From positions 2,592,001-2,656,000 of the forward strand of contig OY820591.1 of NCBI GenBank assembly GCA_963555985.3: 64,000 nucleotides of DNA, in the 5' to 3' direction. Below the pieces are notes generated by a model, which saw only the letters and a program-made list of their open reading frames with translations, did not search any database and had not been told where the DNA came from. The DNA comes from Dehalococcoidia bacterium (GTDB lineage Bacteria > Chloroflexota > Dehalococcoidia > Bin125). A program made the translations under genes and the position numbers. Of the stretch, positions 1 to 64,000 are shown one piece after another (the stretch's first letter is position 1; every line of letters starts with the position of its first letter).

Positions 1-1199
1 CCCAGAATCTCCTCCGTATGCTCCCCCAGCAGCGGAGCCCGAGGCCCTACCTTCCACGACGTCTCCGACGACACCCACTTGCTCGAGGTATAGACGAACT
101 CGGCCTCGTGCTCCGGATGCGCCACCTTCGCAAAACTCCCCCGCTCCCACCAGTGCGGATCGAGCGCGTTCTCATGCGGCTTGCGCAGCGGCGCCCAGAG
201 GTGCCCCAAATCCTGCGCCTCCCGCCAAGGCACATCCTCAAACCGGAACTTGCGAATCAATCGCTGCGACACCTCCTGCAAATGCGCCGCCGTCTCCCCC
301 CGCGAGCGCGTGCTGGCGCCCCCGCCTTCAGCCGGCTCATCCTTCAGATCAGCAGCCATCCCATAGCTGTCCAGAAAGTCAATCAGCGACTGCGAGCGTC
401 CGCGCGGCAGCGCCATCACCCAGCGCCCGTCCTTGGTCGGCCCAATCATCGGCAGCGGCGAGACCTGCTCCATCGCGTGCCGGCAGGTCTGGCGGAAAAA
501 ACGCGCCCGCCGGTAGACCCAACTCATCAGGTCCAGCTCGGTGTTCTTCGAGACCGCATCATGCACGGCGCAATGCAGCCTCTGCACCCGCCCCGACCGG
601 CGCCGGTCGATCAACGCCCCAATCGTGTTGAGGCAGACCATCTCGCCCGCGATCTGGTATGCCTGCCACATCTGCGGCGCAATCGGCGGCGTGTCATACG
701 TCCCGTCCGGCTGTGGGTCGTAACCGCAGTTCATCATCGGCCCGCCCAACGCTAGATGCACCAGATCAGACCCCCGATAGTCCGCCCAGGGCCCGTCATC
801 CCCAAACGGCGTCATCCGCGAGACAATCAGGTTCGGCGCGCGCCCGCGCAGCGTGTCGTCATCCAGACCCAGCCGCGCCCGCTCTCCGCGAGCCGTCGCA
901 TCCAGCAACACATCCGCCGTTCCCAACAGCCCAATCAGCCGCTCCCGATCCACCGCCGTCTCCAGATCAAGCACGACCGACCGCTTCCCCAACGAGTAAT
1001 GCCACCAAAACAGCGACCGCTCCAACCCCGCCGCATCCTCAAAGAACGGCCCAATCCCCCGAGTCGAACACCCCTCAGGAGGCTCAACCTTAATCACTTC
1101 CGCCCCCAGCCCCGCAAACAGCCGCCCCGCATAAGCGGAAACCTCATCCCCAATCTCAACAACGCGAAGTCCCTGAAGGAGGTGGTCTTGGTTGGTCAT
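1..1199 (-). CDS. CaiB/BaiF family (class III) CoA-transferase, 3' end outside window
   Basis: Manual minus-strand translation from ATG at 1199: MTNQDHLLQGLRVVEIG...LGAEVIKVEPPEG...GKRSVVLDL...PRAPLLGEHTEEIL. It is absent from the ORF track because it has no stop codon in the window. Confidence 0.88.
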   Translation of the reverse strand, partial: MTNQDHLLQGLRVVEIGDEVSAYAGRLFAGLGAEVIKVEPPEGCSTRGIGPFFEDAAGLERSLFWWHYSLGKRSVVLDLETAVDRERLIGLLGTADVLLDATARGERARLGLDDDTLRGRAPNLIVSRMTPFGDDGPWADYRGSDLVHLALGGPMMNCGYDPQPDGTYDTPPIAPQMWQAYQIAGEMVCLNTIGALIDRRRSGRVQRLHCAVHDAVSKNTELDLMSWVYRRARFFRQTCRHAMEQVSPLPMIGPTKDGRWVMALPRGRSQSLIDFLDSYGMAADLKDEPAEGGGASTRSRGETAAHLQEVSQRLIRKFRFEDVPWREAQDLGHLWAPLRKPHENALDPHWWERGSFAKVAHPEHEAEFVYTSSKWVSSETSWKVGPRAPLLGEHTEEIL

Positions 1200-1255
1200 G
1201 TGGGCGTCCTGCTCTCTCATATCCCAGAGGATGATATGTGCAGAGGCGGATTTCG

Positions 1256-2344
1256 CTAACGAACGGACTCCAGCATTGTGCGGATCTTGGGGGCGAGCCG
1301 ATAGCGGGTGGCCTTGCCGCGTCCGATTCGCTGGACCAGGCCCGCCTCGGTCAGAGAGCTGAGGTCTGAGAATGCTGTGGGCTGGGCGCAGTCGGCGAGT
1401 TCGGCGTATTGGGAACTGGAGATTTGGCTCAGTTGAAGCAGGGAGTTGAGACCTACCAGCCGGCGATCGTTGATGAGTTCGCTGAAGTTGGCGAGCAACG
1501 CCAGACGTCGATGCTGAAACGCCGCGGCCTCTGCTTCGAGCTGGCGAATGGCGTCGGCGATCACGCGCGTGTGAAAGCGGAGGAAGTCGGTTACATCGAC
1601 TCGCTCGGAGAAAGTGGGGCCTTGCGACGCTTGCAGCGCTTCGTAATACTCGCTGCGACGGCTTCGGATGACGCTGCTGAGCGAGATCATGCCGTCGGCG
1701 TCGCGATCTTGCAATGCGAGGATCAGATCGGCCAAGAGCCGCGCGGTGCGTCCGTTGCCATCGGCGAAAGGATGGATGCTGACGAATGCGAAGTGCGCTT
1801 TAGCGGCAGCGATTTCAGGCGGGTCGTCTCGGAGCCACTGACCGATCTGTTCGATCAGGCCGTCCATCAACGCGGGCAGCCAAGCAGCGGGCGGTCCGGT
1901 GTAGACGAACTGTCGTGTGGCGGTGTTAATGATCATGGAACCGCCGCTGCGGTAGCGGCCGGCCTGTTCAGCGCCGCGCCCAGGTAATCCATCAAGGAGG
2001 ATGGCGTTGAGAAGGCGCAGGAGGCCGATGTCGACTTGCACTGATTGATCGCGGGCCAATTCCTGAACGAGGCGATGGGCGCGGTCGGCGTTGCGGGCTT
2101 CTCGTCGTCGGTGATCGGGAGGGGAGCTGTCGAGCGCGGCCAGTTGCACCGATTCCAAGTCCAGCGGATTGCCCTCGATGGAGACGGAGGCGTGGGCGCT
2201 GCGGACGAGGGCGTGTCGGCGGAAGTAGTTCTCAAAGCCCTCAGGCACGGCGCTGCGAGCGAGTTCCCGGTGTTGCTCGATGAATGCGAGATGCTGGTTT
2301 GTGAGATCGTCGTCTCGGTGGGCGAGGGTGAGGTACATGGCCAT
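1256..2344 (-). CDS. Fic-domain protein with C-terminal winged HTH
   Basis: Canonical Fic motif HPFADGNGRTAR and an N-terminal inhibitory-type motif SVSIEGN. C-terminus reads TAFSDLSSLTEAGLVQRIGRGKATRY. Start chosen from an AAGGAG RBS before ATG 2344. Confidence 0.88.
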   Translation of the reverse strand: MAMYLTLAHRDDDLTNQHLAFIEQHRELARSAVPEGFENYFRRHALVRSAHASVSIEGNPLDLESVQLAALDSSPPDHRRREARNADRAHRLVQELARDQSVQVDIGLLRLLNAILLDGLPGRGAEQAGRYRSGGSMIINTATRQFVYTGPPAAWLPALMDGLIEQIGQWLRDDPPEIAAAKAHFAFVSIHPFADGNGRTARLLADLILALQDRDADGMISLSSVIRSRRSEYYEALQASQGPTFSERVDVTDFLRFHTRVIADAIRQLEAEAAAFQHRRLALLANFSELINDRRLVGLNSLLQLSQISSSQYAELADCAQPTAFSDLSSLTEAGLVQRIGRGKATRYRLAPKIRTMLESVR

Positions 2345-2408
2345 TTGCAGATGCTCCTTGGGCATTTTCGATTTTACACATAGGCCATCGGCAAATGCCG
2401 ATGGCCAA

Positions 2409-3296
2409 TCACTGAGAGATGGTCGCAGTCTGGCAGGATCCACGAATCAATCTGTCAATCAGGTCGCATGTGTCTTCCTGCTCCAGATTTCGAGGGTGCA
2501 CACGGATGTGGTATGAGCGGGTTCTCTCGTCGTAGGGATCATCGCTTTGGCTCGCCATTTCAAGCGAGGACTCCCGAACTTCGACTGACAGGTCGCTATC
2601 CTCGTCCTGCTTAAATTCTGTAGAGACCCAACCTTTTCTTTTCGGTCGAAGTACGGCTATCCAAGGCAAGGAGGGAGCGCGGAGCCTGATGTAACCCTTG
2701 AGGAACCGGACTTCAACACCAGGTTGATATCGCCTTACACCTTCTACTAGCTGATCAAACACTCGCATTGCCTCAGCTGATGATTGCTGCTGCCACCAAT
2801 CGCGATCGACAAGAGAGCCAGACTCTTCCTCAAGCTCGGCTGGAGGCAGGTAGTCATGAACTCTTGTCGCGATAAGAGTAAGCGCATCGCCGATCTGCAC
2901 AGCTCGAAGTTGAATCGCGATCAAGGGAATAGAATGATGAAGCAATCCAATAACGTTTAGGAAACGACTGGTGATGTCCTCGGCGACGATTACTGCGATG
3001 TGTTCGTACTGAGGGTAGCGCCGCCGCTCAATGTCCCAGTACTCAATGGTCCGAACGATGTGCGACTCGTCGAGACGTCCGAGCTGGAGCTCGACTGTGT
3101 AACGCCTGTCGCTGTTTGGATCGGCAAGTAACAGATCGAGTCGGCCGCCCGTTGGCTGCGATTTCTCGCTGCCGATCACGTAGGCGTCGCCCAATCCAAG
3201 CCATGAAGCGTCGTCTACCAACAGATCCTGCAGCCAGCGTTCGTCGTACTCCGTGTGGTTCTTGAGGCTTATGTAAGTCGGCTTGACAGGTTTCAT
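2409..3296 (-). CDS. PD-(D/E)xK / NucS-like endonuclease-fold protein
   Basis: Pattern E-RWLQD...GGRLDLL...VELQLG...IEYW resembles restriction-endonuclease-like folds. Visibly lower GC than neighbours. Confidence 0.55.
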   Translation of the reverse strand: MKPVKPTYISLKNHTEYDERWLQDLLVDDASWLGLGDAYVIGSEKSQPTGGRLDLLLADPNSDRRYTVELQLGRLDESHIVRTIEYWDIERRRYPQYEHIAVIVAEDITSRFLNVIGLLHHSIPLIAIQLRAVQIGDALTLIATRVHDYLPPAELEEESGSLVDRDWWQQQSSAEAMRVFDQLVEGVRRYQPGVEVRFLKGYIRLRAPSLPWIAVLRPKRKGWVSTEFKQDEDSDLSVEVRESSLEMASQSDDPYDERTRSYHIRVHPRNLEQEDTCDLIDRLIRGSCQTATISQ

Positions 3297-3297
3297 A

Positions 3298-4506
3298 TTA
3301 GGTCCTCGGCAAACCCAGACCCCGCGTCGCGATCACGTTCCGCTGTACCTCGCTTGTACCGCCCCGAATCGTCGCCGGCACCATCCCCACGTAGTTCCTC
3401 GTAAACGTGCTCGCCGGCGCCGCCCCGCTCCAATGCTGCGCGTGCAGACCGAACACCTTCGTCGCCGTCAGCGCCAGCCGCTGACTCAACTCGCTCGCAA
3501 ACAGCTTCGCCGTGCTCGCCTCATAGTTCGGCACCAAGCCCGACGACTGCATCGAGATGATCCGGAAGCTGAACTGGTAGAGCGTCTCCGTCTCAATCCA
3601 GCGCTCCGCCAACTCATGCCGCAGTTCCGGCGTGATCCGCCCCGATGCGCCCTGGTCGTTCGCATGAATATGGCTAATCACCTGCCGCAGTTGCCGACGC
3701 GAGGCCACCGCCCCGCCGATGTTCGAGCGCTCGAAATCGAGCAGTGTCATGCCCACATACCAGCCGCGATTCAGCTCACCCACCAGATTGCTCGCCGGAA
3801 TCCGCACATCCTCGAAAAACACCTCGTTGAAGTAATGATCGCCGTTGATATTGATCAGCGGCCGCACCGTGATCCCGGGCGTCTTGATGTCGTCGATCAT
3901 CACAAACGAGATCCCGCGATGCTTGGGCGCGTCGGGATCAGTCCGCACGAGCGCGAACATCGCATCGGCGGTGTGCGCCGCCGACGTCCAGATCTTCTGG
4001 CCATTGATGATGAAATCGTCGCCGTCGCGCACCGCTCGCGTCGTCAGCGATGCCAGGTCCGATCCCGAACCCGGCTCGCTGTAGCCCTGCGCCCAGGTCA
4101 CCTCGCCGTCGAGGATCGGCGGCAGGTACTTCTCCTTCTGCTCGTCCGAGCCATGCACGATCAGCGTCGGCCCCAGCATATGCACGCCAGAGCCGCCCAC
4201 CGCCGGCGCGCCCGCCTCCGCGATCTCCTGGTTGAAGATGAACTGCTCCATCGGCGTCAGACCGCCGCCGCCGTACTCCGATGGCCAATGCGGCGCCACC
4301 CAGTGACGCTCCGCGAGCGCCGCGTGCCAATCAACCGCAGCCGCCAGCTCTTCGGCTTTGTCCGACTTGCGATCGTTCTCCCAGGCCCGCTCCGGCATCG
4401 CGCCTCGGCTGGCGAGATCGCGGTAGCGCTGCGGCAAACGATCAGTGATCAGCGTGCTCACCTCCGCACGGAAGGCGGCCTGCTCAGGAGTGTCGCGCCA
4501 GTCCAT
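3298..4506 (-). CDS. Acyl-CoA dehydrogenase
   Basis: Motifs WAQGYSEPGSGSDLASL, NGQKIWTS and TIRGGTSEVQRNVIA. Confidence 0.95.
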   Translation of the reverse strand: MDWRDTPEQAAFRAEVSTLITDRLPQRYRDLASRGAMPERAWENDRKSDKAEELAAAVDWHAALAERHWVAPHWPSEYGGGGLTPMEQFIFNQEIAEAGAPAVGGSGVHMLGPTLIVHGSDEQKEKYLPPILDGEVTWAQGYSEPGSGSDLASLTTRAVRDGDDFIINGQKIWTSAAHTADAMFALVRTDPDAPKHRGISFVMIDDIKTPGITVRPLININGDHYFNEVFFEDVRIPASNLVGELNRGWYVGMTLLDFERSNIGGAVASRRQLRQVISHIHANDQGASGRITPELRHELAERWIETETLYQFSFRIISMQSSGLVPNYEASTAKLFASELSQRLALTATKVFGLHAQHWSGAAPASTFTRNYVGMVPATIRGGTSEVQRNVIATRGLGLPRT

Positions 4507-4553
4507 CTCAGCTCCCCTGCTCCATGAAACGAGCGCCGATGCGAACGAAAGAA

Positions 4554-5204
4554 TCAGAGCGGCGGCACAGCCAGCGCGACCGCTGCCTGAATCTCGTCCA
4601 GCGCCCGGTTCACACTCAAACCGATCAAGTCCATCTTCGCCAACTGCTCGATCCGAGGCTCGATCCCCTCTAGATCGCGGCGCGGCAACAACAACTCCAA
4701 CAACCGGCTCGCACGCGCCAGACCGATCAACGCCACCTCTTCCGGCTCCGGAATCTCATCGCTCAACAGCACATCGATCAAGCGCCGGTGAATGTTGCGC
4801 GTCACCATCGGATCCACCGGCGGGTAACGTTCCGACTTGAACACCATCAAGCGGCGGCCCTGCTCCTTGCGCAGAATCCCGCGCGCAACCAGATCGTCCA
4901 GCTGCTGCTGGCGCAGCACCGGCGCATAGCGCGCAATCTCCGACACCCAGTACGAAGTCGGCTGATTCGGCATCCCGCTGTTGATATTGTTCAGCACCGC
5001 ATCGAACAGCGGGTTCCCGGTCGGAGATGCATCGACGATGAACAACCGCGAAAGATCCGTATCAACCCGCCCCATGAAGGACAGATCGATCAGCGCAGCG
5101 CCGGACACCGCGTAGTCGAGCCGCCCGTCGTAGGGACGATCCAACACCCCGTCTTCGCCGAGTCCAAGCAGAAGAATCTGGTCGCTGATAGTCAGGTCAG
5201 GCAC
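4554..5204 (-). CDS. GPP34 (Golgi phosphoprotein 3-like) family protein
   Basis: L-I-DQILLLGL...GAALIDL--MGRV, PTGNPLFDAVL and LVARGILRKEQGRRLMVFKSERYP match the family pattern as I recall it. Confidence 0.75.
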   Translation of the reverse strand: MPDLTISDQILLLGLGEDGVLDRPYDGRLDYAVSGAALIDLSFMGRVDTDLSRLFIVDASPTGNPLFDAVLNNINSGMPNQPTSYWVSEIARYAPVLRQQQLDDLVARGILRKEQGRRLMVFKSERYPPVDPMVTRNIHRRLIDVLLSDEIPEPEEVALIGLARASRLLELLLPRRDLEGIEPRIEQLAKMDLIGLSVNRALDEIQAAVALAVPPL

Positions 5205-5306
5205 GGGCGCTCCTGTTCAATCAGGCCGCGTCCCCGTCGGACTCGCAGCCGTACCGCGAGTGTAACCGCCCATCCCGAACCGCCCGCCAACACTCCTCAA
5301 TCGATC

Positions 5307-6422
5307 TCAGTCACCCAACCAAGGCTCAATCGTCACATTGACCGCCGCTTCCGACGTCTCACCCGCGAGCGTCGCGATCGCCTCAGCCGCGTTCTCCAAC
5401 CGGAACGCATGGGAATGCAACCGCTCCAACGGAAAACGCCCCGAAAGAATCACGTCAATCGCCCGCCGGAACGACTGGTGATCCACACCCAGCACACCCC
5501 GCACCGTCAATTGCCGCGTCACAATGTCGTCCGAGTTGAACTCCGGTACCCGGTGCGAACCCTTCAGCCCCGCCAATACGACCGTCCCGCCCCGCTTCGC
5601 CATCCGCATCGCGTCCGACACCGGCTGCGTCGCGTAGGGCGTGACATCCACCACCACATCCACTCCGCGCCCGTCCGTAGCCTCAAGCACTCGCTCGACC
5701 ACAGGCTCCGTCTCCGCGTTCAGAGTCAGATCCGCCCCAAATTCACGCGCAAGCGCCAGCTTGTGCTCGTCCCGCGAGAGGCCCGTCGCCACAATCGTGC
5801 CCGCTCCCGCAGCGCGAGCCGCAATGATCGAGCACAATCCCCGCTGACCCGACCCCAGCACCGCCACCGACTGTCCAACTTGTAATTGCGCCGCCGCCAC
5901 CGCCCAGGCAAACCCTGCCCCCAGCGGGTTGTAGAGCGCCGCCAGGCGCGGCGGCAGATCGTTCGGCATCGGATGCATCACCGTCGCCGGATGCAGATAC
6001 ATGTACTCCGCGTATCCGCCCCACAGACCGGGCGCGCGATCGGTCAGCGTGTAACCGTAGCCCGCTCCGTCCGCACACCGTCGCCCTTCCCCCTCGCGGC
6101 AATTCCGGCACTGCCCGCAGCGAACCCCCGGCTCCACCGACACCAAGTCGCCCACATCGACACCCCAACGCTCCGCCGCCCGTTCCCCCAGCGCCGCGAT
6201 CCGTCCAACCGGTTCATGCCCTGGAATCGTCGGAAAATTCGACGCAAACTCCCCGTTGAACTGCTCGTAGTCCGACCCGCAGATGCCGCATACTTCCATC
6301 CGCAGCAGTCCGTCGTCAGGCCCGATCTCCGGCAGCGAAAACGTCTGCAACTCCAACTCACGCACCGCGGTCAGCACCATCGCGCGGGCGCGATCGGGAA
6401 GCTCGGGCATGGAGGGCATCAC
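5307..6422 (-). CDS. Zinc-binding (MDR) alcohol dehydrogenase
   Basis: Motifs CGICGSD, PGHE, CGQCRNC...C and GSGQRG. Confidence 0.93.
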   Translation of the reverse strand: MMPSMPELPDRARAMVLTAVRELELQTFSLPEIGPDDGLLRMEVCGICGSDYEQFNGEFASNFPTIPGHEPVGRIAALGERAAERWGVDVGDLVSVEPGVRCGQCRNCREGEGRRCADGAGYGYTLTDRAPGLWGGYAEYMYLHPATVMHPMPNDLPPRLAALYNPLGAGFAWAVAAAQLQVGQSVAVLGSGQRGLCSIIAARAAGAGTIVATGLSRDEHKLALAREFGADLTLNAETEPVVERVLEATDGRGVDVVVDVTPYATQPVSDAMRMAKRGGTVVLAGLKGSHRVPEFNSDDIVTRQLTVRGVLGVDHQSFRRAIDVILSGRFPLERLHSHAFRLENAAEAIATLAGETSEAAVNVTIEPWLGD

Positions 6423-6430
6423 AAATCTCC

Positions 6431-7306
6431 TCAGCGCTGGTCGATCAACGGTTGCAGACGCGCGTTGCGCTCCATCGAAGCAGCCATGTGACGCACGCGC
6501 TCCTGCCCGATCTCCGTCTCCGGATCCTCATCCCAGCCGCGACCGCCCGCATCACGAATCCCGCCGTCCATCACCAGATACGAACCCGTCATGAAGTCGG
6601 CGTCGGGACCAACCAGGAACGCAATCAATCCGGCGATATCCGACGGCGCGCCCGACCGTCCGACCGGCGTCGCCGCCTCGAGCATCGTCCGAATCGGACC
6701 GCCCTCGTCGCCGGCGAGCGCGTGCGCCAGGGGCGTGTCAATCACGCCCGGACCGATCGCATTGATGTTGATCCCATGCGGCCCCAAGTCCTGCGCCCAG
6801 CCCCGCACCATCATCGCCACGCCCGCCTTGGTCGCCGAATAGCTCCACATCATTCCGCTCGTATTCAGCGCCGCCAACGAGGAAATGCAGACGATCCGTC
6901 CGCCGTTCCCCTGCGCGACCATCCGCTGAGCCGCCGCTTGTACGGTCAGAAACACCCCCGTCAGGTTGATATCCACCTGATCCTGCCAGTCCTTCAGCTC
7001 CAACTCCAACACCGAGCCGCCCCGCCCGATCCCCGCATTGGCGACCGCGATGTCAAGCGAACCCAACTCCGCCACGCACTCGTCCGCAGCCGCTTGTACC
7101 TGCTCCTTCGAGGCCACATTGCACTGCACCACATGCGCCCGCCGCCCGAACTCCCGCACCATCGAAGCAGTCTCCGCAGCCGCCTCAAGGTCAATCTCCG
7201 CAACACAGACATCCGCCCCATCCCGAGCAAGCCGCAGCGCCGTCCCTTGCCCAATCCCGCTGCCCGATCCCGTAATGAACGCAACCCGCCCACTCAGATC
7301 AGCCAT
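6431..7306 (-). CDS. SDR family oxidoreductase
   Basis: Motifs TGSGSGIG, NAG and YSATK. Start ATG 7306 follows GGGAGGG. Confidence 0.94.
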   Translation of the reverse strand: MADLSGRVAFITGSGSGIGQGTALRLARDGADVCVAEIDLEAAAETASMVREFGRRAHVVQCNVASKEQVQAAADECVAELGSLDIAVANAGIGRGGSVLELELKDWQDQVDINLTGVFLTVQAAAQRMVAQGNGGRIVCISSLAALNTSGMMWSYSATKAGVAMMVRGWAQDLGPHGININAIGPGVIDTPLAHALAGDEGGPIRTMLEAATPVGRSGAPSDIAGLIAFLVGPDADFMTGSYLVMDGGIRDAGGRGWDEDPETEIGQERVRHMAASMERNARLQPLIDQR

Positions 7307-7380
7307 CACAACCCTCCCAAATTCCTGTGCGTCAAAAGCTACCGCAAACAGCACCCACTCCGTCGCTCTCGCCCTCACAT

Positions 7381-7514
7381 CGTCATACCCACGCCCACAG
7401 CACCGTCATACCCGCGCTTGCCGCGGAGCCTATCCCCGCGAAGGCGGGGATCACTCGCCGTGATCTGCATCGTCGTCGCTCACACAACGAGATTCCCGTG
7501 CGCGCAGAAATGAC
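7381..7514. repeat. REP-like palindrome, family A, with nested AGCCT hairpin
   Basis: CCGTCATACCCGCGCTTGCCGCGG, then AGCCTATCCCCGCGAAGGCGGGG, then an inverted partner GAGATTCCCGTGCGCGCAGAAATGAC. Confidence 0.75.
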
Positions 7515-7532
7515 AGAAGAGCTCCAACCCCC

Positions 7533-8546
7533 TCAAACCAACCCATACCCCCGATCCACTCCCTCCCCCTCACGCGACAACACACCCTCCTCCACCAACG
7601 CCTCCAGATGCGCCACCGTCTCCGACATCGCCATCGTCAACTGACCCCGATCATGCGCTCGCTTCGGAAACACCGCAATCGCAATCTCCTTGATCGTGCT
7701 CTTGCCCCCTGCCACCGCATCAACGATCTCGCCCCGCCGCACCTGGTGGTGCTCCAGAATCTCCCCCGCCCGTTCCGCCGGACGCTCAATGATCCGCTCA
7801 TGCGCCGGCAGCGCCACGCTCGGATTCAACTCCGCTACCAGCCCCAGCGACTGCTCGAACGCCGCCAACGGCGAGCGCTCGTCATCGGGCCACATCCCGA
7901 TGTGCGGCGTAATCCGCGCCAGCAGATGATCACCCGTGAACAGAATCTCCTCATCGCGGTCGAGCACGCACAGATGCCCGTCCGTATGTCCGGGCGTCCA
8001 CACCATCTCAAACTCACGCCCGCCGATCTCCAACACCTCGCCGCCCCGGATCAACGTCGGCTCCGGCGCAGGCAGATCGATCCCCTCCATCGCCTCCCGC
8101 ATCCGGCTGAACATCGAATCTTGCGGCTCGGCGCCGTTCGCAAACTCATGATCGTCGAGCGCCGCCGCCCAGCCCCCGGAGAACCGGCGCCGCGCCAACT
8201 CCGGGTTCATCGCCCGCATCATCTGCATCCGCCCCCAATCCGCCTCATGCACAAACACCTCAGTCCCGAACCGATGCTGCAACCAGCCCGCGAACGCCGT
8301 GTGATCCGGGTGATAGTGCGAAATGAACGCCGCCTCCAACCGCCGACCGTCCGTCAGCAGCGGCGCAATCTCCCGCTCAAGTATCTGCACCCCCTCAGGC
8401 GAGGGAAAACCCGTATCAAACATCGCCCAGCCACCGCCGGTCGCGATCAACCAGACATGCACATGCGCCAACGGCGGCGGCATCGGCAGCGTGAAGCGGC
8501 GCACGTTCGGCGGAAGCGGACTCTGGTCGTGAAAGGGAATCGTCAT
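7533..8546 (-). CDS. MBL-fold metallo-hydrolase with C-terminal winged helix
   Basis: Motifs SHYHPDH, TPGHTDGH, FTGDH and LPAH. ATGA overlap with the upstream permease. Confidence 0.92.
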   Translation of the reverse strand: MTIPFHDQSPLPPNVRRFTLPMPPPLAHVHVWLIATGGGWAMFDTGFPSPEGVQILEREIAPLLTDGRRLEAAFISHYHPDHTAFAGWLQHRFGTEVFVHEADWGRMQMMRAMNPELARRRFSGGWAAALDDHEFANGAEPQDSMFSRMREAMEGIDLPAPEPTLIRGGEVLEIGGREFEMVWTPGHTDGHLCVLDRDEEILFTGDHLLARITPHIGMWPDDERSPLAAFEQSLGLVAELNPSVALPAHERIIERPAERAGEILEHHQVRRGEIVDAVAGGKSTIKEIAIAVFPKRAHDRGQLTMAMSETVAHLEALVEEGVLSREGEGVDRGYGLV

Positions 8547-9691
8547 ACGTCCTCATCATCAACTGGAACCGGTGCGGCCTCAGCTTGGGCGGCAGTCTCA
8601 GCCAGGTTCGCCAGACCCTGACCCAGAGCGTATATGCCGAACAGCACTAAGGTCAGCGCGATCCCGGCGCTGAGCGTCATCCAGGGTGCCTCGATGATGT
8701 ACTGCCGACCGACCGCGATCATCCCTCCCCAGCTCGGGCCGGAACCGGTGGAACCGAGGAATTCCATCAGCGTGATCCCAATCACAGCCGCAATCGCAAC
8801 ATTGCGCAAGGTCAGGATCAGCCGGACGCGGTGGCGCAGGATCGGATCCAACACAGCGCTGCGCAGACTCAGCGAAGCGGGGGCCGAAGGTTCCAAGCTG
8901 CGGTAGAGCGGTGCCAGCGCAACCATCGCCAGACCCAGAACCATCCACAGATCGCCCCAGCCGCCCGCGAAAACGATCAGCGAGAGCAGCGCCAGCGGCG
9001 GCAGCGCTTGTGCGCCATCAAGCACGCTCCCAAGCGCCCGTTCCGCGATCTTCCCGCCCCGAATCCGCGCAATCAGACCAGCGCTCACCGCCGCCAGCAC
9101 CGCCGCCGCACCGCCAATCAGCAGCGTTAGCAGACCGAAATAGAGCGGTCGCCAGGCCCCGTCCACCACCAGCGCGTAGATATCCCGGCCCGCCCGATCC
9201 GTCCCGAACCAGTGAGACCCCGAGGGCTCGGCAAACGAAGCAATGACAAGCGGCCGATATGCGTTGCGGGAGAGTCCCACCTCCAGATCATGCAACACTC
9301 CGTCGCGCACTTCCACATGAGGCTCGCGCCCCGAAGTCAGCGTTTCAAGCAGCGCATCATGATCGATCAACTCATGCACGAACTCCTGAATCTCGCCCTG
9401 AACCCCGGCAGCGTCCGCAAACTCCCCATAGATGCTCGGATCGGAAAGACGCTCGCGCAGTTCAGCCGCACTGAGCTCCGCCGGCGACCCGTCCAGCGCA
9501 GCCGCGACCCGCTCATACACAAACTCGGGATTGAGCTGCTCGAAGATCGTGTTCGAGTCATAGCGCCCAATCCCCATCCAGCCGCCGCCTTCGCCGATCG
9601 CGCCCACCGCAAACACGCTGCACGCAAACAGGATCACGAATCCCAACGCGCCCAGCGGTTCACGTCGAATCAGCGAACGAATCCGGCTCAT
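8543..9691 (-). CDS. DppC/OppC-like ABC permease, divergent, EAA motif absent
   Basis: PSGSHWFGTDRAGRD and PSWGGMIAVGRQY..APW are present. No YVEAAR..G loop. Paralog of 11403-12647. Confidence 0.8.
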   Translation of the reverse strand: MSRIRSLIRREPLGALGFVILFACSVFAVGAIGEGGGWMGIGRYDSNTIFEQLNPEFVYERVAAALDGSPAELSAAELRERLSDPSIYGEFADAAGVQGEIQEFVHELIDHDALLETLTSGREPHVEVRDGVLHDLEVGLSRNAYRPLVIASFAEPSGSHWFGTDRAGRDIYALVVDGAWRPLYFGLLTLLIGGAAAVLAAVSAGLIARIRGGKIAERALGSVLDGAQALPPLALLSLIVFAGGWGDLWMVLGLAMVALAPLYRSLEPSAPASLSLRSAVLDPILRHRVRLILTLRNVAIAAVIGITLMEFLGSTGSGPSWGGMIAVGRQYIIEAPWMTLSAGIALTLVLFGIYALGQGLANLAETAAQAEAAPVPVDDEDV

Positions 9692-11139
9692 GGTGTCGCT
9701 CCCTCCCCGACAAGGCGGGCGCGGATCAGATCAATCGCAATGAAGCCGAATACGACAAAGAGCGCCGTGATACAGACAATCGCCTCAATCACCGGAACAT
9801 CGGCCTGATTCAGCCGCTGGATCAGCAGCAGCCCCAGACCGGGAATGTTGAACAGCAGCTCCAGCGTCATGTTCACCGCCAGGAACAGCGGCAGCCAGAA
9901 ACGCAGCGAGCCCAGCACACTCACAAGCAGGCGGCGCAGACAGGCGGACACGGCTTCGGCATCAAGCGAACGACTGATCGCGGCGGCAAACGCTCCAGCC
10001 AGGATCAGACCTCCGCTGAACGCTGGAATGACGTAGAGCTCGAGGAAGCCAACAGGCGATTTGGTGATATCTCTCGCGTCGGGATCCGTGAACGGAAGGT
10101 CCCAGAGGCCTCCCTCAAACACACCCCTCGGCACGACCAGCACAATCAGCAACAGCGCCAGCCAGACAGCCGGCACGACCACGGCGACGCTGGTCAAACC
10201 GCGACCGGCTGCTGCAAACACCCCCTCCCGCTGGCGCGAAGCGATCAGCCCCAACGGAACGCCGATCACGACCGCGAAGAGCAGCGAAAACAGGTTGAGT
10301 TGAACCGTGCGCGGCAGCGCACGAGCCGCGACTGACAGCGAGTCCTCCTGCGTCTGAAACGAAGGACGGTAATCAAAACGCACGACATCCCAGAGAAAGT
10401 CCTCGTATCGCGCAATCAGCGAGCGGTCAGCGCCGAGACGGTACCGGATCGCAGCCTCAGTGATCTTGGCCATCGGCAACATGATCACGTCGCCGTGGCG
10501 CAGGATCGTATCGGCCGCGAGCGCGCCCTCAGGATTGCCCGGCGTACCGGGCGGGTTCGCCTCGATGATGTCTGCCGCCTCAATCCGGTTGACGTAGGCG
10601 AGCTCAGCCACACTCAGCCCCTCATGCAACCTCAGCACCGTCCCGCTCGGCGCATAGGCGCGCCCATCCAACACTGCAAAGTCAATCCCGGGATTGCGCT
10701 CTCGCAGCAATGCCGCTCCCTCCTCCGCATCCTCCTCGCGCACGATCCGCCACTCCACCGCAAGCTCCGAGAGCCACCGGCCCGCAAGTACAGCAATCCG
10801 CGTGCCATGAGCGAGCGGCTCTTGAGCGCTGTGATCGGGGTTGAGCGTCAGCAGCTCAGACAGGGACAAGTTGTACTCGACCGCTATCTCGGCGAGCGTC
10901 TCTCCGACGGCGACCCGCACGCTCGTAACCCCCGCCTCGACCTCCCCGACGATCTCACTCAGCCGAGCCCCCGCCCCCTGATTCTCAAGATTGGCCAGCC
11001 TCTGCGTCAGGAAGTCCCCGGGTAGCGCATGAACCAGCACAAACACCAGCGAAACCGCCGCCCAAAGCGACAACAGCGCCAGCGCCAACCGGCCGGCGAT
11101 GCGTCCCCATCCCAAACCGGACTGTATCCGCCGCAACAT
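9688..11139 (-). CDS. DppB/OppB-like ABC permease with LysM-like domains, divergent, EAA motif absent
   Basis: Carries LPGD, LysM VAVGETLAEIAVEYNLSLSELLTLNP and ELLFNIPGLG. Start uncertain (11139 or 11184). Confidence 0.8.
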   Translation of the reverse strand: MLRRIQSGLGWGRIAGRLALALLSLWAAVSLVFVLVHALPGDFLTQRLANLENQGAGARLSEIVGEVEAGVTSVRVAVGETLAEIAVEYNLSLSELLTLNPDHSAQEPLAHGTRIAVLAGRWLSELAVEWRIVREEDAEEGAALLRERNPGIDFAVLDGRAYAPSGTVLRLHEGLSVAELAYVNRIEAADIIEANPPGTPGNPEGALAADTILRHGDVIMLPMAKITEAAIRYRLGADRSLIARYEDFLWDVVRFDYRPSFQTQEDSLSVAARALPRTVQLNLFSLLFAVVIGVPLGLIASRQREGVFAAAGRGLTSVAVVVPAVWLALLLIVLVVPRGVFEGGLWDLPFTDPDARDITKSPVGFLELYVIPAFSGGLILAGAFAAAISRSLDAEAVSACLRRLLVSVLGSLRFWLPLFLAVNMTLELLFNIPGLGLLLIQRLNQADVPVIEAIVCITALFVVFGFIAIDLIRARLVGEGATP

Positions 11140-11230
11140 CCGCTCAACCCCGGATCCGACATAGAACTCCCGTCCGTATATCATGGCCTCCGTTCGCCCT
11201 CCCCTCCACACCCCGCGAAACCCGCCATGA

Positions 11231-11342
11231 CCACCCGAACCCACCTGGACAGAGCGAGACTAGTCCAGACGAACACCTCCAGTACCGCCCCAAACACCCC
11301 CGCAATCCAGCCAGATCCAGACAAATCTGGACTAATCCGGAC
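11231..11342 (+). repeat. 10-bp-period degenerate tandem array (nnATCYRGAC)
   Basis: Units CCACCTGGAC, AGAGCGAGAC, TAGTCCAGAC ... AGATCCAGAC, AAATCTGGAC, TAATCCGGAC. A related array lies at 53437-53536 on the opposite strand. Confidence 0.65.
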
Positions 11343-11402
11343 TACCTCCGGCCCAATTCTCCGTCCACAGCCCCAAATTCACGCCCTCGCCAAGAAAAAC
11401 CC

Positions 11403-12647
11403 TCACTGGCTCCCGCGCAGGCGCGGATCAAAGACATCCCGCAGCGCATCGCCGAGCACATTGAAGCCAAACACCAGCGAAGTCAGCGCCAGACCCGCGA
11501 ACAGCGATGTCCACGGCGACTGCACGATGAACTGCCGTCCGTCCGCGATCATCTTGCCCCAGGACACATCCAGCGTCCCCAGACCCAAGAAGCTCAACGC
11601 CGCCTCAGCGAGGATGAACGCTCCGATCGTGATCGAGAAGATCACGATCAGCGGCGCGACGATGTTGGGCAGGATGTGCATCATCATGATGCGCAGATTG
11701 GTGGCGCCGATCGTCCGCGCTGCCTCGACGAATGGCATCTCGCGCAGCGCGATCACCGCGCCACGCACAATTCGCTGCACGGGCGCCACCGCTAATGCCG
11801 AGAGCGCCAGCGTCACCCAGAGCGCCGACGGCTCCGTCACAGCCCGCAGCAACAGCAGGAACACGATCGGCGGGAACGACTGAATCGCGTCCATGACTCG
11901 GTTGATCGCGAGGTCGATGTTGCCCCCGAATCCGCCCGAGATCAGCCCAATCAGCGTGCCCGCGACTACCCCCACCAGCGTCGCGAAGAAGCCGATGTAG
12001 AGCGACAGCCGTGCTCCCTCGGTCACCCGCGCGAACAGGTCGTGCCCGGCCCGGTCGGTGCCAAACCAGTGCTTGCCCGACGGCCCTTGCAGCGACGCGG
12101 TCGTGAGCGGCGTGTTCGTGCCTGTCGCGAGTAGATCATCAAAGTCGTGGATCGTGCCGTCGCGGATCTCGATCTGTACCGGATCCAGGTCTTCGCCGAG
12201 GTGAGTCAGGACCCTTCCTTCGACGATCAACCCCTCGACGTACGCCAGCATGTCGTCGATCACGCCCGACTCGGCCGCCAGATCGCCGTAGACATCGGGA
12301 TCAAGCAGCAACTCCCGCAGCCGGGCGTCGGAGATATCGGCCGGCTCGCCGTCCAGCGCGTTCGCCATCTTGTCGTCCGCGAAGTTCTGATTGGCGATCT
12401 TGAACACTTCCTGCGAGTCGTACCGCCCCAGCCCCAGCCAGCCGCCGCCGGAACCAACCGTGCCGATCGCGATCACGCTCCAGACCACGACCAGGATCAG
12501 GCCGGCCGCGCCGAGCGGCTTGCCGGTCATGAAGCTGCGCAGCGCGCCGCCCACCATCGCCAGACGCGAGCGCTCCTCCACCCGCAGACCTTGCGCAGCG
12601 GCAAACTCTTCCAGATTGGCGGCGGTCTCAGGCGCTTGATCGCTCAT
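11403..12647 (-). CDS. DppC/OppC-like ABC permease with large extracytoplasmic insert
   Basis: Motifs HWFGTDRAGHD, EAA loop FVEAARTIGA, HILPN, EAALSFLGLG and GDALRDVFDPR. Confidence 0.93.
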   Translation of the reverse strand: MSDQAPETAANLEEFAAAQGLRVEERSRLAMVGGALRSFMTGKPLGAAGLILVVVWSVIAIGTVGSGGGWLGLGRYDSQEVFKIANQNFADDKMANALDGEPADISDARLRELLLDPDVYGDLAAESGVIDDMLAYVEGLIVEGRVLTHLGEDLDPVQIEIRDGTIHDFDDLLATGTNTPLTTASLQGPSGKHWFGTDRAGHDLFARVTEGARLSLYIGFFATLVGVVAGTLIGLISGGFGGNIDLAINRVMDAIQSFPPIVFLLLLRAVTEPSALWVTLALSALAVAPVQRIVRGAVIALREMPFVEAARTIGATNLRIMMMHILPNIVAPLIVIFSITIGAFILAEAALSFLGLGTLDVSWGKMIADGRQFIVQSPWTSLFAGLALTSLVFGFNVLGDALRDVFDPRLRGSQ

Positions 12648-12698
12648 CGGGCGTGTCCTTCGCAGATCGAGCGGACGCTTCGGCCGATCTTCATCGGC

Positions 12699-14324
12699 CT
12701 AGGTGTAGCGAATCCGGGGGTCAATCAGCGCGTAGCTGATGTCGATGATGATGTTGATGATGATCACGAACAGCGCCAGGAAGAACACCATCGTCTGCAC
12801 CACCGGAATATCCGCCTGGTTGATCCGCTGAATCAGCAGCAGGCCGATGCCGGGGATGTTGAACAGCAGCTCGAGGATAATGTTCCCGCCTACCAGCGCC
12901 GCGATCTGCAAGCCGAGAATGCTGAGCACGTTCACCATCGCGTTGCGCATCGCGTGCCGCCGGATCACCGTGCGCTCGCGCAGACCCTTCGACCAGGCCG
13001 TACGCACGTAGTCCTGGCGCAGCACCTCAAGCAGCTCCGAGCGCGTAATCCGCATCAGACCCGCGCCCGCGGCGATCCCGCCCGCAACGGCGGGAATGGA
13101 ATAGAGCGCGAAGAATCCGGGCACGGAAGTGAAGATGCTGCGCGCATCCTCCGAGGTCAGCGGAATCGACCACAGCCCCCCTTCCGAAATCCCGCCTGGC
13201 GTCACCACGAAGATCAACATCGTCGCAATCCAGAACGAGGGCGCGGCCAGCGCCAGGATCGCAAACCCGCGCAGCCCGTAGTCGAGCGGGCGGTCCTGCC
13301 GCATCGCCGAGAGAATGCCGACCGGGAACGCGACCAGAATCGCCACGATCAGCGCGTAGATATTGAGGTGCAGCGTGCGCGGCAACGCCCGCACGAAGAT
13401 GTCGAGCGAGTCCTCCTGCGTCTGGAACGAGGGGCGGAATTTCAGCCGCACCGTCTCCCAGAGGAACTCCCCGTACTGCACGCCCAACGGTTTGTCGATC
13501 CCCAGCCGATTGCGAATGTTCGCCTCGGTGATCTTCGTCGTCGGCATAATGATCGCGTGCGCCGGAATCTCAACAACCGTTCCGGCCTCGAGCGGCTCAG
13601 CCGGATCGATCTGCGGATTGACCTTCTCCGTCCGATCCAACGGACGATTCGTGGCAACCGCGATGCTCTCTAGGGTGTCCCCCGCGTTGGCAGTGAAAGT
13701 CGTCGCCGGTTCGAGCGGCGTCGTCGCCGTGAGCGCCCCGTCAGGATTCGTCGGCACCCCCGTTGGATTCGCGGCGAGGATGTCCGACGCCTCAATCCGG
13801 TTGACGTGCGCCAACTCTTCCAGGTTGATGCTCGTGCGTAAGGTCAGCGTCGTCCCCGTCGGCGCATAGGGTTTGCCCTGATAGGTGGGGAAATCGACCT
13901 CCGGGTTGCGATCCAACAGGATCTGCACCCCCTCCTTCGCATCTTCAGGCAGCGTGATCCGTTGCGACACCGCGAGCTGTTCCAGCAGCTGGCCGGGAAT
14001 CAGGATGATCCGCGTGCCGGGCCGCAGGTCGCCGCCCGCTTCGAGGTCGGGGTTGGCCCGGAGCAGTTCCGAGACGCTGACACCGTTGGCCAGCGCGATG
14101 CTGTCAATCGTGTCGCCCGTGATCACCCGGTGAGTGGTGTCCTCAATCTCAATCTGGCCGATGATCTCCGACTCTCGCGTCTCCGCCCCCTGGTTCTCAA
14201 GGTTGGAGAGTTTGCGCGTGACGAAATCCCCCGGCAGCGCGCGCAGGGCGAGAAAGAGGAGTGAGACGACCAGCCAGATCGTGGGAATCACGAGGATGAT
14301 GCGTCGGATCAGGTACTGCTGCAT
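12699..14324 (-). CDS. DppB/OppB-like ABC permease with four LysM-like domains
   Basis: Motifs YLIRR, LPGD, DYVRTAWSKGL and DPRIRY. LysMs include HRVITGDTIDSIALANGVSVSELLRANP and TANAGDTLESIA...VNP. Confidence 0.92.
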   Translation of the reverse strand: MQQYLIRRIILVIPTIWLVVSLLFLALRALPGDFVTRKLSNLENQGAETRESEIIGQIEIEDTTHRVITGDTIDSIALANGVSVSELLRANPDLEAGGDLRPGTRIILIPGQLLEQLAVSQRITLPEDAKEGVQILLDRNPEVDFPTYQGKPYAPTGTTLTLRTSINLEELAHVNRIEASDILAANPTGVPTNPDGALTATTPLEPATTFTANAGDTLESIAVATNRPLDRTEKVNPQIDPAEPLEAGTVVEIPAHAIIMPTTKITEANIRNRLGIDKPLGVQYGEFLWETVRLKFRPSFQTQEDSLDIFVRALPRTLHLNIYALIVAILVAFPVGILSAMRQDRPLDYGLRGFAILALAAPSFWIATMLIFVVTPGGISEGGLWSIPLTSEDARSIFTSVPGFFALYSIPAVAGGIAAGAGLMRITRSELLEVLRQDYVRTAWSKGLRERTVIRRHAMRNAMVNVLSILGLQIAALVGGNIILELLFNIPGIGLLLIQRINQADIPVVQTMVFFLALFVIIINIIIDISYALIDPRIRYT

Positions 14325-14371
14325 CTTGCCTCCGCGTCAGACTCGTCGCGCGGGCCGGTTGTTGCCGCTCG

Positions 14372-16402
14372 CTAGGCGGGGTACTCAGGGTGGCTGGTGT
14401 CGAGCCAGAGTTCGTCGACCAGCTTGTGCCCGCTGTGAGCGAACTGATAGCTGTCTGCGCTCGCCTGGTACCAAGGCCAGGAAGCCTCGTTGGAGACCGG
14501 GTTCATCACGCCCGGACCGGGCGAGATGCCTTCCCAGCCCCAGTCGGGGTGAGTACCGAGCTGGATCTGGATCACTTCGTCGGCGAGCACCTTCTTGGCT
14601 TCGAGGTCGAGCGTGATCTTCATCTCTTCGGCGAGTTCGGTCACGCGCGGGTTCTCGTAGCTGTAGAAGTTCAGCGAACCGCCCGGAATCAGCCCGGCCA
14701 GCCAACGGGTTGTGGGGTCGAGATCATCGGGCGGGTTGGTCCAGCACGGAATCTGGCCCTGGAAGGTACCCTCAACCAGACGCTGGAGGAGCACGGTGTA
14801 GGGGTCGACGCCGATATCGAACTCGATCCCCATCGCCGATTCGTACATGTTCTTGCTGGTCTCGACGATGCCGGGGTAGCGCTGCTCCCAGACATCAGGC
14901 GCGAAGAGGCCGATGCTGCGTCCGGTGTCGCGGAAGCCGGTGGCGTCGACCAACTCGTTGACCATTTGCAGCTCGGCGTCGCGGTCGGGCCGGAAGCCGG
15001 GGATTTCCGAGATTGATTCCTGGTCGGGCGTCCAGAAGGTGGAGAACCAAGGAACCTCCGGCAAGACGCTGGGCTTGGCTGAGCCGAGGTAAACAGCGTC
15101 GATCATCAGGTAGCGGTCGGTGGCGATGTGGTACGCGGCCCAGAGCCGGCGGTCGACCCAGGGATTGCCGAGTCCGTCTTCGCCCTGCCAATCCGGGTTG
15201 AAGTTGCCGCGGATCATGATCGTGAAGCCGCCGCCGACCGTGTTGCGCTGCATTTGCGGGAAGTCTTCAAGCAGGCGCTCGATGATGCTGATGTCGAGCC
15301 AGGCGCCGTCGAGCTCCTTGTTGCGCACCGCCGTTTCGACCGCGGTCTGCTCAAAGAGGTTGAACAGTTCCCAACTGTCCGCGTAGGGCAACTGCTGGCC
15401 CCAGGCGTCTTGCTTCCAGTAATCCGGGTTGCGGTCGGCGACGAAGACCTCGGTCGGTTCGTAGCGCTGGGCGATGTAGGGCCCAGAGCCGGCGATGCGG
15501 AGGGTGGAAGGGTCGTCGCGCCAGACATCGGAGTCGAGACCCCATTCCTGGATGCCCTCGGGTGCGGCCATCCAGCCGAACGGACGCAGGAAGGTGGCCG
15601 AGAGATAGGTGGAGTCGATGCCGTCGGATTGGGTGAAGAGGGTCTGATCGTCGGTCGCTTCCGAGACCGCAATCTTGCGCCAACTGGAGAGGCCGAGGAA
15701 GGACCCGTCCTCGGCGCCGGTCGAGTCCGTCCCAGCGGTGAGCCGATCGACGTTGAACTTGATGTCCTGGGCCGTGATGTTGCGTCCGCCCTCGGTGGGA
15801 TAGGAGTCATGCCAGCGGGCGGCCGGGTCGATGGTAAAGATGTAGGTGGTGTCGTCGGGGATTTCGGGCAAGGCCGCGATATCCGCCTCCATCTCCGACT
15901 TTTCCTTGTTCTTCCAGCGGATCAGGTTGTTGTAGAGCATCGAGTGCATGAACTGGGTGGGGCCGAAGACGCCGCGGTGCGGATCCCAGTAGTCATGCGT
16001 CTCGATCGTGGTCGCGCGGCGTGCGACGCCGCCGTACTGCGGGACAGGGCCTTCGGCGACGGCCGCTTGCTGTTGTTGCTGCGCCTGCTGTTCGGCGGCG
16101 GCCTGCTCTTGCTGCTCAGCCTGCTGCGCCTGCTGCTCGGCGGCGGCCTGCTCTTGCTGCTGCTGGGCTTGCTGCTGAGCGGCCTGCTGCTGTTGCTGCT
16201 GCATCGCCTGCTGCTGAGCGGCCTGCTGCCGTTGCTGTTGCTGCTGGGCGACCTGGGCGACGCTGTCGTCGTCATCGTCGTCGCCGCAGCCGACCAGGGC
16301 CAGACCGGCCGCGCCGACGCCGGCGCGGCCCGAGGCGCGCAAGAGCGCCCGCCGGCTCATTCGGTTCCGCCGCATTCGCTGCCAGTAGTTGCGCTCGCTC
16401 AT
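14372..16402 (-). CDS. Family-5 ABC substrate-binding lipoprotein 1 (Tat leader, poly-Q linker)
   Basis: SRRALL twin-Arg, LVGC lipobox, poly-D then Q/A-rich linker, PQYGG, GSGPY and RNPDYW. Confidence 0.92.
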   Translation of the reverse strand: MSERNYWQRMRRNRMSRRALLRASGRAGVGAAGLALVGCGDDDDDDSVAQVAQQQQQRQQAAQQQAMQQQQQQAAQQQAQQQQEQAAAEQQAQQAEQQEQAAAEQQAQQQQQAAVAEGPVPQYGGVARRATTIETHDYWDPHRGVFGPTQFMHSMLYNNLIRWKNKEKSEMEADIAALPEIPDDTTYIFTIDPAARWHDSYPTEGGRNITAQDIKFNVDRLTAGTDSTGAEDGSFLGLSSWRKIAVSEATDDQTLFTQSDGIDSTYLSATFLRPFGWMAAPEGIQEWGLDSDVWRDDPSTLRIAGSGPYIAQRYEPTEVFVADRNPDYWKQDAWGQQLPYADSWELFNLFEQTAVETAVRNKELDGAWLDISIIERLLEDFPQMQRNTVGGGFTIMIRGNFNPDWQGEDGLGNPWVDRRLWAAYHIATDRYLMIDAVYLGSAKPSVLPEVPWFSTFWTPDQESISEIPGFRPDRDAELQMVNELVDATGFRDTGRSIGLFAPDVWEQRYPGIVETSKNMYESAMGIEFDIGVDPYTVLLQRLVEGTFQGQIPCWTNPPDDLDPTTRWLAGLIPGGSLNFYSYENPRVTELAEEMKITLDLEAKKVLADEVIQIQLGTHPDWGWEGISPGPGVMNPVSNEASWPWYQASADSYQFAHSGHKLVDELWLDTSHPEYPA

Positions 16403-16440
16403 CGCAATCTCCTTCTCGCGTTTTCCTCGGCGTGCGCGAA

Positions 16441-16471
16441 AGTGTAACCGATACGACAGGTTTGGTGACAA
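16441..16471 (-). promoter_or_regulatory. Putative sigma70-type promoter of SBP1
   Basis: Minus strand reads TTGTCA-19nt-TACACT and is conserved with the SBP2 upstream region. The spacer is longer than canonical. Confidence 0.4.
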
Positions 16472-16592
16472 TTGGCCTTCAGCTACTGCGCCGGCTTGAC
16501 CTGGATTGGAGCGCCACGACGACAGCGCAGGTTATGACGCGCCGCCGTCCGCGCGCGTTCGCGCTGCGGGGCCGGCGGCGGTTTAGGCGGCG

Positions 16593-18617
16593 TCAGGCCG
16601 GGTATTCGGGGTGGTCGGTGTCCAGCCAGGTGCTGAAGTGGTTGTGACCGGCGTGGGCGAACTGGAATGCGTCCTCGTTCGGGTGGTAGTAGGGCCAGCC
16701 CACGTTGTTGTTGATTGGATTCATCACGCCGATCGAGGGCGAAATGCCGTCCCAGCCATGATCAGGGTGGACGCCCATCATGAGCTGCACCACCTCGTCG
16801 GCCATCACCTTCTTCTCTTCGAGATCGAGCGTGACCTTCATCGTCTCGGCGATTTCGGTCACCCGCGGGTGCTCGTACTGATAGAGGTTGGATGAGCCGC
16901 CGGGGACGCGGCCGTTGAGCCAGGAACTGGTCGGGTCGAGGTCCGACGGTGGGTTGGTCCAACTCGGACCGTCACCGGGATAGGTACCTTCAACCAAGCG
17001 CTGGAGGATGACTGTGTAGGGCTGGAGGTCGATGTTGACCGTCAGACCCAGAGCGGACTCGTACATTCCCTTAATCGTCTCCACGATCCCTGGATAGCGC
17101 TGCTCCCAGACATCCGGCTCGATGATGTAGATCTCGCGCCCGCTGTCGCGGAAGCCGCTGGCGTCAACCAGATCGTTGGCGAGCTTGATGTCCGCATCTC
17201 GGTCGGGACGGTAGCCAGGCCAGGTGATGAGGTCATCCTCCTTCGGTGCCCAGAACGCTGAGAACCACGGAGTCTCGGGCAGTGAGGAAACCTTCGCCGA
17301 GCCAAGATAGACCGTGTCGATCATCAGATACCGGTCCGTGGCGGCATGGAATGCCGCCCACATGCGGCGATCGACCCAGGGGTTGCCTTCCCCATCCTCA
17401 CCCGGATAGTCGGGGTTGAAGTTTGAGCGGATCTGGATCGTGAATCCACCTGCGGTGGTTCGCTTGACCAGTTGCGGAAAGTCGTTGGTCAGCGCATCGG
17501 TCAGGGCGACATCGAGACCGACAGCGTCAATCTCTTTCGTCCGCATTGCTGTGTCCTGCGCCGTCGGCTCCCAGAGCTCGATGTAGTGGAACTCATCCAA
17601 GTAGGGCAGCTGTTGGCCCCAGTCGTCGTACTTCCAGAAGTCCGGGTTGCGCCGCACGATCAAGCGGTCGGTCGGCTCGAAGTACTCGGCGATGTATGGG
17701 CCCGAGCCAGCGACGCGGAGTACAGTCTGTTCGTCGCGCCAGAGGTCGGTTTTGTAGCCCCACTCGTCAATCCCCTCCGGTGCCGCAATCCAGCCGAACG
17801 GATTGAGCACGGAGGCGGAGAGGAAGGTCGAATCGACGCCGCCGGACTTGAGTGTGAGCGTGCGATCGTCGATCACCTCCGTCTCGGCGATCTTGCGCCA
17901 ACTCGAGGCGGAGAGGAACGTCGAGTCTTCAGTGCCGGTGGAGTCGAACGCATTAACCTGACGCTCAATGTTGTAGTCGATATCCGTCGCCGTGACTTCG
18001 CGCCCGCCCTCAGTCGGGAACTGGTCATGCCAGCGCGCGCCGTCAACGACGGTGAAGATGTAGGTCTCCCCATCAGGGATTTCCGGTAACTCGGCCAGGT
18101 CAGAGGCCATGATGGCCTGCTCTTTGTTGGCCCAACGGATGATGTAGTTGTAGACCCAGCCGTGCATGAACTGCGTCGGGCCGAACACGCCGCGATGCGG
18201 GTCCCAGTAGTCGTGCGTGCTTACGGGGCCGCCGAAGCGGAGCGTGCCGCCGTACTTGGGCCGCTCGCCCGCGGCCATAGCCTGCTGCTGCTGTTCTTCC
18301 TGCTGTTCGGCGACAGTCTGCTCTTGCTGCTCAGCCTGCTGCGCCTGCTGCTCAGCGGCGGCCTGCTGCTGTTGCTGCTGAGCTTGCTGCTGCGCCGCCT
18401 GCTGCTGTTGCTGCTGCTGGGCTTGCTGCTGAGCGGCCTGCTGCCGTTGCTGTTGCTGCTGGGCGACCTGGGCGACGCTGTCGTCGTCATCGTCGTCGCC
18501 GCAGCCGACCAGGGCCAGACCGGCCGCGCCGACGCCGGCGCGGCCCGAGGCGCGCAAGAGCGCCCGCCGGCTCATCCGATTCCACCGCATTCGTTGCCAG
18601 TAGTTGCGCTCGCTCAT
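16593..18617 (-). CDS. Family-5 ABC substrate-binding lipoprotein 2
   Basis: Same leader and linker as SBP1. Motifs PKYGGTL, GSGPY and RRNPDFW. Confidence 0.92.
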   Translation of the reverse strand: MSERNYWQRMRWNRMSRRALLRASGRAGVGAAGLALVGCGDDDDDDSVAQVAQQQQQRQQAAQQQAQQQQQQQAAQQQAQQQQQQAAAEQQAQQAEQQEQTVAEQQEEQQQQAMAAGERPKYGGTLRFGGPVSTHDYWDPHRGVFGPTQFMHGWVYNYIIRWANKEQAIMASDLAELPEIPDGETYIFTVVDGARWHDQFPTEGGREVTATDIDYNIERQVNAFDSTGTEDSTFLSASSWRKIAETEVIDDRTLTLKSGGVDSTFLSASVLNPFGWIAAPEGIDEWGYKTDLWRDEQTVLRVAGSGPYIAEYFEPTDRLIVRRNPDFWKYDDWGQQLPYLDEFHYIELWEPTAQDTAMRTKEIDAVGLDVALTDALTNDFPQLVKRTTAGGFTIQIRSNFNPDYPGEDGEGNPWVDRRMWAAFHAATDRYLMIDTVYLGSAKVSSLPETPWFSAFWAPKEDDLITWPGYRPDRDADIKLANDLVDASGFRDSGREIYIIEPDVWEQRYPGIVETIKGMYESALGLTVNIDLQPYTVILQRLVEGTYPGDGPSWTNPPSDLDPTSSWLNGRVPGGSSNLYQYEHPRVTEIAETMKVTLDLEEKKVMADEVVQLMMGVHPDHGWDGISPSIGVMNPINNNVGWPYYHPNEDAFQFAHAGHNHFSTWLDTDHPEYPA

Positions 18618-18655
18618 TGCAACTCTCCTCCTGCGTTCGCCATGACGTGCGCCGA

Positions 18656-18686
18656 ATTGTAACCCATACCACAGGTGTAGAGACAA
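18656..18686 (-). promoter_or_regulatory. Putative sigma70-type promoter of SBP2
   Basis: Minus strand reads TTGTCT-19nt-TACAAT and shares ACCTGT.GTAT.GGTTACA with the SBP1 upstream region. Confidence 0.4.
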
Positions 18687-18793
18687 CAGCGCGTCACCGC
18701 GAGTCCCACAACAGTTGAAATTCCGCTCTCTCGCTGCGTTGCAGGGGAGAGAGGAGCGGAGATTCCAACGTGCGCCGGAATGACGGACGGAGG

Positions 18794-20806
18794 TTAGGCC
18801 GGATAGTCCTCGTGGGTGGTGTCGAGCCAGGCCTCGTCGAAGAGGTGTGAGGCGTGGGCGAACTGGATCGTGTCATCGGGCCGGTGCATGTACGGCCACC
18901 AGACGCTGCGCTGGACGGCATTCATGACGCCAAAGGATGCGAAGATGCCGTCCAGACCGTGATCCGAATCGACTCCCATGCCAATCTGCTGGATTTTCCG
19001 CGCCATCGTCTTGCGCTCCTCGGTGTCGAGCGTGACCTGCATCTCCTGGACAATCTCGGAGACGGGCTCGTACTCGTAGTGCCAGAGGTTGGTGGACCCG
19101 CCAGGCAGGAGTTGACGCACCCAGTCGCCGGTGGGATCGAGGTCCGAGGGCGGGTTGGTCCACTGCGGCCCGCTTCCGGGATACGTACCGTCCTGCAGCC
19201 GCTGGAGAATGACCGTATACGGCTGAACGTCCCAGTGGATCGGAATCCCGAGCGCCTCCTCATACATCGTCTTCTCTGTTTCGAGGATGCCGGCGGAGGT
19301 CGATTCCCAGAGATCTGGGGCGATGATCGTCAGGGTTCGGTCCTTGTCGTAGCCGGTGGCGTCAATCAGTTCGCGCGCCAAAGCCACGTCGAGGTCTCGG
19401 TCTGGCCGATAACCGGGGAAGGTGATGAGCTCGTCCTGCGGGATGCCCCAAGCCGTGTTGAACCAGGGGCACATTTCGTTCGCGCTGATCTTGGCCGAGC
19501 CGAGATAGACAGCATCGATCATCAGGTAGCGATCGAGGGCCACATGGAAGGCGTAGGCGAATCGGCGATCGAGCCAGGGATTGCCCAGACCGTCTTCCCC
19601 CGGCCAATCGGGATTGAAGTTGGCCCAGTTGGTGATGATCGTGTAGCCGAAGGCGACCTCTGCCGTTGGATGTTCGGGGAAGTCCTTCGAGATTTCATCG
19701 ACCTGGAGAGCCGTGAGCGGCCAGTCGCCGTACATCAGCTCGTTGCTGCGGTAGGCGGTTTCGACCGCGGTCGGATCGGTGATCCGGTCCATGCGGAAGC
19801 CGTCAGGATAGGGAAGCATGCCGCCGTCGGCGCCCGGCTTCCAATAGTTAGAGTTGGCCACCATGTTGATCGCGATGTCGGGGTCATAGTCGACCGGGAT
19901 GTACGCGCCGGTGCCAGAGGAGAGTTCGACATTCTGCGCTTCATCGCGCCAGCGGTCGCCGAACTCGGCCATTGCCTCGGGTGATGTGATCCAGGAGAAC
20001 GGCCGCAGGATCGCGCCGAGATAGGTTGCGTCAGCGCCGTCCGTCTTGGCGATGAAGGTGGTTTCGTCGGGCGTGTCCATCGAGACGGTCTTGCGGAAGG
20101 CGTCGGCGCCGAGGAACGTGCCGTCCTCCGCGCCGGTGGCGTCGACCGCATCGATCTGGCGCTGGAAGTTGGCGACGATGTCTTGCGAGGTCACCAGCCG
20201 TCCGCCCTCAGTGGGATAACGATCCCAGAAGCTGGCACCCTGATCGAGCAGGAAGATGTATGTCTCGTTGTCGGGGATCTCGGGCAGGGCGGCGACATCG
20301 GCCTCCATGATCCCCTTCTCCTTGTTCCGCCAACGGATGAGGTAGTTCATGTACAACCCCATCCAGTACTGGACCGGACCGAAGACGCCGCGGTGCGGGT
20401 CGAAGTAGTCCATGTCCATCGGCCCGGAAAAGCGCAGCGTGCCGCCGCGGATGATGTTCGAGGCGACCGCTGCCTGCTGCTGGTCAGCCGCTTGATCGTC
20501 CGCCGTCGCTTCTTGCTGGTCGGCTTGCTCTGCCTGCTCGGCCGCCGCCTGTTGCTGCTGCTCCTGCGCCTGTTGCTCTGCCGCCTGCTGCTGTTGCCGA
20601 CCCTGAGTCTGTCGTTCGGCCGCTTGCTGTTGTTGCCGCTCTTGTTGGGCAACCTGCGAGACCGCGCCGCCGTCGTCATCGTCGTCGCCGCAGCCAACGA
20701 GTGCGAGGCCGGCAGCGCCAACCCCAGCTCGCCCCGAGGCGCGCAGGAGCGCCCGCCTGCTCATTCGGCTCCGCCGCATTCGCTGCCAGTAGTTGCGTTC
20801 CTGCAT
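18794..20806 (-). CDS. Family-5 ABC substrate-binding lipoprotein 3
   Basis: Leader MQERNYWQRMRR..SRRALL..LVGC, Q-rich linker, RGGTL and SGTGAY. Confidence 0.92.
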   Translation of the reverse strand: MQERNYWQRMRRSRMSRRALLRASGRAGVGAAGLALVGCGDDDDDGGAVSQVAQQERQQQQAAERQTQGRQQQQAAEQQAQEQQQQAAAEQAEQADQQEATADDQAADQQQAAVASNIIRGGTLRFSGPMDMDYFDPHRGVFGPVQYWMGLYMNYLIRWRNKEKGIMEADVAALPEIPDNETYIFLLDQGASFWDRYPTEGGRLVTSQDIVANFQRQIDAVDATGAEDGTFLGADAFRKTVSMDTPDETTFIAKTDGADATYLGAILRPFSWITSPEAMAEFGDRWRDEAQNVELSSGTGAYIPVDYDPDIAINMVANSNYWKPGADGGMLPYPDGFRMDRITDPTAVETAYRSNELMYGDWPLTALQVDEISKDFPEHPTAEVAFGYTIITNWANFNPDWPGEDGLGNPWLDRRFAYAFHVALDRYLMIDAVYLGSAKISANEMCPWFNTAWGIPQDELITFPGYRPDRDLDVALARELIDATGYDKDRTLTIIAPDLWESTSAGILETEKTMYEEALGIPIHWDVQPYTVILQRLQDGTYPGSGPQWTNPPSDLDPTGDWVRQLLPGGSTNLWHYEYEPVSEIVQEMQVTLDTEERKTMARKIQQIGMGVDSDHGLDGIFASFGVMNAVQRSVWWPYMHRPDDTIQFAHASHLFDEAWLDTTHEDYPA

Positions 20807-20978
20807 TGAATCCGCTCCATTCCTGAGACCGCGTATGCCGCAGCTTCAGCCGGTAATGGGCGAGATCATATATCAGACGCCGAGCCTTTGCACAAGGTCC
20901 CCTTCGGTCGCTGATGCCGTGGCGCTCGGCGGAGCTGTGTTTGCACGCCCCCCGCGCCGCAGGGGGCCGTGGCGGCAC

Positions 20979-22991
20979 TTAGGCGGGGTAGTCCGGGTGG
21001 TTGACGTCAATCCAGGATTCGTCGTAGCGGTGGCTGGCGTGGGCGAACTGGAGGATGTCGTCGCTGTGGTGGACGAACGGCCACCAGAGCACCGGTGAGA
21101 TGCCGTTCATCACGCCGGGGATTGTGGTGATGCCGTCCAAGCCGTGGTCGGGATGCGTGCCGAGCAGGATCCGCTGCGCGGTGTGGGACATATCCCGCCG
21201 CTTCTCGCGATCGAGCGTGACGCGCATCTCGCGGGCCAGGTCCGCCATCGGCTCATAGCCGTAGAAGAGCGTGTTGACCGAGCCCTCGGGCGTGAAGAAG
21301 TCGTTATAGGGCGCGGTCGGGTCGAGCTCGGCGGGCGGATTGCCCCACTGCGGACCGCTGCCCGGGTAAGTCCCGTCGACGAAGCGCTGGAGAATCACCG
21401 TGTAGGGTTGCACGTCGAACTCGACCTCGAGGTCAAGCGCATTGCGGTACATCCCCACTTCGGTCTCCAGCACGCCGGGATAGGTGGACTCCCAGAGGTC
21501 GGGCGCGATCATGCGCAGACCGCGGCTGCGGTCGTAGCCGGAGGCGTCGAGCAGCGCCCGCGCTTCGGCGATGTCGGTCTCGCGGTCGGGCCGGAAGCCC
21601 GGCGTCTGCAAGAGTTCCTCATCGGGAATCGCCCAATAGGTGCTGTACCAGGGCGTGTCGTGCAGGCCTGAGGGCTTGCCTGAGCCGAGATAGACCGTAT
21701 CGATCATCAGGTACGGGTCGACGGCGATACCCAGGGACTTGGCGAAGCGTCGGTCGAGCCAGGGGTTGCCCAAACCGTCCTCACCAGGCCAGTCTGGGTT
21801 GTAGTTGACCAGCGTGATGATCGTGAACCCGAACGCGATCTGGCCGTGGTTGTGGTCCGGGAAGTCTTCAACAATGCCCTCGGCCTGGAGCGTCGTGAGT
21901 GGGAAGCGCCCGTTGAGGATCTCTTTGCCGCGGTAGGCGGCGTCGATCGTGGTCGAGTCCTCCATGTTCGCCAGGGTGACGGAGTCGTAATAGGGCAGCG
22001 GTTGGCCGTCGAGCCCCATCTTCCAGTAGTCGGGGTTGCGGATCATGCTCAGGCCGATATCGGGGTCGTAGCTCTGGGGAATAAACATCCCGGTGCCGGA
22101 GGAGAGCTCGATGTTGCCCGCCTCATCGCGCCAGCGGTCGCCGAACTCACGGATCGCCTCGGGGCTGGTGATCCAGCTGAAGGGTCGCAGCGGGACGCCG
22201 ATCCAAGTCGCATCGGGGCCGTCCGTCCTAGCGACCCAGGTGGTGTCGTCGGGCACGTCCATCGAAGCGGTGCGGCGGAACGCGCCCGAGCTGAGGAAGG
22301 TGCCGTCATCGGCGCCGGTCGCATCCACCGCGTCGATCTGGCGCTGGTAGTTGACGCGGATGTCCTCGGATGTCACCAGCCGCCCGCCCTCGGTCGGATA
22401 CTGATCCCAGAAGCGCGCGCCCTGGTCAATGCTGAAGATGTAGGTCTCGTCGTCAGGAATCTCCGGCAGCGAGGCGATGTCTGGCTCGGCGAGGTCCTGT
22501 TCCTTGTTGCGATAGCGGATGAGGTAGTTCATGTAGAACCCCATCCAGAACTGGGTCGTGCCGAACACGCCGCGGCCCGGGTCGAAGTAGTCGTGCGTCG
22601 CCGCCGGCGTGGAGAAGGTCAGATCGCCGCCGCGGACGATCTCCGACACCATCGCCTGCTGTTGTTCTTCAGCATCGGCGACCGTCTGTTCCTGCTGGTC
22701 GGCCTGCTCTGCCTGCTGCTCGGCGGCCGCCTCCTGTTGCTCTTGCCGAGCTTGCTGCTGCGCGGCCTGCTGCTGTTGTCGCTGCTGGGCCTGCTGTTGC
22801 ATCGCCTGCTGTTGCTGCTGACGCTGCGCGGCGGATTGGGAAACCGACTGCTGACTGTCGTCGTCATCGTCGCCGCAGCCGACCAGCGCCAATCCGGCCG
22901 CGCCGACGCCGGCGCGACCCGAGGCGCGCAAGAGCGCACGCCTGCTCATTTGCTTCCACCGCATTCGCTGCCAGTAGTTTCGCTCACTCAT
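20979..22991 (-). CDS. Family-5 ABC substrate-binding lipoprotein 4
   Basis: Same leader, with GAGGAGAGG RBS before ATG 22991. Motif RNPDYW. Confidence 0.92.
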   Translation of the reverse strand: MSERNYWQRMRWKQMSRRALLRASGRAGVGAAGLALVGCGDDDDDSQQSVSQSAAQRQQQQQAMQQQAQQRQQQQAAQQQARQEQQEAAAEQQAEQADQQEQTVADAEEQQQAMVSEIVRGGDLTFSTPAATHDYFDPGRGVFGTTQFWMGFYMNYLIRYRNKEQDLAEPDIASLPEIPDDETYIFSIDQGARFWDQYPTEGGRLVTSEDIRVNYQRQIDAVDATGADDGTFLSSGAFRRTASMDVPDDTTWVARTDGPDATWIGVPLRPFSWITSPEAIREFGDRWRDEAGNIELSSGTGMFIPQSYDPDIGLSMIRNPDYWKMGLDGQPLPYYDSVTLANMEDSTTIDAAYRGKEILNGRFPLTTLQAEGIVEDFPDHNHGQIAFGFTIITLVNYNPDWPGEDGLGNPWLDRRFAKSLGIAVDPYLMIDTVYLGSGKPSGLHDTPWYSTYWAIPDEELLQTPGFRPDRETDIAEARALLDASGYDRSRGLRMIAPDLWESTYPGVLETEVGMYRNALDLEVEFDVQPYTVILQRFVDGTYPGSGPQWGNPPAELDPTAPYNDFFTPEGSVNTLFYGYEPMADLAREMRVTLDREKRRDMSHTAQRILLGTHPDHGLDGITTIPGVMNGISPVLWWPFVHHSDDILQFAHASHRYDESWIDVNHPDYPA

Positions 22992-23067
22992 GGAACCTCT
23001 CCTCGGAGCTGCATTGGTCGAACCTCGATTGCGGAAGGCTAGTGATTTTGAATCGGCCTCTCCGCCG

Positions 23068-23103
23068 CAAACAAGAGAGGGGGCGGCAACTGCCGCCCCC
23101 TCT
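23068..23103 (-). terminator. Intrinsic terminator after SBP5
   Basis: Perfect stem AGAGGGGGCGGC/GCCGCCCCCTCT followed on the minus strand by CTTGTTT. Confidence 0.7.
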
Positions 23104-23125
23104 TCATACCGGCACCCAGCGGTAG

Positions 23126-25144
23126 CTAGGCCGGGTAGTCGGGGTGGGTGGTGTCGAGCCAGGCTTCGTCGTAGCGGTGTGAGGCGTGGGCGAACTGGAG
23201 CGTGTCGGCGGGGCGTTCCACGTACGGCCACCAGATCGCGGGCGAGATCCCGTTCATCACCGCCGGTGCGAAGCCGAGCCCGTCGACGCCGTGGTCGGGG
23301 TGAGTGGCGAGCAGGATGCGCTGGGCTTCGTAAGCCATGTCCCGCCGTGCTTCCCGATCGAGCGTGACCCGCATCTCCTCGGCGAGCTCGGTGAAGGGCT
23401 GGTACTCGTAGGAGAGGTTGTTGGTCGCGCCGCCGGGCGTGAGGTTCTGGAGGTAGGAGGTGGTGGGATCAAGGTCGTCGGGCGGGTTGGTCCACTGCGG
23501 GCCGCCGCCCGGGTAGGTCTTGGACACCCAGCGCTGGAGCAACACGGTGTAGGGCTGGATGTTGAAGTTGACTTCGATCCCCAGCGCCTCCTCGTACATG
23601 TTCTTCTCGGTTTCGAGGATGCCCTGGTAGGTCTGCTCCCAGATGTCGGGGGCGTAGAGGATCAGGGGACGATCCTTGTCGTATCCGGAAGCGTCGAGGT
23701 AGGCGCGGGCATCGGCGATGTCGGCGTTGCGGTCGGGCCGATAACCGGGCGTGGCGAGCAGTTCTTCCTCGGGAATCGCCCAGTACTGGTTGAACCAAGG
23801 CGTGTGTTCCTGGCCGGAGGGCTTGCCGGAGCCGAGATAGACGGCGTCGATCATGAGGTAGCGGTCAACCGCGAGGTGGAGGGCGTAGCAGAAGCGGCGG
23901 TCGAGGTAGGGATTGCCCAGACCGTCCTCGCCGGGCCAGTCGGGGTTGTAGTTGAAGATGCCGGTGATGATCGTGAAGCCGAAAGCGACCGTGCCTTGCG
24001 GGTGGTCGGGGAAGTCGGCGCCGATCGTTTCCGCCTGGAGGCTCGAGAGCGGGAAGCCGCCGACGTCGATTTCGTTGCTGCGGTAGGCGGCCTCGACGGC
24101 AGTGGGATCGGTCAGGTTCTTCATCCCGATCCCGTCCATGTAGGGCAGCGGTTGGCCGTCGGCGCCCATCTTCCAGTAGTTGTCGTTGCGCATCATGTCG
24201 AGCCCGAGATCGGGGTCGTAGTTAGTCGGGATGTAGGGGCCGGTGCCGGAGGAGAGTTCGACATTGCCGGCTTCGTCGCGCCAGCGGTCGCCGAATTCCT
24301 GGATCGCCTCGGGCGAAGTGATCCAGGAGAAGGGACGCAGGACCGGACTGCCGAGGTAGGTGGCGTCGATGCCGTCGCTCTTGGCGATGAAGATGGTCTC
24401 GTCGGGCGTCTCCATCGAGGCGGTCTTCTGGAAGGCGGACGCGCCGAGATAGGTGCCGTCAGGAGCGCCGGTGGCGTCGGTGGCGTCGATCTGGCGCTGG
24501 AAGTTCGCGCGGATGTCCTCGGAGGTGACAAGCCGGCCGCCTTCGGTGGGATATTGATCCCAGAAGCGAGCGCCGCGGTCGATGGAGAAGATGTAGGTGA
24601 CTTCGTCGGGCTGTTCGGGCAGCGAGGCAATGTCGCTCTCGAGGATGCCCTTCTCCTTGTTCTGGTAACGGATGAGGTAGTTCATGTAGAACCCCATCCA
24701 GAACTGGGTCGGGCCGAAGACCGCGCGGTGCGGGTCGAAGTAGTCGTGCGTGGCCGCCGGCGTGGAGAAGCGCAATGTGCCGCCGCGGGTGATATCGGAA
24801 GCGGCCACTTGCTGCTGCTGTTGTTCGGCGGCCTCGGCAACCGTCTGCTCTTGCTGCTCAGCTTGCTGGGCGGCCTGCTCGGCGGCTTGCTGCTGCTGCG
24901 CCTGTTGCTGCATGGCCGGCTGCTGTTGCTGCTGCTCGGCCTGCTGCTGCGCGGCGGCTTGCCGTTGCTGCTGTTGCTGCTGCGCCTGCGCCGCAGTCTG
25001 CTGACCGTCATCGTCATCGTCGCCGCAGCCGACCAGGGCCAGACCCGCCGCGCCGATGCCGGCGCGTCCCGATGCGCGCAAGAGCGCCCGCCGGCTCATC
25101 CGATTGCGCCGCATCCGTTGCCAGTAGTTGCGTTCGCTTGACAT
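23126..25144 (-). CDS. Family-5 ABC substrate-binding lipoprotein 5
   Basis: Same leader and linker. Motifs RGGTL, SGTGPY and RNDNYW. Confidence 0.92.
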   Translation of the reverse strand: MSSERNYWQRMRRNRMSRRALLRASGRAGIGAAGLALVGCGDDDDDGQQTAAQAQQQQQQRQAAAQQQAEQQQQQPAMQQQAQQQQAAEQAAQQAEQQEQTVAEAAEQQQQQVAASDITRGGTLRFSTPAATHDYFDPHRAVFGPTQFWMGFYMNYLIRYQNKEKGILESDIASLPEQPDEVTYIFSIDRGARFWDQYPTEGGRLVTSEDIRANFQRQIDATDATGAPDGTYLGASAFQKTASMETPDETIFIAKSDGIDATYLGSPVLRPFSWITSPEAIQEFGDRWRDEAGNVELSSGTGPYIPTNYDPDLGLDMMRNDNYWKMGADGQPLPYMDGIGMKNLTDPTAVEAAYRSNEIDVGGFPLSSLQAETIGADFPDHPQGTVAFGFTIITGIFNYNPDWPGEDGLGNPYLDRRFCYALHLAVDRYLMIDAVYLGSGKPSGQEHTPWFNQYWAIPEEELLATPGYRPDRNADIADARAYLDASGYDKDRPLILYAPDIWEQTYQGILETEKNMYEEALGIEVNFNIQPYTVLLQRWVSKTYPGGGPQWTNPPDDLDPTTSYLQNLTPGGATNNLSYEYQPFTELAEEMRVTLDREARRDMAYEAQRILLATHPDHGVDGLGFAPAVMNGISPAIWWPYVERPADTLQFAHASHRYDEAWLDTTHPDYPA

Positions 25145-25272
25145 GTCGCTTGCTCCCATCGCTAGGTTTCGCAGATTGTAGTAGGACGCAACTGAACGTG
25201 CACGTCAAAATCGGTCCACCGCCGGAAGCCGCAGCGAACTGCGGGAAGACGAACGAAACGGATAGCGATCGC

Positions 25273-26517
25273 CTATCGCGCCCCGCGCAGACGCGGATCG
25301 AGCACGTCGCGGAGCGCGTCACCCAAGACATTGAACCCGAACACCAGCGAGGTCAGGGCGAGACCGGCAAAAAGCGACGTCCAGGGCGAATAGACGATGA
25401 ACTGCCGCCCATCGGCGATCATCTTGCCCCAGGAGACATCGAGCGTGCCCAGACCGAGGAAACTGAGCGCGGCTTCGGCGAGGATGAAGGCGCCGATGGT
25501 GATGGAGAAGATCACGATCAGCGGCGCGAAGAGGTTGGGCAGAATGTGCAGGCCCATGATCCGAACGGAGGAAGCGCCGATCGTGCGCGCCGCTTCGATG
25601 TAGGGCAGCTCGCGAATCTGGAGCACGCTGCCGCGCACGATCCGGTTCGTCGGCGCAATCGCAAGCACCGCCAGCGCGAGCGTGACCCAGAGCGCCGAGG
25701 GGTCGGTCAGCGAGGCGATCAGGAGCAGGAAGACGATCGGCGGATAGGACTGAATGGCGTCCATGATGCGGTTGACGGAGAGGTCGACCGTGCCGCCCAG
25801 CGAGCCGGCGACCAGGCCGATCACAGTACCGGCGCCGACGCCGATCAGCGTGGCGAAGAAACCAATGTAGAGCGATAGCCGCGCGCCCTCGAAGACGCGG
25901 GCGAAAAGATCATGACCGGCGCGGTCGGTGCCGAACCAGTGCGCGCCTGAGGGGTCCTGCAACGAGGCGGCGGTCAGCGGGTTGTCCGTACCTGTCGCAA
26001 GCAGTGCGTCAACATCGACTATCTTGCCGCCGTCGATTTCAATCTGTTCGGCGTCGACGAGCGTATCGAGCAGCGTGCCTTCCTCAACGTGTTCGAGGGC
26101 GTACGCGACCATTTCGGCGGCGACGCCCTGATCGGTAGCGGCGTCTCCGTAGATTGCCGGGTCGGAGACGATTGCGCGCAGTTCGGCGTCAGAGAGCTCC
26201 GCGTCGAGGCCGTCAAGGGCATTCGCGATCTTGTCGTCGGCGTAGGTGGCCGAGGCGACTTCAAAGACAGTGCGCGAGTCGTAGCGGCCAACGCCCAACC
26301 AGCCGCCGCCGTCGCCAACAGTACCGATAGCGATCACGCTCCAGAAGACGACGAGCAGGAGTCCGGCTGCGCCGAGCCGCTTGGTGCGCGTGAAATCGAC
26401 CAGCCAGCGCAGGGCGCGGCGCAGCCCGCCCGCGTCGTCTACACGCAGACCCTGAGAGACGGCGAATTCTTCGAGCGACTCGTCGATCGCTGTGCTGCCG
26501 GCAGGTGACTCGCTCAT
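25273..26517 (-). CDS. DppC/OppC-like ABC permease with large extracytoplasmic insert
   Basis: Motifs HWFGTDRAGHD, YIEAARTIGA and GDALRDVLDPR. Confidence 0.93.
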   Translation of the reverse strand: MSESPAGSTAIDESLEEFAVSQGLRVDDAGGLRRALRWLVDFTRTKRLGAAGLLLVVFWSVIAIGTVGDGGGWLGVGRYDSRTVFEVASATYADDKIANALDGLDAELSDAELRAIVSDPAIYGDAATDQGVAAEMVAYALEHVEEGTLLDTLVDAEQIEIDGGKIVDVDALLATGTDNPLTAASLQDPSGAHWFGTDRAGHDLFARVFEGARLSLYIGFFATLIGVGAGTVIGLVAGSLGGTVDLSVNRIMDAIQSYPPIVFLLLIASLTDPSALWVTLALAVLAIAPTNRIVRGSVLQIRELPYIEAARTIGASSVRIMGLHILPNLFAPLIVIFSITIGAFILAEAALSFLGLGTLDVSWGKMIADGRQFIVYSPWTSLFAGLALTSLVFGFNVLGDALRDVLDPRLRGAR

Positions 26518-26544
26518 GTAGAGACCTCGTGCCTCGATGCCAGG

Positions 26545-28026
26545 CTAGGCGTAACGGATGCGCGGGTCGATCAGCGCGTAGCTGATGTCGACCAGGATGT
26601 TGATGACGATCACAAAGAGGGCGAGGAAAAAGACGATCGTGGCGATCACGGGCGTGTCGGCTTGGTAGATGCGCTGCAAGAGGGCGAGACCGACGCCGGG
26701 AATGTTGAACAACACCTCCAGAATGATGTTCCCGCCGACCAGCGCCGCCGCCTGGAGTCCGAACACGCTGAGCACGGGCACCATCGCATTGCGCAGCGCG
26801 TGGCGGCGGATCACGGAGCGCTCGCGCAGACCTTTCGACCAGGCTGTGCGGACGTAATCCTGACGCAAGACTTCAAGCAGCTCGGAGCGGGTGATGCGCA
26901 TCAACCCAGCTCCGGCGGCGATGCCGCCGGCGACGGCAGGGATGGTATAGAGCGCAAAGAACCCGGGTACCGAGGTGAAGATGCTGCGCGCCTCCTCTTC
27001 CGCGAGCGGAATCGACCAGAGACCGCCGTCGAAGAGCGAACCGGGCGAGACCACGAAGATCAACATCGTCGCGGTCCAGAAGGGCGGCGCGGCGAGCGCG
27101 AAGATCGCGAAGCCGCGCAGCAGGTAATCGGGCGCGCGGTCCTGCCGCATGGCGGAGTAGACGCCCACCGGGAGCGCGACGATCACGGCCACGATCAGGG
27201 CGTAGATGTTGAGATGGAGCGTACGCGGAAGCGTGCGCAGGAAGATGTCCATCGACGGTTCATTGGTCTGGAACGACGGCCGGAACTTGAGCCGGATCGT
27301 GTCCCAGATGAACTCGATGTACTGGATGCCGAGCGGCTTGTCGAGTCCCAGTCGGTGCTTCACCGAACTCTCGGTGATCTCGCGCGTAGGAGCGATGATC
27401 GTCGCACCGGGCAGCAGCGGTGTCTCGGCGGTCAGTGAACCGTCTTCGTTAGACGGTGTGCCGACGAGATTGACGTTCAGATAATCCTCAGCGGTGACAC
27501 GGTTGACCTTCGCAAGTTCATTAATGGTCGTGGACTCGCGCAGGGTCAGGATGCTGCCGCCGGGCGCGTAGGGTTCGCCAGCGAACGTGGGGAAGTCAAT
27601 CTGGGGGTTGCGCTCGATCAGCAACGCCACGCCCTGATCGGTCTCCTCAGGCAGCGCGAGCCGCTGCTGCTTGGAGATCACCGAGAGCAGTTGGCCGTCG
27701 ATGATGATGAGGTTGCTGCCGGGCCGCAGCTCGGAGTCGACGTCATAGCGCGGATTGAGTCCGAGGATGTGGTCGGCGCCGATCCCGTACTGGAGCGCGA
27801 GCGACTCGATCGTGTCTCCGGCCACGACGCGGTGGAGGGTGCGATCAGCCTCGATTTCGCCGACGATCTCGGCCGGCTGCGTGGTCGCGCCGGAAGCTTC
27901 GAGGTTGGAAAGTTTGATCGTGACGTAGTCGCCGGGCAGGAGGTTGACGCCCAAGAAGAGCAGGGAGATCACCAGCCAAAGGGTGGGGATCACGAGCAGA
28001 ATGCGGCGAATCAGGTACTTCTGCAT
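26545..28026 (-). CDS. DppB/OppB-like ABC permease with three LysM-like domains
   Basis: LysM HRVVAGDTIESLALQYGIGADHILGLNP. Motifs DYVRTAWSKGL and DPRIRY. Confidence 0.92.
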   Translation of the reverse strand: MQKYLIRRILLVIPTLWLVISLLFLGVNLLPGDYVTIKLSNLEASGATTQPAEIVGEIEADRTLHRVVAGDTIESLALQYGIGADHILGLNPRYDVDSELRPGSNLIIIDGQLLSVISKQQRLALPEETDQGVALLIERNPQIDFPTFAGEPYAPGGSILTLRESTTINELAKVNRVTAEDYLNVNLVGTPSNEDGSLTAETPLLPGATIIAPTREITESSVKHRLGLDKPLGIQYIEFIWDTIRLKFRPSFQTNEPSMDIFLRTLPRTLHLNIYALIVAVIVALPVGVYSAMRQDRAPDYLLRGFAIFALAAPPFWTATMLIFVVSPGSLFDGGLWSIPLAEEEARSIFTSVPGFFALYTIPAVAGGIAAGAGLMRITRSELLEVLRQDYVRTAWSKGLRERSVIRRHALRNAMVPVLSVFGLQAAALVGGNIILEVLFNIPGVGLALLQRIYQADTPVIATIVFFLALFVIVINILVDISYALIDPRIRYA

Positions 28027-28061
28027 CTCGCGCTTCGGCCCCTCCTAAGGTGAGTCTTGCA

Positions 28062-28207
28062 ACCCTGCTCTCCCCCGCGCTGCGGGGCGAGCGGTCGCGG
28101 AGCGACGGAGGGGGGTTGCCGCAATCAGGCTCGCAGACGCCTCAGCGGCCGCACCGGACCCCTCTCAGTCCCTTCGGGACAGCTCCCCCCGCAGTGCGGG
28201 GGGAGCG
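28062..28207. repeat. REP-like palindrome, family B (inverted pair)
   Basis: CTCTCCCCCGCGCTGCGGGGCGAG...GAGGGGGG and CCCCTCTCAGTCCCTTCGGGACAGCTCCCCCCGCAGTGCGGGGGGAGC. Confidence 0.7.
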
Positions 28208-28233
28208 CTTGATTTGTCGTCGGCGCGGCCTTC

Positions 28234-30282
28234 CTAGGCCTGGAACTGCGGATGGGTCGTGTCCATCCAGGTCTGGTCGTGGTTGTGCGAGTCGTGCGCG
28301 AACTGCCAGGTGTCCTCGTCGCGGTTGACGTACGGCCACCAGATCGTCGGCACCACGCCGTTCATCACGCCGAACCAACTGAAGATGCCGTCGAGACCAT
28401 GTTCGCTGTTGGGGTAGCCGCCGCCTTCGTCGACGCCGAGGCCGATCCGCTGCACTTCGCGAGCCATGTCGCGCCGCTGCTCGGTGTCGAGCGTAACCGT
28501 CATCTTGTCGATGATGTCCTCAACCGGCTGGTAGTTGTACTGCGTCACGTTGGAAGCGCCGCCACGCTTCAGCGCGAGCCCGAACTGCGCAGTCGGATCG
28601 AGGTCGGCGGGCGGGTTCGTCCAGGTCGGCGCGCGGCCGGGGAAGGTCTTGTTGTCGAACCGGTCCTGCATCACCGTGTACGGCTGGAGATCGAGCTCGA
28701 CGTTGAAGCCGACCGCCTCGCTGTACATGTTCCGAGTCGTCTCGGAGATGCCCGGGTAGGTCTGCTCCCAGATGTCCGGGATGTAGATCGTGACCGAGCG
28801 GCTGGTGTCGAAGCCGGACGCGGCGATCAGCTCGCGGCAGAGCTGGATATCTGCCTCGCGGTCGATCCGGTAGCCGGGGAAGGTCCGCAGTTCGTCCGCC
28901 GGGATCGTCCAGTAGGTGCTGAACCAGGGGCAGTAGTGGGTGCCGGACGGCTTCGCCGCGCCGAGGTACACGGCGTCGATCAGCAGGTCGCGGTCGACCG
29001 CGACGTGCATCGCATAGGCGAAGCGGCGGTCGAGGTACGGGTTGCCGAGCCCGTCGGAGCCTTCCCAGCCCGGCTCATAGGTGCCGGTCACGGTCACGAT
29101 CGTGTAGCCGAACGCGCCTTCCGCGACCGGATGGTCGGGGAAGTCGCCGGTCAGCTCCTCCACCTGCACCGATGAGAGCGGGAAGCCGCCGATGTCGATC
29201 TGCTGGCCGCGATAGGCGGCGTCCACCGCCGTCGGGTCGGTCAGGTTGACGAAGTCGATCGCGTCCGGATACGGCAACTGTTGGCCGTCCGCCCCGATTT
29301 TCCAGTAGTCCGGGTTGCGCTCGAGGTAGATCCCGATGTCCGGGTCGTAGCTGAGCGGGATGTAGGGGCCGGAACCGGACGAGAGCTCCACGTTCGCGGT
29401 CTCGTCGCGCCAGCGGTCGCCGAACTCCTGGATGCCCTCAGGCGAAGTGAACCACGAGAATGGGCGCAGAATGGTGCCGCCGAGGTAGGTGGCGTCCGCG
29501 CCGTCGGTGCGGGCGATGAAAGTCTGGTCGTCAGGGACTTCCTTCGTGGCCGTCTTGCGGAAAGCGTCCTGACCGCGGAAACGCGCGTCGGGGTTGCCTT
29601 CGTTGTCGAGCGCCGCGATCTGGCGGTCGAAGTTGATGTCGATGTCCTGCGCGGTGACAGCGCGGCCGCCCTCGGTCGGGTAGCGGTCCCACCAATGCGC
29701 GCCCTGGTCGATGCTGAAGATGTAGGTCTCTTCGTCGGGCAACTCCGGCAGCGAAGCGAGGTCCGACTCCATGATCCCCTTCTCTTTGTTCGCCCAGCGG
29801 ATGAGGTAGTTCATGTAGAACCCCATCCAGTAGACGGTGGGACCAAAGACGCCGCGGTGCGGGTCGAAGAAGTCGTGCGTGGCCGCGGGCGTCGAGAACT
29901 TCAGCGTGCCCCCGTAGGTGCGGGCCGCAACCATCTGCTGCTCTTGCGCCTGCTGCTGCGCCTGTTGTTGGGCGGCCTGTTGCTGCGTCTGCTCTTGCTG
30001 CTCAGCTTGGGCGGCCTGCTGTTCGGCCTGTTGCTGCGCCTGCTGTTGGGCGGCCTGTTGCTGAGCCTGCTCTTGCGCCTGCTGCTGCATCGCCTGTTGC
30101 TGGGCTTGCTGCTGAGCCTGCTGCTGCGCGACCGCGGCCGGCTGACTGTCGTCGTCATCGTCGCCGCAGCCGACCAGCGCCAGACCAGCCGCGCCCACGC
30201 CGGCGCGTCCCGACGCCCGCAAGAGCGCACGCCTGCTCACCCGCGATCGTCGCATGCGCTGCCAATAGTTTCGCTCGCTCAT
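28234..30282 (-). CDS. Family-5 ABC substrate-binding lipoprotein 6
   Basis: Same leader with AGGAGG RBS, Q/A linker, TYGGTL, SGSGPY and ERNPDYW. Confidence 0.92.
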   Translation of the reverse strand: MSERNYWQRMRRSRVSRRALLRASGRAGVGAAGLALVGCGDDDDDSQPAAVAQQQAQQQAQQQAMQQQAQEQAQQQAAQQQAQQQAEQQAAQAEQQEQTQQQAAQQQAQQQAQEQQMVAARTYGGTLKFSTPAATHDFFDPHRGVFGPTVYWMGFYMNYLIRWANKEKGIMESDLASLPELPDEETYIFSIDQGAHWWDRYPTEGGRAVTAQDIDINFDRQIAALDNEGNPDARFRGQDAFRKTATKEVPDDQTFIARTDGADATYLGGTILRPFSWFTSPEGIQEFGDRWRDETANVELSSGSGPYIPLSYDPDIGIYLERNPDYWKIGADGQQLPYPDAIDFVNLTDPTAVDAAYRGQQIDIGGFPLSSVQVEELTGDFPDHPVAEGAFGYTIVTVTGTYEPGWEGSDGLGNPYLDRRFAYAMHVAVDRDLLIDAVYLGAAKPSGTHYCPWFSTYWTIPADELRTFPGYRIDREADIQLCRELIAASGFDTSRSVTIYIPDIWEQTYPGISETTRNMYSEAVGFNVELDLQPYTVMQDRFDNKTFPGRAPTWTNPPADLDPTAQFGLALKRGGASNVTQYNYQPVEDIIDKMTVTLDTEQRRDMAREVQRIGLGVDEGGGYPNSEHGLDGIFSWFGVMNGVVPTIWWPYVNRDEDTWQFAHDSHNHDQTWMDTTHPQFQA

Positions 30283-30405
30283 GGGAACCTCCTGGTCACC
30301 GCTCATTCGCGCGGTGTGCAACCGCTAACGCTAATCGTCGCTGCGATTGTATGTCAAACTATTGTCGGAACGTTCGACTCCGCAGCCTCGCCGGAAAGCT
30401 CGCCC

Positions 30406-31242
30406 ATGCCTCAGCCGCCGCCCCTCGATCCGAACCAGCCGCCCGCCCAATACCTCGCCGAAATGCAGCGCCAGATCTACGAGGGCTGGGAGCGCGCCGC
30501 CGACTTCTTCGACCAACGCTGGGGCGACCAGGGCGACGAGTTCCACCACGACGTCTTCGCCCCCGCCGCCGAGCGAATGCTGGGCCTGGAGCAGGGCGCA
30601 TCGGTCGTCGAATTCGCCTGCGGGAACGGAGCCTTCGCCCGGCGGCTGGGCCGCGCCGGGATGCGAGTGCTGGCGACTGACCTCTCACCCAGCTTGATCG
30701 AACACGCCAAGCGGCGCACAGAGACGATCTCGGATCAGCGCGTGGATGCGCGTTATGAAGCGTTGGACGCGACCGACGAACGCGCCATCGTCTCATTGGA
30801 GGGGCAACCGTTCGACGCCGCCGTCTGCATCATGGGCGTGATGTCGATGCCCGCCCTGCGCCCAATGTTCGGCGGCGCAGCCCGCATCCTCAAACCGCGC
30901 GGCGCGTTCGTGATCGTCACCCTCCACCCCGCCTACGCCACCGCCGGAAACCGCTTCCTCCGCGCCGAAGAAGCGGGCAAAGCCCACGCCTTGGGCGTCG
31001 ACCGCTACCTCTCCCGCTTCGTCACCCACGGCGTCACCAACATCCAGCAAAAAGAGCGCCAGGTCTACTTCCACCGACCCTTGGGCGAACTCCTCAACGA
31101 CGCCTTCGCCGTCGGCCTCACCCTCGACGGCATTGAAGAACTAGCCGCCCCCGAGCAACCAATCGAAGAATCCCGCCTGATGTGGAACGTGCTCCCCGAA
31201 ATCCCAATGGCCATCGCCCTCCGCCTGCGCCGATCCGGCTAG
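30406..31242 (+). CDS. Class I SAM-dependent methyltransferase
   Basis: Motifs VVEFACGNG, ATDLS, FDAAVC and ARILKPRGAF. The real gene is the C-terminal part of track ORF 29281-31242. Confidence 0.88.
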   Translation: MPQPPPLDPNQPPAQYLAEMQRQIYEGWERAADFFDQRWGDQGDEFHHDVFAPAAERMLGLEQGASVVEFACGNGAFARRLGRAGMRVLATDLSPSLIEHAKRRTETISDQRVDARYEALDATDERAIVSLEGQPFDAAVCIMGVMSMPALRPMFGGAARILKPRGAFVIVTLHPAYATAGNRFLRAEEAGKAHALGVDRYLSRFVTHGVTNIQQKERQVYFHRPLGELLNDAFAVGLTLDGIEELAAPEQPIEESRLMWNVLPEIPMAIALRLRRSG

Positions 31243-31298
31243 AGCCTATTCACACTTGCGATCGTCAAATCAGCCCGTCGTGCCATGCGCTCCGAATT

Positions 31299-31392
31299 CC
31301 GTCATTGCCGCGCTCGCCGCGGCAATCTCGATCTGTTGACCACGACGGTGCTGCTTACGGCGAGATACCCGCGGCAAGCGCGGGCATGACGG
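31299..31392. repeat. REP-like palindrome, family A (inverted pair)
   Basis: CCGTCATTGCCGCGCTCGCCGCGGCAATCTCG ... CGAGATACCCGCGGCAAGCGCGGGCATGACGG. Confidence 0.8.
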
Positions 31393-31452
31393 AGTCGGAG
31401 CTGGGATGACGGAGTCAGACGGTGGTACGTGGATAGGCCTTAGGATGATCCA

Positions 31453-34400
31453 ATGACCTTCTCCTGGGAACTCTGGCGATTCACTCAGGGCGTGCGCTGG
31501 CGCATCGCCCTTGCCGTCTCAGTCGGACTCTGCGCCGTCGCCGCTGGTGTCGCCAGACTCGCCCTCCTCGGCTGGATCGGCGCGCGCATCTTCGAAGGCG
31601 ACAGCTTCAGCGACCTGATCCCACTGATCATCGCCACCGCCGCCTCAATCGCCGCCCGCTCAATTTTCCTCTATGCCAAGGAAGAAATCGCCAACGGCAC
31701 CGCCCTCCAAGTCCAGTTCTCCCTCCGCCAGCGACTCTTCGATCAGGTCGCCCGCCTCGGACCCTCACACTTCGACCGCCGGCGCACCGGAGACGTCACC
31801 GTCGGCGTGATCGAAGGCGTTGAACAACTCGAAACCTTCTTCGGTCAATACCTCCCCCAACTGATCGTCGCCGCGCTCGCCCCGATCGGCATCTTCATCT
31901 TCATGGGCTGGCTCGACCTCCCCGTCGCCGCGATCTACTTCGGCTTCGCCCTCGTCACCCTCGTGCTCCCCCAGTTCCTCAAGCGCCAGAACGCCGAAGC
32001 CTCCCTCCGCCGCCGCGACGCCTACGGCTCCTTCGCCGCCGACTTCCTCGATTCCGTCCAGGGCCTCGCCACCCTCAAAGCCTTCGGCCAAAGCGGACGC
32101 CGAGGCGCAGAACTCGCAGAGCGCGCGCAGGTCGTCTTCCGCACCACCATGGGCGTCCTCTTCCACAACGCGATCGCCCAGGGACTCACCATCCTCGCCA
32201 TCACCGTCGGCGCGGCCGTAGCGCTCTTTGTCGGCGCGCTCCGCGTCGAAAGCGGCGCGATGGAGCTGGCCGAGCTGCTGGTCGTGCTGATGCTGGGCGT
32301 CGAAGTCTTCCGGCCCCTCCGCGAACTCAGCCAACTCTTCCACCAGGGCCTCCTCGGAGTCGCCGCCGCCCAAAGCGTGCTCGACGTCGATCAGGCCAAG
32401 CCGCTCACACCCGACGCCGAGGCCGAACCGGCGGGAGCGCTCCAACCCCGCATCGAGTTCGACAACGTCACCTTCAGCTATCCCACCGGCCGCAGACCCG
32501 CGCTCAGCAACGTCTCCTTCACCGTCGAACCCGGACACCGGATCGGCGTCGTCGGACGCTCCGGTTCGGGCAAGTCCACCCTCGTCTGGCTCTTGCAGCG
32601 CCTCTACACACCTCAAGAAGGCGCGATCCGCATCGGCGGCCACAACCTCAACGAACTCCGTTTCGCCGACATCCGCGCACAGATGGCCGTCGTCCTCCAG
32701 GACACCTATCTCTTCCACGGATCAGTGCTCGCCAATCTCCGCTTCGCCAAACCCGACGCCACCGACAACGAGATCCGCGCCTCCGCCCAAGCCGCCAACG
32801 CCCACGAGTTCATCAGCGCCCTGCCGGAGGGCTACGCCACCGTGATCGGCGAACGCGGACACCGACTCTCCGGCGGCGAACGCCAGCGCATCGCCATCGC
32901 CCGCGCCCTCCTCCGCGACGCCCCGATGCTGATCCTGGACGAAGCCCTCTCTAGCGTGGACGCCGAGAACGAAGCCACCATCCAGGCCGCGCTCGATCGC
33001 CTCATGCAAGGCCGCACCACCCTAATCATGGCCCACCGCCTCTCCAGCGTCCGCGACTGCGACGAAATTCTGGTGCTTGACGAGGGCCGTCTGGTTGAGC
33101 GCGGAGACCACGAAGCGCTCCTCGCCGAAGGCGGCGTCTACGACTGGCTGATGGCCGGTCAGATGACCGATCCCAGCCTCGACGGATTCGTGGACGACGC
33201 GCCCCCGCCCGAGCTCGCCGCCGCAGCTGAAACCGGCACGCTGGCGATCCGCGACTCCGGCAGCGACGCAACCGAAGCCATCATCCGCGCTGAGGGCATG
33301 GGCTGGCGCGAGACCTCCACACGACTGCTCGGTTTAGCCGCGCCCTACTGGTTCAAGACCACACTCTCCTTCGGAACCGGCGTCGCCCACTTCTTCGGAG
33401 CCATCGCCGTCGGCGTGATCGGCGCGCTCATGGTCGCCAACGTCCGCGACGGCGAGTCGATCGGATTGCTCGCTGCCCTCCTGATCCTGGTCGCTGTCCT
33501 CACCGGACTCTTCCGCTTCCTCGAAAACTGGGTCTCCCACGACATGGCCTTCCGCCTCCTCGCCGACATGCGCATCGCTCTCTTCCGCAAGCTCGATCAG
33601 CTCGCGCCCGCCTATCTCTTGCGCCGCCGCACCGGCGATCTGGTCTCAATGGCCACCCAAGACGTCGAGACCGTCGAATACTTCTTCGCCCACACCATCG
33701 CCAACGCATTCGTCAGCGTCGTCATCCCGGGAGCCGCGCTGATCACGCTCTTCGTCGTCGATTGGCGCTTGGGACTCGGACTCGCCCCACTGCTGATCCT
33801 TGCCGCACTCAGCCCCCTCTTCACCCGCCGAATCGTCGATCGACTCGGTTCCCGCTCCCGCGACCATCTCGGAGCGCTCAACGCCCACATGGTCGACACC
33901 CTCCAGGGACTCCGCGAAGTCACCGCCTTCCAGCGAGAGAAGGAACGCAAGGCCGAGTTCGAGGGCCTGATGCGCGAATACATGCCCATCCGCGGCGGTT
34001 TCAACCGCCAGATCTCCGCCCAGCGAACCCTGCTCGAGGGACTGACCGGCTATGGCGGTCTCGCCGTCATCACGATCGGCGGTGTGCTGGCCGTCCGCGG
34101 CGACATCGACTCCTCCCTCGCCCCACTCCTGACCTTGCTCGCAATGGGCGCATTCATGCCCGTCGCCGAACTCGCCCAGGTCGGCCGCCGACTCGGAGAC
34201 ACGCTCGGCGCCACCCGCCGTCTCACCGCCGTCCACAGCGAGTCGGTCGCTGTCCAGGACGGCCCCGGCGCAGCCGCGAACGGCAAAGGCGGCGTCTCCG
34301 AAGGCGCATTCGCCGCCGTCGGTTTCACCTACGAAGACACCCCGCGCGCGGCACTGGATCACGTCTCCTTCGACCTCAAGCCAGGCGGAACCGTCGCCCT

Positions 34401-35034
34401 CGTCGGTCCCTCCGGAGCCGGCAAAACCACCGCCGCCCATCTCCTGCTCCGCTTCTGGGACCCGCAGGACGGCAAGATCACGCTCGAAGACTCCGATCTC
34501 CGCACCTACCGCCTCGACGAACTCCGAGGCCAAGTCGCGCTGGTCGCACAGGACACCTACCTCTTTAACGCCTCCATCCGCGACAACCTGCTCGTCGCCA
34601 AACCCGACGCGACGGAGGAGGAGTTGTTGCTCGCCATCCAGCGCGCCGGACTCGCCGACTTCGTCGAATCCCTCCCCGAAGGTCTAGACACGCCCGTCGG
34701 AGAACGCGGCGCGCAACTCTCCGGCGGACAGCGCCAACGAGTCGCAATCGGCCGCGCCCTCCTCAAAGACGCCCCAGTGCTGATCCTCGATGAGGCCACC
34801 TCCCACCTCGACGGCCTCAACGAGCGCCTCGTCCGCGACGCGCTGGACGAGTTGATGGAAGATCGCACCACCCTCGTGATCGCCCACCGCCTCTCTACCG
34901 TCCGCGACGCCGATCAGATCGTCGTGCTCGACGAAGGCCGCGTAGTCGAAATTGGCAAGCACGATCAGCTAGCTTCACAAGACGGGCTCTACTCGCGCCT
35001 CGTACGGCGTCAACTTGCCGGAGCCCGTCGCTAG
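31453..35034 (+). CDS. Fused full-length ABC transporter (TMD-NBD-TMD-NBD), CydDC/IrtAB-like
   Basis: Two Walker A motifs (GRSGSGKS, GPSGAGKT), two LSGG(E/Q)RQR signatures, two LILDEA and two AHRLS motifs. Confidence 0.92.
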   Translation: MTFSWELWRFTQGVRWRIALAVSVGLCAVAAGVARLALLGWIGARIFEGDSFSDLIPLIIATAASIAARSIFLYAKEEIANGTALQVQFSLRQRLFDQVARLGPSHFDRRRTGDVTVGVIEGVEQLETFFGQYLPQLIVAALAPIGIFIFMGWLDLPVAAIYFGFALVTLVLPQFLKRQNAEASLRRRDAYGSFAADFLDSVQGLATLKAFGQSGRRGAELAERAQVVFRTTMGVLFHNAIAQGLTILAITVGAAVALFVGALRVESGAMELAELLVVLMLGVEVFRPLRELSQLFHQGLLGVAAAQSVLDVDQAKPLTPDAEAEPAGALQPRIEFDNVTFSYPTGRRPALSNVSFTVEPGHRIGVVGRSGSGKSTLVWLLQRLYTPQEGAIRIGGHNLNELRFADIRAQMAVVLQDTYLFHGSVLANLRFAKPDATDNEIRASAQAANAHEFISALPEGYATVIGERGHRLSGGERQRIAIARALLRDAPMLILDEALSSVDAENEATIQAALDRLMQGRTTLIMAHRLSSVRDCDEILVLDEGRLVERGDHEALLAEGGVYDWLMAGQMTDPSLDGFVDDAPPPELAAAAETGTLAIRDSGSDATEAIIRAEGMGWRETSTRLLGLAAPYWFKTTLSFGTGVAHFFGAIAVGVIGALMVANVRDGESIGLLAALLILVAVLTGLFRFLENWVSHDMAFRLLADMRIALFRKLDQLAPAYLLRRRTGDLVSMATQDVETVEYFFAHTIANAFVSVVIPGAALITLFVVDWRLGLGLAPLLILAALSPLFTRRIVDRLGSRSRDHLGALNAHMVDTLQGLREVTAFQREKERKAEFEGLMREYMPIRGGFNRQISAQRTLLEGLTGYGGLAVITIGGVLAVRGDIDSSLAPLLTLLAMGAFMPVAELAQVGRRLGDTLGATRRLTAVHSESVAVQDGPGAAANGKGGVSEGAFAAVGFTYEDTPRAALDHVSFDLKPGGTVALVGPSGAGKTTAAHLLLRFWDPQDGKITLEDSDLRTYRLDELRGQVALVAQDTYLFNASIRDNLLVAKPDATEEELLLAIQRAGLADFVESLPEGLDTPVGERGAQLSGGQRQRVAIGRALLKDAPVLILDEATSHLDGLNERLVRDALDELMEDRTTLVIAHRLSTVRDADQIVVLDEGRVVEIGKHDQLASQDGLYSRLVRRQLAGARR

Positions 35035-35048
35035 TTGGAGGCACCGCC

Positions 35049-35348
35049 GTGAAACAACTCATCCTCGAACTCATCACCCTGATCTTCTTCTGGCCCCTGC
35101 GCATCGTCTCGCGCCTCTTCGGCCGCCGCGCCAACGCCAAAGTGCGCGACTGGCAGGACGGCATGTGGACCTGGTGGCTGGGAGCAGCCGCCGTCGGCTA
35201 CATGGTCGGCGATCAGCACCTCGGCGCCGACGGCAGTCAGATCCCCGGCGGCTACGACGGCGGTCACCATCACGGCGGCCACCACGACAGCGGCGGAGGC
35301 TTCGACGGCGGCGGCTTCGGCGGCGGCGGCGACATCGGCAGCTTCTAG
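35049..35348 (+). CDS. Small membrane protein with Gly/His/Asp-rich tail
   Basis: GGAGG RBS with GTG start, hydrophobic N-terminus, tail GGHHHGGHHDSGGGFDGGGFGGGG. Confidence 0.7.
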   Translation: MKQLILELITLIFFWPLRIVSRLFGRRANAKVRDWQDGMWTWWLGAAAVGYMVGDQHLGADGSQIPGGYDGGHHHGGHHDSGGGFDGGGFGGGGDIGSF

Positions 35349-35360
35349 CTACGGGCGCCT

Positions 35361-35602
35361 GTCCTCTCCCCCGCCCTGCGGGGAGAGACGCCCAGCTGAG
35401 CCTGCCCCCGCCTTCGAAGACCTTCGCAAAACCCCCATATCCGTCATTCCCGCGCAGGCGGGAATCCATGCAGCGTATCGAGCGGGACGTAGATTTCCGC
35501 CTGCACCGAAATGACGAAACGCGGAGTCTGGGAAGTTTCGCAAAAGCCTGCCCCTGAGCAGGCAGAGGCTCTCCGAAGGCAGGGAGGGATAGAAGGGGGT
35601 CC
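35361..35602. repeat. Mosaic cluster of REP-like palindromes (families A and B, nested AGCCTG hairpins)
   Basis: CCTCTCCCCGCCCTGCGGGGAGAG; CCGTCATTCCCGCGCAGGCGGGAATCC...AAATGACG; TTCGCAAAA/TTTCGCAAAA flanks. Confidence 0.7.
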
Positions 35603-35653
35603 GAACCTCCAACATCCACAACCCGGCGAGAGTCTGATGAACTGAGGTAAACC

Positions 35654-36112
35654 ATGTTCGGCGCAGCGCTCTTTGAGATCGTCATCCTGCTCGTCGTCCG
35701 CCCGCTGCGCTTCCTGGTCGGACTCGTCAGCAAGCGCGCTGCCCAACCCCTACAGCGCGTCGAGGACTGGCTGCTGCATCAAGCCCACGCCATCGGCGTC
35801 GAGTCGCGCACCCGCTATGAGGTCGAGAAGGCGGGCGAAGCGCGGGCATTCCTGGCCAGCGGTCTGACCGACCGCAGCGACGCAGTCTCCAGCCTGCAAG
35901 GCGACACAGTGGAGCAAGCGCGCAGGCTCTCGGGCGCGGATCAAGCCCTGCCGCAAAGCCCGGAGGACGCCGATCCCAGCCTCAGACGAGGCCCGCGCCA
36001 GGTCGAAGCGCGAGAGGGACAAACCCGCTCCGAAGAGATGCAGGAAGCCCTGCTCCGCGCCCAGCGCGAGCAACGCGCACGCGCCGAACGCCAAGCTCGG
36101 CGGCGACCGTAA
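35654..36112 (+). CDS. Hypothetical protein with N-terminal membrane anchor
   Basis: GAGG RBS. N-terminus resembles that of 35049-35348. Confidence 0.65.
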   Translation: MFGAALFEIVILLVVRPLRFLVGLVSKRAAQPLQRVEDWLLHQAHAIGVESRTRYEVEKAGEARAFLASGLTDRSDAVSSLQGDTVEQARRLSGADQALPQSPEDADPSLRRGPRQVEAREGQTRSEEMQEALLRAQREQRARAERQARRRP

Positions 36113-36126
36113 GCGATCACCGGCCG

Positions 36127-36825
36127 CTATTCCGCCTCCGCTTCTGAATCCAACTCTGCCATCAACGCATCGACCTCCCGAATCAGCAGCGGGAGCTCCT
36201 CCCTGACCGTCTGCCAGACTTTGGCCCAGTCAATATTCGTGTACTGGTGAACGAGGAGGTTGCGCTGACCGACGTAGCCCTGGTAGTCCGTGATCCGCTC
36301 CGCAGTGGCCTTGTCCTGCCGCGAGAGACGATTGAGCGACTCCCCGATCCTCGTTAGGGCCTGCGGCACGCTGCGAATCAAATCATCGCTACTCATCATT
36401 TCATCGAAAGACACGTTCGTACCGACTCCGTGTAAGTAGTCGGCCTCCTGCCGAATCTCCCAGAGATACTTCAGCGCTCGATCCGAACTCACGCGAACCC
36501 CGTTTCTAGAGCTTGCCTGACGTCGCTCACCCCACAAATGCGTACGGCTGTCCTTCACAGACTGGCGGAAATACGGGTTCGTGAACTCGACATCCGAGAT
36601 CAGATCCACATCCCGCCCAAAGAGATCGCGCAGCGCCGCTTCGAGCTCTCCGTGAGTGCTGAACCGCGCCTCAGAGTCAAATTTCACCAGAAAATCAAGA
36701 TCGCTGCGCTCCGCATCCCACTCCCCCGTCGCCGCCGAACCAAACAACTCCAACCGGCGCACATGGTGTCGCCGGCAAAGCGCCTCAAGTTGCTGCTGAC
36801 GTTCGCTGATAATGGCGGGGAGCAT
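36127..36825 (-). CDS. Fused MNT nucleotidyltransferase-HEPN (DUF86/HepT-like) toxin-antitoxin protein
   Basis: N-terminal LFGSAATGEWDAERSDLD and FGRDVDL; C-terminal RNLLVHQY (Rx4HxY). One uninterrupted frame. Confidence 0.85.
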   Translation of the reverse strand: MLPAIISERQQQLEALCRRHHVRRLELFGSAATGEWDAERSDLDFLVKFDSEARFSTHGELEAALRDLFGRDVDLISDVEFTNPYFRQSVKDSRTHLWGERRQASSRNGVRVSSDRALKYLWEIRQEADYLHGVGTNVSFDEMMSSDDLIRSVPQALTRIGESLNRLSRQDKATAERITDYQGYVGQRNLLVHQYTNIDWAKVWQTVREELPLLIREVDALMAELDSEAEAE

Positions 36826-36899
36826 CGCTCAGAACCGTCACTGGACTACCGCTGCGATCGAGCATAGCCAGTCGCCGAAGGCGGTCTGCCTGAACAACC

Positions 36900-37730
36900 C
36901 TAGCTCGGCTGCTCCCAGCGGAACGTTCTCGCCGCGAGCGCCAGACCGGCGACCAGCCAAACGATCAGCACCAGCGCGACCCAGTGCAGTTCCCACGCTC
37001 CGCCGGGCTCAATCTGCTGGAACTCGCTGGGCAGGAAGACGCTGCGCAGACCCTGCGCAAGCCAGCGCATAGGGAAAACGCTGGCGATGTATTGCAGCCA
37101 GGTGGGAATGTCGTGGAACGGGAAAAAGACGCCTGAAACGAATTGCAGAAAGATGTAGGGCGCGTTCACGACGGCGGGAGCGGCGCGCACCGTGGGAATG
37201 ATCCGCGTGATCGCGATGCCCATGGTCGTCCCCGCGCCGACCCCAAGAACAAGCACCCAGATCAGCGTCAGCCACTGCGTCCCGGAGGGCGCGTCGAGCC
37301 CGAAGAACGCGATCCCCAGCACCAACATCACCACCACCTGCACGATGGTGATCGCCAGCACGCCCGAAAGCTGGCCGACGAAGAAGGCCGTCTTGGGGAT
37401 CGGCGAGCCGCCTATGCGTTTGAGGAAGCCCATCTCGCGCTGGCTCACGATCGAGATCGAGAGATTGAGAAAAGCGGTGCCAAGCAGCGAAGAGGCGATG
37501 ATCCCGGCCGAGACGTACTGCCGCCCCTCAACCCCGAAGGCGACATCCCAGCTGAAGACGCTCCCGAAAATGATCATCAACATGACCGGGAAGAGCACGA
37601 GGAAGAACATCGCCTGCGGCTCGCGCCACACGGCCTTGAGATTGAGCTTGGTCAGCGTCCACGAGATCCGCAGCAGATGCCGCGCGCCGCCGATCTCACG
37701 CTGTACACCCGCAGTGGTAAGCGCGGTCAC
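36900..37730 (-). CDS. ABC-2 type exporter permease
   Basis: About six TM segments. Motifs REMGFLKRI..SPI and SGVFFPFHDIPTWLQ. Confidence 0.9.
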   Translation of the reverse strand: MTALTTAGVQREIGGARHLLRISWTLTKLNLKAVWREPQAMFFLVLFPVMLMIIFGSVFSWDVAFGVEGRQYVSAGIIASSLLGTAFLNLSISIVSQREMGFLKRIGGSPIPKTAFFVGQLSGVLAITIVQVVVMLVLGIAFFGLDAPSGTQWLTLIWVLVLGVGAGTTMGIAITRIIPTVRAAPAVVNAPYIFLQFVSGVFFPFHDIPTWLQYIASVFPMRWLAQGLRSVFLPSEFQQIEPGGAWELHWVALVLIVWLVAGLALAARTFRWEQPS

Positions 37731-38674
37731 GAAGCCGCCTCCCCGCCGGCGCGAGCCTCCGCGGCCTCGCTCTCACCGACCAACTCCAGGTACATCTCCT
37801 CCAGCGAGGGCGAGCGTACCCAGAGCTCGGGTAGTTCACCCAGCCCCTGCGCCTCTGCCCAGGCGAGCAATTCGCCCAACTCGCGTGTCGGCGCGCCGGT
37901 TTCGCACGTCAGCCGCCCGCTCTCGGAACGACTCCAACGACCGGGCAGACCGTCAAGCTGCGCCCCCTCCGCCGGCCGCCAGGAGATGCGTGAGCGCGCC
38001 CCCAATTCGCGCCGCAAATCCCAGATCGTGCCCTCCGTGATCAGCCGTCCCTGGGCGATCACCCCGATCCGGTCTGCCAACGCCTCAGCTTCGTCGAGGT
38101 AATGAGTAGTCAGCAGAATCGTCCGTCCCTCCGCCTGGAGCGCTCGCACCAGCTCCCACGACTGTCGGCGGGCGGCCGCGTCGAAACCGGTCGTGGGCTC
38201 GTCGAGAAAGAGCAACTCAGGATTGCCGACCACGCCCAGCGCCAGGTCGAGCCGACGCTTCTGCCCGCCGGAGAACTTGGCCCCGCGCCGATCCGCGTGT
38301 TCGCCCAGACCGACCAGTTCGAGCACCTCGTCGGGGTCGAGCGGGTTGGGATAGGCCTGCGCCCAGGCGTGCATGATCTCGCGCGCGGTGTAGAGATCGA
38401 CCGAGCTCTCGCTCTGCAGCACGATCCCGATCCGGGCGCGAAAGTCGGCAAGCCCGTCAGCCGGGTTCATCCCCAGCACGCGAACCTCGCCCGCGTCGCG
38501 CTTGCGGTAGCCCTCCAGAATCTCGACGAACGTCGTCTTGCCCGCCCCGTTAGGACCAAGCAGCGCATAGACCTGCCCCGCTTCGATGGTCAGATCCACC
38601 CCGTCCACGGCGGTGATCTCGCCGTAGCGCTTGACTACGCCGCGCGCTTGAATCGCCGGTTCCCCTGCTGACAT
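37727..38674 (-). CDS. ABC-2 type exporter ATP-binding protein
   Basis: Motifs GPNGAGKTT, FSGGQKRR, FLDEPTTG and LTTHYLDEAE. Start trimmed to ATG 38674. Confidence 0.93.
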   Translation of the reverse strand: MSAGEPAIQARGVVKRYGEITAVDGVDLTIEAGQVYALLGPNGAGKTTFVEILEGYRKRDAGEVRVLGMNPADGLADFRARIGIVLQSESSVDLYTAREIMHAWAQAYPNPLDPDEVLELVGLGEHADRRGAKFSGGQKRRLDLALGVVGNPELLFLDEPTTGFDAAARRQSWELVRALQAEGRTILLTTHYLDEAEALADRIGVIAQGRLITEGTIWDLRRELGARSRISWRPAEGAQLDGLPGRWSRSESGRLTCETGAPTRELGELLAWAEAQGLGELPELWVRSPSLEEMYLELVGESEAAEARAGGEAAS

Positions 38675-38734
38675 ATTCGACAGCCTACGCGAGCGCCTAG
38701 ACTTGGCGCACCAGTACACGGAGAGGGATCGCAA

Positions 38735-39865
38735 ATGACAACGATCAACCAGGACAAACTCAACGAGCTCTTCGGCTACGTCGAAGGCATCGTCAACGAC
38801 AAGAAAGTCCCCGCCGCCCAGATCGCCATCGGCCACGACGGCGAACTCGCCGCAATGCGCACCTTCGGCGCCGCCCATCAAGGCACGTCGGTGCAACCCG
38901 CCACCGACGACACCCTCTTCTGCATGTTCTCCTCGACCAAGGCCGTCGTCGGCGTCGGCGTCTGGAAGCTCCTGGACGAGGGCCTGCTCGATCTCGAAGA
39001 GAAGGTCGTCGACATCATCCCGGGCTGGTGCGCCGAGGGTGGCGGCGAAGCAACCTACGCCGATGTCACCGTCCGCAACGTGATGCTCCACACCGGCGGC
39101 TTCCCCCACGCGCCCATGAACCCCCGCCTCTGGGAGGACCGCGAAGCCCGGCTCCGCCGCATGATGGGCTGGCGGCTCAACTGGACACCCGACACTCAGT
39201 GGGAGTACCACGCCACCTCCGCCCACTGGGTCCTAGCCGAGATCATCACCCAAAAGACCGGCGAAGACTTCCGCGACTGGCTCCGCGCCAACCTGCTCGA
39301 CCCGATGGGACTCGACAACCTCTACATCGGCCTCCCCAACGAAGAGCACGAACGCGCCGCCTCCATCGTCTACACCGAAGAACCTCTCCCCGTCGCCGGC
39401 GGCGAGGTCTTCCCCCAAACCATCCTCCACTTCAATCTCGCCTCCCAGCGCCGCGCCGGCTGTCCGGGCGGCGGCGCATTCGCCAACGCCGCCGGCGTCG
39501 CCATGTTCTACCAGGGCCTAATCAACCGCCCCGACGACAGCCCCCTCACCGCGAACGCCATCGAACTAGGCACCACCGTCGGTACCAACCCCGACCGTCA
39601 CACCGACCCTCTCAGCGGCATCCACGTCAACCGCGCCCTCACCGTTGTCGTCGCCGGCGACGACGGCCTCAGCCAAGACCGCGGCTTCGGCAGCGGAGCC
39701 TCCCCCAAAGCCTTCGGACACGCCGGCGCCGGCGGACAAATCGCCTGGGGCGACCCCGAAACCGGCCTCTCCCTCGGCTTCGTCACCAACGGCTTCCAAC
39801 AAGACGAAAACGTCTACGAACGAACCCACACCATCGGCACCATGGCCGCCGCCTGCGTCAGCTAG
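38735..39865 (+). CDS. Serine hydrolase, beta-lactamase class C/esterase family
   Basis: SxxK motif (FSSTK), MLHTGG, WEYH and FGHAGAGG. Confidence 0.9.
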   Translation: MTTINQDKLNELFGYVEGIVNDKKVPAAQIAIGHDGELAAMRTFGAAHQGTSVQPATDDTLFCMFSSTKAVVGVGVWKLLDEGLLDLEEKVVDIIPGWCAEGGGEATYADVTVRNVMLHTGGFPHAPMNPRLWEDREARLRRMMGWRLNWTPDTQWEYHATSAHWVLAEIITQKTGEDFRDWLRANLLDPMGLDNLYIGLPNEEHERAASIVYTEEPLPVAGGEVFPQTILHFNLASQRRAGCPGGGAFANAAGVAMFYQGLINRPDDSPLTANAIELGTTVGTNPDRHTDPLSGIHVNRALTVVVAGDDGLSQDRGFGSGASPKAFGHAGAGGQIAWGDPETGLSLGFVTNGFQQDENVYERTHTIGTMAAACVS

Positions 39866-39946
39866 CTGAGCCTGTCGCAAACCCTCACACCCCGTTCGCC
39901 CGCCCGGCGGCCGCTATTCTGATCCTGAGCCGGGAAGGAACCGCCA

Positions 39947-40288
39947 ATGGCCACCATGACGCGACAGTTGGAACGCGGACTGATCGAGGCGGGCGTCCCC
40001 GAGGAGCACGCCGAACGCATCGCCGACGCCCAGGAAGCCCGCCTCAGCGAACTAGCGACCAAAGAAGATCTGCACCTACTGCGCCGAGAGTTGTACGAAA
40101 TCCGCGACGACCTGCGCCGCGAGTTGTACGAAATCCGCGACGACCTGCGCCGCGAGCTCGCCCAGTTCCGTGAGGAAATGAACGCTCGCCTCGCCCACCT
40201 CGAACGCACCATCTGGGGCCTCGCCGCCCTCGGCTTCGCCATGTGGTCCGCCACCTTCGGCGCCCTCATGTACGCCGTCTTCGGCTAA
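39947..40288 (+). CDS. CCDC90/DUF1640-like membrane-anchored coiled-coil protein
   Basis: Head LIEAGVPEEHAE, neck LATKEDL, 11-aa repeats and a C-terminal TM helix. Confidence 0.7.
   Translation: MATMTRQLERGLIEAGVPEEHAERIADAQEARLSELATKEDLHLLRRELYEIRDDLRRELYEIRDDLRRELAQFREEMNARLAHLERTIWGLAALGFAMWSATFGALMYAVFG
40079..40156 (+). repeat. 33-bp intragenic tandem repeat (about 2.4 copies)
   Basis: CTGCGCCG(A/C)GAGTTGTACGAAATCCGCGACGAC twice, plus a partial copy. Confidence 0.9.
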
Positions 40289-40293
40289 CCCCC

Positions 40294-41262
40294 CTACTCA
40301 TCCTCCGTACCCGGCAGCAACGGACCCTCCGCAATCGCCGGCAGCGCCCGCGTCAACGCCAACGCCGCATCCGTATCCGCAAAACTCAAGCGCTGAATCA
40401 CCGTCCAGTTCGACTCCGACCAACGCTCCCCCAATTCTTCCCCCTCTTCCGCCCGTTCGCAGACCAACCCAATCAGATACTCCAACAACCGATCAAACCA
40501 CCCGAACAACCCCGGCAGCGTCGCATCAATCGCATCCGCCGCCGCAATCGTCGCCTCCGCCGACTGCCGCAGCGCCCGCGCCGCCGCCTTTGGCAGCGCC
40601 TGCTCAAACCCGGGCGCATGAACAATCGCATAGATATCCGCGCTGTGCGCAGTCGGACGCTCCCCCAATTCGACTTCCGCGCCGAGACTCGGACTCGCCA
40701 GCCGCGACACCGCCGCCGGCAGCGACCCATCGGGCGCAACGATCCCAGCCAGCTCCGGATCAAACTCAGCCAACGGCATCCCTGCCAACGCGCGCAGGTT
40801 CCCCCGCCCCGACGCCAGCGCTTTCCCCTCCTGCCCGTAACAGTGCGGAATCACCGTCGCCGCACAATCCAGCATCCGCGCCAGATAATCCAGCACCAGA
40901 TCAATATGCAGCGGAACGCTCGTCACCTGTTCCCGCGTGAGCTCGGCATCCTCAACACCCATCGCCGCATTCTTCAGCTCCTCCAGCGGCGGCTGCATCG
41001 CCGCCAGCGCCGCTACCAGCTTGGGCCCGAGCTGCCGCAACTCAATCGCCGCCTGCTCGAAACCGTCGTCGAACCAGTCGTTCGGCCAGACATGCTCATG
41101 CTCCGGCAGGTCATAGGCGAATCGCAGCAACAGATCATACGGCCACTGCGCGATCCCGAAGCGAATCTCCGGCGACGGCAAGCGCGAAACCGAACGCGCC
41201 CGCCCAGCCGCGACCAGCGCCCCCCGAGGCGGCATCCCGATCCCGTGTCGCGCCGCCGCCAT
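40294..41262 (-). CDS. Hypothetical protein
   Basis: 322-aa ORF with protein-like composition and a 1-nt (TGATG) overlap with the upstream dehydrogenase stop. Confidence 0.65.
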   Translation of the reverse strand: MAAARHGIGMPPRGALVAAGRARSVSRLPSPEIRFGIAQWPYDLLLRFAYDLPEHEHVWPNDWFDDGFEQAAIELRQLGPKLVAALAAMQPPLEELKNAAMGVEDAELTREQVTSVPLHIDLVLDYLARMLDCAATVIPHCYGQEGKALASGRGNLRALAGMPLAEFDPELAGIVAPDGSLPAAVSRLASPSLGAEVELGERPTAHSADIYAIVHAPGFEQALPKAAARALRQSAEATIAAADAIDATLPGLFGWFDRLLEYLIGLVCERAEEGEELGERWSESNWTVIQRLSFADTDAALALTRALPAIAEGPLLPGTEDE

Positions 41263-42314
41263 CAGTACCCCGCCTCACGGTCGACCACATCCAGCAATGG
41301 CTCGCCGCCCAGGTACCGAGCGAGATTGTCGGTGAAGCGAACGGTCGCCTTGCCGAAGTAGTCCGGCATCAGGCCGCTGTTATGCGGAGTGATCACGAGA
41401 TTGGGCGTCTCCCAGTCGGGATGTCCGTCGGGCAACGGCTCGGGCGAGGTCACATCGGTGTAGCACGCCCGCAACCGCCCGTCCTGGAGCGCCGCAATCT
41501 GCACAGGCCAATCCACCACTTCGCCCCGAGCAATGTTGATCAGCGCCGCGCCCGGCTTCATCGCCGCGATCTCCGCCTCTCCGATCATCTGCCGCGTCGC
41601 CTCGGTCAGCGGTACCGCAAGCACGCTGTAGTCCGCCTCCGCCAACACCTCGTGAAGACGGTCGGGCGGCCAGATCGCCTCCACCGCCGCCGGCGCGTCC
41701 GGCGGCGGCGTCCCTTCCGCCTCCGCTCGACGCCGCACACCGATCACTCGCACCCCCAGCGCACCCACCAGACGCGCAATCTCCGAACCAATCGCCCCAT
41801 AACCGATGATCGCCACAGTCGCACCCTCCAGCGAACGCGGAGTCAGCGGATCCGTCGCATCGACGAAACGCTGCCAGTAGCCCTGCCGCTGATTGTCGAG
41901 ATACCTGGGCATCTGCTTGCAATCCATCAGCATGAACGCCAACACCCACTCCCCGATCACCCGCGCCGCCAGACCGGGCATCTTGGTCACTCGCACATGC
42001 GGATCAGGCGGTTGACGCAGAATCTGATCCGCCCCCGCCGAGGCCAGCGCGATCCACTCCAGCGCCGGCGCCCCGCAAGCGAGATTGCCGCTGAAAAACG
42101 TGAGCCACACCCGATCGCGGTTGCGAATCTCCTCACCTTCGGCAATCGCCGCATCCACATCGACCTCGGGATGATTCGGTTCCCGCATCCAGCGCACCAG
42201 ATTGAGCGAGGCTGAGTGAAGTCGGATGCGCGGATCCACCGCCCGGATGCGCTCCAAGGCCGCGTCCCCCACCGGCAGAAACGAGCAGATATGAAGCTCA
42301 TCGGCTGTGCTCAT
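41262..42314 (-). CDS. D-2-hydroxyacid dehydrogenase family protein
   Basis: Motifs IIGYGAIG, INIARGEVVD, DVTSPEPLP and ITPHNSG. Confidence 0.93.
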   Translation of the reverse strand: MSTADELHICSFLPVGDAALERIRAVDPRIRLHSASLNLVRWMREPNHPEVDVDAAIAEGEEIRNRDRVWLTFFSGNLACGAPALEWIALASAGADQILRQPPDPHVRVTKMPGLAARVIGEWVLAFMLMDCKQMPRYLDNQRQGYWQRFVDATDPLTPRSLEGATVAIIGYGAIGSEIARLVGALGVRVIGVRRRAEAEGTPPPDAPAAVEAIWPPDRLHEVLAEADYSVLAVPLTEATRQMIGEAEIAAMKPGAALINIARGEVVDWPVQIAALQDGRLRACYTDVTSPEPLPDGHPDWETPNLVITPHNSGLMPDYFGKATVRFTDNLARYLGGEPLLDVVDREAGY

Positions 42315-42376
42315 GGCGATCTCCCCTCAGACGTAGGATACGCCCCGCCAGCAGGAGGCAGGCGTATACTCACCAC

Positions 42377-42889
42377 GTGCCCAATCCAGACGAATTCAGC
42401 CTGATCTGCGCAGACGCCGAAGCCACCCGTCGCCTCGGTGAGGCCGTCGGACGCGCCGCTTCCGCCGGTACCGTCGCCCTGCTCTCCGGAGAGCTGGGAG
42501 CCGGCAAGACTGTCTTCGCCCAAGGCGTCGGACGCGGACTCGGCGCGCCCACCACCGTCAACTCCCCCACCTTCGTCCTGATCAACGAGCACCTCGGCGG
42601 ACGCCTCCCACTCCGTCACGCCGACCTCTACCGCCTCGACGACCTCGACCTGATCGCCGAACTCGGCCTCGATCAGGCCGCCGAAGACGGCGTCCTCCTG
42701 GTCGAATGGCCCGAACGCGCTGGCGAAGCCCTCCCCCCGGACCATCTCCTCGTCCAAATCGCACCTCTCCAGCCCGAAATCCCCGAAGACCAGCTCGAAG
42801 CAGCGCCGCGCAAACTCCAACTCTCCGCTTCCGGCGAAATCGCCGCCGCCGTCCTCGACACCGTTCGCAACATCGGCAGCGACGACTAA
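42377..42889 (+). CDS. tsaE: tRNA threonylcarbamoyladenosine biosynthesis ATPase
   Basis: Motifs GELGAGKT, VNSPTFVL, HADLYRL and VEWPE. Confidence 0.95.
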   Translation: MPNPDEFSLICADAEATRRLGEAVGRAASAGTVALLSGELGAGKTVFAQGVGRGLGAPTTVNSPTFVLINEHLGGRLPLRHADLYRLDDLDLIAELGLDQAAEDGVLLVEWPERAGEALPPDHLLVQIAPLQPEIPEDQLEAAPRKLQLSASGEIAAAVLDTVRNIGSDD

Positions 42890-43596
42890 TGGAACTCTCC
42901 ATCGACACCGTTGGCGAACGCTCCAGCGTCGCCGTCAGCGAGCAGGGCGAACTGCTCACCGAACTCACCTGGATCTCAGGCCGCAGACACACCCCAAGCC
43001 TCACTCCCATGATCGATCTGGTCTGCCGACAGACCGGCAGCGCCGAGTCGGTCAAAGCGGAGCTCCAAGCCGTCTTCGTCGATCTCGGGCCCGGCGCATA
43101 CGGTGGAATCCGCGCCGGCATGGCCGCAGCCGAAGGTCTCGCAGTCGCCCTCAGCTTGCCCTGCGTCGGTATCGGCCGGCTCGAAATCGAGGCCTACCAG
43201 CACGCCGCCGCAGGACTCGCCACCGCCGTCCATCGCGCCGCTCGAGGTACCTGGGCTTGGCAGACCTTCTGGGGGCCAATCGACCGCTGGCGGCCCCTCG
43301 ACAGCCCCAAGACCGGCTCAGCTTTCGAGTTCTCCCGCGCCCTCGCCGACGCCGCCCGCATCGCCGCCCGCCCCGGCGTCATCTGCGGCGAACCCCACCT
43401 CATCGACGACGAAACCCGGGACGCCCTCGCCCAAACCGGCTGGTCCCCCGCCCCCCCAGCCCTAAACCTGCGCCGAGCCAGCCACTTAGCCGAACTCGCC
43501 TGGAAGCGCCTCAACGAAGGCGGCGGCCAACCCCCAGCCGCCCTCGAACCCCTCTACCTCCGAGAACCCGCCATCGGCCCCCAACCTCCCCGCTAA
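42889..43596 (+). CDS. tsaB: t6A biosynthesis protein TsaB
   Basis: Motifs LSIDT, HTPSLTPMI, GPGAYGGIRAG and LEPLYLR. Coupled to tsaE by TAATG. Confidence 0.88.
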   Translation: MELSIDTVGERSSVAVSEQGELLTELTWISGRRHTPSLTPMIDLVCRQTGSAESVKAELQAVFVDLGPGAYGGIRAGMAAAEGLAVALSLPCVGIGRLEIEAYQHAAAGLATAVHRAARGTWAWQTFWGPIDRWRPLDSPKTGSAFEFSRALADAARIAARPGVICGEPHLIDDETRDALAQTGWSPAPPALNLRRASHLAELAWKRLNEGGGQPPAALEPLYLREPAIGPQPPR

Positions 43597-43628
43597 CTAC
43601 AAAACTCACCCACCCGCCCCACTCTCCC

Positions 43629-44013
43629 TCCCCAAAAATCTCCCCCTTGAGAGCCTGTCCCCGCGCCGGCGGGGAGGGAGATGCCCCGAAGTGACAGAGG
43701 GGGTGAAACACCACACCCAGCACAAACGCCCGCAACACCGCTACACCCGCCAAACTCCGTCATACCCACCCCCAACCAACTCCGTCATACCCGCGCTCCG
43801 TCGCGGGTATCTCGATGTGAGCACTATCAACCCCCAACCCCACCTCCCCAAAATCTCCCCCAAGAAACCTCTCCCCCTTGAGAGCCTGTCCCCGCGCAGG
43901 CGGGGAGGGAGATGCCCCGTAGGGGCAGAGGGGGTGAAACGCCACACCCAGCACAAACGCCCCGCACCCCAACCCTACTTCCGTCATACCCGCGCTCCGT
44001 CGCGGGTATCTCG
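43629..44013. repeat. Tandem duplication of a composite family B + family A palindromic unit
   Basis: CTCCCCCTTGAGAGCCTGTCCCCGCGC.GGCGGGGAGGGAGATGCCCCG...CACCCAGCACAAACGCCCGCA and CCGTCATACCCGCGCTCCGTCGCGGGTATCTCG each occur twice. Confidence 0.85.
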
Positions 44014-44128
44014 CCGTGACCAGCACCCAACCCTCAGTCAACTCCGACACACCCAACCAACTTGCAACCCGAACATCCATCCAGATAAGCTCAAGAGTCC
44101 TGCATTCCCCAAGAAAGGAACACCCGCC

Positions 44129-44485
44129 ATGCCCTTCACCCACACCTACCAATCCAGCATGACCGGCGTCGGCCAACTCGCCCACTCCGACGAAGCCGGC
44201 CACGTCCGCATCAAAGCGCTCGCCCTCCTCATCCGCGAACTCTCCCCCTCCAACGCCAAGACCCGTGAGATCCACCACGCGCTCGACCTCGAACCCCACC
44301 CCGAACCCGCGACCAAACCCCGAGCCAACCACTCCCCCCGCCTGCCCGAAGCACCCCTTACGCCCGAGCAGAAGAAGGAACTCCACCTCCATCCCCACGC
44401 CATCGCTGTCGCCCTCATGCGCGGCGAAGACGTCCCCCTGCCGGACGACGACGACAGCCTCGAAGAAGAGGAAGAGCCGCAGTAA
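44129..44485 (+). CDS. Hypothetical protein with acidic C-terminus
   Basis: AAGAAAGGA RBS before ATG 44129 (MPFTHTYQ...). The upstream part of the track ORF is repeat DNA. Confidence 0.55.
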   Translation: MPFTHTYQSSMTGVGQLAHSDEAGHVRIKALALLIRELSPSNAKTREIHHALDLEPHPEPATKPRANHSPRLPEAPLTPEQKKELHLHPHAIAVALMRGEDVPLPDDDDSLEEEEEPQ

Positions 44486-44655
44486 TCCCCCGACCGCAAG
44501 CGGCGACCCCACCTCGTTTTTTTCTCACAGCCCCCACGAGGCCGCAAACCGCGACCACCCAGTCCCTACCGTGCCCAGACCAACCTCCGCAAAAGCCAAT
44601 CCGCAACCCGCCGCTACGCTGACCGCGCAACCCCCCACCCCAAAGGAGTCCCTAC

Positions 44656-45111
44656 ATGGCGAGCGAACGAACCCTAGTCCTGGTCAAACCCGACGGCGTC
44701 CAGCGCGGCCTGATCGGGCAAGTCCTCGCCCGCCTCGAACAGCGCGGACTCAAAATCATTGGCCTCAAGCTCCTCCAAATGGACGAAGCCCTCGCCAATC
44801 AGCACTACGCCGAGCACGTCGGCAAGCCCTTCTTCCCCGGCCTCCGAGACTTCATCACCAGCGGCCCCCTGGTCGCCGCCGTCTTCGAGGGCGACAACGC
44901 CGTCCAACTCGTCCGCAACGCCATGGGCGCCACCCACCCCCTCGAAGCCACCCCCGGCTCAATCCGAGGCGACTTCGGAGTAGACCTGGGCCGCAACGTC
45001 ATCCACGGCTCCGACTCCCCCGAATCCGGCCGTAGAGAATCCGCTCTCTTCTTCAACCAGTCCGAACTAGTCAACTGGACCCGCAACACCGAACTCTGGA
45101 TCTACGAATGA
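44656..45111 (+). CDS. ndk: Nucleoside diphosphate kinase
   Basis: Motifs [26 protein letters not shown] and NVIHGSDS. Confidence 0.98.
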
Positions 45112-45136
45112 GCTCTCCCCCGCGTAAATCAAAGAT

Positions 45137-45312
45137 CGTCATACCCGCGCCCCGCCGCGGGTATCTCGCCGTTACCTGCACCGTCGTCGCGAATATGACG
45201 AGATTGCCGCGGCGGAACGCGGCAATGACGGAGCTGATCGACTGATGCACAAGTCTCCTTGAGGGGGAGATGCAGAAAGCCTGCCCCTGGCTTGAACCGG
45301 GGGCAGAGCGGG
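45137..45312. repeat. REP-like palindromes between convergent ndk and rsfS
   Basis: CGTCATACCCGCGCCCCGCCGCGGGTATCTCG...CGAGATTGCCGCGGCGGAACGCGGCAATGACG, then family B with nested AGCCTGCCCCTGGCTTGAACCGGGG. Confidence 0.8.
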
Positions 45313-45330
45313 TGAGAACTCTGTAGCCCG

Positions 45331-45741
45331 CTACTCCACCCGCAGCAACGTCGCCGCCCGCGACCACAACCCGTCCAAGTCGTAGTACTCCCGCATCTCC
45401 CGATCAAAGATATGCACCACCACCGAGCCAAAGTCGCACAACAGCCAGCCCCCGTCAGCCGTACCCTCACGGCGCGGAAAGGACGTCTCCGGCACATGCC
45501 GCAGCGCATCCTCCAGCGCCCCGAACTGCCGCCGCGAACTCGCCGTCGCAATCACGAAAAAATCCGCCAGGTCCGTCACCGGCTCCACATCCAGCAGCAC
45601 GATCGCTTCCGCCTGCCGCTCGTCAAGTTGGTCGACAATCGCCCGCGCAAGACGTTCCGCCTCGGCTTTGGCTTGAAGATGGCGCGCGTCCGTCTCTACA
45701 GACGGGGTAGTGGTAGTGGCGTCGGTGGCAGCGCTGGTCAC
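45331..45741 (-). CDS. rsfS: Ribosome silencing factor
   Basis: Motifs AEAIVLLDV, ADFFVIAT, WLLCDFGSVVVHIF and REYYDLDGLW. Confidence 0.93.
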   Translation of the reverse strand: MTSAATDATTTTPSVETDARHLQAKAEAERLARAIVDQLDERQAEAIVLLDVEPVTDLADFFVIATASSRRQFGALEDALRHVPETSFPRREGTADGGWLLCDFGSVVVHIFDREMREYYDLDGLWSRAATLLRVE

Positions 45742-45780
45742 GCGCCCAGTCTAGCCTGAGAGAGAGCAGAGGAGTCCGGG

Positions 45781-46878
45781 ATGCCTGAGCAGGGTCAGCG
45801 CGAGCGTGTAGTCGTCGGCATGAGCGGCGGCGTCGACTCCTCCGTCGCCGCCGCCCTCCTCGTCGAACAGGGCTACGAGGTCATCGGCATCACCATGCGC
45901 CTCTGGACCGAAGCCCGCCCCGACGACTACACCGGCCGCTCCCAGTGCTGCGCCATCGAAGACATCGGCGACGCCCGCCGAGTAGCGCAGCGGCTGGGAA
46001 TTCCCCACTACACGATCAACCTCGAGCGACCCTTCCGCCAGTTCGTCGTCGACCAATTCGTCTCCGAATACGCCCAGGGCCGAACTCCCAACCCCTGCCT
46101 CAACTGCAACACCTACATCAAGTTCGACCGCTTCCTCGATCAAGCCCGAGCCATGCAAGCCGACTGGATCGCCACCGGCCACTACGCCCGCATCAACCGC
46201 AACAACGACAACCCTCAACTCCTGCGCGGAGTCGATCCCGGCAAAGACCAGACCTACTTCCTCTATACCCTCAGCTCTCAGGCCCTCGCCATGACCCTCT
46301 TCCCCGTCGGCGGCCTGCGCAAGAGCGAGGTCCGAGCCGTCGCCGCCCGCCACAACCTCGCAGTCGCCGAGAAAAGCGAGAGCGCCGACATCTGCTTCGT
46401 CCCCGGCGGCGACTACCGAGCCGTCGTCAGCGCCCGCGTCCCCGACCGCCCCGGCCTCACTCTCGACACCGAAGGCGCGGTCATCGGCGAGCATCGAGGC
46501 ATCCAGCACTACACCATCGGCCAACGCCGGGGACTCGGAGCCGGCGGAGGCGGCGAGCGCCGTTACGTCACCGCCATCGACCCCAGCGCCAACACCATCA
46601 CCGTCGGCGACGCCGACGATCTGCTCACACACCGCGTGCATCTCTCCAACTGCCACTGGCTGATCGACCCGCCCGCAGCCGGCGACGAGCTCGACCTGGA
46701 CGCTCAGTTGCGCTACCGCTCGACCGCGCTACCGGCCCAGTTGCGAGCACTCCCCGACGGCGCCGCAGAGCTCATCCTGAACCAACCGGCGCGAGCAGTC
46801 GCAGCCGGACAAGCGGCGGTCTTCTATCAAGGCGAGCGCGTGCTGGGCGGCGGCGCCGTCGAGTCCGCAAGCGCATAA
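45781..46878 (+). CDS. mnmA: tRNA 2-thiouridine(34) synthase
   Basis: Motifs [41 protein letters not shown] and GQAAVFY. Confidence 0.97.
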
Positions 46879-46938
46879 TCACGCCGTTGCCCACCCGCTC
46901 GTGCGCTAGGCTCGCACCAGAACGAAGGGGAGTCGCCG

Positions 46939-47262
46939 ATGCCGCTGGGCGTAATCACCGACATCCGCGACATCGTCATCATCATCGCCGGCCTCCTCAG
47001 CGTGATCGCGCTAATCGTCATGATCCTCATGACCCTCATCACCGGCTTCCTCGCCATCCGCCTCCTCCGCGCCGCCCGCCGAACCATCAGCGAAGGCGTC
47101 CCCCCGCTCCTCGAAAACGCTCAAGAGACGGTCAAGAGCGTCAAAGGTACCGTCGACTTCCTCGGAGAAGCCGCCGCCGAGCCGGTGATCCGCGCCTACG
47201 CCACCGCCGCCCGCATTCAGCGCATGTTCGACATCCTCAGCGGACGCAGAGGTCGGGAGTAG
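46939..47262 (+). CDS. Small membrane protein (N-terminal TM, DUF948-like)
   Basis: GGGGAG RBS, long hydrophobic helix, then an amphipathic tail. Confidence 0.7.
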   Translation: MPLGVITDIRDIVIIIAGLLSVIALIVMILMTLITGFLAIRLLRAARRTISEGVPPLLENAQETVKSVKGTVDFLGEAAAEPVIRAYATAARIQRMFDILSGRRGRE

Positions 47263-47266
47263 TCCC

Positions 47267-47461
47267 ATGGGTTTCGCGCGAGGCTTCCGCTGGGGCCTCA
47301 TCCTCGGAGTGATCGGAGCGCTGGTCGGCCGAACCCTCAGCGGAGAAGACAACGCCGACCAATGGCAACAGGCCCAAGTCGCCGGAAACCTCGCCGCCGC
47401 CCAAGCCGAAGCCGAACAGCGAGAACGCTTCAACCAAGCCCGCAGCGGAAACAAGCCGTGA
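47267..47461 (+). CDS. Small membrane-anchored protein
   Basis: GGGAG RBS and N-terminal anchor GF..GLILGVIGALVG. Confidence 0.6.
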   Translation: MGFARGFRWGLILGVIGALVGRTLSGEDNADQWQQAQVAGNLAAAQAEAEQRERFNQARSGNKP

Positions 47462-48909
47462 CCCCCAACCACCCCTCTCCCCCCGCACCACAGGAAGAGA
47501 CGCCCCGTAGCAATCTCCCCTCTCCCTCCGCATCGCAGGAAGAGACGCCCCGCAGCAACCTCCCCTCTCCCCCCGCATCGCGGGGGGAGATGTCCCGTAG
47601 GGACAGAGGGGGGTCCCCCCACCGCCCCAACCAAATCCGCGACCACGACCGCCCCATCCACGACTGGTACCGCTTCGTCCTCTCCTTCCCGCCCCACCTG
47701 GTACGCGAATACCTCGAACGATTTGACGTTGGCCCCAACGACGTCGTGCTCGATCCGTTCTGCGGTACCGGCACCACGTTGGTCGAAGCCAAGAAGCAAG
47801 GCATCGCCTCAGTCGGAATCGAAGCCGTGCCCATGTCCGCCTTCGCCGCATCAACCAAGCTGAACTGGACAATCCACCCCGATCAGCTAGAGCGCGACGC
47901 CGATCTCACCGCCAACCGCGCGAACCGCCAGCTCGCCGACCCGGACGCCCCACTGCGCCGCCTGCCGCCAAGCCAAGAGAAGCTCTTGCCGAGTAGATCG
48001 ATCAGCCCCCGCCCGCTCCACCAGTCGCTGATCCTGCGCGACGAGATCGACCGGCTCGATACCCCAAGCCCAGCCCACCTACGCCTCGCGCTGGCGCGAG
48101 AACTGCCCTCCGCAATCGGCAATCTCCGCTTCGGCCCCGAAATCGGCCTCGGCCGGATCAAAGAAGATGCTCCGGTGCTCGAGCTCTGGCGCTCGCAAGT
48201 CCAACGCATGGCCGACGATCTCCGCCGCTGGTCGCCCCATGCCTCAGTCCCCGCCCAAGTCATCAGCGGAGACGCCCGCACCCCTGCCGCACTCTTGCCC
48301 GCCAACAGCGTCGATGCGGTCATCACCTCACCGCCCTACCCCAACGAGAAGGACTACACCCGCACCGTGCGCCTCGAATCCGTCCTGCTCGGCTTCCTTA
48401 CCGATCGCGAATCGCTCAGAGCAGTCAAGCGCGGCCTCGTGCGCTCAAACACCCGCAGCGTCTACAAGCATGACGACGACGACGCTTGGCTAGCCCAGTT
48501 CCCAGCCGTCACCGCGCTCGCCGACGAAATCGAAGCCAAGCGCCTCGAACTGGGCAAAACCTCCGGCTTCGAGAAGCTGTACCACCGCGTCACCCGCCTC
48601 TACTTCGGAGGCATGGCCCGCCATCTCGAATCCCTCCGCCCCGCCCTCAAACCCGGCGCCCAACTCGCCTACGTCGTCGGCGACCAAGCCTCCTACTTCC
48701 GCATCATGATCCGCACCGGCGAGTTGCTAGCGGAGATAGCCCAGCGTCTGGGCTACGAAGTCACCGCAATCGATCTCTTCCGCACCCGCGCCGCCACCGC
48801 AACCGGCGCGCAGATCAACGAGGAAGTGCTCCTGCTAAGGTGGCCGGGGCCATGCTCGCATCGAACAATGATGATCAGGCAGGTTCACCCGCAGGGAACT
48901 CCGCCATGA
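47458..48909 (+). CDS. DNA amino-methyltransferase (probable N4-cytosine), orphan
   Basis: Motif I VLDPFCGTGTT precedes motif IV ITSPPY. Start is either GTG 47458 (GTGA overlap) or ATG 47590. Confidence 0.88.
   Translation: MTPNHPSPPAPQEETPRSNLPSPSASQEETPRSNLPSPPASRGEMSRRDRGGSPHRPNQIRDHDRPIHDWYRFVLSFPPHLVREYLERFDVGPNDVVLDPFCGTGTTLVEAKKQGIASVGIEAVPMSAFAASTKLNWTIHPDQLERDADLTANRANRQLADPDAPLRRLPPSQEKLLPSRSISPRPLHQSLILRDEIDRLDTPSPAHLRLALARELPSAIGNLRFGPEIGLGRIKEDAPVLELWRSQVQRMADDLRRWSPHASVPAQVISGDARTPAALLPANSVDAVITSPPYPNEKDYTRTVRLESVLLGFLTDRESLRAVKRGLVRSNTRSVYKHDDDDAWLAQFPAVTALADEIEAKRLELGKTSGFEKLYHRVTRLYFGGMARHLESLRPALKPGAQLAYVVGDQASYFRIMIRTGELLAEIAQRLGYEVTAIDLFRTRAATATGAQINEEVLLLRWPGPCSHRTMMIRQVHPQGTPP
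47472..47614 (+). repeat. 45-bp tandem repeat x3 derived from family B palindrome, in frame with the MTase
   Basis: Units at 47472, 47517 and 47562 begin CCCCTCTCCC.CCGCA. The third is an intact CCCCCCGCATCGCGGGGGGAGATGTCCCGTAGGGACAGAGGGGGG. Confidence 0.85.
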
Positions 48910-49811
48910 TCCCCGCCAACGAGACCTTCGACGGAACCTTCCCCTTCGAACCCCACTTCACCGACGCCCCAGGCTTCCGTATGCACTACGTCGACGAGGG
49001 CGAAGGCGAGCCGCTCATCCTGCTCCACGGCGAGCCGACCTGGGGCTATCTCTATCGCAACTTCATTCCCGGCCTGTCGGAGAGGAATCGCGTGATCGTG
49101 CCCGACCACATGGGCTTCGGCAAGAGCGAGACGCCGCAGGATCGCGAGTACACGCTCAGGACCCACGTCGGCAATCTGGCCGCATTGATCGACGAACTCG
49201 ATCTGCACGACATCACCTTCGTCATGCAAGACTGGGGCGGACCGATGGGCTCACAGTACGCCGTGCGCAACCTCAACCGGGTCAAGCGCATGTGCGTCCT
49301 GAACACGGTCATTCCAGGCTCGCGCCGCGAGCCTCCGAACGCCCCGCTCACACCCTGGTTCCAGTGGATCGGCAAGCATCATGAAGCCGGCACGTTGCAC
49401 GAAACCCTCGGTCACCTCGGAAGCAACGTCCTCAGCGTGATGAAAATCATCGGGTTCGAGAACTCAGATGCCATCGACGACGCCTGGATTCGCGCCTACT
49501 CCGCGCCCTTCCCTGACAAAGAGTCTTGCATCGGCGCGATCGAATTCCCGCTCGACGCCTACCTGGGCCGCATCCGGGATTACATCTTCGAGGAAATCGC
49601 CAACGTGCAAGAACTGGCCTCAATGCCCGCCATGATGGTCGAGGGCATGCAAGACCACGCGATCAACCCCCAGGTCGCCATCGGAGGCTTCCAGGCGCTC
49701 TATCCGGATGCGCCAATCACGATCCTGCCAAACGCCGGACACTTCTGCCAGGAAGACGCGCCCGAGATCATCGTGCCGCTAATTCAGCAATTCCTACAAA
49801 TGACGCGGTAA
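48906..49811 (+). CDS. Haloalkane dehalogenase/OleB-like alpha/beta hydrolase
   Basis: Motifs MHYVDEG, HGEPTWGYLYR, QDWGG and GHFCQED. ATGA overlap with the MTase. Confidence 0.88.
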   Translation: MIPANETFDGTFPFEPHFTDAPGFRMHYVDEGEGEPLILLHGEPTWGYLYRNFIPGLSERNRVIVPDHMGFGKSETPQDREYTLRTHVGNLAALIDELDLHDITFVMQDWGGPMGSQYAVRNLNRVKRMCVLNTVIPGSRREPPNAPLTPWFQWIGKHHEAGTLHETLGHLGSNVLSVMKIIGFENSDAIDDAWIRAYSAPFPDKESCIGAIEFPLDAYLGRIRDYIFEEIANVQELASMPAMMVEGMQDHAINPQVAIGGFQALYPDAPITILPNAGHFCQEDAPEIIVPLIQQFLQMTR

Positions 49812-49814
49812 CAG

Positions 49815-49904
49815 TGGCGGAGAGGGTGGGATTCGAACCCACGAGGGCCTTGCAGCCCTACACGCTTTCCAGGCGTGCCTGATCGTCCACTCCAGCACCT
49901 CTCC
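49815..49904 (-). tRNA. tRNA-Ser(GGA)
   Basis: GGAGAGG acceptor stem, CACGC-CTGGAAA-GCGTG anticodon arm, long variable arm, GGTTCGAATCC, and GCCA end. Confidence 0.96.
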
Positions 49905-49918
49905 GAGATTCCGCCAAC

Positions 49919-50010
49919 TGGCGGAGAGGGTGGGATTCGAACCCACGAGGCACGTCGCCGCACCTACCGATTTTCGAGATCGGCTCCTTCGGCCACTCGG
50001 ACACCTCTCC
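49919..50010 (-). tRNA. tRNA-Ser(CGA)
   Basis: GGAGAGG acceptor stem, CCGAT-CTCGAAA-ATCGG anticodon arm, long variable arm, and GCCA end. Confidence 0.96.
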
Positions 50011-50093
50011 ATCTGCGAGTATACGCAGCCTCTGAACCCGCGGCCGCGTAGCCTGTGAACAACGACACGCAGCCGATTCGCAGGGAGATCGCG

Positions 50094-51626
50094 GTGACCA
50101 ACTCCGAGCGCGCCCGCACCATTGTCGACCTACTCGCCCAACACGACGACGCCAGCGACGCGATCGGCTCGCCCGGACGAGACCTGCTCTCATTCGCGGG
50201 ATTGCGCGAACAGATCGAGCAGACCGTCGCCCAACTCAACAGCTTCGGACTTGGCCGCGAGGACGGGATTGCGCTCGTGCTGCCCAACGGCGCCGAAATG
50301 GCGACCGCCTACCTCGGCGTCGCCTCCGCCGCCACCGCCGCGCCGCTCAACCCCGGCTATCGGGTTGACGAGTTCGACTTCTACCTGTCCGACCTGGAGG
50401 CAAAGGCAGTCATCGTCCAGGAGGGCGTCGACTCACCGGTGCGCATCGCCGCCGAACGGCTCGGTGTTCCCCTAATTGCGCTGATGCCAATCACGGACGG
50501 ACCGGCGGGACGCTTCCGTCTGCACTCAGACCTGAGTGGCACGCCGGAGCGCCCCGGCACAGCTGGCCCCGACGATGTCGGCTTGGTCCTGCACACATCC
50601 GGCACCACCTCTCGCCCCAAGATCGTCCCCCTCCGCCAGCGCAATCTCACCGCGACTGCGCACCATATCCGTGAGACGCTCTCACTCACGCCCGACGACC
50701 GCTGCCTCAACATCATGCCGCTGTTCCACATTCACGGCCTGATGGCTGGGATCATGGCCAGCGTGGGAGCGGGCGGCTGCACCTGGTGCTCGCCGGGCTT
50801 CAACGCGATGCAGGTCTTCGGCTGGCTGCGAGAAGCCAAACCGTCCTGGTACACCGCCGTCCCGACCATGCACCAGTTGATTCTGACTCGGGCGTCGCGC
50901 AACGCCGAGATCCTGGCCGAAACCGACCTCCGCTTGATCCGCTCCTCGTCCTCGTCCCTCCCGCCGACCGTCATGGCCGAACTCGAAGACACCTTCGGCG
51001 CGCCCGTGATCGAGTCCTACGGCATGACCGAAGCCGCCCACCAGATGACCTCCAATCCGCTCGGCGATGGTCGCCAGAAGCCCGGCTCGGTCGGATTGCC
51101 GGCGGGTCCCGATGTGGCGCTGATGGACGAAGACGGCGCCCTGCTCGCGCTCGGACAGCAGGGCGAAGTCGTGATCCGGGGCGAAAACGTCACCGACGGC
51201 TACCGCAACAACCCCGAGGCCAACGCCAGCGCCTACACCCGAGGCTGGTTCCGCACCGGCGACCAGGGCGTCTTCGACAACGACGGCTATCTCACCATCA
51301 CCGGACGCCTCAAAGAGATCATCAATCGCGGCGGCGAGAAAATCTCCCCCCGCGAGGTCGACGAAGCCCTGCTCCAGCACCCGTCCGTCGCCCAAGCCGT
51401 CACCTTCGCCATGCCCCACGACCGCCTCGGCGAAGAAGTCGCCGCCGCCGTCGTCCTGCGAGAAGGCCAGGACGCCGCCGAACGAGAAATTCGCCGCTTC
51501 GTCGGAGAACGAGTCGCCGACTTCAAGACCCCCCGCCGAATCGTCATCCTCAACGAAATCCCCAAAGGCGCAACCGGCAAAATCCAACGCATCGGCCTCG
51601 CCGAGAAATTGGGCCTGACGAAGTAG
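50094..51626 (+). CDS. AMP-binding acyl-CoA synthetase (oxalate-CoA ligase-like)
   Basis: Motifs LHTSGTTSRPK, PLFHIHG, YGMTEAAHQ, FRTGD and PKGATGKIQR. GTG start follows AGGGAG. Confidence 0.92.
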   Translation: MTNSERARTIVDLLAQHDDASDAIGSPGRDLLSFAGLREQIEQTVAQLNSFGLGREDGIALVLPNGAEMATAYLGVASAATAAPLNPGYRVDEFDFYLSDLEAKAVIVQEGVDSPVRIAAERLGVPLIALMPITDGPAGRFRLHSDLSGTPERPGTAGPDDVGLVLHTSGTTSRPKIVPLRQRNLTATAHHIRETLSLTPDDRCLNIMPLFHIHGLMAGIMASVGAGGCTWCSPGFNAMQVFGWLREAKPSWYTAVPTMHQLILTRASRNAEILAETDLRLIRSSSSSLPPTVMAELEDTFGAPVIESYGMTEAAHQMTSNPLGDGRQKPGSVGLPAGPDVALMDEDGALLALGQQGEVVIRGENVTDGYRNNPEANASAYTRGWFRTGDQGVFDNDGYLTITGRLKEIINRGGEKISPREVDEALLQHPSVAQAVTFAMPHDRLGEEVAAAVVLREGQDAAEREIRRFVGERVADFKTPRRIVILNEIPKGATGKIQRIGLAEKLGLTK

Positions 51627-51632
51627 CGTTCT

Positions 51633-51777
51633 CCGTCATACCCACGCCCCCGTTCCCCGCCGTAACCGCGCCCCTATTCCCGTCATACCCGCGCTTGCCG
51701 CGGGTATCTCGCTGAGTCGAGCACCGACGTCCGTCCTGCACACAGCGAGATTGCTGCGACCGAGCGCGGCAATGACG
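51633..51777. repeat. REP-like palindrome, family A (inverted pair) between convergent genes
   Basis: CCGTCATACCCGCGCTTGCCGCGGGTATCTCGCTG...CAGCGAGATTGCTGCGACCGAGCGCGGCAATGACG. Confidence 0.8.
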
Positions 51778-51788
51778 ACATCCTTCCC

Positions 51789-52316
51789 CTACGTCTTCGA
51801 ATCAATACTCCGCAGCAAATCCCGGATCTCCACCAACAACTCGTTCTCGCTCGATGCAGCCGCAGTAGCCGCAGGCGCCCCGCCCTCCTGCAAGATCTCT
51901 CGCTGACGCAGCACCGCATCGCGGAACGCCGCCGCATCCACTACCCCGATCAGACTCCCCTCCGACCCCGTCGTGCCCGACTGACCCGCCGTCTCCACCT
52001 TCAACCCCTGAATCCCGCTCATCCGCATCAACGGATCGTCGTGCAGACGCACATCCGTAATCCGATCCAGCGGAATCGTGCTGTCGGAGCGGAAATAGAC
52101 CCCGCGCGTCAACTCCAGCGACGACTGCGTCAGCTTCGCGCTGAAGCGATCGTAGGCCCGGGGCAGATAGGACACGCTCCAGATCAGCCAGAACGGGATC
52201 AGCGGAATCCCTACGACGGTGATCACCAGCAGCAGCGACACCGCCAGCCGCCCGTAGCCCATCACGCGACGGTCGAACTCCGCTTCCAGCAATACGGCGT
52301 CTCTGGAGGAAGTCAT
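51789..52316 (-). CDS. Bacterial PH-domain (bPH_2) membrane protein
   Basis: TM hairpin, then RGVYFRSDSTIPLDRITDV...DPLMR..GI..LKVETAG. C-terminal part of track ORF 51789-53516. Confidence 0.8.
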   Translation of the reverse strand: MTSSRDAVLLEAEFDRRVMGYGRLAVSLLLVITVVGIPLIPFWLIWSVSYLPRAYDRFSAKLTQSSLELTRGVYFRSDSTIPLDRITDVRLHDDPLMRMSGIQGLKVETAGQSGTTGSEGSLIGVVDAAAFRDAVLRQREILQEGGAPAATAAASSENELLVEIRDLLRSIDSKT

Positions 52317-52397
52317 GGCGCTGCTCCAATGGTGCGGTCTGAGATTCGCTGCGAATATAAGTGAATCCCGACCGCTGCGTACGACTCGGAGCTCGAC

Positions 52398-53333
52398 ATG
52401 GAATTCGGCATTCACCTGGTCCAGCAGAACACCACGATTGAGGAGTGCCGCGCACTCTGGCGTTGGGCCGACACCGCCGGCTTCACCTGGATCGACGTCT
52501 CCGATCACTTCTACGAGTCGCCCATGACCGAGAAGCAGGCCCCCTACCTCGAATGCCTCGCCTGCCTGGCTGCGCTCGCCTGCGACACCGAACATGTTCG
52601 GATCGGGACCTGCGTGCTGGCTATGGACTACCGCCACCCGGCCGTCCTCGCCAACGCCCTCGCCACGATCGACCAACTCTCGAACGGGCGCCTGGAGGCC
52701 GGACTCGGCGCAGGCTGGAACGTGCAGGAGTATGCCGCCTACGGCATTCCCTTTGAGCGGATCGGGCGGCGTCTGGATCGGCTCGAAGAGGGCATCCAGG
52801 TGCTGCGCGCGTTGTGGGAGGAACCGCGCGCCAACTTTCAGGGCGAGCACTACCAACTCACCGACGCGCTCTGCGAACCCAAACCGGTCCAGACTCGCAT
52901 CCCGATCTGGATCGGCGGCAACGGCGAACGACGCACGCTCAGAATGATCGCGCGCCGCGCCGACGGCTGGAACTCGCCCTACGTGACCGTCGAACAGTGG
53001 CAGCGTCTGAGCGGCGTGCTCGATCAGTGGTGCGAAGTCGAAAAACGCGACCCCGCCGCCATCCTGCGCGATGTCAACCTCTCCTTCCATCTCGCCGCCA
53101 GCGAAGCCGATCGAGCCAAGGCCGAGGCCCACTTCGCCGAAGTCTTCGGCCCCGCCGGAGACAGCTTCCGTCAGCGCGGCGCGATCCTCGGTACGCCCTC
53201 CGAGGCCATCGACATCCTCACCGCCTACGCCGAAGCCGGCGTCAACCGAGTCAACATCACCCTGCGCCCGCCCTGGGACTGGGACGCGCTCCATGCCTTC
53301 GCGGACGGGGTCATGCCCAGCTTCACGCCCTAG
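52398..53333 (+). CDS. LLM-class flavin/F420-dependent oxidoreductase
   Basis: Motifs SDHF, YRHPAVLA, DQLSNGRLEAGLGAGW, PIWIGGNGE and ADGWN. Confidence 0.92.
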   Translation: MEFGIHLVQQNTTIEECRALWRWADTAGFTWIDVSDHFYESPMTEKQAPYLECLACLAALACDTEHVRIGTCVLAMDYRHPAVLANALATIDQLSNGRLEAGLGAGWNVQEYAAYGIPFERIGRRLDRLEEGIQVLRALWEEPRANFQGEHYQLTDALCEPKPVQTRIPIWIGGNGERRTLRMIARRADGWNSPYVTVEQWQRLSGVLDQWCEVEKRDPAAILRDVNLSFHLAASEADRAKAEAHFAEVFGPAGDSFRQRGAILGTPSEAIDILTAYAEAGVNRVNITLRPPWDWDALHAFADGVMPSFTP

Positions 53334-53436
53334 GACATGTTCAGACTGCGGGAAGTGTGCCGGCGCTGTTTGGCGGGAGAATTTCGGAGGGATTGAGCGG
53401 ATCTCCTGTTGAGCGCTGCGGATCGTGCGTTTGTGG

Positions 53437-53536
53437 GTCTGGATTTGTCCAGATTTGTCCAGATCCGTCTGGATTCGTCTCGATTCGGGCAGATTTTTCC
53501 GGAAGAATCCGGGCATGTCCAGCAGCGTCCGGGTTT
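53437..53536 (-). repeat. 10-bp-period degenerate tandem array (about 10 units)
   Basis: GTCTGGATTT GTCCAGATTT GTCCAGATCC GTCTGGATTC GTCTCGATTC GGGCAGATTT ... Confidence 0.75.
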
Positions 53537-53700
53537 GGAGCGAGTCGTTTGTGGGACACAGCGGTCTCTCATTGGCTTCGTGCGCGTATATGTTCTGAGC
53601 ATACCCGGTTTCGGCTCGGTTGCGGAGGGCGGAGAGGGGATCGCGCGATGTGAAGTTGGCGGTACGACCAGATCTGGAGGTGGCTTCGGACTTGAGAGGT

Positions 53701-53873
53701 TCGTGATTCCTGCCCCCTGTTCAGGCCAGGGGCAGGCTGCGCGGGAATGACGGATATGGGGATTACGCGCAGCGGGGACCCCCTCTGTCCCCCGCCTACG
53801 CGGGGGCAGGCTCTACGTGACATCTCCCTCCCCGCCTACGCGGGGACAGGCTCCGCAAGGGAGGAGAGGGGGT
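53701..53873. repeat. Mosaic REP-like palindromes with nested AGCCTG hairpins in reverse orientation
   Basis: CCCCGCCTACGCGGGG(G/A)CAGGCT occurs twice inside a family B unit. CCCCTGTTCAGGCCAGGGGCAGGCT lies inside a family A half. Confidence 0.75.
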
Positions 53874-53987
53874 CTCCACCGCACTCGGCGCAATCGTGAC
53901 AGCCATATATCGACATCCGCTCTCAGATGAAGGCCATATCAACGTTCTTGTAGGCTGAAGGCTGAAACGCAACCCAGAGGCGCGACT

Positions 53988-56900
53988 ATGACCACGCCAC
54001 GAACCTTTGCCGCCTGGCCGGTGGCGCTCGCGCTCGCCATTCTGATCGCACTCGCCTGCGCCGCGACCGGCGTCCTCAGCGCCGACACCAAGACCCCGCC
54101 CGGCAAACCGAGCATCAGCTCCGTCACGGTCGGCGACCGCCAACTGACCGTCAACTGGGGGGCGGCCACCACGCCGAGCGATAAGCCCGTCGTCGACTAC
54201 CAGGTGGAATACCGCTCCGGCAGCAGCGGCGACTGGACGATGGCCTCCGACTTCAGCATCTCCTTCGAGTCCGCCGTACAGACCGGCAACGACACCACCT
54301 GGGCCCACAACCGCAACCCGCTCGATCTGGGCACGGTCACCGGCGACGCCGCCCCCTACATCGAGCGCACCAAGGGCGGACGCCACAACCTCGACGGCGT
54401 CTACCGACTCAAGCAGACCGTCGCCGCCGTGCGCGTCACCGTCAACGGCACCACCGACGGCGCGGGAACCCTGCGCTCGAACTACACCGACTCGCCGATC
54501 ACCGACCTGCGACACAACGGCAAGAGCATGGGTGCCAACGTGGTCAACGCCTCAGGGACCAGCTTCGAGCTGATCGGCGTCGTCCAGGACCTGCTCGCCA
54601 ACTCCTACATCTGGATCGACGGCTGGGACCAGACCTCGACCAACACGACCTTCCCCGAATTCGACGAGATCACGGTCACCGACCGCCGCCTGAAGATCGA
54701 CATCGCCACCGCCTCGACCGCGACCAACACGATCATCAGCGGCCTGACCAACCAGCAGAGCTACCAGGTGCGGGTCCGCGCCCGCAACAGCGACGGCTGG
54801 GGCGCCTGGTCCGACGCCTCCAGCGGGACGCCGCTGGGCGTCGCCGACGCGCCCGCCGGCCTCTCCTCGGTCTCGGGCAATAACCGGCTCGCCCTCAGTT
54901 GGAGCGCCCCGACCAACAGCGGCGGCTACGCGATCACCGACTACGACATCCAGTACCGCGCCCAGACCGGCCAGACCTGGGGAAGCTGGACCGACTGGCA
55001 GGCGAGCACAGTCAGCACCAGCACCAGCACGACGATCAACAGCGGCATCGTCAACGGCACGAACTACCAGGTCCGCGTGCGCGCCGTGAACAGCGCCGGC
55101 GACGGCGACTGGTCAGCATTGGTCACCGACACGGCGGGCAAACCCTCGCAGCCCAGCTTCGCGCTCTCCACCGTCCAACGCCCGCTGCCCGCCGGCAAAT
55201 CGGATCGCGGCGGACTGCTCTCGATGGTGCTCAACGCGCCCGGCAACGGCAGCGCCGTCAGCGACTACGACCTCCGCTACCGCGCATCGGGCACGAGCAC
55301 CTGGTACACCTACCGCGACCGCTCGCATGATTCGGGCCGGCTGACGGACAGTAAGGTCGTCAGCAACACCGTTCCGATCGATTTCGGCACGTTCAGCACC
55401 CCGTCCGGCGCGGTCGGAGTGGCGCGCGAGGCTCTCGGCTCCGGCTACGTGTACAAGTTCAGCAAGGCCGTCGACGAGCTCTGGATCCGCGCCAGCGGCA
55501 CGATCAGCGGAGGCGGCACCGTCGTCGCGCACTGGCACACCTCGAAGCCGACCGCCGCCCAGGTCGCCACGCTGGGCACGCAAATCTTCTCGGTCAACAC
55601 CTCGGTCAACGCCAAATCCGAGCACACCTTCTGGCAGGACGGCTGGGTCGTCAACCTGCCCGCCGACGGCTACATCTGGTTCTACACCACGGACTCCGAG
55701 ACGCTGACCAAGCGCCGCCTGATGCTCGACTTCACCGACAACACGGCGCTCCCGCCGCAGGTCAACGACACCGGCACGCGGACGACGAGCGAAACCGTGG
55801 GTGTCTCGAGCAACGTCGTCGATCCGATCGACTTCGGCGCCTTCGCCACGCCGTCGGGCGGCGTGGCGGTGACGCGCGAGAGCGTGAGCAACAAGGCCGG
55901 CTACTACAAGATCGGCGCCGCCACCGAGCGGCTCTGGATTCGGGTCAGCGGCAAGTTCAGCGGCAGCCCGGTCAAGGTGATCGCCTGTTGGCTGACCAGC
56001 AAGCCGACCAACCCCTTCTTTGATTGCAACGATTTCCAACACCCAGAGCGGAAGTTGTTCACTGTGAAGAGCCAATTAGTCGGCGGGATCGCCACCTTCG
56101 ATGCGTCGAGCTGGGTCTACAACCTGCCCGCCAACAGCTACATCTGGTTCTACACCGAGGGGCTGACTACGGCAGACAATGCGAGCACGCTGACCGAGCA
56201 CCGGCTGCAACTGGACTTCGACCGCGGGCGGATCGTGCTCAGCGGCCTGCGCAACGGCACGACCTACGAACTCCAGGCCCGCGCCAAGAACGCGCGCGGC
56301 TGGGGCGCCTGGAGTCCCTCCGTCTCGGGCACGCCGGGCGCGCCGACGCCGCCGGAGATCAACACGCTGCCGAAGAACGCCTCGCTGGATCTGAGTTGGG
56401 CCGCCCCGTCGGACAACGGATCGGCGGTCAGCGGCTACGACGTGCAGTACCGCAACGCATCGTCGGGGGGCTGGTCGTCGTGGCCGCACGCGGGTACGAC
56501 CCGCAGCGCCACGATTACGGGGTTGACCAACAACACCGAGTACGAAGTCCGCGTCCGCGCCAGGAACGCAGTCGGAAACGGCCCCTGGTCGACCGTCAAG
56601 GCCACGCCCATCCCGGAGAAGCCCGACGCTCCCGCCGCGCCCACGCTCACCTCCAGCGGCACCACCATGACCGTCAGTTGGACCGCGCCCTCGGCCAACG
56701 GCGCCGACATCAGCGACTACGACATCGAATACTCGTCCGACAACGGCACGACCTGGATGCCCCACCTGCATCGTTCCTACACCTCGACGCTCACCACCAG
56801 TGACACGACCACCCAGAACGTCCCGCTCGACTTCGGCACGCTGAGTCCGATTGGCCTCACGGTGACCAACGAGTCGGTCAACAACAACGCAGGCGTCTAC

Positions 56901-59900
56901 AAGGTCGGCCAGACGCTCGGCGCGCTCCAGGTGCATGTGAGCGCCATGTCCACCCCGTCCGGGACCCTCAACGTCCGCTACGCCAACACCAAGCCGATCG
57001 CCGAGACGATGTACTACCACGGTACGAAGCTGTTCAGCCTCAACCTCAACCCGAACGCCTCGGTCAGCGGCTCCGGCACGATCCCCGCGCCGCCGGCGAA
57101 CTCCTACTTCTGGGCCTCGAGCACGCTGGAGTTGTCGATCTCCACCCGCACCATCAGCCTCCACTGGCCCACCGTCTCGACCAGCACCAGCGACACGATC
57201 TCCAGCCTGACCAACGGCACGGCCTACCGGGTCCGCGTGCGCGCCCGCAACTCCGTGGGCACGAGCGACTGGTCGACCGCCGCGACCCACGCCATCGGAC
57301 GGCCCAGCCCGCCCACCGCCCCGACCCTGACCAGCAAAGATACGAAGATCACCGCGAAGTGGGACGCCCCCGCCAGCCCCGTCACGATCATCGACTACGA
57401 CGTCCGCTACTGCTCGTCCAGCTGCAACGTCGACGCCAACTGGACGCCGCTCGCCGACGTCACGAACAGCACGTCGCTGAGCGAGACGATCAGCGGTCTG
57501 AACAACGGCACCACCTACTACGTGCAGGTGCGGGCCGAGGCCAGCGTCGGCGCCGGCCCCTGGTCGCCCAGCGCCAGCATCAAGGCCGGCCTGCCCGAGG
57601 CGCCCTCAGGGATCGGGTTGGAGTCGGGTAACGACACGCTGGTCGTGACCTGGACCGCGCCGTCCGGCAACGGGTCGCTGCTCACCGGCTACGACTTCAG
57701 ATACTCGTCCGACAGTGGAACCAACTGGACCGAGGTCTCGCTGAGCACCGTCCCGCCGAACCCGAGCCACAGCCTGTCCGGCCTGAGCAACGGCACTGCC
57801 TATCAAGTGCAGGTGCGAGCCAAGAACCAGCACGGCGTCGGTCCCTGGTCGGACTCCGGAACGGAGACGCCCGGCAAGCCGCTCGCTCTGTCCGCGCCCA
57901 CCCTGGCCGCCGCCGACCACAAGTTCCTCGTCAGCTGGTCCGCCGCCACCGACAACGGCTCCGCGATCAGCGACTACGACGTGCGCTACAAGAAGAGCAG
58001 CGCCTCGAACTGGTCGGAGATCGACGACACCAGCGCCAGCGCCGCGACCAGCGCGGTGATCACCGGGCTCACGCCGGAGACGACCTACCTGGTCCAGGTG
58101 CGAGCGACGAACACCCACGGCGACAGCGCCTGGTCGGCGTCGGCCACGCTCAAGCTGCCGGTCTCGCCGGTGCCGCAACTGTTCGGCGTGCGCTACTGCG
58201 ATCCGGCTGCGCTGAACCAGGTCTGGGTCGATTACGACTGCTTCATCAAGGCCGGTCAGCACGGGACGAAGCCGTTCGACGCCGCCCGCATCGCCTCCGG
58301 CGGCAACTACGTCGAGTTGTACGACTACATCAGTTCGGCGCAGACGGTCGTGGCCCTGGGATACAACCCGCAAGGCGGCCTCGCCATCGTCGAGACCACG
58401 CTCAACGGCGTCGTCCAGGACACCTTCCAGATCGACGTAATCCGCTTCAGCATCCGCGATCACAGCGTCAGCGGAAGCCTCAAGGCAGGCGAGTGGTCCA
58501 CCCTCACCGTCTACCTGCACAGCCCCCAACACGGTTCGCCCGACATCTTCGAGAAGAACGGCCTTGATTACGCCCGCACCTGGGTGCGACTCGAGCTGCC
58601 CAACCAGATGATTGGACGGGACCGTCTGGGCACCAACACCGTCAATCCGGTTCAGGTCGCCGGTCAATACGGCGACAGCGTGACGTTCCAGATCCAGGCG
58701 ATCAATCCCGGCGCGTACAGCTTTACGGTCAAAGCCTTCCGCCCCGCGCCCGACCCCGATTGCACCAGCGCGCTCAAGTGCTTCACCCCGCCGAACCCGC
58801 AGACGCAGGTTCAATACGAGACGTCGGTCTCCGCCCAAGCCACCTTCGCCGCGCCCAACCCGCCCGCCGCGCCCGCCAACCTCTCCGCCAGCGCCGGCGA
58901 CGGCAGCATCACCCTCAGCTGGGACGATCCGCAGAACCCGACGATCAGCGGCTACGAGTACAACGTCAACCACAACGACACCGGCACCGGCAACCTGAGC
59001 GGCTGGAGCGCCTGGCAGAGCATCGCCGGCAGCAATGCGCAGACCACCAGTCACACGCTCAGCGGTCTGACCAACGGTCGCGAGTACCGCTTCCACGTCC
59101 GCGCGGTCAACGCGGGCGGCGCCGGTACCGGCGCGCCCAACGCGGCTCCCTGGTACGTATCGGCGACGCCCGAAGCGCCGCCCGATCCGCCCGCCGCGCC
59201 GTCGTCGGTGAGCGTGACGCGGGCCGATGGGACGCTCACGGCGTCGTGGGACGCTCCCGATGGCGCGACCAGCTACGAGATCAAGTACAGCGACAATGGC
59301 GGCTCGAGCTGGCAGACCGCCGCCTCCGATCACACCTTGACCAGCATTGACATCAACGTCACCAACAGCAGCACCTACATCGTCGCCGTCCGCGCCGGCA
59401 ACGAGGGCGGCGACAGCGGTTGGCGCAACTCGTCGCCCGCGGATCCCTTCGTCCCGCCGCCGACCAATCCGCCGGGCGCGGTCTCGTCTGTCAGCGTCAC
59501 CCGTGCCGACGGTACGCTCACCGCCTCCTGGGACGCGCCCGACGGCGCGAGCAAGTACCACGTCACCTACACCGACGACGGCGGCAAGAGTTGGCACGCG
59601 CCCGTCGACGACCACATGAACATCCCCAGCAACAGCCTCACGTTCAGCGTCGACAACGCCAAGACCTACATCATCGGCGTCCGCGCCGGCAACGAGATCG
59701 GCTGGAGCGGCTGGGTCAACTCGCCATCCTCAGGCCCCTACACCCCGCCCAACACACCCCCGACCAATCCGCCCGGCCCGGTCTCCGGATTCAGCGTCAC
59801 CCGCGCCGACGGAACCCTGACCGCGACCTGGGACGCCCCCGACGGCGCGAGCAAGTACCACGTCACTTACAGCGACGACGGCGGCAAGAGTTGGCACGCG

Positions 59901-60050
59901 CCCGTCGACGACCACATGAACGTCCCCAGCAACAGCCTCACGTTCAGCGTCGACAACGCCAAGACCTACATCATCGGAGTCCGAGCCGGCAACGAGATCG
60001 GCTGGAGCGGCTGGCGCAACTCTCCATCGGCAGGGCCGTTCATCCCCTAG
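53988..60050 (+). CDS. Large secreted fibronectin type III repeat protein (2020 aa)
   Basis: Signal peptide and roughly a dozen Fn3 repeats (L-VSW-AP..NG..I-DYD-Y...GL-NGT-Y-V-VRA-N--G-G-WS). Confidence 0.92.
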   Translation: MTTPRTFAAWPVALALAILIALACAATGVLSADTKTPPGKPSISSVTVGDRQLTVNWGAATTPSDKPVVDYQVEYRSGSSGDWTMASDFSISFESAVQTGNDTTWAHNRNPLDLGTVTGDAAPYIERTKGGRHNLDGVYRLKQTVAAVRVTVNGTTDGAGTLRSNYTDSPITDLRHNGKSMGANVVNASGTSFELIGVVQDLLANSYIWIDGWDQTSTNTTFPEFDEITVTDRRLKIDIATASTATNTIISGLTNQQSYQVRVRARNSDGWGAWSDASSGTPLGVADAPAGLSSVSGNNRLALSWSAPTNSGGYAITDYDIQYRAQTGQTWGSWTDWQASTVSTSTSTTINSGIVNGTNYQVRVRAVNSAGDGDWSALVTDTAGKPSQPSFALSTVQRPLPAGKSDRGGLLSMVLNAPGNGSAVSDYDLRYRASGTSTWYTYRDRSHDSGRLTDSKVVSNTVPIDFGTFSTPSGAVGVAREALGSGYVYKFSKAVDELWIRASGTISGGGTVVAHWHTSKPTAAQVATLGTQIFSVNTSVNAKSEHTFWQDGWVVNLPADGYIWFYTTDSETLTKRRLMLDFTDNTALPPQVNDTGTRTTSETVGVSSNVVDPIDFGAFATPSGGVAVTRESVSNKAGYYKIGAATERLWIRVSGKFSGSPVKVIACWLTSKPTNPFFDCNDFQHPERKLFTVKSQLVGGIATFDASSWVYNLPANSYIWFYTEGLTTADNASTLTEHRLQLDFDRGRIVLSGLRNGTTYELQARAKNARGWGAWSPSVSGTPGAPTPPEINTLPKNASLDLSWAAPSDNGSAVSGYDVQYRNASSGGWSSWPHAGTTRSATITGLTNNTEYEVRVRARNAVGNGPWSTVKATPIPEKPDAPAAPTLTSSGTTMTVSWTAPSANGADISDYDIEYSSDNGTTWMPHLHRSYTSTLTTSDTTTQNVPLDFGTLSPIGLTVTNESVNNNAGVYKVGQTLGALQVHVSAMSTPSGTLNVRYANTKPIAETMYYHGTKLFSLNLNPNASVSGSGTIPAPPANSYFWASSTLELSISTRTISLHWPTVSTSTSDTISSLTNGTAYRVRVRARNSVGTSDWSTAATHAIGRPSPPTAPTLTSKDTKITAKWDAPASPVTIIDYDVRYCSSSCNVDANWTPLADVTNSTSLSETISGLNNGTTYYVQVRAEASVGAGPWSPSASIKAGLPEAPSGIGLESGNDTLVVTWTAPSGNGSLLTGYDFRYSSDSGTNWTEVSLSTVPPNPSHSLSGLSNGTAYQVQVRAKNQHGVGPWSDSGTETPGKPLALSAPTLAAADHKFLVSWSAATDNGSAISDYDVRYKKSSASNWSEIDDTSASAATSAVITGLTPETTYLVQVRATNTHGDSAWSASATLKLPVSPVPQLFGVRYCDPAALNQVWVDYDCFIKAGQHGTKPFDAARIASGGNYVELYDYISSAQTVVALGYNPQGGLAIVETTLNGVVQDTFQIDVIRFSIRDHSVSGSLKAGEWSTLTVYLHSPQHGSPDIFEKNGLDYARTWVRLELPNQMIGRDRLGTNTVNPVQVAGQYGDSVTFQIQAINPGAYSFTVKAFRPAPDPDCTSALKCFTPPNPQTQVQYETSVSAQATFAAPNPPAAPANLSASAGDGSITLSWDDPQNPTISGYEYNVNHNDTGTGNLSGWSAWQSIAGSNAQTTSHTLSGLTNGREYRFHVRAVNAGGAGTGAPNAAPWYVSATPEAPPDPPAAPSSVSVTRADGTLTASWDAPDGATSYEIKYSDNGGSSWQTAASDHTLTSIDINVTNSSTYIVAVRAGNEGGDSGWRNSSPADPFVPPPTNPPGAVSSVSVTRADGTLTASWDAPDGASKYHVTYTDDGGKSWHAPVDDHMNIPSNSLTFSVDNAKTYIIGVRAGNEIGWSGWVNSPSSGPYTPPNTPPTNPPGPVSGFSVTRADGTLTATWDAPDGASKYHVTYSDDGGKSWHAPVDDHMNVPSNSLTFSVDNAKTYIIGVRAGNEIGWSGWRNSPSAGPFIP
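59461..60030 (+). repeat. 300-bp intragenic direct repeat (last two Fn3 domains)
   Basis: 59461-59730 and 59761-60030 are near-identical at the DNA level. Confidence 0.9.
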
Positions 60051-60335
60051 TCAGACGTGTCCCCGCTCGGTGAGTAGTTGTTCGTATTGCTCGCGGGACA
60101 TAGAACAGTCGACGAGACGGTCGAACTCGCGATTCGTCAGTTTGCAATCGCTGGCCATGAACGCAGCCAGGCGGTTGCCGATGTCGCGTCGGGAGCCTCG
60201 CGACATCGAGGTACTGACGCTGCTTCTGCCGCCGTCTTGGGTGTAGAAGAAGTACCGCCGATGCCGCTTCTGCTCACGAACCAGGAAGCCCTTCCGACGA
60301 AGCGCCGCATCGACATCACGCGCTTTATGCGCCAT
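60051..60335 (-). CDS. HicA-like toxin (putative mRNA interferase)
   Basis: Small basic protein with pattern ALRRKGF......HRRYFF...TSMSRG...I...L...MA..CKL...EF. Confidence 0.6.
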   Translation of the reverse strand: MAHKARDVDAALRRKGFLVREQKRHRRYFFYTQDGGRSSVSTSMSRGSRRDIGNRLAAFMASDCKLTNREFDRLVDCSMSREQYEQLLTERGHV

Positions 60336-60660
60336 CTGTGCCGACCGCTATGCGTTCGAGCAACTGGCCTCGGAGTTCTTTGGCCTTCGGCGACAGTTCC
60401 CCAGGATCGGCCTGTGCGAACTCGCTCCAGTAAAGCTCCAGCGTTTCCTGTAGGACTTCGCCCAACTCCGAGCGGCTCTCCCCATAGCAGCGGATTCCGA
60501 AATCGCCTTCGAGGACATAGAGAGTCCCATCCTCATCCTCATGCAAAGTCACCTCGAACCGCAACGGTTCCCGCGCCGCCAACCGCCGACCATCCACCAC
60601 GATCTCACTCACCACGATCGGACTCTCGTCAACTTGCGTCTTCGGGTCAGTAGTAACCAT
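60325..60660 (-). CDS. HicB-like acidic antitoxin, copy 1
   Basis: FGIRCYGESRSELGEVLQETLELYW..A.ADP.ELSPKA. Overlaps the toxin start. Confidence 0.55.
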   Translation of the reverse strand: MVTTDPKTQVDESPIVVSEIVVDGRRLAAREPLRFEVTLHEDEDGTLYVLEGDFGIRCYGESRSELGEVLQETLELYWSEFAQADPGELSPKAKELRGQLLERIAVGTDGA

Positions 60661-60703
60661 CAGCGAGATCCTTTGCCGTCCACCAAGGCTACTCCGTACC
60701 GCC

Positions 60704-61033
60704 TCATGCGGCATCGGACGCCTCGACGAAGATTCGACGCATTTCCGCGCCCAAGTGCTGCGCATCGCCAGACAACCTCGACTGATCTCCAACGGCAAAG
60801 TCGCGCCAAAAGATCTCAAGGTCATCTTCCAGTATGTCGATCAACAACTCCCGCGTCTCCGCGAACAGGTAGATGTCCAATGGGCCTTCGAGGTCGAAGA
60901 CCAGAGCTTCCGCGTCGTAGGTCACCTCGAACCGCAACGGCTCCCGCGCGATCAGGCGTTGGCCGTCCACTGTGATCTCGGACACCGTGACTGGGCTTTC
61001 GTCGATCAGCGGTTTTGGGTCGCTGGTGACCAT
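60704..61033 (-). CDS. HicB-like acidic antitoxin, copy 2 (paralog)
   Basis: MVTSDPKPLIDESPVTVSEITVDGQRLIAREPLRFEVT closely matches the copy 1 N-terminus. AGGAG RBS. Confidence 0.55.
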   Translation of the reverse strand: MVTSDPKPLIDESPVTVSEITVDGQRLIAREPLRFEVTYDAEALVFDLEGPLDIYLFAETRELLIDILEDDLEIFWRDFAVGDQSRLSGDAQHLGAEMRRIFVEASDAA

Positions 61034-61143
61034 GAGCGCGCTCCTGCCGGATTCACCCGATCGGATGGCGCGGGCTGCAGCGGGGGCGGCGATAAACTGC
61101 CTGCGAACTACGTCCCACCGACCTGCCGACTGAGAGGCCAACC

Positions 61144-62745
61144 ATGCCCGTAGACCAGAATCGTGAATCGTGGAAGCCGGGACAGGACTGGCTGGGCGCG
61201 ATTGAGGAAATCAACTACATCAAAGAACTCGCCAAGGAGATGGGCGGCGAGTACGGCGTCGCCCGGCAGCACCGAGGCGGCCGCTACACCATCCGCGAGC
61301 GGATCGACAAGTTCCTTGACCCCGGCTCCTTCTTCGAGGCCGGCCCCCTGGTCGGCGGCTACGAGTACGACGACAACGGCGACCTGCGCGAGTTCACACC
61401 GGGCGCCTTCGTGATGGGCATGGGCCAGATCGACGGCCGCAACATCGTGATCGGCGGCGACGATTTCACGATCTCCGGCGGCTCGCCCCACAACGTCTCC
61501 AAGGGCGCCTCGCAGTTCGCCACCCCGCTGGCGGCTCAATACGGGCTGCCCTACGTCCAATTGATCGAAGGCGTCGGACACAGCGCCAAGCGCGACGAGG
61601 AAGAGGGCCGCATGGCCCTGCCCGGCGGTCAGACCTGGTGGCGTCACATCAACCTGCTCAACAAGGTGCCCGTCGCCTCCGGGATCATGGGCTCGGTCGC
61701 CGGCGCGCCAGCCGCCTTCGCCCTGCTCTCCCACTTCACCGTGATGATCAAGGGTCAGTCGCAGATCTTCCCCTCGGGACCGCCGGTGGTGCGACGCGCG
61801 ATCGGCGAGACCTTCAACAAGGAGGAGCTGGGCGGTTCGGCCGTCCACGTCTACCAGAGCGGACAAGTCGATAACGAGGCCGAATCCGAAGAGGACGCCT
61901 TCGACCAGATCAAGCAGTTCCTCTCCTACCTGCCCGACACCACCAACGACGTCACCGAGCGGGTGCACAACGGCGACGACCCCAACCGCCGCGTCGAGGA
62001 GCTGCTGCGCATCATCCCCGAGAACCGCAAGCGCGGCTACAACCCGCGCAAGCTGGTCAAGCTGGTCGTCGACCACGGCGAGTTCTTCGAGATGCGACCC
62101 CACTGGGGCGGTGCGATCATCACCGGCTTCGCCCGCCTCGGCGGCTACGCCGTCGGCGTCGTCGCCAGCGACCCCTACGTCATGGCCGGTGCCATGAACG
62201 GCGACGCCGCCGACAAGTTCACCCACTTCGTCGACCTCTGCGACGGCTTCAACCTGCCCATGCTGATCTTCCTCGACATGCCCGGCTTCATGCTCGGCTC
62301 GCAGGCCGAACTGAACCAGACCATGCGCCGAGGCACCCGCGCATTAATCGCCGCCTACGAGGCCGACGTGCCCAAGGTCGAGTTCAACATCCGCAAGAGC
62401 TACGGCGTCGCCGCCGACGCGCCCAACAGCATGGGCGAGCCGGCCGGTGTCAACATGCGTTTTGGCTGGCCCGCCGGCGAATGGGGCGGCATCCCAATCG
62501 AGGGCGGAGTCGCTGCCGCCTACCGACGGGAAATCGAGGCCGCAGAGAACCCCGAAGCCCACCGCGAGATGATCGAAAACCGCCTCCTCCGCCTCAGAAG
62601 CCCGATGAAGGCCGCCCACAACTTCGACGTGATCGACCTGATCGATCCCAGGGATACGCGCCGGATCGCCTTCCGCTTCATCGACGCCGCCCAACCTATG
62701 CTCAAGCGCCTCGCCCAGCGCCCAAAACGAATCATCCGCCCCTAG
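61144..62745 (+). CDS. Acyl-CoA carboxylase carboxyltransferase subunit
   Basis: Motifs TIRERI..FLDPGSF.E, DDFTISGGS, KEELGG, GFARLGG, DMPGFMLG and IDPRDTR. Confidence 0.92.
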   Translation: MPVDQNRESWKPGQDWLGAIEEINYIKELAKEMGGEYGVARQHRGGRYTIRERIDKFLDPGSFFEAGPLVGGYEYDDNGDLREFTPGAFVMGMGQIDGRNIVIGGDDFTISGGSPHNVSKGASQFATPLAAQYGLPYVQLIEGVGHSAKRDEEEGRMALPGGQTWWRHINLLNKVPVASGIMGSVAGAPAAFALLSHFTVMIKGQSQIFPSGPPVVRRAIGETFNKEELGGSAVHVYQSGQVDNEAESEEDAFDQIKQFLSYLPDTTNDVTERVHNGDDPNRRVEELLRIIPENRKRGYNPRKLVKLVVDHGEFFEMRPHWGGAIITGFARLGGYAVGVVASDPYVMAGAMNGDAADKFTHFVDLCDGFNLPMLIFLDMPGFMLGSQAELNQTMRRGTRALIAAYEADVPKVEFNIRKSYGVAADAPNSMGEPAGVNMRFGWPAGEWGGIPIEGGVAAAYRREIEAAENPEAHREMIENRLLRLRSPMKAAHNFDVIDLIDPRDTRRIAFRFIDAAQPMLKRLAQRPKRIIRP

Positions 62746-62817
62746 GTTCCTCGACAAGCTCACGCCAAGAGGCGAGTTGCCACGCGCACCGACACCAGAG
62801 GAAGCGAGTGAGGCGGG

Positions 62818-63129
62818 CTAGTCGGCTAACAGGGTCAATCCCGCAGGCATGGCTGCCATGTCGGAACGAATCTGCTCGATTCCTCTGCGGAGTACGTCTG
62901 GGTCTTCTCGCAACCTCTTCGTGGCCTCCGGATTGAAGTACCTCTGATTGGCGGAACGGAGCGTCTGTTCCGAGTCGCAATAGAACAGGACTACTTCAAC
63001 GCCATCGCGGCCCAGATGTTGCAAGGTCTCCATTTCGAGAACTCGAAAAGCCTCGGTGTCCTCGTCGAATTCCTGCACCCGTGGATCTTCGTCTGCGCGC
63101 GGATCGTATGTCAGCACGAAGTACTTCAT
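62818..63129 (-). CDS. Putative antitoxin of toxSAS (ATCapRel/ATPhRel-like)
   Basis: Pattern YFVLTYD...F....A....E...EVVLF..DSEQTLR...RYF. ATGA overlap with the upstream SAS gene. Confidence 0.6.
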   Translation of the reverse strand: MKYFVLTYDPRADEDPRVQEFDEDTEAFRVLEMETLQHLGRDGVEVVLFYCDSEQTLRSANQRYFNPEATKRLREDPDVLRRGIEQIRSDMAAMPAGLTLLAD

Positions 63130-63908
63130 GGCGCCGCTCCTGGTTCAGGAAAGAGGGTAGCCCATAGGCGGATCAGACTGGCTTCTTGCTCCGCCACATC
63201 GGCTTCGAGTGTTTCGCGATAGCTCCGGACTACCTGTAGCTGGGCATCGTCAATTTGGTCTGCGACTATGTCCTCAAAGATTACTCCTGCCATCAATTCG
63301 TAATTCCTGAGGTCAGTAAGCCGGACCATCTTGCTGAAGCTGTCGAGCAGGACGTGGATTTCATTCGGACCGCCGCCGTACTTGACTTCGATTCCCTCCG
63401 AAGCGGCAGCACGCTCGGTGAGTTGAGCCCATGCGTGCTGGATCCGCGTGCGGATCTGCAACTCGACTGCATGTCCGTCACCGCTCTTCAGCGTCAGGTG
63501 CACGGCCCGATAGCCATTGTTCGAGTCGGAACGATAGTCCCTGGTTCTGGTGACAGTGAGCTTCGCACACTGCAGGATGAACTGATCGACCTCGGTCAAT
63601 GAAGGCAGTATGACCCTGCATCCCGCGATGTCTTCCAAGTCGGAGAGGCTGGTGCGTTGCCTGATCAGCTTGGCGCGCACGGAAGATATCTGCTTGATTC
63701 GCGCGGATATCTGAAAGTCGTCGGACGCTGGCCCACGCTCGGCGATTTCCCGGACCTTGGCTTCGATCTCGCTGAGGGAAGGCCCAAATCCCTGACTCCA
63801 GAGGATGTAGGCCGACACATCTTCTTGGGAAGGCACCTCGGCATTCCGCAAGCGCGAGCCGAGCTTACGAATTTGATTCTTGGAGAACGTGTGTGGTGCG
63901 TCGTTCAT
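63126..63908 (-). CDS. RelA/SpoT-domain small alarmone synthetase family protein (toxSAS candidate)
   Basis: Motifs ARIK..SS...K, DIAGCRVI, GYRAVH and ELQIRTRIQHAWA. No hydrolase domain. N-terminus FSKNQIRKLG. Confidence 0.88.
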   Translation of the reverse strand: MNDAPHTFSKNQIRKLGSRLRNAEVPSQEDVSAYILWSQGFGPSLSEIEAKVREIAERGPASDDFQISARIKQISSVRAKLIRQRTSLSDLEDIAGCRVILPSLTEVDQFILQCAKLTVTRTRDYRSDSNNGYRAVHLTLKSGDGHAVELQIRTRIQHAWAQLTERAAASEGIEVKYGGGPNEIHVLLDSFSKMVRLTDLRNYELMAGVIFEDIVADQIDDAQLQVVRSYRETLEADVAEQEASLIRLWATLFPEPGAAP

Positions 63909-64000
63909 CACCCCACAGTACGCCACACACCCGCCAGCCGGCGTTCGTGCTGGCGGGTGTGTCAAGCGAACATCACCCTCGACCGTGGCGGAGGAGTTTG

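Follow-up and report, generated by a model that had tools for sequence, protein, structure and literature searches.

Substrate recognition in type I ABC importers is ascribed to the binding protein, and the P2 loop of MalF, from the maltose importer, is an example of a large extra periplasmic domain of a permease subunit that makes contact with this protein. Its likeness to the permease insert described here is one of analogy only, MalF belonging to another permease family and P2 being a different loop, with a fold of Ig-like and not of LysM type. That the scoop region of a permease takes part actively in hand-over was shown only recently, for Escherichia coli DppABCDF (structures 8z1v-8z1z). 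A periplasmic scoop motif (DppB residues 32-62) is described there which, with E41/R42, enters the cleft of DppA; deleting it impairs transport, and in resting DppBCDF this region, being flexible, is not resolved (PMC12136057). LysM modules are described as recognising GlcNAc-X-GlcNAc in peptidoglycan and chitin by way of a sugar groove made up of the strand 1-helix 1 loop together with that between helix 2 and strand 2 (PMC4083421). In the literature searched we found no description of LysM modules within ABC permeases. We report three DppB/OppB-type ABC permease genes, each with 180-230 added residues between the first transmembrane helix (TM1) and the remaining membrane domain, and hold with high confidence that the addition in these B-type permeases comprises an array of LysM-fold modules placed in the scoop region.

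The stretch of DNA that was analysed (the window; 64,000 nucleotides) carries these genes as minus-strand ORFs, as it does all features given below: P0001 (541 aa, 12699-14324), P0003 (493 aa, 26545-28026) and P0002 (518 aa, 9688-11244). A sequence-only reading had located LysM arrays of variable copy number in the first extracytoplasmic loop of DppB, and its coordinates and strand were right: 13530-14140 is residues 62-265 of P0001, and the ranges that it named for two paralogues are the same region of P0003 and P0002. P0001 is a permease of the PepT family (PF00528 130.4 bits; phmmer E 8e-43 against E. coli DppB 8z1v), and the top eight Foldseek matches to its model are all DppB/OppB chains. 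A BPD_transp_1 domain together with a coupling (EAA) helix was found both in P0001 and in P0003 (PF00528 128.1 bits). Among curated NCBIfam equivalogs for a substrate class, the best score was 236.6 bits for Opp2B (NF045470) against a cutoff of 350, and DppB (NF008161) reached 163.6 against 590, so that ‘DppB’ is a family-level label only.

When P0001 is aligned with E. coli DppB, residues 1-35 correspond to DppB 1-35 and residues 268-540 to DppB 50-337, and an insert of ~232 residues stands in place of DppB 36-49, matching the scoop position between TM1 and the short helix preceding TM2. TM1 itself (residues 9-27, 14244-14300; hydropathy 2.84; AF2 helix 2-28) aligns within DppB residues 1-35. 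Residues 32-61 (14142-14231) are what is kept of the scoop region's first part and comprise a helix (32-44) and a conserved linker with a beta-hairpin (AF2 strands 51-53 and 57-59); their conservation equals that of the membrane domain, with mean top-residue frequencies of 0.86 and 0.87, respectively. Beyond the LysM-like units, residues 257-300 (13425-13556; AF2 helices 262-274 and 280-292) rejoin the DppB fold at DppB residue 50 onward, with a partial match to PF19300 (BPD_transp_1_N) at residues 268-292, where the alignment also restarts (residue 268). The membrane domain (12702-13424; PF00528 at residues 333-539) has an intact coupling helix, the segment aligning with that of E. coli DppB. 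With 42 D+E vs 26 K+R the loop is acidic on balance, and the N terminus is basic; this charge bias and the homology to solved DppB firmly predict that the insert is extracytoplasmic, in agreement with the location claimed earlier. P0001 and E. coli DppB share family, fold and the TM1/pre-TM2 site, which in P0001 would likewise face the binding protein. They differ in that the E. coli scoop has ~30 residues forming two short helices and a loop (PMC12136057), whereas ~232 residues including three to four LysM-fold modules are present here, and the E41/R42 loop described there has no clear counterpart in P0001.

The units of the insert were scored as fragments against Pfam PF01476 (LysM; gathering score 20.9 bits). 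Unit 1 (residues 62-110, 13995-14141) is a canonical LysM with 39.5 bits (E 5.6e-10) in P0001, 33.6 in P0003 and 21.9 in P0002 (19.4 when P0002 was scored whole); unit 4 (residues 210-256, 13557-13697), found in P0001 only, is likewise canonical, with a marginal 21.2 bits. P0001 as a whole protein reaches 54.2 bits for LysM in two stretches, and a precomputed PF01476 annotation is held in the database for 91 of 96 family members. Profiles built from units 1 and 4 matched 142 and 140, respectively, of 142 tandem-LysM proteins, and these two units are, as judged from their sequences, bona fide LysM modules. The expectation that PF01476 would recognize the array held for this pair and failed for units 2 and 3, from which six fragments of three proteins drew no LysM-clan Pfam model at E<=10.

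The description of units 2 and 3 as divergent and LysM-like nevertheless stood on structural and profile evidence. Unit 2 (residues 111-164, 13833-13994) has ~8 added residues between its helices (AF2 strand 111-113, helices 114-120 and 126-139, strand 151-155) and a sequence signal that is almost nil, its profile matching one of the 142 tandem-LysM proteins. The profile of unit 3 (residues 165-209, 13698-13832; AF2 helices 168-174 and 179-185, strand 208-211) matched seven, the top domain scoring 15 bits as against 3.6 or less in controls; reversed and shuffled sequences gave 0/142 matches with the profile of either unit. Comparison with unit 1 by hhalign returned probabilities of 88% for unit 2, 85% for unit 3 and 98% for unit 4, and a beta-alpha-alpha-beta fold of ~45 residues is predicted for all four. 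Among the ESM Atlas clusters listed for units 2-3, eight of nine named ones are LysM and the other is without a common Pfam family, at scores (0.82-0.84) that serve as a lead only. This indirect evidence points to units 2 and 3 being family-specific derivatives of the LysM fold, LysM-like and not members of PF01476.

Residues associated with the sugar groove are distributed unevenly over the array. The Gly-Asp-Thr motif is at least 95% conserved in unit 4, and its Gly and Thr at least 90% conserved in unit 1; the strand 1-helix 1 loop of units 2 and 3 is without it. Units 1-3 each have an invariant Asn following helix 2, and unit 3 has the lowest entropy and is the most conserved of the four. 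The conserved residues of LysM are also structural, so that their conservation is no proof of sugar binding.

In the AF2 model of the insert the four beta-alpha-alpha-beta units succeed one another with no linkers between them (pLDDT 84-95, pTM 0.72). LysM proteins made up seven of the nine Foldseek matches to this model at E<=0.001 (Ecp6 4b8v, Thermus thermophilus 4uz2, CERK1 4eby, CERK6 and LYR4), and single modules were matched with TM 0.8-0.88 and rmsd 1.1-1.6 A. The structural match to LysM that had been anticipated was thus obtained, with 190-250 insert columns aligned to three-LysM ectodomains. The latter (Ecp6, AtCERK1, CERK6, LYR4), in which, as in the insert, the modules are packed together and not strung out like beads, are the best structural matches to the insert, at 220-250 aligned columns; they are soluble effectors or receptor ectodomains, whereas the insert is a transporter loop without cysteines or disulfides, and the global TM-score of only 0.19-0.26 indicates that the packing differs. 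Unit 1 is also matched by phmmer to the LysM of T. thermophilus NlpC/P60 (4uz2/4uz3), MltD (1e0g) and YkuD, and aligns with these bacterial wall modules and AtlA at E 1.3e-6 to 5.6e-4; wall and insert modules compared singly in Foldseek reach TM 0.84 and 43% identity. The wall modules are appended to wall hydrolases and usually have flexible linkers between them (PMC4083421), whereas those of the insert lie within a polytopic membrane protein.

The copy number had been given as four in P0001 and three in each paralogue, and this was borne out. P0003 (PF00528 128.1 bits, LysM 31.7 bits) is 69% identical to P0001 and has units 1-3 at ~27388-27843; P0002 (PF00528 28.3 bits, LysM 19.4 bits), with three units at ~10474-10929, is a degenerate paralogue without a coupling helix, its true start lying probably ~35 codons within the ORF. 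Unit 4 is a 48-residue addition confined to the clade of the 541-aa protein and absent from P0003 and P0002; its carriers form one clade (support 98) within an insert-bearing clade of support 100, and the insert arose once. We considered, and rejected, a reading of the array as a labile repeat, as unit number is fixed within each old paralogue clade. A deletion of 19-21 residues at the coupling helix is common to all six members of clade C, P0002 included, which has a long branch; clades A and B both have this segment. Over 120 pairs, dN/dS was 0.174 in the insert vs 0.055 in the membrane domain, with 0.17-0.21 for every unit, and ten insert positions are invariant across 99 sequences: the insert is kept by purifying selection. 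All related genome bins that came up (26 isolates) have kept it and, among the best 150 of 11,200 matches, it was confined to genome bins of Dehalococcoidia/Chloroflexota; the relatives belong to the Dehalococcoidia, as had been guessed from the sequence. In relatives that lack the insert the B subunit measures ~315-320 aa wherever its start is clear (L031, L032, L036 and L037; the lengths of the other ORFs are inflated by upstream starts), and the C subunit 297-318 aa.

The neighbouring genes supply the C-type partner and six SBP_bac_5 binding proteins. P0101 (414 aa, 11403-12647; PF00528 88.5 bits at residues 230-411) is a DppC-type permease whose first outside loop (65-210; ~146 residues, net acidic) is ~100 residues longer than in insert-less relatives, and a second DppC-type partner (414 aa, 25273-26517; PF00528 94.5 bits), 70% identical to it, bears the same insert. 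This DppC insert belongs to no Pfam family and its ESM Atlas neighbours were uninformative (scores <=0.84); complex prediction for the B insert with the DppC loop (residues 64-212) scored 0.00 in two runs without controls and gave no answer on contact. The partner of P0002, P0102 (8543-9691), is degenerate and DppC-like, with N-terminal loop motifs like those of P0101 and a degraded coupling-helix region, and had no Pfam match at E<=0.001. One binding protein lies directly upstream of P0001 (14372-16471; PF00496 86.6 bits) and has a Tat signal, a lipobox, an acidic run and a Q/A-rich tether of ~90 residues; four paralogues with Tat/lipobox and Q/A linker follow within 16593-25159 (16593-18686, 18794-20806, 20979-23231 and 23126-25159; PF00496 80-123 bits), and another, with a like signal and tether, lies upstream of P0003 (28234-30321; PF00496 103.8 bits). 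All six are Tat lipoproteins with near-identical signals and ~90-residue Q/A-rich tethers, and they flank the two intact permease pairs. Scans of ~40 window ORFs and 12 locus ORFs brought up no importer-type ATPase, and the ATPases would have to be encoded elsewhere. Genes conserved in the neighbourhood encode an MBL-fold hydrolase, an SDR, a Zn-ADH, an acyl-CoA dehydrogenase and a CoA-transferase; none for the catabolism of GlcNAc or muropeptides was seen there, which speaks against the glycan contact proposed below.

In all likelihood P0001 and P0003 are the B-type permeases of a PepT-family (Dpp/Opp/Nik-like) importer served by lipid-anchored binding proteins, and their periplasmic scoop region has been enlarged by LysM-fold modules set compactly side by side without linkers. 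Our working hypothesis is that the conserved linker, together with units 2-3, makes a rigid pedestal on that face of the translocator where docking takes place, on which units 1 and 4, the two that keep features of GlcNAc-glycan-binding LysM, would be displayed; so displayed, they would hold the translocator against, or let it sample, a GlcNAc-containing polymer beside the docking site of the tethered binding proteins. In a cell with peptidoglycan this polymer would be its own wall, and otherwise foreign peptidoglycan or chitin fragments. Putative glycan binding by units 1 and 4 is plausible; we judge the chances of this step to be evenly balanced, and those of the whole composite of array, pedestal and glycan contact to fall a little short of even. 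The location of the insert in the scoop motif makes protein docking a serious rival, or complement, to glycan binding, and a role in docking of the binding proteins fits the evidence equally well. The LysM fold might serve in docking only, as a rigid scaffold that takes the place of the scoop motif or lengthens it, binds no glycan, and selects, orients or gates six long-tethered binding proteins sharing two translocators. The contact of this motif with the binding-protein cleft in E. coli, and the impaired transport on its deletion (PMC12136057), speak for such an adaptor, as do the greatest conservation being found in the linker (34-61) and in unit 3, which is non-canonical, the abutting of units in an array predicted as one body (pTM 0.72), the co-occurring family-specific insert of DppC and the near-identical signals and long tethers of the six paralogous binding proteins around two intact permease pairs. 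A pure scaffold, however, need not keep what units 1 and 4 still keep, a good sequence-level LysM with a conserved groove motif, and we regard docking alone as a tentative possibility of somewhat lower probability.

An importer of GlcNAc-bearing muropeptides or chitooligosaccharides, in which the array concentrates substrates at the mouth of the pore or passes them on there, would accord with the position of the array at the entrance region and with the transport of murein peptides and chitobiose by PepT-family systems elsewhere. The GlcNAc-X-GlcNAc specificity outlined in PMC4083421 also suits it. Against it, no GlcNAc or MurNAc catabolic genes and no glycoside hydrolases were found among the ~40 window ORFs and 12 locus ORFs, and the binding proteins matched no curated substrate class (NCBIfam best 37.7 bits vs cutoffs of 600 or more) and gave three weak phmmer matches in the PDB, the best at E 4.6e-5; substrate capture is an unlikely account. 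That the insertion is functionless or decaying, and tolerated in a loop, would suit the flexibility of the scoop region in resting DppBCDF (PMC12136057) and the clear degeneracy of the P0002/P0102 pair, but a dN/dS of 0.17-0.21 in each unit, the ten positions invariant in 99 sequences, a fold predicted with high confidence and retention in all related bins (26 isolates) leave this scarcely credible.

What the proposed glycan contact would involve depends on the host. Peptidoglycan genes are described as lacking in the marine radiation and SAR202 and as kept in basal orders, e.g. Tepidiformales (PMC10284905, PMC10608941), and a cell with neither peptidoglycan nor another GlcNAc polymer would offer no obvious resident ligand. 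In one survey of six Chloroflexi genomes, CBM50/LysM was reported from Anaerolineae and Caldilineae only and not from SAR202 (PMC6306507), which counts against glycan binding; either the lineage of P0001 is different or that survey overlooked such modules. We consider it quite improbable that these are Dehalococcoidia without peptidoglycan of their own whose LysM crown grips foreign wall or chitin debris at the mouth of the transporter. If so, a membrane translocator would share substrate recognition with its soluble binding protein, and the system would be a machine dedicated to the scavenging of material derived from peptidoglycan.

A scoop element grown into a carbohydrate-binding-type array of 180-230 residues is a natural experiment on the capabilities of this region, in a system remodelled beyond the insert itself, with a DppC insert, long-tethered binding proteins and a further permease pair devoid of coupling helices. 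Should the modules bind glycan, a membrane subunit of a transporter would be reading its cell-envelope or polymer context, and if the host is without peptidoglycan the ligand must be foreign, which would bear on how abundant uncultured Dehalococcoidia feed.

The PF01476 model was run on P0001, the 541-aa DppB/OppB-type permease in which the sequence-only reading had placed a LysM array at 13530–14140, and on its paralogs P0003 (493 aa) and P0002 (518 aa). That interval corresponds to P0001 residues 62–265, and the ranges given for the paralogs likewise fell on the same region of both proteins. Whole proteins scored 54.2 bits (P0001, two stretches), 31.7 bits (P0003) and 19.4 bits (P0002), the last below the gathering score of 20.9 bits; on fragments of about 58 residues, unit 1 scored 39.5, 33.6 and 21.9 bits, respectively, and P0001 unit 4 scored 21.2 bits. 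At E≤10 no LysM-clan model matched any of the six fragments that span units 2 and 3, so that the Pfam scan bore out the proposed array for units 1 and 4 and not for units 2 and 3. Hhalign-type comparison of unit profiles cut from the family alignment matched unit 1 with unit 4 (98%), unit 2 (88%) and unit 3 (85%), with no match between units 2 and 3. Among 142 tandem-LysM proteins, themselves picked with the insert profile, 142 were matched by unit 1, 140 by unit 4, seven by unit 3 and one by unit 2, reversed and shuffled controls giving 0/142 each. Units 1 and 4 are LysM modules; unit 3 is recognisable by its profile as a LysM derivative, and unit 2 is LysM-like by its predicted fold and a single profile comparison only.

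The AlphaFold2 model of P0001, built from a 99-sequence family alignment, had a mean pLDDT of 77.7 (84–92 over residues 50–260) and contained four beta-alpha-alpha-beta units in series, abutting without linkers; the insert modelled alone (30-sequence alignment) gave a pLDDT of 86.2 and a pTM of 0.72. In Foldseek searches, the first eight matches of the full model were DppB/OppB chains, followed by Ecp6 and CERK1. Seven of the nine matches of the insert model at E≤0.001 were LysM proteins (Ecp6 4b8v, Thermus thermophilus NlpC/P60 4uz2 twice, CERK1 4eby, 5ls2, CERK6 9qrs and LYR4 9gxz), the other two being accounted for by one trypanosome mitoribosomal chain. Single modules matched with TM scores of 0.8–0.88 and rmsd of 1.1–1.6 Å, whereas the global TM of three-module matches was only 0.19–0.26; the modules are therefore predicted to resemble those of three-LysM ectodomains such as Ecp6 and CERK1 but to be packed differently.

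A phmmer comparison with PDB sequences aligned P0001 residues 1–35 with Escherichia coli DppB 1–35 and residues 268–540 with 50–337 (E 8e-43), and the alignment ends imply that DppB 36–49 is replaced by about 232 residues. This insertion point lies within the scoop motif, a periplasmic helix-loop-helix (DppB 32–62) that joins TM1 to the short helix alpha3; disordered at rest, it fills the DppA cleft in the ATP-analogue state, E41/R42 bridging ligand-binding residues of DppA, and its deletion impairs complementation and lowers ATPase activity to about a quarter (PMC12136057). By alignment, therefore, the LysM array lies inside the very element that contacts the binding protein in E. coli, beyond merely occupying the first outside loop. 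Charge bias also supports an outside location, the stretch ahead of TM1 having two basic residues and the loop 26 K+R versus 42 D+E, and the extracytoplasmic placement originally proposed is thus backed on both counts. We regard the structural reading, a LysM-fold array in an outside-facing scoop region, as secure.

Gene identities across the window (G+C about 64%) were assigned by Pfam scans. Between about 8.5 and 30.3 kb all genes lie on the minus strand, on which an SBP_bac_5 binding-protein gene (28234–30321) is followed by P0003 (26545–28026), a 414-aa DppC-type permease (25273–26517), five SBP_bac_5 genes (23126–25159, 20979–23231, 18794–20806, 16593–18686 and 14372–16471), P0001 (12699–14324), its partner P0101, a second 414-aa DppC-type permease (11403–12647), P0002 (9688–11244) and a 382-aa ORF, P0102 (8543–9691). 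The 750-aa ORF at 20979–23231 overlaps its neighbour, and its true start is probably about 80 codons later. Beyond P0102 are genes for an MBL-fold hydrolase, an SDR, a Zn-ADH, a GPP34 protein, an acyl-CoA dehydrogenase and a CoA-transferase. Such catabolic paralog-type genes (family III CoA-transferase, acyl-CoA dehydrogenase, SDR, Zn-ADH, MBL hydrolase, AMP-binding ligase and luciferase-like monooxygenase) densely flank the transporter cluster at 1–8546 (minus strand) and 50055–53333, the MBL–SDR part being syntenic in related loci; interspersed with them are the GPP34 homolog (Golgi phosphoprotein 3 family; 4554–5204, minus) and a Fic/DOC-domain protein whose C-terminal region resembles a helix-turn-helix (1256–2443, minus). 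Elsewhere, a 232-aa ORF (36127–36825, minus) joins nucleotidyltransferase (PF01909) and HepT-like RNase (PF01934) domains, which usually reside on two separate toxin–antitoxin genes, and a 2020-aa ORF (53988–60050, plus) with a very high third-position G+C of 0.92 consists mostly of fibronectin type III repeats (PF00041, 379 bits, six stretches).

The order 541-aa gene, 412–414-aa DppC, binding-protein gene, approximately 493-aa B-type permease and 405–417-aa DppC recurs in all 18 related loci with continuing contig. In both DppC partners (11403–12647 and 25273–26517) the first outside loop spans about 146 residues and is acidic, helical by eye and conserved across 39 sequences; the insert of about 100 residues, set against DppC proteins of 297–318 aa in insert-less relatives, matched no named family in Pfam or the ESM Atlas. 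All six SBP_bac_5 proteins share a near-identical twin-arginine (Tat) signal, a lipobox and an acidic (Asp) run, and about 90 residues of 50–65% Gln plus Ala precede the SBP_bac_5 domain; they are lipid-anchored, each on a long tether. Neither about 40 window ORFs nor the 12 ORFs scanned in loci L007, L014, L018 and L024 included a gene for an importer-type (DppD/DppF-like) ATPase, ABC ATPase domains in the window occurring only in exporter-type genes (31453–35034 and 37727–39226). P0002 and P0102 (8543–11244, minus) form a degenerate B-type/C-type pair that retains its outside inserts. Since 19–21 residues covering the coupling (EAA) helix are missing in six of six members of the P0002 clade, this pair presumably cannot engage an ATPase; the clade evolves fast, yet the pair is present in at least five other loci or genomes and in the protein database.

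An insert-only search returned 97 proteins at E≤0.001, 96 of them permeases of the family, with lengths of about 540 aa (65 proteins), about 493 aa (22) and 442–480 aa (nine). In the few cases with a source name, the protein was listed as ‘ABC transporter permease subunit’ and came from a Chloroflexota (or Chloroflexi) genome bin, one being labelled ‘peptide/nickel transport system permease protein’. Precomputed LysM annotation was present on 91 of the 96; full-text literature searches yielded no description of LysM modules in an ABC permease, the arrangement being on record solely through automatically assigned domain labels. When 1.84 billion representatives were searched with the profile, 11 200 matched; permeases matched as one long stretch made up just four full-length representatives and four fragments of the top 150, and the remainder (12 Pfam-checked) were conventional proteins with several LysM modules, NlpC/P60 enzymes for instance. 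Further LysM–permease fusions may exist at lower scores. A genome scan found 28 insert-bearing loci in 26 isolates, whose titles in every case name a Dehalococcoidia, Chloroflexota or Chloroflexi bacterium. The nearest insert-less relatives (40–42% identity) include several titled Tepidiformaceae; in eight checked, B was about 315–320 aa where the start was clear, ORFs with upstream-extended starts being longer, and C was 297–318 aa. A quick-method tree of 49 locus-derived proteins (493 columns, unit 4 columns dropped, four insert-less outgroups; the 96 database proteins, near-duplicates L006 and L015, partial L028 and seven extended-start B-type ORFs omitted) united the insert-bearing proteins (support 100), those of 541 aa that carry unit 4 (98), the 492-aa group at the same operon position without unit 4 (97) and the degenerate group (100, stem length 1.31), with basal branching order unresolved. 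As clades follow unit number, the variable copy number noted from the sequence is a fixed trait of old paralogs.

Peptidoglycan synthesis is described as ancestral in Dehalococcoidia; basal orders, Tepidiformales among them, retain it, and its loss is placed in the ancestor shared by Dehalococcoidales and the marine radiation with SAR202 (PMC10284905, PMC10608941). Cultured SAR202 strains are reported to be without peptidoglycan genes (PMC10444878), and a six-genome Chloroflexi study records these genes as absent from SAR202 and CBM50 only outside it (PMC6306507).

The function of the array we infer from features that do not point the same way. Units 1 and 4 retain the sequence hallmarks of sugar-binding LysM, in which the groove is built by the strand1–helix1 and helix2–strand2 loops (PMC4083421); the insert nevertheless occupies the binding-protein contact element, and its best-conserved parts, unit 3 and linker 34–61, are non-canonical. 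Pairwise dN/dS (16 orthologs, 120 pairs) was 0.174 for the insert (0.17–0.21 per unit) versus 0.055 for the membrane domain, with synonymous sites probably near saturation. Binding-protein docking alone is kept as a rival that would explain the site and conservation of the array, although a pure scaffold would have no need of the hallmarks of units 1 and 4. Substrate capture is likewise kept as a rival; the conserved neighbours (dehydrogenases, MBL hydrolase and acyl-CoA enzymes) contain no pointer to GlcNAc or muropeptide catabolism. Because the hallmarks and the contact site pull different ways, we favour a composite model in which the linker and units 2–3, probably with the DppC insert, would form a rigid pedestal at the docking face that presents units 1 and 4 as putative glycan-binding modules.
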